38,577 nt of DNA from assembly GCA_035253365.1 (NCBI GenBank), contig DATFCE010000313.1:1-38577 (forward strand). The letters are read 5' to 3'. The position numbers were made by a program, and so were the translations under genes. Source of the stretch: Nitrospiraceae bacterium. Lineage in GTDB: Bacteria > Nitrospirota > Nitrospiria > Nitrospirales > Nitrospiraceae. The notes beneath the pieces are model-generated. The model saw nothing but the letters and a program-made list of their open reading frames with translations. It was not told where the DNA came from and did not search any database. Each line of letters begins with the position of its first letter. The first letter of the stretch is position 1. Shown in pieces: positions 1 through 38,577 of this stretch.

Positions 1-1
1 C

Positions 2-958
2 GAGAGTGAATTTGCGGTGATGTCTCAATGTGCAGGCGCCGCTTTCGGCGGAGCCCGTGTCTTTACGACAACGGCCGGTCCCGGAACGATGCGCGCCATG
101 GAAAACTTCCCGATGTGGGCCGGCGCCAGGCTCCCAATTCAGATGATCGTCACATGCCGCGGCATCAATTCTCCGCTGTCGATTCAGCCGGACACCTTGG
201 AGATTTCCTACCTGCTCAATACCGGTATGCTGGTGTGGCACGCGGAAACCGCGCAGGACTTTTATGATTGGATCCTCAAGGGCTACATGGTTTCTGAAGA
301 ACCTGATGTCCATCTTCCGTTGGCTTTGTGCTGTGACGGATTTTTCGTCACGCACACCAAGGACGTCGTGCAACTCACGCCTGCGGATATGTGCTTACCG
401 CCGTATGATCCTTACCGATCGCCCGTGCCGTGTATGGATATGGAGTGTCCTCCCGTCAGAATGATGCGCGATCCTTTCGTCATGAAGAGCAACTACATCA
501 GCTATGCCACGCACGCCAGCTGGCAGCAGGAAGTTTGGGCGGCGGTCGAACGTTCCCGCAAGCATTCCATCACCTGGTTGAACGGCCTGATCGATACTGA
601 AAATACGGATGCTGAAGTTTTAATCGTTTCATCGGGAACCGCTGTGTCCCAGGGCCGTGAAGCCATTCGATTATTAGAGGATGAAGGGATCAGGTGCGGT
701 CTGGTGAAAATTAAGACCTTGCGGCCTTGGCCCGGCGAGGAAATTCGCGAAGCCACAAAAAATGCAAAGCACATTATTGTTCCTGAATTTAACGTCACAG
801 GCTGGTTGGCAAAAGAAATCCGGGCAAGCATTCGGGACAGTGATCGCGTCATTGCCGCACCTCACGTCTGCGGGGGCATGACGATGCCACCAGAGATTAT
901 CGTCTCCGAAATCAAAAAGACCTTAGGCATGCGCACTGTTTCATTGGCAGGCCGGTGA
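2..958 (+). CDS. 2-oxoacid:ferredoxin oxidoreductase, alpha subunit (5' end outside window)
   Basis: The frame is open from base 2, with no stop before the first ATG at 17, so the CDS enters from upstream. The segment AGAAFGGARVFTTTAGPG is typical of OFOR alpha subunits. It is followed in the same operon by beta, gamma and ferredoxin-type subunits. Confidence 0.85.
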   Translation, partial: ESEFAVMSQCAGAAFGGARVFTTTAGPGTMRAMENFPMWAGARLPIQMIVTCRGINSPLSIQPDTLEISYLLNTGMLVWHAETAQDFYDWILKGYMVSEEPDVHLPLALCCDGFFVTHTKDVVQLTPADMCLPPYDPYRSPVPCMDMECPPVRMMRDPFVMKSNYISYATHASWQQEVWAAVERSRKHSITWLNGLIDTENTDAEVLIVSSGTAVSQGREAIRLLEDEGIRCGLVKIKTLRPWPGEEIREATKNAKHIIVPEFNVTGWLAKEIRASIRDSDRVIAAPHVCGGMTMPPEIIVSEIKKTLGMRTVSLAGR

Positions 959-1025
959 AGTTGACGTTGGCCAATTCGTCGAAATAAGTTCTCTGGCTAA
1001 GCGAGGAGTCCGAATAGGAGGCATC

Positions 1026-1931
1026 ATGAGTAAAGAGCGGATAAAGATTGCGCCAGAATTCTTCGATATCATGCCGCCCGAGTATCAAGATCTCGTCGAA
1101 CGGGCAACATACGGCAAAGACGATCGAGGGTGGAAGGATATTGGGAATGCCAAAGAGCTCATTGAAGAGCATTCGCTCTGCGCCGGATGCCCGGAATCAA
1201 TGGCATTTCGATATATCCTGGCTTCGCTGCCTAATCCCGAAGATACGGTCATGGTGGGATCAACCGGGTGCACCAGTCTGGTGTTCCCGCATGTCGCCGT
1301 GCACAACATCCATTCCCTTTTCGGCAATCAAAACGCCATCGCATCGGGTCTCAAACGCGCGCTCAGCGTTCGATTCCCCGGCCGCGTCAAAGACGTTGTA
1401 GTGTTGGCCGGCGACGGCGCAACGGTGGACATCGGTTTGGACATGACGCTACAGGCTTGGTTTCGCCAGGAGAAATTCACGACGATCTGCTTCGACAACG
1501 AGCTGTATGCCAACACCGGGGGCCAGGAGAGCGGACTCATGCAAAAGGGCTTCGTCGCCAAGATGGCGCCCGTCGGCAAGACGTTTGAGAAAGTGCGGCT
1601 CCCTGAAATTGCTCGCGAGTCCGGATGTCATTATGTCGTCAATTGCACGGTCAGCAAACCTTCCTTGGTCGAAAAAGTGATCAGGAACGCGGTGTTGGTC
1701 GCCCGCGAGATTGGGCCGACGTACCTCCAGCTCTACACCCCGTGCATTTTAGAAATCGGAAAGAACAGCATGGAAGGGCTTCAGGAAATGCGTGACTCCG
1801 AGAAGCCGACTGAGCGGTTTGCCTATAAAGAGTACATAAGCGAACCGGCAAAACAGCTATTAGCCGAAGCGGCCGCGAAGGAAAAGGAAAAGAAAGCGGC
1901 GGCGAAACAATTGGCTTCTCAAGGGGCATAA
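1026..1931 (+). CDS. 2-oxoacid:ferredoxin oxidoreductase, beta subunit (TPP-binding)
   Basis: 301 aa. TPP-binding GDG motif (VLAGDGATVDIGL), N-terminal Cys motif (CAGCPES), GGAGG-like SD (aggagg) upstream of the ATG. Confidence 0.9.
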   Translation: MSKERIKIAPEFFDIMPPEYQDLVERATYGKDDRGWKDIGNAKELIEEHSLCAGCPESMAFRYILASLPNPEDTVMVGSTGCTSLVFPHVAVHNIHSLFGNQNAIASGLKRALSVRFPGRVKDVVVLAGDGATVDIGLDMTLQAWFRQEKFTTICFDNELYANTGGQESGLMQKGFVAKMAPVGKTFEKVRLPEIARESGCHYVVNCTVSKPSLVEKVIRNAVLVAREIGPTYLQLYTPCILEIGKNSMEGLQEMRDSEKPTERFAYKEYISEPAKQLLAEAAAKEKEKKAAAKQLASQGA

Positions 1932-1969
1932 ACCGACGAGTTGATATAGCTGGGGCGAGAGGGATTGAG

Positions 1970-2674
1970 ATGATTAAAAAACGGATCAACATTCGGATGT
2001 CCGGACTGGGCGGTCAGGGTGCGGTCACAGGCGCACATGTGATGGCCATGGCGGCGTCGAAAGACGGTAAGTTTGCCATTTCTAATCCATTCTTCGGCGC
2101 TGAAAAACGCATGGCGCCTGCGGAAAGCTATTGTCGAATCGGCATTGAGCGTATCTATGATCGCGGCGAACTGGTCTTTCCGGACCTGATTGAGGTGTAT
2201 CACCCACAGGTCATTACCATGGGAAAGAGCTATACCATGCCGTTTTATTCGGGGATCAAGGAAGGCGGGGTGGTCATCATTAACTCCGACGTGCCTTTGC
2301 TATCCGATGAGGACATCGAACGGTTACGGGATCTTAATGTGGCCGTCTTCTATATCAAGGGGACGCAGATCGCCCTCGAAATAGCCGGGACGGAGCTGTC
2401 CACCAACATGACCATGATCGGCTCCGCAGCCGGCATCACCCAATGTGTGTCTATGAACGCGCTCGATCTCGCCTTGCAGGAGCGGTTCGGGAAAAAGTTT
2501 GTCGCATCCGGTGGGACCGCTACCTTGGACGAGGCGATCAAGAAGAAATTTGCCAAGAAAGAGATGCTGTTGGCGAAGAACCTCGCCACGGTGAAGCGAG
2601 CCTACGAGATGGGAGCTGAGTGGGCCGAGAAGAACAACGTGGAACTTAAAGTGGCGGCGATGGCTGCCGCGTAA
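1970..2674 (+). CDS. 2-oxoacid:ferredoxin oxidoreductase, gamma subunit
   Basis: 234 aa. N-terminal GLGGQG motif typical of pyruvate/ketoisovalerate oxidoreductase gamma domains. Position between the beta and ferredoxin subunits. Confidence 0.85.
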   Translation: MIKKRINIRMSGLGGQGAVTGAHVMAMAASKDGKFAISNPFFGAEKRMAPAESYCRIGIERIYDRGELVFPDLIEVYHPQVITMGKSYTMPFYSGIKEGGVVIINSDVPLLSDEDIERLRDLNVAVFYIKGTQIALEIAGTELSTNMTMIGSAAGITQCVSMNALDLALQERFGKKFVASGGTATLDEAIKKKFAKKEMLLAKNLATVKRAYEMGAEWAEKNNVELKVAAMAAA

Positions 2675-2694
2675 CGAACAGGACGGCCAGACGA

Positions 2695-2973
2695 ATGTAT
2701 AACGTAGCGCAAGTGATCGAAGAAAAATGTGTCGCTAAAAAGGGATGCCGGCTGTGCATCATGTATTGCCCGGAGGCGAACTGCCTTGACCTCAATGTCA
2801 CAAAGATGATCGCCGAGGTCACCATCAATCGGTGCAAAGGATGTGAGTTGTGTGTGGTGGTCTGTAACGCTGCCAAACATCAAGCGATCGAAATGCAAGC
2901 CGTGAGCGCCAGCGGGAAATTGATGGCTCAGAAGGGAGAATCCGCGGCATTGGGCCAAGCCTATCAGGGCTGA
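2695..2973 (+). CDS. 2x[4Fe-4S] ferredoxin-type subunit of the OFOR complex
   Basis: 92 aa with two cluster motifs: CVAKKGCRLCIMYCP and CKGCELCVVVC. Last gene of the operon. Confidence 0.85.
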   Translation: MYNVAQVIEEKCVAKKGCRLCIMYCPEANCLDLNVTKMIAEVTINRCKGCELCVVVCNAAKHQAIEMQAVSASGKLMAQKGESAALGQAYQG

Positions 2974-2996
2974 CCGGGTTCAGAGGGTGATTTGAA

Positions 2997-3030
2997 CCCC
3001 ATGGCGCCTCCGCTATGGGGTTTTTTTATT
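2997..3030 (+). terminator. Rho-independent terminator of the OFOR operon
   Basis: Stem CCCCAT (2997-3002) / ATGGGG (3015-3020) with a 12-nt loop, followed directly by T7 (3021-3027). Lies 24 nt after the stop at 2973. Confidence 0.6.
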
Positions 3031-3058
3031 GATTGAATGACGTCCCGGGAGGAGTGCG

Positions 3059-3331
3059 ATGCAACAAGGCGAAGACAATGTGGTGAGCTCGCTGCTGATG
3101 GAAATCTCCACATTGCTCAAACAATTTCCGCAGGCTTTGGAACGCCGAGCGGCCGAGATCGAGGCCACCGGCAAAGACCCTGAACTGGCGGGCAAACTGG
3201 CGAAAGGCGCCGATGCGATGCGGGACAGTGGGAACATCTATCTCTCATGGGCCCGTCACTTCACCGCCCTATCGGAAGGCAACACCGATGCGTCCGCGGA
3301 TGAAGACGAGTCGGAAGATTTCGACGTGTAG
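3059..3331 (+). CDS. hypothetical protein, acidic C-terminus
   Basis: 90-aa ORF with GGAGG-like SD (gggaggag) upstream. No recognisable motifs. Confidence 0.4.
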   Translation: MQQGEDNVVSSLLMEISTLLKQFPQALERRAAEIEATGKDPELAGKLAKGADAMRDSGNIYLSWARHFTALSEGNTDASADEDESEDFDV

Positions 3332-3444
3332 CCATCACGCCATGGAGGATCACCGTAAAAAGTTCGTTCCACCGGCCCGCATGATTATGCTAGAATTCTT
3401 CCTCGCTATTGTTTCAATTCCTTATTGATTATTCACTCCCTCGT

Positions 3445-3520
3445 TCCCCGGTAGCTCAGTTGGTAGAGCGATCGGCTGTTAACCGATTGGTCGCAGGTTC
3501 GAGTCCTGCCCGGGGAGCCA
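3445..3520 (+). tRNA. tRNA-Asn (anticodon GTT)
   Basis: 76 nt folded by hand. Acceptor TCCCCGG/CCGGGGA, D arm GCTC-AGTTGGTA-GAGC, anticodon arm ATCGG-CTGTTAA-CCGAT, T arm GCAGG-TTCGAGT-CCTGC, encoded CCA. Confidence 0.95.
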
Positions 3521-3565
3521 ATTTCAGACACTTTTGAACCCAGGGATAAGCCGGGGTACCGGGTG

Positions 3566-3817
3566 ATGGAAAATGTACATTTGGACCTTTCTCCTGATGA
3601 AGCCCTTGTTCTTTCACACTGGCTCTTCAACTATCAGCAGACCGACGGGCTTTCCTTTTCTCATCCAGCAGAGTATCTCGCTCTAATGAGAATTGCAGCC
3701 CAGCTCGACAAAATATTAGCCGAGCCTTTTATGGCGGATTACGACGACCTTCTGCAACAGGCAAGAACCCGACTGGCTGATGGATTTGAAGGACATGTTC
3801 GGGGCTTAAAGCCTTGA
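3566..3817 (+). CDS. hypothetical protein
   Basis: ORF with an ATG at 3566 (the track lists GTG at 3563). No recognisable motifs. Confidence 0.35.
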   Translation: MENVHLDLSPDEALVLSHWLFNYQQTDGLSFSHPAEYLALMRIAAQLDKILAEPFMADYDDLLQQARTRLADGFEGHVRGLKP

Positions 3818-4037
3818 TCAAGTTTGCCATGGGCTTCAGGAACGTCTGCCTAATCAATACAAAATGCCTCTACCCCTCCCGGTGAGCCAATCTTAACGTC
3901 CTTCGTTTCTCGCTCTTCTGAAACTTCTGTTAATATCGGTGCCTCGTAGGGTTTGTTCTGACAGGTAGTTGGGAAGATTACCTGATAGTCTCGGCGTGTA
4001 GACCAGCCCATGATGTAGCGGTTTTACGATACCTGCG

Positions 4038-5558
4038 ATGCGCCTCTTACGCCACAGTCGACGCCCCTGGGTCATCGGATCGGCATTGCTTCTGCTGTTG
4101 GGTCACCTCGCCGGGTGTTTCTCCTCTCGAAGTCCGGATGGCGGGAGTCAGGCTAAGTTTACCCTGCCCCGACACATCAATGCGGACGATGTCGCGCTTC
4201 CATCCGGTTATCGTATTGATGCAGTGGCTACCGGTCTGACGTTTCCGACTGGTGTCGCATTCGATCGCGAGGGTCGCGTGTATGTGACGGAAGCGGGCTA
4301 TTCATATGGCGAAGTGTGGGACATCCCGCGCCTAGTCCGAATCAATGCCGACGGCAGCATGGCCGTCGTGGCGGTCGGGGAAAACAACGGTCCGTGGACC
4401 GGCGTGGCCTTCCATGAAGGGACCTTCTACGTGGCGGAAGGAGGCGCGCTTCGTGGCGGGCGAATTCTGCGCATTACTCCGGAAGGAGCCGTGACGCCAC
4501 TTGTGGAAAATCTCCCGAGCATGGGTGACCATCAAACCAACGGGCCCGTCATGGGTTCCGACGGATGGCTCTACTTCGGAGTAGGAACCTTCACCAATGC
4601 CGGCGTCGCCGGAGAAGATAACGTGAAATTCGGATGGCTAGGTCGGTTTCCGTACCACCACGATATTCCCTGCCGCGATGTGACGCTGACCGGCGAAAAC
4701 TTCAGGTCCGGTAATCCGCTTACGCCGAACGATGATGACACGATGTTGACCGGCGCTTTTGTGCCGCTAGGCACTACAACGAGTCAAGGGCAGAAGATCC
4801 GCGGACAAACGCCGTGCAGCGGCGCCATTATGCGCGTCCGGCCAAACGGGGATGAGCCTGAACTGCTGGCATGGGGATTTCGAAATCCGTTCGGGCTGGC
4901 CTTTTCACCCGACGGACGTCTATTTGTAACGGACAACAGCTACGATGACCGTGGAAGCCGGCCGGTGCATGGTACGGGGGACCTACTTTGGGAAGTCAGG
5001 TCAGGACACTGGTACGGATGGCCTGATTTCCATGGCACGCGGCTCTTGAATGACGGCGATCATTTCGTTCCACCGGGCAAGCCGCGCCCCGGACTCCTTT
5101 TGTCAAAGCATCCCGGCATTCCTCCTTCCCCGGTTGCCGTGCTGGACGTACACTCCTCTTCCGACGGATTTGATTTTTCCAGAAATCCCGCGTTTGGGCA
5201 TGTGGGTCAAGCCTTCATTGCTCAATTTGGCGATCAATCTCCGACATCCGGAAAAGTCCTTGCGCCGGTGGGCTTCAAGGTTGTGCGGGTCGATGTGAGG
5301 ACCGGAGTGATTGAAGAATTTGCCGCCAATAAAGGACGCCAGAACGGGCCGGCCTCGAAAATCGGCGGGGGCGGTTTTGAGCGTCCGATCGCGGCACGTT
5401 TCGATCCGACCGGGTCGGCGCTCTATGTAGTGGACTTCGGCGTGATGACGCTGGGACAAGGCGGAAAAGTTCGACAGCCCTGGACCTCGTCCCAAGTGGC
5501 GGCCGAGCCGCGAAAGGGCACGGGCGTCTTGTGGCGCATTACCAAACCTATGCAATAA
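4038..5558 (+). CDS. PQQ-dependent sugar (glucose/sorbosone) dehydrogenase-like beta-propeller lipoprotein
   Basis: 506 aa. Signal peptide with a perfect lipobox (LLGHLAGC). Repeated propeller signatures ATGLTFPTGVAFDREGRVYVTE and GFRNPFGLAFSPDGRLFVTDN, typical of the soluble GSDH/sorbosone dehydrogenase family. Confidence 0.75.
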   Translation: MRLLRHSRRPWVIGSALLLLLGHLAGCFSSRSPDGGSQAKFTLPRHINADDVALPSGYRIDAVATGLTFPTGVAFDREGRVYVTEAGYSYGEVWDIPRLVRINADGSMAVVAVGENNGPWTGVAFHEGTFYVAEGGALRGGRILRITPEGAVTPLVENLPSMGDHQTNGPVMGSDGWLYFGVGTFTNAGVAGEDNVKFGWLGRFPYHHDIPCRDVTLTGENFRSGNPLTPNDDDTMLTGAFVPLGTTTSQGQKIRGQTPCSGAIMRVRPNGDEPELLAWGFRNPFGLAFSPDGRLFVTDNSYDDRGSRPVHGTGDLLWEVRSGHWYGWPDFHGTRLLNDGDHFVPPGKPRPGLLLSKHPGIPPSPVAVLDVHSSSDGFDFSRNPAFGHVGQAFIAQFGDQSPTSGKVLAPVGFKVVRVDVRTGVIEEFAANKGRQNGPASKIGGGGFERPIAARFDPTGSALYVVDFGVMTLGQGGKVRQPWTSSQVAAEPRKGTGVLWRITKPMQ

Positions 5559-5588
5559 CGCGAGAAGAACCACGGGTGGGTTAGAGCC

Positions 5589-5942
5589 ATGAGCATGCGA
5601 CGGCATGCCTTTCTGACGGTAGTGGTCATAGTCCTCGCCTCGTTGTGGTCCGGTTGTGGCTCGGCCCGTCGAGGCGAGCCCATTGCGGGACCGATGGTAA
5701 TCGCTTCTCCAGAAATCAAACAGGGACAGCAAGCCTTTATGAAACACTGCCACCAGTGCCACCCCGGCGGGGAAGCGGGGCTGGGTCCGGCTTTAAATAA
5801 CAAACCGCTGCCCCAATTTCTCATGCGCTTTCAGGTGCGCCAGGGATTCGGAGCCATGCCGGCCTTCTCCGAGCAGGAAATCAATGACGAGGACTTAGAC
5901 CACCTCCTGGCCTATCTCAAAGCACTGAAGAGCCATGGATGA
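5589..5942 (+). CDS. class I c-type cytochrome (monohaem), exported
   Basis: 117 aa. Hydrophobic signal ending in SGC. One CXXCH haem motif (CHQCH). A distal Met candidate in GFGAMPAF. Confidence 0.8.
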   Translation: MSMRRHAFLTVVVIVLASLWSGCGSARRGEPIAGPMVIASPEIKQGQQAFMKHCHQCHPGGEAGLGPALNNKPLPQFLMRFQVRQGFGAMPAFSEQEINDEDLDHLLAYLKALKSHG

Positions 5943-6061
5943 TTCCACTTCTATGATGATTGATCGTTCCCAGACCATGCGCGGCACTCTACGCGGCCAC
6001 CCCTTCTCACAAAACAAACACTCCGCTTGACCCTCATGGTCGCCATTCTCTACGGTGGACC

Positions 6062-6745
6062 ATGACCGATTTCACGGCCCTTGCTCATTTCTTGTTCCAA
6101 TGCGCCAACAGCCGTGTCCCCGCCCACGCTCATGACCAACTCGAGGCGCTGGCGCAAGGGATGCGGTTACACCAAAAGGGCCGAGGCTTCCAAGAATCGT
6201 TCGCGACAGCGACTCGGCGATTCGGCAGCGCCACAATTTCCCTCACAACAATCGAGACGGGTGAACTCGCCCGGCTCGGTGTCATTTGGCCGCCTATCCA
6301 TAGGCTCGACGAGCTCGTCAGAATCGCTATGCTGACTATCGCCGCCGCGGACCTAACCGAACCGGCCTACCGGGTGTTGATTCAAGACTGCTACGAACAT
6401 GGCGACGTCCGAGAGCGTCGCGCAATCCTTCGAGCCTTGCCGTTCTTGCCTCATGGCGATCGCTTTCTAGCTCTGGCGTTGGAGGCATGCCGGAGCCACG
6501 TTCTCCCAATCTTCGAGGCAATTGCCTGCGAGAATCGTTATCCAGCCGAACATCTTCCGGGACAGAACTTCAATCAGATGGTCTTGAGGGCTCTTTTCAC
6601 AGAAACGGCCATAAGTCGGATAGTCGGGCTCGAGAAACGGATCACCCCCGAGTTGATGCAAATGGCACGGGACTATGCCAGTGAACGGCAAGCCGCCGGG
6701 CGAAGCATACCGCCGGATGTCCGGCGACTGGCGCACGGGGAGTAG
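6062..6745 (+). CDS. eboA: EboA-family protein
   Basis: Assigned mainly from position directly upstream of eboB and from size (227 aa from ATG 6062; the track ORF starts at a TTG at 5960). My memory of EboA conservation (GD..ER.AILRAL, NRYP, NQMVLRALF, ERQAAGR) is approximate. Confidence 0.6.
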   Translation: MTDFTALAHFLFQCANSRVPAHAHDQLEALAQGMRLHQKGRGFQESFATATRRFGSATISLTTIETGELARLGVIWPPIHRLDELVRIAMLTIAAADLTEPAYRVLIQDCYEHGDVRERRAILRALPFLPHGDRFLALALEACRSHVLPIFEAIACENRYPAEHLPGQNFNQMVLRALFTETAISRIVGLEKRITPELMQMARDYASERQAAGRSIPPDVRRLAHGE

Positions 6746-6808
6746 CGCGAACCGAAAGCAGACGACACGCCGGACAATCTCTGCCAATCATGTTTGGAAG
6801 GAGCCATC

Positions 6809-7711
6809 ATGCGCTGCTTTGATCCGCACATCCATATGACCTCAAGGACGACCGATGACTATGAAGCCATGCGGCGCGCCGGCATTGTGGCCGTCATCGA
6901 GCCGTCCTTCTGGCTGGGACAGCCCCGCACCCATATCGGAACCTTTGAGGATTATTTCAGATCGCTCATCGGGTGGGAGCCGTTTAGAGCGAGCCAATTC
7001 GGCATCCGCCATTTCTGCACGCTCTCACTCAATCCTAAGGAGGCCAACAACCCAAGCGTGGCGGCCGGTGTCATGGAACTCCTTCCGGCCTATCTCAATA
7101 AGGATGCGGTCGTCGCGGTGGGGGAGATCGGCTATGACGAGATGACGCCCGATGAAGATCGCTACTTCGAGCTTCAACTAGAGCTGGCGCGCCGATTCGA
7201 ATTGCCCGTGCTCGTCCATACGCCGCATCGCGATAAGAAGCGCGGGACGGAGCGGAGCCTCGCGCTGATCCGGAATGCCGGATTCTCCGAGGACCGTGTG
7301 CTCATCGACCATAATACGGAAGAAACGCTCCCGTTGGTGCTCGCAACCCGGTGTTGGGCAGGCCATTCAATCTATCCAAAAACAAAAATGGACGAACCGC
7401 GGATGGTCGCGCTCGTGAAACGGTATGGGGCAGAGCGAATCATCATCAATAGCGCGGCCGATTGGGGGGTCAGCGATCCGTTGAAGGTGCCGAAAACCGC
7501 CGCGCTGATGCGCGAAAGCGGCATCGCGGAGAAGGACATCGAGACTATCATTTGGCACAATCCAACCGCCTTCTTCAGCCAGAGCGGCAAACTCGATCTC
7601 GGCGCCGTCGAACAAGATCCCGACATTGACCAGACCCAACTTTGGGAAGGCAACAGCGTGCTCCGTGGCCAGGCGCCTGTCGGAGAAGGCAAAGGTAAAG
7701 TAAAAAGGTAA
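6809..7711 (+). CDS. eboB: TatD-family metal-dependent hydrolase (EboB)
   Basis: The N-terminal FDPHIHM motif is typical of TatD amidohydrolases. SD GGAAGGAG lies 6 nt upstream of ATG 6809 (the track start at 6794 is TTG). Confidence 0.85.
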   Translation: MRCFDPHIHMTSRTTDDYEAMRRAGIVAVIEPSFWLGQPRTHIGTFEDYFRSLIGWEPFRASQFGIRHFCTLSLNPKEANNPSVAAGVMELLPAYLNKDAVVAVGEIGYDEMTPDEDRYFELQLELARRFELPVLVHTPHRDKKRGTERSLALIRNAGFSEDRVLIDHNTEETLPLVLATRCWAGHSIYPKTKMDEPRMVALVKRYGAERIIINSAADWGVSDPLKVPKTAALMRESGIAEKDIETIIWHNPTAFFSQSGKLDLGAVEQDPDIDQTQLWEGNSVLRGQAPVGEGKGKVKR

Positions 7712-7774
7712 AAGCAGATCTACGGAGCAATTACCTGTTTACCTTTTGCCTTTTTACTTTTACCTTACGAAGTC

Positions 7775-9154
7775 ATGCACCGCACGCTCGTCCTCAACGT
7801 CGTGGGATTAACGCCGTCCCTACTCTCGGATGTCACGCCGAATCTGCACGCGCTGGCGGCGCGCGGAGGCATGCGACCGCTGAAGACAATCTTGCCCGCC
7901 GTCACCTGCCCGGTCCAATCTGCCTTTACCACCGGACTGCTCCCGCGTGACCACGGGTGCGTGGCCAACGGCTGGTATTTTCGCGACCTGTCGGAAGTCT
8001 GGTTATGGCGCCAATCCAACCGCTTAATCGGCGGAGAAAAGATCTGGGAGACCGCGGCGCGCCGAGATCACAACTTTACCTGCGCCAAACTCTTCTGGTG
8101 GTACAACATGTACAGCTCCGCCGACTATACCGTCACACCACGGCCTCTGTACCCAGCCGATGGGAGAAAAATTCCCGACATCTACACGCAACCGGCCGAG
8201 CTCCGCGAGGAGCTCATCCAGCGATTCGGTCCGTTTCCCCTCTTTCATTTCTGGGGTCCCGCTGCGGATATCACATCAAGTCGCTGGATCACCGACTGCG
8301 CGCGGTATCTCTACGAAACCCGGAGGCCGACGCTCACGCTCGTCTACCTTCCCCATCTCGACTATAACTTGCAACGGCTCGGTCCGGATCATCCGCGCAT
8401 TAGAAATGATCTGACAGCCATCGATGCGCTCTGCGGCGAATTGATCGACCAGGTCCAGCGCAATGGCGACAGGATCGTAGTGCTTTCCGAATATGGAGTG
8501 ACGCCGGTCATCGGGCCGATCCACATCAACCGCGCGCTTCGCGAGGCCAAGTGGCTTCGTGTCAGATCGGAATTAGGACTCGAAAGGTTGGATACCGGCG
8601 CGTCGGATGTATTTGCCGTCGCGGATCATCAAGTGGCTCATGTGTACGTCCAAACATCCGAGCTCGTGAAAGAGGTTCAGCAGCGGCTGGAAGCGTTGGA
8701 CGGCGTGGAAACGGTGCTCGATGAGGAAGGCAAACGAGCCTGGGGGCTCGATCATGAGCGCTCCGGAGAGCTGATCGCGATCGCGAGGCGGGATCGATGG
8801 TTCACCTACTATTACTGGCTGGATGACCGAGTCGCGCCGGACTTTGCGCGCACCGTCGACATCCATCGCAAGCCGGGGTACGATCCCGTGGAGCTGTTTC
8901 TGAATCCCGCGCTTCGCGTGCCGAAACTCCAAATCGGATGGCGCCTTCTCAAGAAAACATTGGGCTTGCGTTATCTCATGGATGTGATCTCCCTGGATGC
9001 CGGGCTGGTGAAAGGATCTCACGGCCGAGTGGAAGACGACCCGTCTTCGGGTCCGCTGCTCATCTCAAGCGAGCCGTCATTATTGCCGGATACAGGCATC
9101 CATGCGACCGACGTGAAAGATCTCGTGCTCAAGCATCTCTTCGACAAGAGCTAA
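7775..9154 (+). CDS. eboF: alkaline phosphatase / nucleotide pyrophosphatase-phosphodiesterase family protein (EboF)
   Basis: 459 aa. The N-terminal VLNVVGLTPSLL is typical of type I phosphodiesterase/NPP family proteins. Ebo context. Confidence 0.8.
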   Translation: MHRTLVLNVVGLTPSLLSDVTPNLHALAARGGMRPLKTILPAVTCPVQSAFTTGLLPRDHGCVANGWYFRDLSEVWLWRQSNRLIGGEKIWETAARRDHNFTCAKLFWWYNMYSSADYTVTPRPLYPADGRKIPDIYTQPAELREELIQRFGPFPLFHFWGPAADITSSRWITDCARYLYETRRPTLTLVYLPHLDYNLQRLGPDHPRIRNDLTAIDALCGELIDQVQRNGDRIVVLSEYGVTPVIGPIHINRALREAKWLRVRSELGLERLDTGASDVFAVADHQVAHVYVQTSELVKEVQQRLEALDGVETVLDEEGKRAWGLDHERSGELIAIARRDRWFTYYYWLDDRVAPDFARTVDIHRKPGYDPVELFLNPALRVPKLQIGWRLLKKTLGLRYLMDVISLDAGLVKGSHGRVEDDPSSGPLLISSEPSLLPDTGIHATDVKDLVLKHLFDKS

Positions 9155-9167
9155 AAATCATCTGTTA

Positions 9168-9872
9168 TCAAGTTCCTTGAACGGCCCGTTGCCATCGCAG
9201 GGTCAGGAAGAACGCGATTCCCGTCAGTCCTGCGGTGGCGATGGCGCCCCGGCTGAGCATGAGCACGCCATCCAGTAAAGAGATGCCGGCAATCAACGTC
9301 CCAACCATACGAGGTGTTGCCTTTCGCTTGGCGATATAGGTCAGTCCCACGACGTAGCAGAACAGGACAGTGGCGGCGGCAATCACAGGGAAGGCCAGCT
9401 CGCCTGCTACAACGACCGCAGCCGTGATGTAAATTAATGCTCGGCACAGGCCCATCATCCACGGTCCAAAAGGATTCCGCTTGTGGTGCGCATCATAGCC
9501 GATAATCGCCGCCGCCAACGTGACGGCTGCGACTGTCGGCCCCCATCCGTTTTCAAAGCCGATTGCGATGATCATCACGATTCCCGCCAGCACCATTCCA
9601 TAACCCATCGCAAACACCGTCCGAGCCGTGATAAGCCCGGCTGGTATGGGTCGCTCCGGGCGCTCGCGTCTATCGAAGTCTCGATCGAACCCATCGTTGA
9701 GAAACATCCCGCCGATGTAGAGCAAGCTAAACGCTGCAAGCAGCGCCGGCACACGGACAGCATCGAGCGACCCGCCCGCCAACACCACGCCAGTGAGCGT
9801 ATTCGTCCAGACGGTCGGCAGGTTGGAGACGCGACCCAGCCGGAGATACAACGCTAACCGTTCAAATCGCAT
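9168..9872 (-). CDS. eboC: UbiA-family prenyltransferase (EboC)
   Basis: Polytopic membrane protein with the Asp-rich motif NDGFDRDFDRRE. The start is ambiguous: ATG at 9872, 9893 or 9959. 9872 gives the usual short N-terminus before YLRLGRVSN and overlaps the eboE stop by 19 nt. Confidence 0.85.
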   Translation of the reverse strand: MRFERLALYLRLGRVSNLPTVWTNTLTGVVLAGGSLDAVRVPALLAAFSLLYIGGMFLNDGFDRDFDRRERPERPIPAGLITARTVFAMGYGMVLAGIVMIIAIGFENGWGPTVAAVTLAAAIIGYDAHHKRNPFGPWMMGLCRALIYITAAVVVAGELAFPVIAAATVLFCYVVGLTYIAKRKATPRMVGTLIAGISLLDGVLMLSRGAIATAGLTGIAFFLTLRWQRAVQGT

Positions 9873-11089
9873 GGCACCTGTTGCAAGACCCATCGCAATT
9901 CCCGTGTGATGGACGTGACGATGTCTTCGCTTCGATATTCTTCCGGGAGGACATGCCATGTATAGGTCTCAATCTCCAGATGTTGGGAGAGAGCCTCGGT
10001 GCGAATGAGCACGAGCAGGCGTCGCAGGAACTCCTGTGTGTTGACGAATAGTCCCAAGTGCTCACAAAACAACGGAACGTGAAAATGGATTCGCCATTCG
10101 GCGTCTCCTGTGGCTGCTCCGGACAAGGCTTCAAGGGCATCCGGGAGATCCGTGTATCGGGTCAAGGTACCGTGTCTTCGTTCCACGACCTGGTGGAGGT
10201 ACACGTTTTCGCTGAAACGCGTCAATGAGGCGCGATGCTCCTGCCAATTGTCGTCCAGCCACACCCGAAGCCCCGCGCTGATCTGAATTTTGCCGATTCG
10301 GATGCCCGCCGCTTGCAGCGCCCGGACCACCGCGTCAGGATCCTCAAATTCCACGGCCATGTGACACGCATCCACACACACGCCAAGATGGCGTCGAAGG
10401 AAGGCTTCGCTTTCCCGCCGAGCCATACCCGTCAGGGTACCGAGTCGATCCACAGCCTGTTGCGAGAAAAGCCATCCCTCGAAGAAGGCAATGGTCTCGG
10501 CAACGGTTTCCAGAAAGCAGCATGGTTCCGGCTCCAACGCCAGCGACACGATCCGCCCGGTGCGCTCACGGATATGATGCAACACAGCCAGATGCCGGAG
10601 CAGCCGATCCGCGAGACACGCCACATCCGCATCACCGGTGATACGGGATCGAAAGGCTCCCGGCACCGTGCTGATACTGCCTTCCAGGTGTCCGAACTTG
10701 GAACCCAAAGGCAGCAGCGCGGCCAATAATTCGGCGAGCTGATTGGTGTATCGCAGTCTCCGTTCGTCCAACCAGTCCGGCAGATAGACCTGCTCTTTGA
10801 CCGGTTTTTCATGAAATTGCCCGTACGGAAAGCCATTGAGGGTAAAGACATAGAGGTCATGCGTCTGAAGGAAGGATGAAAAGGCCTCAAGCGCAGCGGG
10901 CTTGGCAAGATCGTCCGCCGCTTGAGCCGAGAGGCGAAGACCGATGCCAAATGGACGATCAGGGGCAACCTGTGCCTTGACGTTGAGGAGGTACCGTTGG
11001 AGATTATCTCGCACCTCATCCCAGGTTTCTCCGGGATGAATATTGGTGCAATAGGTCAAATGGGGATGGCCAGGCGACCCCAGCATCAT
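9854..11089 (-). CDS. eboE: xylose-isomerase-like TIM-barrel protein (EboE)
   Basis: 411 aa. N-terminal LTYCTNIHPGETW, which I recall as the EboE signature. Its ATG overlaps the eboD stop (ATGA at 11086-11089). Confidence 0.8.
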   Translation of the reverse strand: MMLGSPGHPHLTYCTNIHPGETWDEVRDNLQRYLLNVKAQVAPDRPFGIGLRLSAQAADDLAKPAALEAFSSFLQTHDLYVFTLNGFPYGQFHEKPVKEQVYLPDWLDERRLRYTNQLAELLAALLPLGSKFGHLEGSISTVPGAFRSRITGDADVACLADRLLRHLAVLHHIRERTGRIVSLALEPEPCCFLETVAETIAFFEGWLFSQQAVDRLGTLTGMARRESEAFLRRHLGVCVDACHMAVEFEDPDAVVRALQAAGIRIGKIQISAGLRVWLDDNWQEHRASLTRFSENVYLHQVVERRHGTLTRYTDLPDALEALSGAATGDAEWRIHFHVPLFCEHLGLFVNTQEFLRRLLVLIRTEALSQHLEIETYTWHVLPEEYRSEDIVTSITRELRWVLQQVPCDLNG

Positions 11090-12273
11090 GGGCGGTGCGG
11101 GGCATAGGTTGCAGAGAAAGCGCGGCCGTGAAGCTGCGCGATGGACGCGCGCATAAGGTCTACATCGATCTCGTGCGCCTCGAACCCGTCTCCGATCGCG
11201 CTTAACAGCGTGACGGTCAGCTCGCCGCCGAGATGCTCGCGGAATTCCGCCAAGCCGGTGAGCAATTCAGAATGCGCCAGGGCCTCATCCCACAACACCA
11301 GGCCGAGATTGTGTAACAGCCTCAGCACGTTCTCTCCCGCCGGACGCTCAAGAAAGCCGGCATTGATGGAGTAGAGCGTATCGAGCGCGACGCCGATTGC
11401 CACGGCCTCGCCATGCCGGAGACGGTAGCGAGTGAGGGACTCTAATTTGTGGGCAGCCCAGTGCCCGAAATCCAGCGGCCTGGCGCACCCGAACTCGAAC
11501 GGATCGCCCGAGCCGGCAATATGATCCAGATGAATCTCCGCGCAGCGCCTGATCAGAAACGACACGGTCTCCGGATCGCCCGCCTCAAGCAAGGGCGCCT
11601 GATCGACCATCCAGTCGAAGAACCGCGCATCGCGAATGAGCGCCGCCTTCACGGCTTCCGCCATTCCCGACACGCGGTCCCTCGGGCTTAATGTTTCGAG
11701 AAACCGCCGGTCATTCAGCACGGCGAACGGGGGAGAAAACGTGCCGAAGAAATTTTTTTTACCGAATGCATTCACGCCGTTTTTTACGCTTACGCCCGCA
11801 TCGTTCTGCGCAAGCACCGTGGTCGGAACACGGACGAGGCGAAGCCCCCGATGAGTAATCGCCGCGGCATAGCCCACCATGTCAAGAAGGGCCCCACCGC
11901 CTATGGCGACCACGCAGGCATGACGATCCATATTCCGGGCGTTCAGATCGGCATGGAGCCGGGCCACGAGGGTAGGGGCGTTCTTGGCCGCCTCCCCCCC
12001 TTCTATCACGATGGGCGCCCCTGCCAGATCCAATCGATCTCGATAAACGTCGGCGTAGCGTTGAATGTCCGCGCTCAGTGCCGGCCACGCCGAGGCCACT
12101 CCCCGATCAATGACGACACAGAGGCGATGCCGCCGTATCGGTTCGTTTCGCGAAATGACCGAGACCAGGCTGGGATTTGCGGAAGCAAACACCTCGGTCG
12201 TGAATACGACGGGGTACTCAAAGGGGACGGCAATCTTTTGCAGATGCAGGTCCATACCGCACCGTTTCAACAT
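11086..12273 (-). CDS. eboD: 3-dehydroquinate synthase-like sugar phosphate cyclase (EboD)
   Basis: DHQS-family nucleotide-binding motif VAIGGGALLDMVGYAAA. The track ORF reaches 12351, but that would overlap yjbQ. The ATG at 12273 shares its A with the yjbQ stop (TGATG). An alternative ATG is at 12255. Confidence 0.85.
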   Translation of the reverse strand: MLKRCGMDLHLQKIAVPFEYPVVFTTEVFASANPSLVSVISRNEPIRRHRLCVVIDRGVASAWPALSADIQRYADVYRDRLDLAGAPIVIEGGEAAKNAPTLVARLHADLNARNMDRHACVVAIGGGALLDMVGYAAAITHRGLRLVRVPTTVLAQNDAGVSVKNGVNAFGKKNFFGTFSPPFAVLNDRRFLETLSPRDRVSGMAEAVKAALIRDARFFDWMVDQAPLLEAGDPETVSFLIRRCAEIHLDHIAGSGDPFEFGCARPLDFGHWAAHKLESLTRYRLRHGEAVAIGVALDTLYSINAGFLERPAGENVLRLLHNLGLVLWDEALAHSELLTGLAEFREHLGGELTVTLLSAIGDGFEAHEIDVDLMRASIAQLHGRAFSATYAPHRP

Positions 12274-12695
12274 CACTCGCCGAGCACCTGCACGATCACC
12301 TCGCGCGTTCTCGCACGCGTATCGAAATCGATGACGACAATCTGCTGCCACGTACCCAACATCAGAGCGCCGTCTTGGAATGGAATCGTCACGGAGGGGC
12401 CCTGAAGTTGACCGCGCAAATGACTATGGCCATTGTCCTCGCCGGCATTGCGGGTGTTGTGCCGCCACGACGGGTCTGCAGGAATCAACGTTTCCCAAAA
12501 CGCTTGGGTATCCTCCCGAATCCCCGGCTCATCTTCGATGATCATGACCGACGCCGTGGTATGTCTGACGAAGACCGTCACGAGACCGGCGTTCAACCCC
12601 GTGCCGGCCAGCGCCTCTTGTACGTCTTGGGTCACATTCCGGACCTGCGAATCGCCTTTCATGCTGAGTCGCAACGGCATGTTTCTTACCGGCAT
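12273..12695 (-). CDS. yjbQ: YjbQ/UPF0047-family protein (secondary thiamine-phosphate synthase family)
   Basis: Aligns along its length with E. coli YjbQ from memory: HTTASV vs HTSASL, GTWQQIV vs GTWQGIW, C-terminal VLGE vs LQGE. Confidence 0.85.
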   Translation of the reverse strand: MPVRNMPLRLSMKGDSQVRNVTQDVQEALAGTGLNAGLVTVFVRHTTASVMIIEDEPGIREDTQAFWETLIPADPSWRHNTRNAGEDNGHSHLRGQLQGPSVTIPFQDGALMLGTWQQIVVIDFDTRARTREVIVQVLGE

Positions 12696-13615
12696 GCCGC
12701 ACCTGTCGCCATCTCTTTCAGATAACGCCGTTCTTCCTTGGATAAGGCGGTCCCGCGCGATTCAGCCACGATTGCATCAAAGACTCCCTCCGCGGCTAAG
12801 ACGCGAAGGGTCTCCATGACTGCCGCACTCACCATGCCCTCCCGCCGAAGCTTTTCCAAATACTCGAAGGCCTCCACCAGCGTTTCCCGCCGGCGGACAT
12901 AATAATCTCCGCCTCGTTGTCGATTGCTGTACGCTTCGAATTGCTCACAGGCAACCAAAATTTCCGCCAATTGCTTCACCCATGGCGTCGCCTCTGCGAG
13001 CTTCTCGGGATAATAGTAATACAGCATGATCGTGCCCATCCACGGCGACCACGGTACGCCCAGCGCCATAAGCTGCGGCCTTACCGCCCGCAGGCGCCGC
13101 TTCAAACGACGCGCATAGCCCAAGCGCATTTCGATCTGCTCCTGAGCCCAGGCATCGAGGTGAATGCCGGCGCGGCCGAGATCGCCGGCATACAGCTTGA
13201 GAAACGCCTCGGTTTCACAACCATAGCGGGTGTCAGGATAGACTGCGCGCCATTCGCGCGGTCGCGTCGGGATGCCATGTTGCTTGGCCCACGACCAAAT
13301 TTTTCCGAACAACCGACGATCGAGCCCCGCACGACCCAGATCATGCAAGAGGCACGCAATCTGGTACCGGACCACTCGCGCCGGCGGATGTCCCAGTCGC
13401 AGCGCCACGGCAGCGCACATGCGGGCCGTCCGCACGGCATGAGGGCGGTCATAGCCTCGAATGATCCGCGCCGGGCGTCGCGGGTGAGGAACGTCATAGA
13501 ATCGCATGAGCGTGGAGACGAGTGCACGAGGCAAGAGTAGCCGGGCGGACGCCGTCGATTTGGATGGATCAGCCACTCGTTCCTCGTTCACCGCATCAAT
13601 CGTCCGCCGGTACAC
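12686..13615 (-). CDS. HD-domain phosphohydrolase-like protein
   Basis: 309 aa. H...HD signature (HAVRTARM...ACLLHDLGR). Its stop overlaps the yjbQ ORF start region, so the two are probably co-transcribed. Confidence 0.7.
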   Translation of the reverse strand: MYRRTIDAVNEERVADPSKSTASARLLLPRALVSTLMRFYDVPHPRRPARIIRGYDRPHAVRTARMCAAVALRLGHPPARVVRYQIACLLHDLGRAGLDRRLFGKIWSWAKQHGIPTRPREWRAVYPDTRYGCETEAFLKLYAGDLGRAGIHLDAWAQEQIEMRLGYARRLKRRLRAVRPQLMALGVPWSPWMGTIMLYYYYPEKLAEATPWVKQLAEILVACEQFEAYSNRQRGGDYYVRRRETLVEAFEYLEKLRREGMVSAAVMETLRVLAAEGVFDAIVAESRGTALSKEERRYLKEMATGAACR

Positions 13616-13881
13616 ACAGGCATGGCATGCTCGACAGTTCTATGGCAGGATGGAGGTCCGAGCTTACAAGATGGCACGACCCACAATCAACCGACAGGCT
13701 GGCGGATCTACGCTAGCGGTCAAAGCCAAGAGGATCGGATCGATTGTTGCGGCTTGATCGAAGGACCGAGGCACATGAAGAAGTTCGACGACGCCTCGCC
13801 GAGGAGCACGTTCTCGCAGCCGGTAAAACCCTTAAAAACGTCGCGATGCCCCTAGGTGCGCCCGAATGAATGCTCGCGATG

Positions 13882-14565
13882 TCACCGTTTCAGCCATTTT
13901 CGGGCCATCTCTTCTGCTTCCTGAACTTGCGCGGCCGGCATCTGTCTGGCAAGCGTATCGCGCAACCGCGCAGCAGTCTTAGACCCGCGCGCCACTGCAA
14001 TCTCCCACCACATCAATGCTTCGACCTCGTTGTGCAAGCCGCCGCGGCCCTCATAACACATCTGGGCAAGCATCAAAAGAGCAGGGACATTGCCGTTTTC
14101 GGCTGCCACGCGGACCCACTTTCTCGCCTCAGCGTAATCCTGATCAATGCCCTTGCCGTCATAGTACATGAGCGCCAAATTCACTTGGCATTCAGGTGAC
14201 CCTGCTTCCGCCGCCAACTCGAACCAATGCACCGCTTCAGTATACAACGGAAACGAAGCCGCCCCCTTTTCGTAGAGTGCGCCGAGATTGCATTGCGCGG
14301 CTACAAAACCTTGCTCCGCCGCCAATCGATACCATCGCATCGCCATCCCGGCGTCTTGGGGCAACCCTCGTCCATTGGCATACATCACCCCGATGTTAAA
14401 CTGCGCAGCGGCATCACCTTGTTGGGCCACCGGCCAGAATTCTCGCAAGGCCGTCATATAATCGCCACGGCCATAGGCCTCAATGCCGTTGTTAAAATCT
14501 CCCTTAGCTTCCGACACCAGCACCACGATGCACCCGAACATGATCCATCCGGCAAGCCATTTCAT
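13882..14565 (-). CDS. Sel1-like repeat (SLR/TPR) protein, exported
   Basis: Several Sel1 repeats (AQFNIGVMYANGRGLPQD...AMRWYRLAAEQG; AQCNLGALYEKG...). Signal-like MKWLAGWIMFGCIVVLV. SD GAGGAGG lies 5 nt before ATG 14565 (the track start is 14631). Confidence 0.85.
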   Translation of the reverse strand: MKWLAGWIMFGCIVVLVSEAKGDFNNGIEAYGRGDYMTALREFWPVAQQGDAAAQFNIGVMYANGRGLPQDAGMAMRWYRLAAEQGFVAAQCNLGALYEKGAASFPLYTEAVHWFELAAEAGSPECQVNLALMYYDGKGIDQDYAEARKWVRVAAENGNVPALLMLAQMCYEGRGGLHNEVEALMWWEIAVARGSKTAARLRDTLARQMPAAQVQEAEEMARKWLKR

Positions 14566-14805
14566 CGTGACCTCCTCGAATCCATCCGGCTGACGCCCTG
14601 TATCTGTATGTAAGCTTACAAGGAAGGTCAATATGGGACAAGTGATTACGAGGAGCTACGAAGACTTTTCGCAAATAGTCAGTATGACTGATAAGCTGAC
14701 GTTCCTTTTGGATGCGTAGCCGAAATACTTGATATTTGAAGGCATCATAAAGTAGACGTTATCCACTTGAGTGCGCTTGAACGTCCAACCGATGAGGAGT
14801 AGATT

Positions 14806-16563
14806 ATGCATTTGACGCCATCCTTATTGCTCACCACTACCGTGATAACTGTACTGATCGTTAACGGCTGCCAGACGTGGGGCGGCGGCGAGCCGGGTCA
14901 GGGCCCGGGAAGCGATCAATCGACGGACACGCAGCCTCGAATTTCAAATGGCCCGATCCCGGATTTGAAGAATTTGTCCTCCGCGATTCGGCCGTTACCA
15001 CCCGCAGGAATCGCCGCATATCCCAAAGAAGTGATGGATACGACCTACGCCCCGCCGTCCGGCAACGACATGGCGGTGAAACAGGGGGATAACCTGCAGG
15101 CCAAAATCGATGCGGCGCCGTGCGGTAGCAAAATAAAGTTGGATGCGGGCGCCACCTTTACCGGAGCGTTCGTGCTGAAGAACAAGGGCTGCTCCGCAGA
15201 GAAGCCGATCTATATCATGTCCGCCGATCTCGACCGACTTCCCTCCGAAGGTAAGCGGGTAAGTCCGAAAGACGCGACGCACATGCCGAAGATTCAAGCC
15301 GCCGGTGGGTTGGCTTTTTCCGCCGAGTTCGGAACGGGCTATTATTGGCTCGTCGGGTTGGAGATTCTCTCGACCGTCAATGACCGAAACAGCATTCCGG
15401 ACACGCTCATTGATTTCGGCGAGCAGCCCGATCCTAACGTGACCGCCTATCCCTCCAAGCAGGAGGATTTCCCTCATCATATCGTGATCGATCGGTGCTA
15501 CATCCATGGACAACCGCGCGGCAATCTCAAGCGTGGGGTGGCGCTCAACGGCACTTATCAGGCCATCATCAATTCCTACCTCAGCGAGATTCACGGCGAT
15601 GGCGTCGAATCCAAGGGGATTAACGGCTGGGCTGGCCCCGGGCCGTTCATGATTTACAACAATCATATCGAAGCGGCCGGCATCAATGTCTTCTTCGGCG
15701 GCGCCTCGACATGGATTGAGAACATCAATCCGAGCGACATCGTGATTGCCCGCAATCACATTACGAAAAACACCGCCTGGCGGCAAGGAAGTCCCAATTT
15801 CGCCGGCGTGGCCTGGACAGCCAAAAATCTGATCGAATTGAAGAATGCCAAGCGCGTGCTGCTGGACTCCAACGTGCTCGAGAATAGCTGGGTTCACGCT
15901 CAAGCGGGGCAGGCTGTCCTTTATTCCCCGCAAAACGATCAGGGCAACATGGTCTGGTCCACCGTCGAGGACGTGACGTTTCAGCGCAATCTGGTCCGGC
16001 ATACGGCGATGACGTTTCATGTGCTCGGCTGGGGCTGGCCCAATCAAACCAAACAATCCAAGCGGAAACTGAACCGCCATAATGTGTTCGACGATATCGA
16101 TTGGGTGAAATGGGGCGGGTTCAATCGGGCGCGGAACATCATGATGGACAGCGGCTCCGACAGCGATTCCTGGGAGCACAATACCTTCAACAACACGGGA
16201 TCCGAACGCGGAATTCTCACGGCGGATCACTGCCCGCATTCCAACCTGGTGTTCCGGGATAATATTATCTTCGAAGGTCGCGGAGTTCTCGCCAGCGGGT
16301 ATTCACCGGGCGGCACGTCCTTGGAGGCGTGCTTTCCCGGAAAGATCTGGGCGCACAACATTCTGATCGACGGGTCAAAAGGGAATTATCCCTCGGGGAA
16401 TTTTTTTCCTTCCAAGGTCGATCAAGTCGGGTTTACCGATTATAAGGCCGCCAACTTCAAACTTCTGCCCTCGAGCCCATACAAAGGCAAAGCGTCCGAC
16501 GGTACCGACCCCGGAGCCGACTACGACGAGGTGACGGCTGCGACGGAGGGCGTCATCGACTGA
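14806..16563 (+). CDS. right-handed parallel beta-helix lipoprotein (possible polysaccharide-active enzyme)
   Basis: 585 aa. Lipobox LIVNGC and SD GAGGAG. Repetitive N/G/I-rich beta-helix-like segments (IINSYLSEIHGDGVESKGINGW, IYNNHIEAAGINVFFGG, IARNHITKN). The fold assignment is inference. Confidence 0.6.
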   Translation: MHLTPSLLLTTTVITVLIVNGCQTWGGGEPGQGPGSDQSTDTQPRISNGPIPDLKNLSSAIRPLPPAGIAAYPKEVMDTTYAPPSGNDMAVKQGDNLQAKIDAAPCGSKIKLDAGATFTGAFVLKNKGCSAEKPIYIMSADLDRLPSEGKRVSPKDATHMPKIQAAGGLAFSAEFGTGYYWLVGLEILSTVNDRNSIPDTLIDFGEQPDPNVTAYPSKQEDFPHHIVIDRCYIHGQPRGNLKRGVALNGTYQAIINSYLSEIHGDGVESKGINGWAGPGPFMIYNNHIEAAGINVFFGGASTWIENINPSDIVIARNHITKNTAWRQGSPNFAGVAWTAKNLIELKNAKRVLLDSNVLENSWVHAQAGQAVLYSPQNDQGNMVWSTVEDVTFQRNLVRHTAMTFHVLGWGWPNQTKQSKRKLNRHNVFDDIDWVKWGGFNRARNIMMDSGSDSDSWEHNTFNNTGSERGILTADHCPHSNLVFRDNIIFEGRGVLASGYSPGGTSLEACFPGKIWAHNILIDGSKGNYPSGNFFPSKVDQVGFTDYKAANFKLLPSSPYKGKASDGTDPGADYDEVTAATEGVID

Positions 16564-16577
16564 TGACGCCCTCCTTT
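16545..16577 (+). terminator. GC-rich hairpin spanning the stop codon (possible terminator)
   Basis: Perfect 13-bp stem GGAGGGCGTCATC (16545-16557) / GATGACGCCCTCC (16562-16574), 4-nt loop, followed by only TTT. Confidence 0.45.
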
Positions 16578-16739
16578 CCCGTTCCCAAATGGCCTGGAAA
16601 CGCCGGCATCGTGCTTCTTCTCAGCCGTTGCCATTAGTTGATTTCCTCGTCTTGTAAAATAGGCCCATCGTCGGCATGATCCGCACACTGAGAGGCCTGA
16701 ATGCGCTGATGAAGCGGACACCTCTTGCCATCGGAAGCA

Positions 16740-17816
16740 ATGTCCTCACCGATCAGAAAAATTGTTAAATCGTTTCTGCAAGCGGCGCATCTCTTGGGGC
16801 CCGCAAGAAGGCTGATCGCGCTCAACGCTGATGGCCGACGCATCGTCATGTTGCTGGCCGATGCAATGTCCGCATGGTGGGGCAGGACCATCCGGTATCG
16901 GCACAAGTCTCCGTCGGTCAAGCAGGAATTGTCATCTCTCCCGTCTATCCATTCCGACGTCCACGACACTTCTTTACACATTCAGAATCCCAAGCTGCTA
17001 TCGTTGTATGAGCGATATCACGCCCGGACTCCTTATCTTCGAATCACCTCGCCGTTGTGGCATCACATTCCACATCAGATGGACCTGCGCAATTTCCGCG
17101 ACCATTGCGGGTATCTATGGACGACGGAAAGCGCGTTTCGCTATAAGACCGCCGCTCGCTACGTCAGCCGTTTCGATCAGTTCAATCTTCTCCGGCTATT
17201 CGGGGAAGACAACGCATTCGGGTGTCGGACCTACCGCTGGAATGGTGTGGACATCTCGCGCGATAAGCTCGATTCGATTACCGAAATTTACTATCTGATC
17301 AGAAGATTTGGCCTGAACGTCTGCGATCAGGTCAAGGTGCTCGACATAGGAGCCGGATATGGACGATTGGCTCACCGATTTACCACGCTGTTTAAGCGTG
17401 CTGAGTACTACTGTGTAGACGCCATTCCGATTTCTACATTCTTGTGCGAGTTCTATCTGAGATTCCGGAAGGCCAAGCGCACCCATGTCGTGCCCTTTGA
17501 TCAACTCGACACGCTGGCGCAGCATCGTTTCGATTTTGCGATCAATGTCCATTCATTTCCCGAGCAGACCAGCGACTCAATCGAATGCTGGATGTCGCTC
17601 CTGGATTCCCTCGACCTCAAGCGCTTGGTCGTGGTCGATCACACCGGCCGTTGGTTGACGATGGAACATCCCGATAACCATTGGTCATGCTATTTCCCCA
17701 TCCTCCAGAAACACGGCTGGTCGCTCATCGATGCGCGACCCAAATACGAAACCGTCTTCGGCCATGTTTTCGGGATCTATCCAGAAGCGGTGTACGCCCT
17801 CTTTGCCCGAGCGTGA
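16740..17816 (+). CDS. class I SAM-dependent methyltransferase (sugar O-methyltransferase-like)
   Basis: Motif I VLDIGAGYGRLAH. First ATG at 16740 (the track start at 16725 is TTG). Confidence 0.7.
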   Translation: MSSPIRKIVKSFLQAAHLLGPARRLIALNADGRRIVMLLADAMSAWWGRTIRYRHKSPSVKQELSSLPSIHSDVHDTSLHIQNPKLLSLYERYHARTPYLRITSPLWHHIPHQMDLRNFRDHCGYLWTTESAFRYKTAARYVSRFDQFNLLRLFGEDNAFGCRTYRWNGVDISRDKLDSITEIYYLIRRFGLNVCDQVKVLDIGAGYGRLAHRFTTLFKRAEYYCVDAIPISTFLCEFYLRFRKAKRTHVVPFDQLDTLAQHRFDFAINVHSFPEQTSDSIECWMSLLDSLDLKRLVVVDHTGRWLTMEHPDNHWSCYFPILQKHGWSLIDARPKYETVFGHVFGIYPEAVYALFARA

Positions 17817-17914
17817 GCCATTAGGCCGCCCGTCCCCTATCTTTCTTCCCTTTTTCGGAATAAGCGGTATCTTAATGGTGATGAGCGTGAACACTTCTAT
17901 CGGCGAGGATAATT

Positions 17915-18082
17915 ATGAAGACGAATGATCCGGACCGTTGTACATCAGGCCATGATTTTACGCGCAACGGACAACAGACTGTTGTGCAGTGCCAAGGTTC
18001 AATTCACCATCATGGCTCGCATTTCTTCACCGAAGACCACTATACCGTGCGATGGTCGGACCCAAGCCGACACGCAGCCTAA
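17915..18082 (+). CDS. possible small Cys/His-rich protein (55 aa)
   Basis: Below the track length cutoff. I translated ATG 17915 to TAA 18080-18082 as MKTNDPDRCTSGHDFTRNGQQTVVQCQGSIHHHGSHFFTEDHYTVRWSDPSRHAA. SD GAGGA lies 6 nt upstream. It competes with the overlapping 17925..18137 ORF in another frame. Confidence 0.25.
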   Translation: MKTNDPDRCTSGHDFTRNGQQTVVQCQGSIHHHGSHFFTEDHYTVRWSDPSRHAA

Positions 18083-18310
18083 CCTACCCGGGAAAGAGTC
18101 GAACGGTACCGCATCCGCCGATCTTATAGAAGCCTGATTGAATGAGTCGTTCCTGGTGTGCGCCGGTCCCACGCCCTTCGATTCATTCACTCCCCACAAC
18201 TGCCGCCGCTTGCGTAACCCTTGAGACCCGAGCCTTACTTCTTCCGAGGAATGGCCCGGGAAGTATCATTCCGTTAAAACCCTTCCACGACTTCCCTTTC
18301 AATTCGAGCC

Positions 18311-18706
18311 ATGAAATTCCCTCTTGCAGATCTGCCCCATACATCGCCTTGGCCGCTCATGCTGTGCTGTGCCGGTCTTATCGTGTTGCTGTCATCGATT
18401 CCCCAACACGAATGGGCGAATCCCTTTTATGCCATACAACACAGCGATAAGCTGGAGCACGCCGTTGCTTACGCGGTTCTCACGTTGGCATGCCATCGAG
18501 CGTTCCGCTCCAGCAGCCGAAGGCCCCTCGCGCACTACGCCGGCGCCTTCTCCGTTTTGTTTGGCGTCAGCCTTGGTCTCGGATGCGAATGGTATCAATC
18601 CTTTATCCCCACCCGTTCAGTTGACGGATGGGATGTCGTTGCGAACAGTTGCGGCTCATTCGCCGCCCTCTGCGGCATAGCTGGCTTACGATCTCCTAAA
18701 AAATAG
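18311..18706 (+). CDS. VanZ-like membrane protein
   Basis: 131 aa with about four hydrophobic helices. DKLEHAVAYAVL motif characteristic of VanZ-like proteins. Confidence 0.7.
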   Translation: MKFPLADLPHTSPWPLMLCCAGLIVLLSSIPQHEWANPFYAIQHSDKLEHAVAYAVLTLACHRAFRSSSRRPLAHYAGAFSVLFGVSLGLGCEWYQSFIPTRSVDGWDVVANSCGSFAALCGIAGLRSPKK

Positions 18707-18918
18707 AGCCTAACCCTAGAGCGGACGCCTTCCCGCAAGTCCTTATATCCATCAGGAAAGGGCCTCTTTCGGCTAAAGACCTGACTTACCTGATCTAGAA
18801 TTCCGGCTTTGATACTGTGACGACCGGCTATACGACGAGTCTTTCCTTGAAAAATTTGAAACTGCGGAGGGAAGCATGGTATGTGCTCGTAGGATATACA
18901 GTCAACGCCGGCCGGATA

Positions 18919-19737
18919 ATGGAGCCTAAACAATTGTGGAACAACCCATGCAGGTTGAGTCCGGCGGAGATCCATGTCTGGTGCAGTCCGCTCGATGCGC
19001 CATACACATGCATTCAGAAGATTTACAACACACTTTCCGATCTCGAAAAGCAACGAGCCGGAGCGCTCCGCTTGCCCGAGCACCGGAGGTCGTTCATTGC
19101 GGCGCACGGGCTGCTGCGAACCATCCTGGCCTTGTATCATCCCACGGATGCCGAGCGAATCGAGTTGGCATACGGACCGAACGGTAAGCCGCGGCTGGCG
19201 CCTGAGGGGCGTGTGAAGTTCAATCTTTCGCATTGCGAGGATTTGGCGCTCGTTGCCGTCAATCTGGACCGCGAGCTAGGAATAGATCTGGAGCGCATCC
19301 GTCCGATAGCCGACTTGGAGAATATCGCGAGAACCTTCTTTTCTCCGGGGGAATGTCGGGACCTGTTCTCCCTTGGTTTCGAGCAGCGCACCGCCGCGTT
19401 TTTCACGTGTTGGACCCGCAAAGAAGCGTACGTGAAAGCTACCGGAGCGGGACTCTCGTGTCCATTGGACAGTTTCCGTGTCACCGTGGTACCAGGGGAA
19501 AACCCGGGCTTTATCGGCATCGACGGATCCCCCTCGGAGGCAGTAAATTTCACGCTACACGATGTCCGACCATCCGCGTTTCATGCCGCAGCCTTGGCCG
19601 TCGAGCGCCGGAACTATGACAACACCAGCATCGTCTACCGAAAATTCGCGAGCATGATGGATTGCCTCGATCACATATCTCGCTGCACCGGCAGCAATGT
19701 GCTCAGTGAATCCTCCATACCTAATCGTCATTTTTGA
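18919..19737 (+). CDS. Sfp-type 4'-phosphopantetheinyl transferase
   Basis: Motifs GPNGKPRL, FNLSHCEDLALVAV, GIDLERI and WTRKEAYVKATG. ATG 18919 gives the usual short N-terminus before EIHVW (the track GTG is at 18817). Convergent with the end of the NRPS/PKS operon. Confidence 0.85.
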   Translation: MEPKQLWNNPCRLSPAEIHVWCSPLDAPYTCIQKIYNTLSDLEKQRAGALRLPEHRRSFIAAHGLLRTILALYHPTDAERIELAYGPNGKPRLAPEGRVKFNLSHCEDLALVAVNLDRELGIDLERIRPIADLENIARTFFSPGECRDLFSLGFEQRTAAFFTCWTRKEAYVKATGAGLSCPLDSFRVTVVPGENPGFIGIDGSPSEAVNFTLHDVRPSAFHAAALAVERRNYDNTSIVYRKFASMMDCLDHISRCTGSNVLSESSIPNRHF

Positions 19738-19832
19738 AGGATCGATCGCACCAGTGTGGCTGGGACATCGATGGTAGGCACCGGATGATTGGAAGGGGCG
19801 CTGCCTCCGATGTCTTTGAACTTCGCGGGCAG

Positions 19833-20378
19833 TTAGGACACAGCGGTGATTGAGAGCGCCTGCGCCATGCCGGCCACTGTCGGATTCTCGAAGAGCAGCC
19901 GGAGTGGGATATCGCGATTCCATTCCCGCCGCATGGCCCAAACCAGCTTAGTTGCAAGCAGTGAATGCCCACCAAGGTCGGCGAAGAAGTCGTCGAATAC
20001 GCCCACCGGTTGGTGATTGAGCACCTGCTCGAACAGACCGACCAGCCGGCGCTCGAGCTCGTTTCGCGGCGCGATCTTCTTAGGCGGATCCGCGCCGGCC
20101 GCCTTCAGCATGCTCAGCTTCGGTCTGTCCAGCTTACCGCCGGACGTTCGCGGCAACTGCGGCACTTTTACGATTTGCGACGGCACCATATACGCCGGCA
20201 GCCGGTAGTTGAGAAAAAGCTGCAAATCTTGTGGGTCCACGGAAGTTCCCGCTTTTTCCACCACGAACGCCACCAAGTGCTCCTGGGGAGTGTCCTGAGC
20301 GGCGCGCTTCTCGGCCCACGATCGCCATAATGCTTGGTGCGCCGGCGACATGCTCAGAATTTCGTCTGCGTTGCTCAT
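19833..20378 (-). CDS. stand-alone A-domain C-terminal fragment (A9-A10) fused to a PCP
   Basis: 181 aa. LVAFVV, A9 LPAYMVP, A10 SGGKLDR, then the carrier motif FFADLGGHSLLATKL. Its ATG overlaps the upstream TGA (ATGA). No domain follows the PCP. Confidence 0.85.
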   Translation of the reverse strand: MSNADEILSMSPAHQALWRSWAEKRAAQDTPQEHLVAFVVEKAGTSVDPQDLQLFLNYRLPAYMVPSQIVKVPQLPRTSGGKLDRPKLSMLKAAGADPPKKIAPRNELERRLVGLFEQVLNHQPVGVFDDFFADLGGHSLLATKLVWAMRREWNRDIPLRLLFENPTVAGMAQALSITAVS

Positions 20379-23300
20379 TTAACGGCCCTCACGACCGCCA
20401 TCGAATCGGCCCACCAATACTGACAGCCTGGAGGCGGGTTCAATCCACGCACTAACGAAACGGAGAAGCTTTGGAAATGCCGCAGCAACAGTCGTTGATG
20501 CTCACGCCCCAAAGAATCGATCTCGTTCGAATAATACGTAAAGATGCCGCCCGGCCGCAGTAGCTCCGCCGCACGCGGGAAGAAACCCGCAGCGAACGTC
20601 GGACTCTCCAATACCTCACGCGAGTACTCTTCTTCGCTGGTGGGATACGTATCGAAGAGAATGGCATCGAAGATCGATTCCGGCCCTTTCCAATCCTGCC
20701 AGCGAGAACCGACCACACGAATGTCGGCGTCCGGATAGCGCCCGGCCCACACTTTCAGCCGTTCCGCCACGTCATCGTTGCACTCGAGAATCGTATGCGA
20801 CCGGAGCCCCCGTTCTTGCAGAAAGGTCGCCGCAATTCCCATCCCGAACCCCACCTCGAGCACATCCCCGTGAGAGGCCGCCGCCACATCGGCCAGCGCG
20901 GCCATAAGCGGCCGTTCCCACGCTTGCATAACTTGTTGGCCGTCGATGACTAACTCGTCAGATGACAATTGTACCGGCTCCGTCTTCCACGCAGATCCTA
21001 TTTCCGGTCGCTCTCCCCCGCGCACCAACCTCCGTGATATCCGATCCAGAGCATGCAGATCGCATCCCAATTCATTCAGCGCCCGCCGGAGCAGCCAGTG
21101 ACGCTGGGTCTCCTGCGGCGTCGCCATAAAGTGGTCATCCGGCATGTGCAAATACAATTCAAACTGCGATGACTTCAGCCACATCGTCCGGCCTCCTACT
21201 TTCCCGTCCTGTGACTCAAGACGAAGTAAAAACTCCGCTTCCGGCACGGACATTCGGCGGAGCATGGTCAGCAGCCGGTGTTCTTCGGCGAGTCCTAGCC
21301 CGGCGACCGGAACAATGGCCACACCGGCGTCCTCGATCACCGCATGCGTGCGAAGGGCATTTTCAATTTCTTCGAGCTCGATTCGAAACCCACGCAGCTT
21401 CACTTGATGATCGGACCTCCCCAGAAATTCAAGCATGCCGTCTTCGCGGAACCGCGCGCGATCGCCGGTCATGTAGAGGCGCTCGCCCTGCCGGAACGGA
21501 TGAGCCACGAATCGCGCCGCCGTCGCCGCGTCATCCTTCAGGTAGCCGCGCGCCAACCCGGCGCCGCCGAGATACAAGTCGCCTTGCATGCCAATCGGCA
21601 CGGGCTCATGTGTGCGACTCAACACATAGGCTTCATAGCCGGGGACCGGTCGTCCGAGCGGTGGGTCTGTCGTCAGCGTGTCCGGCGGACAGGGAGCGTA
21701 GGTGGCGGTGATGGTTGCCTCCGCGGGGCCATACGCATTGATCACCGCCAGTTGCGGAAGCAAGTCTCGACAGCGATTCACCAGTGTCGCTGTCAGGCGT
21801 TCCCCGCCGCAGATCAATCTCCGCAGGGTGACGCATTCATGAATGTCGGGATGATCGAGCATCGTCGACAGACTCGAAGGAACCATGTCCAGCGCTGTTA
21901 CGCCCTGTGTGCGAACCAATGTTATCAGTTCGTCGAGATCCCGGCCGTGGCCGGCCGTCGTGACGATGGCCGCGCCACACGCGAACGCATTTAAGACCTC
22001 GGCCAATGCCGCGTCAAAACTAAACGAGTATTTCTGCAGTACCCGGTCCTGTGGAGTTAGCGCAAGGTCGTGCTGAAACCAACCGATCTGTTGGAGCAGG
22101 GCTCGCTGCTCCAGCATCACGCCCTTGGGAGTGCCCGTAGAACCTGACGTATACATGACGGCGGCCAGCGCATTGGCGTCATGGGGTATCGGTTCGGGCT
22201 TGCGCCGCCCTGGTGAAGCGTCGCGCCACCACGTATCCGAATCACTGAGCAGAACACAGGGATTCGTATCAGCCAATAACCTGTCCAAGCGTAATTGAGG
22301 CAATTCCGGATCGAGGTACACATAGGCCGCGCCGGCCTTCCAGGATGCGACTATGGCAACGACCGTCTCCCTCGAATCGGTCAGATGAATGCCGACGATT
22401 TCTTCCGGCTTCGCGCCCCGTTGTTGCAGCGCAACCGCGAGCTGATCCGTCAACAGGTCAAGTTCGCCGTAGGTCAGTACCTGATCCGGAGAGATGATGG
22501 ATATCTCCCCCGCATACCGGATCGCCGTGTCCCGGAACCAGTCGGCGAGTGTCGCGGCCGGCCATGTCCCCGCCTGACGCGCCCCACTCCAATCTTCGAT
22601 TAACAGCGCCCTTTCGTCCGCCGTCGTCAGTGGAAGTTCATCGATGGCCGTGTCCGGATGCGCCATCACTTCTGTAAGCAACCGTTCCCAGCGAGCGAGC
22701 AGCCGCTCAATAGTCGACTCTTCAAAGAGATCACGGCTGAACTCCAACCGTGTCATCACACCTTCTGCGCTATCGAAGAGGTCCACCGCCAAATCCACGT
22801 CGGTGCTTTGCTTTTGATATCCGATGTCATCGAGTACGGCGCTCGCTCGAGCAACCGGGTGGCGCGTCTGTAACAAATGAAACGTCACCTGATACAGGGC
22901 ATTCCGTTGCAAATTGCGCTGCGGCTGAAGGTCTTCCACCAACCGCGCAAAAGGCAACTGCTGGTTCGAATAGGCGCGCACCGTGACAGCCTTCACCGCG
23001 CCGAGAATCGTTCGGAACGAATCCGCGCCGTGCACAGGAATCCGAAGCACAATTGTATTCAAGAAAAATCCGATGAGGCTCTCAAGCTCTGATTCGTCCC
23101 GCCCGGCCACCGGCGTGCCGAGGACGAGATCTTCCTGCCCCGTATACCGGTGAAGTAACGCGGCGAAGCCCGCCAGGAGCACCATATAAAGAGTAAGCCC
23201 CTCGCGTTTCGCGAAGGTCTTCAGCGAACGGGTGAGTCGTTCATTCAGCAACTGGGAACGCGTCCCCGCGGCGCCTGTAAAACGTACCGACCTCGGACGA

Positions 23301-24064
23301 TCACCCGGTAATTGCAGGGCCGTCATGCCGGCCAGGTTCTCTCGCCAATGAGCCAACAGCGGCTCGATCTTGTCGCGCGTCAATTGCTCTCTTTGCCAGC
23401 ATGCATAATCCGAATACTGGATTGCGAGCGGCGGTAACGGCGCATGAGTGCCCGCAAGGGTTGCGGCATACGCGGTGTTGACATCGCGCATCAACACATC
23501 CATGGACCAGGCATCCATGATGATGTGATGAACGGTGACCAATTGAACCAATTGATCGGGAATCCGGAGTATCGCCATGCGGAACAACGGAGCTTTTGCC
23601 AAATCGAAAGGCGTATTCGCCTGCTCCGAAGCGATGGCTCTCGCTCTATCCCAACGAGCGCAGGGCTCACAATCGCAAAGATCGATTTCTGCCCATTCAA
23701 CCTCGTACGGAGGCTCTATGGCTTGCTCCGGACCATGTTCCCCCGTGATGAACCGTGTCCGCAATATTTCGTGTCGTTGGACGACCAGCGTCCACGCCTT
23801 CTTCCAGGCTTGTAAGTCCAGAGCACCCGGTAATGACAAGTGAAAATGCAGGTGATAGGCGGAGTTATCCGGATCCATCTGATGAAGGAACCACAACCGT
23901 TCCTGGCCGAATGACAACGGCGCGCGTTGCAATCCGCGCTTCGGAATCTTCAGCGGTCCCGTTCGGTCGCGAACCATCGACTCAAGCAGTCGCAATTTGT
24001 CCGCAGACAGGCCGGCCAAACGCTTCTCCAACGGATGTCCCGCGATTTCAGAAAAACGATTCAT
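20375..24064 (-). CDS. NRPS: C domain - A domain core (A1-A8) - GAMT-like methyltransferase; lacks A9/A10 and PCP
   Basis: C: [90 protein letters not shown]. C-terminus: [25 protein letters not shown]. Confidence 0.9.
   Translation of the reverse strand: [1229 protein letters not shown]
20378..20956 (-). other. guanidinoacetate N-methyltransferase (GAMT/RMT2)-like domain at the C-terminus of the NRPS
   Basis: The last ~193 aa align with mammalian GAMT recalled from memory, right to the final residues ([20 protein letters not shown] vs [20 protein letters not shown]). SAM motif I is VLEVGFGMG. Confidence 0.75.
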
Positions 24065-27000
24065 ACTCCCCCGTCAGCAGGAGCCTCGCTCGTCCCGAGC
24101 AACGACCGTGCCTCCTCATCCGACATTTGCTCGACCTTCTCCAGCAAATCGATCATGTCCGGCGCCACCAGATCGGTATTTTTCTCTTCGAGCACTGCCG
24201 CGAGTTCACGCACGGTGGGATGGTCGAACAAGACACGGACGCCGATATTGCGACCCAACGCATCACGCAGCCGCGAGATCACTTGAATGGCGAGCAATGA
24301 ATGCCCCCCCAGCTCGAAAAAGTTGTCGTTCGCTCCGACCCGGTCAAGACCGAGCAGGTCCCGCCAGACTTCGGCCACATAGTGTTCTTTTCCTTCTGCA
24401 GGCGCTTCAAAGTCGGTGGAGACCGAAGGTCGTGGATGGCTTGGGGAAGCCGGGCTTGCGGATTTTTCCCGATGGTTCCATACGGGGCTGGCCCACTGCT
24501 CCAGCCGGCGGCCCAGCTCGGATGTCGAGACGACAACCTGGTGCACGTCGTCCGCCGCAAGAATGCGCTCGAGCGCTTCCGTTCCCTCCTCCGGCAGAAT
24601 CACCGGATCGCTCTTCGCCTGTTCCAACGCGAGAGGATCCCCGTCGGGCATCCAACCATCCCAATTGATGCTGACCCATCGCGTCTGTCCGTTGGAGCAC
24701 TGCGTCGACACGAAGGCGTCCATGTATTGATTCGCCGCCGCGTACGCTGTAAATCCCAATCCTCCCAGCACCGCCGAAAGGGAGGACAGGCAACAGATGA
24801 AGTCAGGCGAGTGTCGCCGCGCCTGCTCCGCTATAATCCTTGTACCCTCGACCTTTGATAAGAAATGCGCCGTGCAACGGCCGGTATCGAGTTCCGACAA
24901 ACTGAGAAATGCGTCGGCTCGGGTGTAGCCGGCGCCGTGAATAATGCCGTCAAATCGGTGCCGGGTGAAAACATCCGCCATCGCCGCCCGGTCACCAACG
25001 TCCGCCGCTTCAATGGTCACGGCGGCGCCATGCGTTTCGATGGCGCGGATCTTGTGGATACGCGACCGTACCGGTTCTTCAATCACATCATCCCAGACCT
25101 CGCGCGCGGGCAACCCGCTGCGGCCGACCAGTACGATGTCCTGCGCACCCCGGCGGGCCAGGAACTCCGCGAAAAGCAAGCCGATCATCCCCAGTCCGCC
25201 GGTGATCAGATACGTGCCGGGATAGCGGCGATCGGGTGGAGCCGCCAACGCGACAGGCTCATACGCCAGGCGCCATCGCTGATGTCCTCGGTAGGCCACC
25301 ATCGTCGCCGCTTCGTCTTGCGCCGCTTCATCGATGAGATGCTGAGCCGCTTCCCCCGCCGGCGCCGGCGTTCGATCCTCCATGTCGACCACACGGCAGC
25401 GGACATGCGGATACTCTTGGCCCATGGTGAGCGCGGGTGCATACGCCATCGCCTGGTTGGCGGCCACCACATCTTTCGATAGGACCTTTTGCCCGCGCAC
25501 TGTCACGAACACGGCGTTCAACGGCGACGTCTTAAGTTCACCCGCCGCGGCCTGCAGCGTACGAAGCACGGAATAGAAGGCGTCGGCTCCCTGTTCCAGA
25601 TTCCACAAATGCAAAATACGCCGCGGGGGCGGATCGCCGACCGTCAACCGCCCCATGAGATCGCGCAACGCTTGAGCATCTTCCACCGGCGCCTCAAATT
25701 CGTGCGGAGCGACTTCCTTGAAGCTGCGGCCGGAGTTCACCCTCACGACATGCTGGCCCGCCGCGCGGAGTTGCTCGCAGATCGAATCCGTCAGTTCGCC
25801 GGCGGAACCAAGCACGAACCAGCGTTCCGGTGTGTCGGGATTCAATGCCGGGACGGGTTGGTCCCGCACCCATCGCGGCGTGTAGAACCATTCGTCCAGC
25901 GGCAGTCGCCCCGACGTCAACCGGTCGGGCATGATTTCTGTTTCGGGAGGGGCATCAATCCAGTAGCGCTTGCGGTCAAACGGATACGTCGGCAGACGCA
26001 TACGAGAACGCGATTCGCTCTCATAGAACGCCGTCCAGTTGATCGGCGTGCCTTCAATCCATAACCGTCCGAGCGTTTCCAGCAAGACACGCTCATCGCA
26101 AGCACGATTGAGCGGATGTCGCGCGCTTGACAAAACCTGATGAGAAGCCCGCTTCAAAGGATGTTGCCGTACCAAGCCGGCCAATGCCGTCCCGGGCCCC
26201 ACCTCCAGCAGGATAGTGCCCGGCTCATGCAGCAAATGGGTCAGGCCATCAGCGAAACGCACGGTGCTGCGCAGATGGGCACTCCAGTACGAGGGACTCT
26301 GCGCCTGCTCGGCGGTGATCCAATTGCCCGTCACGTTCGAGAGAAACCGAATGGTCGGTGCGTTGCGTGTAACGGCGGCGATGGCCTCTTCCAACGGTCT
26401 CCGCGCATCTTCCACGAGGCGCGAATGAAACGCGTGCGAGGTGTGCAGCCGCGTGACGGACACCCCTTGTGAACGCAGCTCTTGTTCCAGCATGGCGACC
26501 CGTTCGGCAAGTCCCGAGACCACGGAAAGACTCGGCGCGTTCACCGCGGCGAGATCAAGATCCGCGTGTAGCCAGGGCTGCAATTCATCCGCCGGTTTTC
26601 CGACCGCAAGCATCGCGCCCGGAGGCATGGCGTTGACCACCCGGCCTCGAACCGCCACAATCCGCAGCGCATCCTCCAGCGAGAAGACACCCGCGAGACA
26701 CGCGGCCACATACTCGCCGATGCTGTGGCCGATCATCGACGCAGGCCGCACGCCCCAATGCATCCATAAGCGCGCGTAGGCATAGCTGATCGCAAATACC
26801 GCCGGTTGTGTCACCCAGGTCTGCTGCAGCATTTCGGTCTGGGCGGGATCGTCATCGCTCGACGAAAAGAGCAGGGATTGAAGACCACATCCGAGTTGGG
26901 GAGCCAACATCGCGCAGCACTCGTCCAAGACCCGGCGAAACACGGGCTCGTTCTCGTACACGCCACGCGCCATGTTCAGATACTGCGCGCCTTGGCCTGG

Positions 27001-28599
27001 AAACAGAAAGGCAACGGAACGCGCATTGCCTTCACACATGGCGGAGATGACGTGTCGCGGATCCTTGCTCTTCAGTAGCCGTCCCGCTTCCGCGGTTTCC
27101 TTTGTATCGGCGACCAAATACCGCCGGTACGGCATCTCTTTTCGGCCCACCCGCAGCGTGTACGCGACATCGGCGAGCGACACATCCGGGTGCCGGGCAA
27201 GATGATCGCCAAGCCGCGCACTCATGTCATCCAACGGTGCGGCGCCACGTGCCGAAAACCCAATAATTTGGTAGGGGCGTGATGGGCCGCTCGCCTTCCT
27301 TTCGGGAGCCTCCTCGAGAAGGACATGCGCGTTCGTTCCGCCTATACCGAAAGAACTAACTCCTGCTCGACGCACCCGGCAGTGAGGTTCCCAATCCAGA
27401 AGAGCGACATTCACAAAGAACGGACTGTTCGCGATGTCGATCTTCGGGTTGGGCCGCTCGAAATACAGGCTTGGTGGAATCTGCTTATGCTCCAGGGATA
27501 GCACGCATTTGATTAAGCCTGCCGCGCCCGCCGCCGAATCCATGTGGCCGACGTTTGATTTCACGGAACCCAAGGCGCAATACTGCGTGCGCTTGGCCTT
27601 ACGATAGGCTTCGGTCAATGCTGAGAATTCGATCGGGTCGCCGAGCGGCGTGGCCGTGCCATGCGCTTCGAGCATGGTGATCGTTTCGGGATTGACGTTG
27701 GCCATCGACAGCGCCATCGCGATCACCTCCGCTTGCCCGCGGACACTGGGCGCGGTGTACCCGACCTTGGCCGATCCATCGTTATTCAAGCCATAACCCC
27801 GAATCACCGCGCGAATAGGGTCGCCGTCGGCTACCGCCTCCGACATCCGCTTCAACAGAACAATCGCCACCCCGTTTCCGCCCACCGTGCCCTTCGCACT
27901 CGCGTCGAATGAACGGCAGTGCCCGTCCGGCGAAGAGATGCCGCCTTCTTCGTAGACGTAGCCCCGCTTCTGAGGAATGCCAATGGTTGCGCCTCCCGCC
28001 AACGCCATGTCGCACTGGTAATCGAGAAGGTTTTGGCATGCCATTGAGATGGCAACCAATGACGTCGAGCATGCGGTCCCGACCGTGACCGCAGGTCCCC
28101 TCAATCCGAGTTTGTAGGCCACCCGGGTGCTCAAGTGATCCTTATCGTTACTGATCAAAATTTGAAAGTCGTTGACGACGCCGGCGAGCCGAGGATTGTT
28201 GTAAAGATTAAAGGCGTACGTGCTCATGGTCGTGCCGCCGAAAACGCCGATCAATCCGGGATAACCGTCCGGATTGTAGCCCCCATCCTCCAGGACTTCC
28301 CATGCGCATTCCAAGAACAAGCGCTGCTGCGGGTCCAGAATCTCCGCGTCGCGCGGATTGAGGCTGAAAAAGCCGGCGTCGAATAAATCGATGTCCGCGA
28401 CCATTCCATTCGCCCGGACGTAATTAGGTCGGTCGAGGTCTTGTGCGCGAACGCCGGCCTCCAACAACTCCTGGTCCGAAAAGAAGGTGATGCAATCCCG
28501 GCCCGACCGTAAGTTGGTCCAAAACTCATTCACATCCCGAGCTCCGGGGAATCGGCCGCTCAAGCCGATAATCGCGATGCTTTCGGTTCCTTCACTCAT
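24061..28599 (-). CDS. type I PKS module: KS-AT(malonyl-type)-KR-carrier protein
   Basis: KS: GTACSTSLVA, EAHGTATPLGDPIE, GSVKSNVGH. AT: FLFPGQGAQY, GHSIGEYVAA, HAFHS. KR: YLITGGLGMIGL and catalytic YAAAN. Carrier: FFELGGHSLLAIQ. No DH HxxxGxxxxP motif seen. ATGA overlaps at both ends. Confidence 0.95.
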   Translation of the reverse strand: MSEGTESIAIIGLSGRFPGARDVNEFWTNLRSGRDCITFFSDQELLEAGVRAQDLDRPNYVRANGMVADIDLFDAGFFSLNPRDAEILDPQQRLFLECAWEVLEDGGYNPDGYPGLIGVFGGTTMSTYAFNLYNNPRLAGVVNDFQILISNDKDHLSTRVAYKLGLRGPAVTVGTACSTSLVAISMACQNLLDYQCDMALAGGATIGIPQKRGYVYEEGGISSPDGHCRSFDASAKGTVGGNGVAIVLLKRMSEAVADGDPIRAVIRGYGLNNDGSAKVGYTAPSVRGQAEVIAMALSMANVNPETITMLEAHGTATPLGDPIEFSALTEAYRKAKRTQYCALGSVKSNVGHMDSAAGAAGLIKCVLSLEHKQIPPSLYFERPNPKIDIANSPFFVNVALLDWEPHCRVRRAGVSSFGIGGTNAHVLLEEAPERKASGPSRPYQIIGFSARGAAPLDDMSARLGDHLARHPDVSLADVAYTLRVGRKEMPYRRYLVADTKETAEAGRLLKSKDPRHVISAMCEGNARSVAFLFPGQGAQYLNMARGVYENEPVFRRVLDECCAMLAPQLGCGLQSLLFSSSDDDPAQTEMLQQTWVTQPAVFAISYAYARLWMHWGVRPASMIGHSIGEYVAACLAGVFSLEDALRIVAVRGRVVNAMPPGAMLAVGKPADELQPWLHADLDLAAVNAPSLSVVSGLAERVAMLEQELRSQGVSVTRLHTSHAFHSRLVEDARRPLEEAIAAVTRNAPTIRFLSNVTGNWITAEQAQSPSYWSAHLRSTVRFADGLTHLLHEPGTILLEVGPGTALAGLVRQHPLKRASHQVLSSARHPLNRACDERVLLETLGRLWIEGTPINWTAFYESESRSRMRLPTYPFDRKRYWIDAPPETEIMPDRLTSGRLPLDEWFYTPRWVRDQPVPALNPDTPERWFVLGSAGELTDSICEQLRAAGQHVVRVNSGRSFKEVAPHEFEAPVEDAQALRDLMGRLTVGDPPPRRILHLWNLEQGADAFYSVLRTLQAAAGELKTSPLNAVFVTVRGQKVLSKDVVAANQAMAYAPALTMGQEYPHVRCRVVDMEDRTPAPAGEAAQHLIDEAAQDEAATMVAYRGHQRWRLAYEPVALAAPPDRRYPGTYLITGGLGMIGLLFAEFLARRGAQDIVLVGRSGLPAREVWDDVIEEPVRSRIHKIRAIETHGAAVTIEAADVGDRAAMADVFTRHRFDGIIHGAGYTRADAFLSLSELDTGRCTAHFLSKVEGTRIIAEQARRHSPDFICCLSSLSAVLGGLGFTAYAAANQYMDAFVSTQCSNGQTRWVSINWDGWMPDGDPLALEQAKSDPVILPEEGTEALERILAADDVHQVVVSTSELGRRLEQWASPVWNHREKSASPASPSHPRPSVSTDFEAPAEGKEHYVAEVWRDLLGLDRVGANDNFFELGGHSLLAIQVISRLRDALGRNIGVRVLFDHPTVRELAAVLEEKNTDLVAPDMIDLLEKVEQMSDEEARSLLGTSEAPADGGV

Positions 28600-31500
28600 G
28601 CAGGATCTCCTCTGTGCGCCGCGGCTCGGGACCCCCGTCTGACGCGTGCAAGCCGTTGTTTGGCAGCCCGGTCTTCGAGATGCTCGAAGACCTCCTCAGT
28701 CGGCCTGGATTGCATGCAGCCATCCGACCCGAGGTGAACCGCCAGCGCTTCCACTGTGGGACACCGGAATAGGTCGACCATGGACAATGAACGCGCCAGC
28801 ACTTCCTGCAGGCGGCTGTGTACTTGCACCAACAGAAGGGAATGCCCGCCTAGGTCGAAGAAGTTGTCATGACGGCCGACGCGCTCGACCTGTAGCACTT
28901 CGCGCCAAATCGCGGCAATCACCTGCTCGACTTCGGACTGCGGCTCCGCGTAATTGTCGGCCGGACGCCAATCGGTGTCGACCGGCGCTTGTAAAGCCTT
29001 CCGGTCGATCTTACCGTTCGCGGTCATCGGGAAAGACGCCATGGGCACGATCACGGCCGGCACCAGGTAGTCTGGCAATTGTTGCTGAGCATAACGCCGG
29101 ACCTGTGCGGCGGCGGTTGTAGACGGTCCGTTCGGCATCGTGACGTAGCCGATGATTTGTTTCTCGCCGGTCTCGTCGCGCAACAGCACGCACGCTTCCC
29201 CGACCAAAGGATGCTGCCTGAGCGTGGATTCAATGTCCCCAAGCTCCACGCGGAAGCCGCGGATCTTGATCTGGCGATCCTGGCGTCCTAGAAATTCGGC
29301 GGTCCCATCCGCGCGATACCGCGCCCGATCGCCGGTTTTGTACAACCGCCGCTTGCTATTGTTGGGCGCGAACGGATGCGGAATGAATCGTTCATTCGTC
29401 AATTGGACGTCATTAAGATAGCCTTGCGCGACGCCTTCGCCTCCGATATACAGTTCGCCGGCGACTCCGGTGGGAACAATCTGCCGTTCGCGATCCAAGA
29501 TAAACAGTTCGCTGTTGGCGATGGGTCGCCCGATCGGCACGGGACCCTCGATGCGGTCGCCATGTTTCATGCGATGGCAAGCCGCAAAGGTGGTCGTCTC
29601 GGTCGGACCGTATCCGTTGATCACCACGCATCCGGGTAATTCGTCAAGTACGGTCTGGCAATGCGAAGGTGACAACACATCACCGCCCGCGAGCAACTGG
29701 CGCACGCCCCAGAGTGAGCCGAGCTGGCTTTCCACCATATTGTGAAACAGGCCGGCGGTCAGCCACACGGTTGTGACGCCGCTGCGCTCGATAAAAGAGC
29801 CAAGCTCTTCGAGCGAGGGCATCCCGGGCGGAAACACTTCGAGGCAAGCGCCATTTAACAAAGCTCCCCAGATCTCGAACGTCGACGCATCGAATTGCAG
29901 CGGGGCGAAACACAGAAGCTTTTCAGTCGGGCCGAATTCACAGTAATCGGTGTTGCGCACAAGCCGGACGACGTTGCGCTGGGTCACGCAGACGCCTTTC
30001 GGCTTACCCGTTGATCCCGAGGTGTACAGAATATAGGCCAGTGAGTCGGGCGTTGCGACCGTCTCGAGATTCGAGCCGTCGCCAGCCGCTTCACCGACAT
30101 CCACGACGGCGCACTGTAGCGCTTTCGCAAGACTGTCCGCCGCCTCGCGAGAATCGCCACGCGTGATGATGACGTTCGGACCGGCGTCCTTCGCCAGCGC
30201 GAGAAGCCGGGCTTGTGGATACGCGGGATCCAACGGCAGATACGCTCCGCCGGCCTTGATGGTGGCCAGCACCGCGAGTATTTGGTCGGCTGACCGCGGG
30301 ATACTAATTCCCACCGCCTGCCCCGGCGAAACCCGGAGTTGGCGCAAGACCTGCGCCAGCCGGTTTGCCCGTCCGTTCAACTCCGCGTACGACCATTCGC
30401 CCTGGAGGCTGTTCACCGCAACAGAACGCGCGTGCGCCGCGGCCTGTTCTTCAAACAGCTCCTTAATCGTCTTGTCTTTTGGGTATTGGCGCGCCGACCG
30501 GTTGAACTCCACGAGGAGCTTATGCCGTTCCTGAGCAGTGAGGATCGGCAATCGCGACACCGGCAGATCGGGGTTCGATAAAATGCTCTGGAGCAGGACG
30601 AACCAATGACCCGCCATGCGCCTGATTGTCTCGTCGTCGAAAAGGTCCGTGCTGTACTCGAAGATGCACGACAGTCCGGTGTCGGTTTCCGCCAGATATA
30701 GCGTCAGATCAAACTTCGACGTGCCGTAATGGATATCGCCGGTGGCGGCCGCACATGCCTGATAAGCGGGCGATGCCGCGATGTCGCCGGCGCGGGCGAT
30801 ACTATTTTGGAGGACGAACATGACTTGAAAAAGCGGATTACGGCTGAGGTCGCGCTGGGGATGCAGCTCTTCCACCAGCTTTTCGAACGGCAGGTCCTGA
30901 TTGGAATAGGCTTCTAACGCCGTTTCCCGAACGCGGCGCACCACTTCCACGAACGTCGGGGCGCCGCCCAGATTCGTCCGCATCACGAGGGTGTTCACGA
31001 AAAATCCGATCAGCGGCTCGAGTTCCGGCCGGCTGCGATTCGCAATCGGGGTGCCCACGACGATGTCCTCTTGCCCCGTGTACCGCATCATCAACGTCTG
31101 AAACGCCGCCAGTAGCGTCATAAACAGCGTGGCGCCTTCGCGCTGGCTCAGGCGGCGCATCCCCTCGATGATTGGGGGAGGCATGTCGGCAGACAGATAC
31201 CCGCCGCGATAACTCGGCAGACTGGGACGCGGGCGATCGGTGGGCAGATCCAATGCCGGCAGTCCACTGAGATGCTTGCGCCAGTACTGAAGCTGGTCGT
31301 CAAGTTTTTCACCTGACAGCCGCTCTCTTTGCAACACCGCAAACTCGGGATATTGGATCGGCAACTCCGCCAAGGGCGAAGGTCGTCCATCCGCGAACGC
31401 ATCGTAGAGAACCGCGATCTCTCGTGCCAGCACGTCCATAGACCACCCATCCGACACGATGTGATGCATGGTCAGCAAAAAGACGTACGCCGCCTCCTGC

Positions 31501-31883
31501 ATCCGCACGAGGGTACCGCGCAATAAGGGACCGGTGGACAGATCAAAGAGCTGCCGCGAATCCGCGTCTGCTATCCTCTCCAATTCCGGTCCTCGCTCTG
31601 ATTCCGGCAAAGGCGACAAGTCGACGGTCGGAATCGGAACCTCCATCGAGTTCGACACGAACTGCACCGGCTGACCATCCACCGCATGAAACGTCGTTCG
31701 TAACGCCTCATGCCGCCGGATGATTTCCGCGAAGGCCTCCCGCCATGCGGATTCGTCTACCGCAAATGGTAACGGGATGTCGATCTGAAGGTTGTAGAGC
31801 GGGCTATCGGGCGCGACTCGATTGAGGAACCACAGTCGCTCCTGGCCGAATGACAATGGGTACACGCTGTGGTCAATGGTCAC
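28596..31883 (-). CDS. NRPS module C-A-PCP (hand-derived specificity code DAFWLGGTFK, Val-like)
   Basis: C: SFGQERLWFL, HHIVSDGWS. A: YTSGSTGKPKGV, FDASTFEIW, NGYGPTETT, GELYIGGEGVAQGYL, YKTGDRA, GRQDRQIKIRGFRVELGDIE, LPDYLVP, NGKIDRKAL. PCP: FFDLGGHSLLLVQ. Confidence 0.95.
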   Translation of the reverse strand: MTIDHSVYPLSFGQERLWFLNRVAPDSPLYNLQIDIPLPFAVDESAWREAFAEIIRRHEALRTTFHAVDGQPVQFVSNSMEVPIPTVDLSPLPESERGPELERIADADSRQLFDLSTGPLLRGTLVRMQEAAYVFLLTMHHIVSDGWSMDVLAREIAVLYDAFADGRPSPLAELPIQYPEFAVLQRERLSGEKLDDQLQYWRKHLSGLPALDLPTDRPRPSLPSYRGGYLSADMPPPIIEGMRRLSQREGATLFMTLLAAFQTLMMRYTGQEDIVVGTPIANRSRPELEPLIGFFVNTLVMRTNLGGAPTFVEVVRRVRETALEAYSNQDLPFEKLVEELHPQRDLSRNPLFQVMFVLQNSIARAGDIAASPAYQACAAATGDIHYGTSKFDLTLYLAETDTGLSCIFEYSTDLFDDETIRRMAGHWFVLLQSILSNPDLPVSRLPILTAQERHKLLVEFNRSARQYPKDKTIKELFEEQAAAHARSVAVNSLQGEWSYAELNGRANRLAQVLRQLRVSPGQAVGISIPRSADQILAVLATIKAGGAYLPLDPAYPQARLLALAKDAGPNVIITRGDSREAADSLAKALQCAVVDVGEAAGDGSNLETVATPDSLAYILYTSGSTGKPKGVCVTQRNVVRLVRNTDYCEFGPTEKLLCFAPLQFDASTFEIWGALLNGACLEVFPPGMPSLEELGSFIERSGVTTVWLTAGLFHNMVESQLGSLWGVRQLLAGGDVLSPSHCQTVLDELPGCVVINGYGPTETTTFAACHRMKHGDRIEGPVPIGRPIANSELFILDRERQIVPTGVAGELYIGGEGVAQGYLNDVQLTNERFIPHPFAPNNSKRRLYKTGDRARYRADGTAEFLGRQDRQIKIRGFRVELGDIESTLRQHPLVGEACVLLRDETGEKQIIGYVTMPNGPSTTAAAQVRRYAQQQLPDYLVPAVIVPMASFPMTANGKIDRKALQAPVDTDWRPADNYAEPQSEVEQVIAAIWREVLQVERVGRHDNFFDLGGHSLLLVQVHSRLQEVLARSLSMVDLFRCPTVEALAVHLGSDGCMQSRPTEEVFEHLEDRAAKQRLARVRRGSRAAAHRGDPA

Positions 31884-32664
31884 GAGTTGTCGCTCCTCCT
31901 GATGAATCCGAAACTCGACTTGGCGCCGTCTTCAACTCACTCGCGATCGCCTCACCGACCAAGTCGGGCTTCTCATAAAGAAAAAAGTGATTCCCCGGAA
32001 ACAAACGCAGCCGGAAAGGGCCCGTCGTATGCCGTTTCCATGCGACCATCTGAATCCGAGATACACGCCGATCCGATAGGCCGCCGAGGCATGTGATCGC
32101 ACAACTGAGCGGCGCCTCCGCTCGGTAGGAATAGTTTTCACAAATCCGCAGATCTGCCCGCAGCACAGGCATCAACAACCCGAGCAGATCCCTGTCACGC
32201 AAGACTTCAATGGGCGTGCCTTGCAAGCGCAGAAGCTCGGCGCGAAGCAAAAGATCGGGCAGCCGATGGATGGGCGGACGGGTTGTCGGCAGATGCGGCG
32301 CGCCATATGCCGAGATGAAGATATGTTGCGGACCGGGCAGATTCTTACGTCGCATGAGCCTGGCCAATTCAAAGGCGACAAGCCCGCCCATGCTGTGGCC
32401 CAGAAACGCAAAGGGCTTATGCAAATCGCTTGGCATCGAACCGGCGAGGTATTCCACCAACTCATCCATATTCGAGGGAATCTCATCGGTAAATCGCCCC
32501 TCTCTTCCCGGCAAGACTACCGGCACGACATCGGCGGTGTTTTGCCATTTTTCCCGCCACGATCGAAAGCACGACGGTCCGGCGCCGGCGTGGGGAAAGC
32601 AGAACAACCGAACACGAGCGCGCAGTGATTTGGGGTGATGGCCCTTTGTCATACGGGACATCAC
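31873..32664 (-). CDS. type II thioesterase
   Basis: 263 aa. LFCFPHAGAG and nucleophile elbow GHSMGG. Overlaps the NRPS start by 11 nt. Confidence 0.9.
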   Translation of the reverse strand: MMSRMTKGHHPKSLRARVRLFCFPHAGAGPSCFRSWREKWQNTADVVPVVLPGREGRFTDEIPSNMDELVEYLAGSMPSDLHKPFAFLGHSMGGLVAFELARLMRRKNLPGPQHIFISAYGAPHLPTTRPPIHRLPDLLLRAELLRLQGTPIEVLRDRDLLGLLMPVLRADLRICENYSYRAEAPLSCAITCLGGLSDRRVSRIQMVAWKRHTTGPFRLRLFPGNHFFLYEKPDLVGEAIASELKTAPSRVSDSSGGATTRDH

Positions 32665-32668
32665 ACGA

Positions 32669-34216
32669 TCAACCGGTGCTCGTCAACATATCCTCGATCT
32701 GCCGGCAAGCCTTGGCCAAATCGGCGCCCAGTTCCGCGAGCGTTTCCTGATGCTTCCCGCGCATGGATTTCAGCCGCTGCGCCGCATCTTTCTGCTTGGC
32801 GGCCGCCGACTGCAATGGTGCGGCATTGACGAGCCCCGCGCCCTGCAACTCCACAGGCAACCGCAAATCCCGCGCCGACACCGAGAGAATCTCTCTCACG
32901 CTCAACATTTGATTGAGATCACCGGTCCTCAATTGCGGATACGCTGAAAGGGCAAGCGCGGCGGCGCCCGCGACGAAGGGACATGCGACAGACGTCCCAT
33001 CCCACGCAGCATAACCCTGCGGTACGGTCGAAATAACAGCTACCCCAGGCGAGCAGAATCCAATCTCAGGCCCGACACTCGAGAAGTTGCCGAAGAACAG
33101 TCCCGTTTCGGGATTCGCCAACGAACTCACTCGCAGCGCATGCCCGCTGTCCGCGGGGAATGTCGTCAAATGTCCTATTGCGGACACGGCAATGACGCCC
33201 TCGATCATAGCCGGATACCTGACTGCACCGCCATCATTGCCGGCCGCAGCCACACAAATAATGCCTCGCTGAATCGCGGCGCCGACCACTTCCGCAAGAG
33301 CCGCACTTGACTGCGTCATCGCCAAGCTCATACTGATGACGTCCATCCGGTTGTCGACGGCCCATTGAATGCCTTCCAGCAAATCGCTTAACTTGCCGCG
33401 TGGAAACACCTTGACGGAATAGAGATCGACGTCGGGGGCGACACCCGTCGCTCCCGCTGACATGCTCCGTCCGGCAATGATACCCGCGCAGTGCGTTCCA
33501 TGTCCGTCATCATCCCGCTGGAAATCGGTTGGATTCTCTTCGTCGAGGCAGTTCACGCCTCCTTTCACAACCAGGTCAGGGTGCTTGGCGACTCCGCCGT
33601 CGATGACGGCAACCTTCACGCCTGAACCTGTCGCCACCATCCTTCCCGGCGATACCCCGAGCAGTTCCAGCGGCCACGCCTTGGGTCCTGGCGGCTGCAA
33701 CACATCCAGCCCGACTGCGGTCATTTCCCCGAATGCCGGCGCCGCGGTGACCTTCGACCAGTAATTTGCCCGTGGCGAAAGAATGATGTGCCGCAACTCA
33801 TTCTCAAACACTTTGACACTTGCCTTTCCGTCCCGTCCCGTCTCAGCCCTGTACGTCGCTCTATTGCCTACCGCAAAGATCGTGACATCTTCGACGGGCT
33901 TCTGCGTGTCTCCCGCCAGCACCTGAAAATCGAGTGATCGGGCGATACCTTCCTCAATTCGAAAACCGAGAGCGGGCATCGGCATCAAGATTTGCAAGTC
34001 CTGGTCTTCCTCCAACCCGATGACCGAATCATTGCGCGTTAATTCCGCCGCTTCAGCCGGAGTCAATTCCATCACCGCATGCCCGCTTTTCAACCTTCGC
34101 ACAATCCGGTCCTTCGGCATGAGTGGAGCTACATCCGATTCAGTCTTCTCTGCGCCGGCCTTGCCCTTTGCCGTAGGCGCTCGATGCGTGACTACGTATC
34201 GTTTCTTACTTGCCAT
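32669..34216 (-). CDS. S8 (subtilisin-family) serine peptidase, no signal peptide detected
   Basis: Catalytic triad motifs VAVIDGGV (D), HGTHCAGII (H) and GTSVACPFVAGAAAL (S). I9-like propeptide, an inserted ~100-aa domain and a ~70-aa C-terminal tail. SD GGAGG lies 5 nt before ATG 34216 (the track start is 34252). Its stop is 4 nt from the thioesterase start. Confidence 0.9.
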   Translation of the reverse strand: MASKKRYVVTHRAPTAKGKAGAEKTESDVAPLMPKDRIVRRLKSGHAVMELTPAEAAELTRNDSVIGLEEDQDLQILMPMPALGFRIEEGIARSLDFQVLAGDTQKPVEDVTIFAVGNRATYRAETGRDGKASVKVFENELRHIILSPRANYWSKVTAAPAFGEMTAVGLDVLQPPGPKAWPLELLGVSPGRMVATGSGVKVAVIDGGVAKHPDLVVKGGVNCLDEENPTDFQRDDDGHGTHCAGIIAGRSMSAGATGVAPDVDLYSVKVFPRGKLSDLLEGIQWAVDNRMDVISMSLAMTQSSAALAEVVGAAIQRGIICVAAAGNDGGAVRYPAMIEGVIAVSAIGHLTTFPADSGHALRVSSLANPETGLFFGNFSSVGPEIGFCSPGVAVISTVPQGYAAWDGTSVACPFVAGAAALALSAYPQLRTGDLNQMLSVREILSVSARDLRLPVELQGAGLVNAAPLQSAAAKQKDAAQRLKSMRGKHQETLAELGADLAKACRQIEDMLTSTG

Positions 34217-34354
34217 GATGCCTCCAAGCCTGAAGCGGAGTCGGCCAGTCAATTTTCCGTGGAATGCCGTTTGAGGCTTCCGCGAAACTGAGGATTGTAG
34301 ACCTGTGGTCCGACCAGTGCAGTTGAGCTATGCCATTTCCTGGAAGGAAACCTG

Positions 34355-34891
34355 CTACAGGTACGCGTATTCCTCGAGTGTGAGTCCGGCTTGGGCTAGC
34401 TCCGCCTCTAACTGCTGCAAGTAGGCGTATTCATCGGGGGTGAGCCCGGCTTGGGCCAGCTCCGCTTCCTGTTGCCGCAGATGCGCGTATTCCTCCGGCG
34501 TGAGCCCCGCCTGGGCCAGCTCCGCCTCCACCTGCTGCAAGTAGGCGTATTCATCGGGGGTAAGCCCGGCTTGGGCCAGCTCCGCTTCCTGTTGCTGCAG
34601 ATGCGCATATTCCTCCGGCGTGAGCCCCGCCTGGGCCAGCTCCGCCTCTACCGCAGCTGACAATTCCGCTTCATGTGCGGCGGCAAGTTCCGCCTCATAG
34701 GCTGCTATCCCTTCCATGTATGCCTGCTGTTCCAATACCGCCAAATCTTCAAGCGTCGGCTGTTGAGCAGCCGCCTGCTCATTCAGGTGAGCCAGCATGG
34801 CCTGTTCGGCGTGCATCTGCTGAATGATTGCCATCTCCTCGGCCGCAGCCTGTTGCAGATACAACGCCTCTTGTAAAGAAAGTGAGTACAT
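34355..34891 (-). CDS. A/E/Q-rich protein with about 4.85 tandem 20-aa repeats (EAELAQAGLTP[ED]EYA[HY]L[QR]Q[QVL])
   Basis: 178 aa. The repeat region keeps the reading frame. Its ATG is 3 nt after the stop of the upstream ORF. No signal peptide and no known family. Confidence 0.6.
   Translation of the reverse strand: MYSLSLQEALYLQQAAAEEMAIIQQMHAEQAMLAHLNEQAAAQQPTLEDLAVLEQQAYMEGIAAYEAELAAAHEAELSAAVEAELAQAGLTPEEYAHLQQQEAELAQAGLTPDEYAYLQQVEAELAQAGLTPEEYAHLRQQEAELAQAGLTPDEYAYLQQLEAELAQAGLTLEEYAYL
34358..34648. repeat. 60-nt tandem repeat (about 4.85 copies) with a 120-nt alternating super-period
   Basis: Near-identical 60-mers are visible directly, e.g. tgagcccggcttgggccagctccgcttcctgttgc[ct]gcagatgcgc[ag]tattcctccggcg alternating with tgagccccgcctgggccagctccgcctcc. 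Confidence 0.9.
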
Positions 34892-34894
34892 GCG

Positions 34895-35323
34895 TTACCT
34901 CCTGTGCGAACGCCGTTTCGGCCCTTTCTTACCAGGGGCCGCAGTGGCGTGTGTGCGTTCCCCTGGCGCGCCTTTTTCATGAGCAACGTTCGACGCGGTT
35001 ACGTTCTTGTGCACCTCTTCGAGAACCGGTTTGCAATAAGCCAGCAGTCGTTTCAGTGCATATTGAACTTCTACACGGTTCTTTTGTTGCAATTCAGGCG
35101 GCAAGGATTTGCCCTCTTCAAGCGCACGTCGGCATTCGGAAATTTGCAGCCGGGCTTGATCTCGCGCCAATTGTGCTTGGCAAATGAGAGAAGAGATTTG
35201 AGAGATCGGTCGATCCGGTGAGGTCCCTTGCTCACCAGACTCGGACACCTGCGCGATCTTTCTGTAACCCGCCAAGAAGGCGCTTTCAAGTCGAAGACGC
35301 ACATCATCTGCTGGCTTACCCAT
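34895..35323 (-). CDS. hypothetical protein with basic C-terminal tail; first gene of the NRPS/PKS operon
   Basis: 142-aa ORF. SD GGAGGG lies 4 nt upstream of the ATG, and a promoter-like element lies upstream. No recognisable motifs. Confidence 0.5.
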   Translation of the reverse strand: MGKPADDVRLRLESAFLAGYRKIAQVSESGEQGTSPDRPISQISSLICQAQLARDQARLQISECRRALEEGKSLPPELQQKNRVEVQYALKRLLAYCKPVLEEVHKNVTASNVAHEKGAPGERTHATAAPGKKGPKRRSHRR

Positions 35324-35362
35324 TTACCCTCCGTGGATAGAAGCCCGTGCCTTTTTTTTGGG

Positions 35363-35391
35363 ACTATAATCTTAGCTCACTAGACATTCAA
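35363..35391 (-). promoter_or_regulatory. sigma70-like promoter for the 35323..19833 operon
   Basis: Minus strand: -35 TTGAAT (35391-35386), 17-nt spacer, -10 TATAGT (35368-35363). Lies about 40 nt upstream of ATG 35323. Confidence 0.45.
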
Positions 35392-35484
35392 GGCCAAAAA
35401 ACGAGACGGAAAAGAGCGCGAGAATCCTCAAATTCAGCACAACATGAGCTGATAACGCAGATCAACTGTGATCCCTTGATTTTC

Positions 35485-35530
35485 TGGAGCCGGCGAGGGG
35501 AATCGAACCACCGAGCTGCGGTTTACGAAA
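35485..35530 (-). repeat. 46-nt copy of the 3' half of tRNA-Thr(CGT) (att-like direct repeat; not a functional tRNA)
   Basis: 44/46 identity to 38129..38174, same orientation, covering the CCA end through the anticodon loop. The upstream sequence has no D arm or 5' acceptor strand. Confidence 0.8.
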
Positions 35531-35660
35531 ACCAGACCACACTTCCGCACCAATTCCCGAATCTCATCCAAAAGCCGCCTGATTGCATAGAGCCAACTAG
35601 TGATTTGGCGATTTAGATCGTTGCATTGAATTGCACTGAGTGTGCATGGATTGCGGTGTG

Positions 35661-35679
35661 CTGGTTACGATTATGGTTA
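35661..35679. repeat. TGGTTAC x2 direct repeat, 12-bp period (candidate arm-type recombinase site)
   Basis: tggttacgattatggttac, about 130 bp inside the att-like repeat. Confidence 0.45.
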
Positions 35680-35714
35680 CAGTTTCAAGGCACCTGCGAG
35701 ATCAGCAAGGGGGG

Positions 35715-35770
35715 GGGAGGCTTGGGACGCCTCCCTGTAGAGCCGGTACGGGTGACCACCGGCGTGTTGG
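35715..35770. other. two-hairpin conserved motif, copy A
   Basis: GGAGGC-ttgggac-GCCTCC, ctgtaga, GCCGGT-acgggtgacc-ACCGGC, gtgttgga. Confidence 0.5.
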
Positions 35771-36062
35771 AGAGCCGCTAAAGTGCGAGATGTGAACCGC
35801 GTAACGAAACCTACCTTATCTCTGTTGCTTGCAGTTTAGGATGCTAACGACAGTTCTTGGTCGCGCACGACGGATGGTGAAGTACGGGGGGTGATAAAAG
35901 TGAAAGCAACTGGGTAATGATGTAAATCAATCAATCTCTAATCCTTGAGAGAAGGTAGACCGCTAGATCGCCTGTATAAGAGCCAGCCCAGCCCATAAAT
36001 TCCTCTTCTATAGGATCGAGAATGCCTTTTCTTCAGCCTGTGTAACGCCGTCGACACGACCC

Positions 36063-36254
36063 TTACCTCATTGTTTCAATTCGCACAAATGGCCCATGTA
36101 TCTCAACACGCTCGCCCATTGTTTCTGATACCTCTATATCAAACGTTTTAGCTACATGTTTTTCGTCGGGTCGTGTGTTTTCTGGTTCCCAACAAAACGG
36201 GTATAAGTCCACTTGTTCATTGTAGTGATGTACAGCAATCCAAAGCTGTTTCAT
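36063..36254 (-). CDS. small hypothetical protein (63 aa)
   Basis: SD AAGGAG lies 7 nt upstream of ATG 36254. The longer track ORF (to 36395) has no SD. Low-GC island cargo. Confidence 0.45.
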   Translation of the reverse strand: MKQLWIAVHHYNEQVDLYPFCWEPENTRPDEKHVAKTFDIEVSETMGERVEIHGPFVRIETMR

Positions 36255-36415
36255 GGTACGCTCCTTCGACTGAAAGCTTGTGAAATGATAAAACTCTGAT
36301 GCCAAATAATCGCCACAAAGCCTGCTGTATTTAAATCGACCTGTAGGCTTAGGACTTAGGTAGATTAATAAGCACAGTGGAACTGTTAGAGCCATAGGTA
36401 CCTTGTATCAAACCT

Positions 36416-36465
36416 TGGAAGCCTCTCTTCCATGTAGAGCCGTGACGGGTTACACGGCGTGTTGG
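36416..36465. other. two-hairpin conserved motif, copy B
   Basis: GGAAG-cctct-CTTCC, atgtaga, GCCGTG-acgggtta-CACGGC, gtgttgga. Both stems differ from copy A by compensatory changes. Confidence 0.5.
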
Positions 36466-36698
36466 ACACCTACCTGACTAGGTTCCGAGTGGTGCGAATA
36501 CTATGCATCTGAGCGGGGCGCTTATGGGTCGGGTGTAGAAGACCGTTGAGAAATGTTGGCGTGCCTCAGTAGAGCGGTCGGAGGGCGGCGACGTTTCACG
36601 ATAAAACGGGCCAGTCTCGCGAAGCTCCTATTCGCGATGCCAAGCGCAGTCAGCACTGTAAGAGTTCACATTATTACGGCAAGATAGGAACCTTGACT

Positions 36699-37496
36699 AT
36701 GCATCACATGTCCTCTCAAAGGTGTACGGAAGGTTCCAGCAACACGAGAGTGGTGTGGCACTCTAAATTACCGCGTTCTAGGCGGAGACAGAGCAGTCTA
36801 TTGCATCTTGCCGTCTTCACCTTGCTGTTGTTTGGATCCGCCTGTACCAATCGAGAATTAACGCGGACGCCGCGAACCGGAACCGAACAGCTGCTGCTAG
36901 GGCACGCTATTCAACAGAGCGTCAACAACCTTATGCTTCCATTTTCCTCCCCAGCGGCGATCGCCGTGGAGATTGTCAGCTTTACGGGTGATCGGCAGTG
37001 GCTACAACCGTCTTTCCTGGGAAACAGCCTCATGCTAAACACAAATAATTCCCCTATCAGCAATACGAGTTCGCCGACTGAGGGAACTCTTCCTACTGTA
37101 AGGCCTCACGGCTCGGATGTGGCTGTGCTGAAGACCTTGCTTGAGGGGCGCTTGGCGGAATTGGGATGTGCCGTAGTGGCCAGTCGTGAACAAGCCGACC
37201 TCTGGATACGGGTAGTCGTTTTTGCACTCGGCACAGACCAAGGTCAGAGCTTCTTTGGGATGCCGCCGGTCCAAAGCGTACTCATTCCCTTCGCGCTTCC
37301 TGCGCTTACACTCTACGAGGCGCAACGCCAAATCGGCTATGTCCGGTATCTCATGCAAGTGTATGATGCGCGCACCGGGAAACTGGTAAGTACCACTCCA
37401 TGGTATGAGGGAAAGGCATACTATAATCAGTACACTATTTTGTTCTTCATCAATTTCAGAGGCACGGACCTCATCATGGTCCCACCTCTTGAATAA
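36699..37496 (+). CDS. hypothetical exported protein / possible lipoprotein
   Basis: N-terminal RRRQSSLLHLAVFTLLLFGSAC signal-like segment. Low-GC island cargo. No family recognised. Confidence 0.55.
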   Translation: MHHMSSQRCTEGSSNTRVVWHSKLPRSRRRQSSLLHLAVFTLLLFGSACTNRELTRTPRTGTEQLLLGHAIQQSVNNLMLPFSSPAAIAVEIVSFTGDRQWLQPSFLGNSLMLNTNNSPISNTSSPTEGTLPTVRPHGSDVAVLKTLLEGRLAELGCAVVASREQADLWIRVVVFALGTDQGQSFFGMPPVQSVLIPFALPALTLYEAQRQIGYVRYLMQVYDARTGKLVSTTPWYEGKAYYNQYTILFFINFRGTDLIMVPPLE

Positions 37497-38039
37497 AGGA
37501 CTGAACGGTTCACGACTGGCTCGCAATTCCATTGCCCTTAAGATGAGAGGAAAGCCGAGATCGAGAAAGCGGGTCTAGACTTTCTAGAGGCGTGCCGACT
37601 TGGTGCGACGGAATTCTGTGTAGAATAGTCGGCAACTGCCTCAAGGACAATTAGCCGTCAGCCGATACCCCGCCGCTTCCGCTTCTCCAATGCTGGCAAA
37701 AGGCCACGATTGTCAGGGCTGATGTCATCGTAGTTTGGACACTCGGGGCGTTGGTAGATGCGACTTCGACGATTGCCATAGATAGAAAGGTTTGCTGAAG
37801 TCGTATCACCCTTCGGCACAGCCTGTGCTTTCGGCGAAATGGCGGCATTGAAATCCAATGAAGGCACATCGGACGAGCTAAGAGGTGACCTGCCTTTCGA
37901 AACCCTGTATGTCCAAGGCGGTATGGGGTGTGATTCAACCCACAACCACGCTTGGCTTCTCTGGCTTCTTTCTCTAGACGTTCTAGCGTAGTGCTGAGAA
38001 GGGGCGGCACAGTCTCGATGCGCTATATGAACGAGAAAA

Positions 38040-38060
38040 GGTTACACTTTCGGTTACACT
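38040..38060. repeat. GGTTACACT x2 direct repeat, 12-bp period (candidate arm-type recombinase site)
   Basis: ggttacactttcggttacact, about 70-90 bp from the tRNA-Thr 3' end. Same core, orientation and spacing as 35661..35679. Confidence 0.45.
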
Positions 38061-38128
38061 CGCTGAACCGCACGGGAAGCCTGCTCACGAGGAAACGACT
38101 GAACTTGTTGTAACGTCAGCGGGAAACA

Positions 38129-38204
38129 TGGAGCCGGCGAGTGGAATCGAACCACCGACCTGCGGTTTACGAAACCGCTGCTCTGCCAACTGAGCTACGC
38201 CGGC
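38129..38204 (-). tRNA. tRNA-Thr (anticodon CGT)
   Basis: 76 nt folded by hand on the minus strand. Acceptor GCCGGCG/CGCCGGC, D arm GCTC-AGTTGGCA-GAGC, anticodon arm GCGGT-TTCGTAA-ACCGC, T arm GGTGG-TTCGATT-CCACT, encoded CCA. Confidence 0.95.
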
Positions 38205-38277
38205 TACCGAGAGAAGGCATGATGAGGCGGGCCAACAATCGTGGGCATCATACCGATGACTCGTCCGACGTGTCAAC

Positions 38278-38577
38278 TTATCTGACACGACCAACCGCCA
38301 ACTGAGAGACCTTGTTCTTCGTACGCAGCGCGGGGATACAAGCCGGCTCTTGCGCATTGTCGAATTGTTCGTTGGCAACCCGCGTGACCTGTTCGCGGAC
38401 ATACCCGCACAATTCGCCGAGGACCACGATGCCATTGTCATCGGCATCGGCCGCGCCGCCTAATCCCTTCAGCAGGAAATAGGTGAACAATCCGTGGCGG
38501 CCCGCCTCGTATTGATGCGCTTCCTGCATGCCATTGATCCCGAGGATTTGCACGAGTTTGTCCTTGCGAAGAGTCCC
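38278..38577 (-). CDS. caspase-like (peptidase C14) protein, C-terminal part (5' end outside window)
   Basis: The frame is open to the window edge. GLFTYFLLKGLGGAADADDNGIVVLGELCGYVREQV resembles the conserved C-terminal segment of bacterial caspase-domain proteins. The catalytic His/Cys are not in the window. Confidence 0.5.
   Translation of the reverse strand, partial: GTLRKDKLVQILGINGMQEAHQYEAGRHGLFTYFLLKGLGGAADADDNGIVVLGELCGYVREQVTRVANEQFDNAQEPACIPALRTKNKVSQLAVGRVR

Follow-up and report, generated by a model that had tools for sequence, protein, structure and literature searches.

In the window, by which we mean the whole 38,577-nt stretch of DNA that was analysed, the ebo genes stand in two groups on opposite strands that run towards each other. 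Does this layout record the recent rearrangement of a single operon, or is it how such clusters are normally built in this branch, and what would the cluster make? We favour, at a probability of roughly 0.8, an intact, chromosomal ebo biosynthetic cluster of an uncultured soil or rhizosphere Nitrospirota, built as the two facing units that are standard for its branch and yielding a saccharoquinoline- or thallusin-type product. The + strand unit would consist of eboA–eboB–eboF, possibly preceded by a gene designated P and a cytochrome c gene, and the − strand unit of eboD–eboE–eboC, possibly preceded by an HD-like gene and a YjbQ gene. The features are as follows.

4038..5558, + strand: gene P, encoding a predicted lipoprotein (lipobox LAGC); heads the + strand unit and may be an accessory gene
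5589..5942, + strand: small cytochrome of the c type (PF13442, 58.9 bits), predicted to be a lipoprotein; partner of P
6062..6745, + strand: eboA, 227 aa (NF035938, PF28008)
6794..7711, + strand: eboB, TatD-fold hydrolase (PF01026); start at 6809 according to the gene caller
7775..9154, + strand: eboF, nucleotide pyrophosphatase/alkaline phosphatase family, 459 aa (PF01663)
9155..9167, no strand: spacer from the eboF stop to the eboC stop, 13 nt, in which no terminator was found
9168..9893, − strand: eboC, short form, UbiA-fold prenyltransferase, 241 aa; the longest open reading frame runs to 9959
9854..11089, − strand: eboE, TIM-barrel protein, 411 aa (NF035939 equivalog)
11086..12273, − strand: eboD, DHQS-like sugar phosphate cyclase, 395 aa (NF004852)
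12273..12695, − strand: YjbQ/UPF0047 gene adjoining eboD on the upstream side; its stop overlaps the eboD start
12686..13420, − strand: gene with weak similarity to HD domains, overlapping the start of YjbQ, 244 aa in the gene call (HD, 21.7 bits against a cutoff of 22)

A preliminary description of this DNA had called the cluster complete, and the profile searches agree: six intact genes with full-length profile matches were found, and the three motifs quoted in that description are all present in the translations. No foreign gene interrupts the six, which together occupy 6062-12273, and an independent gene caller run on the source contig gave the same ebo gene boundaries as the list of open reading frames. 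The proposed check of 6062..6745 and 9854..11089 against the Ebo family models returned matches above cutoff for both. The EboA protein passed the NF035938 domain model at 150.8 bits (cutoff 50), with PF28008 also on record, and reached 134.7 bits against the stricter NF035937 family model, under its cutoff of 320. EboE matched the NF035939 equivalog at 472.1 bits (cutoff 250) over profile positions 1-378 of 379. EboB matched PF01026 at 48.3 bits (cutoff 27; positions 1-252 of 253) and EboF matched PF01663 at 217.5 bits (cutoff 23; positions 1-342 of 342); these two proteins are 78-82% and 72-78% identical, respectively, to their counterparts in relatives. EboD scored 548 bits against the DHQS-like model NF004852 (cutoff 333) and fell below the true aroB model TIGR01357 (201 bits against a cutoff of 305). 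The solved structures nearest to it are dehydroquinate synthases and related sugar phosphate cyclases, and its gene adjoins eboE, as is seen in most related loci.

On the − strand, consecutive genes overlap by 1 nt (YjbQ/D), 4 nt (D/E) and 40 nt (E/C). Because the genes overlap or are closely spaced, we infer an operon structure; the short gaps and overlaps inside each unit would fit co-transcription and translational coupling, and the − strand unit probably starts with the HD-like gene. We rejected the idea that this gene and YjbQ are conserved ebo accessories: no YjbQ homologs were found beside ebo genes in other loci, nor were homologs of the HD-like gene found in related loci, and the two genes are specific to this locus. 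An Rfam scan returned two tRNAs only, with no riboswitch or small RNA near the cluster. The POR beta subunit matches Nitrospirota proteins only, at 84-92% identity, and the sequencing runs found to hold window sequence are exclusively of rhizosphere metagenome DNA, with no RNA run among them.

The chemistry of ebo had been described as still unknown, a statement now out of date, given that a preprint of May 2026 (10.64898/2026.05.21.724671) links the ebo genes to the biosynthesis of thallusin and saccharoquinoline. In that work, deletion of eboB, eboC, eboE or eboF abolished thallusin, aspartate was incorporated and hydroxyquinolines were farnesylated by EboC. Ubi-297/EboC likewise farnesylates hydroxyquinolines (PMC9235831), and PMC12904256 cites EboD as a DEI synthase. 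Profile searches showed that the thallusin biosynthetic gene set of the preprint is present in the window, which has eboB, eboC, eboE and eboF and, in addition, eboD and eboA. In the pathway that we propose, EboE, EboB, EboF and EboA would convert a cyclitol, together with L-aspartate, into a hydroxylated quinaldic acid, which would then be farnesylated, and possibly cyclised, by the membrane protein EboC, giving a saccharoquinoline- or thallusin-type meroterpenoid. The gene content, the integrity of the genes, the layout and the conservation of that layout are observed directly; we infer the mechanism from published work on orthologs and the product from orthology alone. The thallusin producers tested in the preprint belong to Bacteroidota, Actinomycetota, Pseudomonadota, Planctomycetota and Cyanobacteriota, and not to Nitrospirota.

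Work on Nostoc read ebo as a periplasmic export function (PMC6282210). Applied to the window, this scytonemin model would mean that no thallusin-type product is made and that a prenylated cyclitol lipid carrier moves other metabolites to the periplasm, where the P–cytochrome c pair would act on the cargo. Such a role would suit a periplasmic pair that stands beside ebo genes in the window as well as in no fewer than 34 of 160 related loci, a comparison set whose sampling was centred on the window's proteins. However, the preprint detects thallusin in cyanobacteria that carry ebo, N. punctiforme among them, and proposes an indirect origin for the effect on scytonemin. Moreover, the closest P homologs (64-74% identity; those named are from Nitrospiraceae and Ca. 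Manganitrophus) belong to pairs that stand without ebo genes. We therefore regard a carrier function of this kind as unlikely and retain the thallusin-type pathway.

The P protein itself is predicted to be a periplasmic six-bladed beta-propeller of the PQQ-type sugar dehydrogenase kind. Its profile matches (GSDH, NHL and SGL) are all weak; its AF2 model (pLDDT 88.3) has 3DAS, AA12 and sGDH as top PDB matches, and its homologs carry the name PQQ-dependent sugar dehydrogenase. Identification of P as a ScyE ortholog is not supported, since P scores 70.1 bits against a ScyD/ScyE family cutoff of 80 and its fold matches PQQ sugar dehydrogenases. No scy genes were found in the window, whereas scytonemin-associated ebo clusters have scyA-F adjacent. 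In six of the seven contigs found via P homologs, P is immediately followed by the cytochrome c gene; the exception, the Pedosphaera (Verrucomicrobiota) locus L165, has P alone. One Deltaproteobacteria locus has the pair linked to inositol-1-phosphate synthase and two TIM-barrel genes. The pair as an ebo-specific module is only partly supported. Metagenome locus L087 has an eight-gene order identical to that of the window (P, c, A, B and F facing C, E and D), from which it differs by a long-form EboC, a 135-nt spacer and protein identities of 52-79%. Extra genes also accompany the ebo set in the EDB cluster of Pseudomonas fluorescens NZI7, some of them with periplasmic signal peptides according to PMC12904256 and PMC6282210.

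The preliminary description had further held that eboA-B-F (+) and eboD-E-C (−) converge on a 13-nt spacer and that this is an unusual, rearranged form of a single operon. The geometry is confirmed by the open reading frames and by the junction sequence, GAGC TAA aaatcatctgtta TCA AGTT, in which exactly 13 nt (9155-9167) separate the stops; with A-B-F on the + strand and D-E-C on the − strand, the window lacks the co-directional single-operon order ABCDEF. The claim that the layout is unusual did not hold, because the synteny comparison proposed alongside it revealed convergence as the common arrangement among relatives, the outcome under which the locus was to be considered an ebo cluster of ordinary form. 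Of the related loci in this window-centred set, 84 have both eboC and eboF, and the two lie tail to tail in 44 of them. The spacer is at most 60 nt in 19 of these 44 (range −39 to +60 nt), and the 3′ ends overlap in 9 of the 19. Across all 160 loci, ABF and DEC are conserved blocks, and an ABCDEF-type order occurs in none. The tail-to-tail junction is found in Nitrospiraceae, Methylomirabilota/Rokubacteria, Myxococcota and SAR324, where it is often tighter than in the window.

The nearest relatives, Nitrospiraceae locus L170 (GCA_035273145.1) together with L171 and L172, have E-C facing F-B-A with spacers of 12, 8 and 8 nt. They share with the window the short EboC, the form of the junction and the E/C overlap, at identities of 61-63% for EboC, 81-82% for EboB, 77-78% for EboF and 64-65% for EboE. 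By contrast, they have no eboD beside eboE and no P–cytochrome c pair upstream of eboA, both of which are present in the window along with YjbQ and the HD-like gene. Orders other than ABCDEF had already been reported as typical outside Bacteroidota and Cyanobacteria (ABDEFC, FABDEC, DECABF and reversed genes; PMC5133447). Relative to the eustigmatophyte–bacterial operon eboABCDEF of that study (Yurchenko et al. 2016), the window has the same six families, here within 6.2 kb, and its DEC and AB(F) sub-blocks match the DECABF and FABDEC variants. It differs in that ABF is inverted relative to DEC rather than forming one co-directional unit with it, in its short EboC and in its Nitrospirota host. 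The tail-to-tail layout is normal for this branch of ebo clusters.

A search of the eboF/eboC junction found no terminator-like site or hairpin, in keeping with the earlier statement that there is no room for terminators between the opposing transcripts. Folding of the flanking 131 nt was no better than that of shuffled sequences (z = −0.25 and +0.26), and the single weak inverted repeat near the junction is located inside eboC. Neither a hidden bidirectional terminator nor a conserved element in or around the spacer was found, in view of the missing terminator match, the shuffle-like folding and the spacers of relatives, which are unrelated in sequence. An assembly artefact at the junction was ruled out by two other assemblies: a Logan assembly of run SRR5195108, made separately, matches window positions 8759-11235, junction included, at 100% identity, and an ENA assembly is 99.86% identical across 21 kb. 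Since the units are 13 nt apart and no hairpin lies in between, transcription of each has to stop within the opposing gene or past it, and there may be transcriptional interference at the junction.

These features, namely a spacer of only 13 nt and no terminator, could also be taken to mean that a canonical co-directional operon was recently rearranged and that the near-absent spacer imposes a locus-specific convergent read-through, antisense regulation or interference. The Nitrospiraceae MAG L080, which carries the same two blocks co-directionally as ABF-DEC, would be compatible with such a history. However, the junction is widespread over several phyla and common to the closest relatives, spacer sequences are not conserved and varied gene orders are already in the literature, all of which argues that the junction is inherited and not specific to this locus. 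A recent rearrangement is therefore quite unlikely; the retention of the same junction by relatives, at −39 to +60 nt in 19 loci, suggests instead that it is tolerated as well as inherited.

EboC departs from its described counterparts, including the EboC enzymes assayed in the preprint, by an internal deletion of 53 residues, with which two membrane helices are lost. Its best match, the NF035940 equivalog, gives 108.1 bits against a cutoff of 250, and the Pfam UbiA model PF01040 is passed. Full-length EboC relatives from ebo loci likewise score just 92-117 bits against NF035940, which indicates that this cutoff excludes the whole EboC clade. The NDxxDxxxD Asp-rich motif is conserved, and the gene sits within the conserved D-E-C block. 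A C-terminal truncation by rearrangement was considered and rejected, as EboC retains the conserved C-terminus (QR..GT) and has lost an internal stretch. That the cluster is decaying and the short EboC a non-functional remnant, as the loss of two predicted helices and the sub-cutoff score might suggest, is very improbable, given that full-length relatives score equally low, that about 35 sequence clusters make up a clade defined by the short form (56-76% identity; named members are Nitrospiraceae), that no invariant family residue is lost (N66, D67, D70, D74, Y133, H137, K138, R151 and D208 are among those kept), that the AF2 model is confident (pLDDT 94.3) with a UbiA fold and that loss of two helices preserves membrane topology. 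Because EboC is below the NF035940 cutoff and lacks two helices of the characterised enzymes, its substrate or product could differ; the short form could alter prenyl chain handling or cyclisation, and the Nitrospiraceae clade that carries it might make a different meroterpenoid.

The P–cytochrome c pair and, separately, the short EboC allow doubtful but more specific proposals. The pair would be a recurrent accessory module of non-Bacteroidota ebo clusters, acting outside the cytoplasm to oxidise the product of the ebo genes or the cyclitol from which it is made, and the short EboC might lead to a variant meroterpenoid. The oxidative step could correspond to the conversion of saccharoquinoline to thallusin and, if it takes place outside the cytoplasm, would also fit the periplasmic phenotype in Nostoc. 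The short EboC and the pair, associations so far, are concrete candidates for cyclisation and final oxidation, respectively. The direct consequences of the locus are modest. It places the ebo pathway in soil Nitrospirota, a phylum missing from the eleven bacterial ones that the 2026 preprint names. It also shows that ebo in this branch normally takes the form of a pair of convergent units rather than a single operon, which matters for cloning or refactoring these clusters and for reading the polar effects of knockouts.

The ebo genes of the window and their immediate neighbours are arranged as follows; A–F denote eboA–eboF, P the lipoprotein gene and c the cytochrome gene.

4038–5942, + strand, predicted lipoprotein β-propeller gene (P, 4038–5558), then c-type cytochrome gene (c, 5589–5942), just upstream of eboA
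6062–6745, + strand, eboA
6794/6809–7711, + strand, eboB
7775–9154, + strand, eboF
9168–9893, − strand, eboC (short form, 241 amino acids)
9854–11089, − strand, eboE
11086–12273, − strand, eboD
12273–13420, − strand, YjbQ/UPF0047 gene and weakly HD-like gene, overlapping each other and the eboD start

For the six ebo genes, the coordinates in the preliminary description were reproduced by the ORF list and by independent gene calling of the source contig, and the three motifs that it quoted were found in the translations. In profile searches, EboE passed its NCBIfam equivalog (472 bits versus a cutoff of 250), and the DHQS-like EboD passed NF004852 (548 versus 333), whereas the true aroB model scored below cutoff on this protein (201 versus 305). 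EboA passed a domain model (150.8 bits versus 50) and fell below the cutoff of a stricter family model (134.7 versus 320). The Pfam models TatD, Phosphodiest and UbiA were all passed by ebo proteins of the window. Because the profile matches extend over approximately the full length across the ebo genes, none has the appearance of a pseudogene. These searches support the earlier claim that the ebo cluster is complete.

The top match of EboC was NF035940, at only 108 bits versus a cutoff of 250. Full-length EboC relatives score equally low against this model (92–117 bits); the shortfall therefore stems from divergence shared by the entire clade rather than from the deletion that shortens the protein. 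As shown by alignment with relatives, this deletion is clean and internal, removing about 53 residues (two membrane helices), with the C-terminus conserved and every invariant family residue retained. The AlphaFold (AF2) model is confident (pLDDT 94.3, pTM 0.90) and matches the UbiA-fold structures 7BPU, 4TQ4 and 4OD5. About 35 sequence clusters (56–76% identity) make up the short-form clade; the form is present too in some Myxococcales and Azospirillaceae loci.

The 13-nt spacer (9155–9167) between the eboF and eboC stops is exact in the sequence, the junction reading TAA, aaatcatctgtta, TCA. Two further assemblies agree with the window: a Logan assembly, made from a different run, shows 100% identity over positions 8759–11235, and one from ENA shows 99.86% over 21 kb; the convergent layout is therefore real. 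The preliminary description regarded it as an unusual rearrangement, and the synteny comparison that it proposed was performed by placing the six ebo genes with tblastn on 160 loci (80 genome loci reached via EboE and 80 metagenome loci via EboF). Across these loci, ABF and DEC are conserved blocks, and how they are joined varies. eboC and eboF lie tail-to-tail in 44 of the 84 loci with both genes. The stop-to-stop distance is at most 60 nt in 19 of the 44, and in 9 of those 19 the 3′ ends overlap by 4–39 nt. The loci belong to Methylomirabilota/Rokubacteria, Myxococcota and SAR324 or are unbinned soil contigs. One comparison locus, L087, has an eight-gene order identical to that of the window (P, c, A, B, F → ← C, E, D). 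Fully co-directional loci also occur, with the order FABDEC in Burkholderiales and the order ABFDEC in a single Nitrospiraceae MAG (L080); the order ABCDEF was found in none of the 160 loci. The study that named ebo confines ABCDEF to Bacteroidetes, Cyanobacteria and Leptospira, with other orders and reversed genes typical elsewhere (PMC5133447), and ebo organization has been described as phylum-specific (preprint 10.64898/2026.05.21.724671).

The true nearest relatives of the window, reached via EboC, are L170 (a Nitrospiraceae MAG contig, GCA_035273145.1), L171 and L172. Like the window, they have an E-C → ← F-B-A junction, with spacers of 12, 8 and 8 nt, respectively, and the spacers have no sequence in common. 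Unlike the window, they have no eboD adjoining eboE; the upstream position is taken by genes for GGDEF and GerE-type regulators. This lineage may carry eboD at another genomic site or lack it. The window locus thus stands as an ebo cluster with a layout typical of its clade, not an unusual one.

Spacing within each strand points to two convergent transcription units: the plus-strand gaps are 30, 119, 48–63 and 63 nt, and the minus-strand genes overlap by 10 nt (HD-like/YjbQ), 1 nt (YjbQ/eboD), 4 nt (eboD/eboE) and 40 nt (eboE/eboC), the last overlap being kept in L170–L172. A consensus scan found no terminator at the eboF/eboC junction, the 131 nt flanking it fold no better than shuffles (z = −0.25 and +0.26 for the two strands), and the sole inverted repeat nearby lies within eboC. 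With no room for a terminator, the transcript of each unit would have to finish within or past the opposing gene. Given their overlaps with each other and with eboD, the YjbQ and HD-like genes are probably co-transcribed with eboD-E-C; neither was found beside ebo genes in the other loci.

Sequencing runs containing the window sequence are rhizosphere metagenomes only, and a search for RNA runs with it found none. The window comes from an uncultured member of Nitrospirota. The POR β subunit (1026–1931) is 84–92% identical to many proteins, and its named relatives are all Nitrospirota (Nitrospiraceae, Nitrospirales, Nitrospiria or Ca. Manganitrophaceae); those of the P protein and the short EboC are Nitrospiraceae. 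A tRNA-Asn(GTT) at 3445–3520 lies about 520 nt upstream of P; no repeat of it was found elsewhere within the window, and there is thus no sign of a tRNA-Asn-bounded ebo island. A second secondary-metabolite cluster occupies 16725–34252.

18817–19737, HetI-like PPTase
20375–24064, NRPS C-A module
24061–28599, KS-AT-KR-ACP PKS
28596–31883, NRPS C-A-T module
within 16725–34252, sugar-O-methyltransferase-like gene
within 16725–34252, type II thioesterase
within 16725–34252, subtilase

A tandem array (34353–34652; 60-nt period, about 5 copies, 76–88% identity) lies shortly upstream of the subtilase gene, in sequence with strongly negative AT skew. The 3′ half of tRNA-Thr(CGT) is copied in a 46-nt direct repeat (35485–35530 and 38129–38204; 96% identical), whose two copies enclose 2.6 kb with a G+C content of about 0.50, low against 0.58–0.61 elsewhere; they resemble the att sites of a small integrated element or of what remains of one.

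P encodes a 506-residue predicted lipoprotein, modelled as a β-propeller (pLDDT 88.3) nearest to PQQ-dependent aldose and glucose dehydrogenases, and its homologs are so annotated; its match to the ScyD/ScyE family was below cutoff in the profile search. The adjoining c-type cytochrome has 117 residues. Iterated searches placed the pair immediately next to ebo genes in at least 34 of the 160 loci and, among those of 12 kb or longer, in 25 of 69. Its placement varies by lineage (before D, before E, next to F or before A). Around the closest P homologs, the named ones being from Nitrospiraceae and Ca. Manganitrophus, the pair is present without ebo genes. The association with ebo is real and not exclusive, and no mention of the pair was found in the accessible ebo literature. 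In a Deltaproteobacteria MAG (L163, 10001–14787), the pair is followed by an inositol-1-phosphate synthase gene and two xylose-isomerase-like TIM-barrel genes, a layout resembling that of Actinomycetota, where ino genes take the place of eboD (preprint 10.64898/2026.05.21.724671).

The preliminary description held the chemistry of the ebo product to be unknown; published work on orthologs supplies it. EboC/Ubi-297 farnesylates hydroxyquinolines (PMC9235831). Thallusin requires each of eboB, eboC, eboE and eboF, its quinoline ring takes up L-aspartate, and its production follows ebo presence across five phyla (preprint 10.64898/2026.05.21.724671). An older model, in which ebo serves periplasmic export (PMC6282210), remains a rival. 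By orthology, the product of the window cluster is best read as a saccharoquinoline- or thallusin-type meroterpenoid, and the P–c pair is a candidate, as a lead rather than a finding, for the unexplained oxidative step of the pathway.
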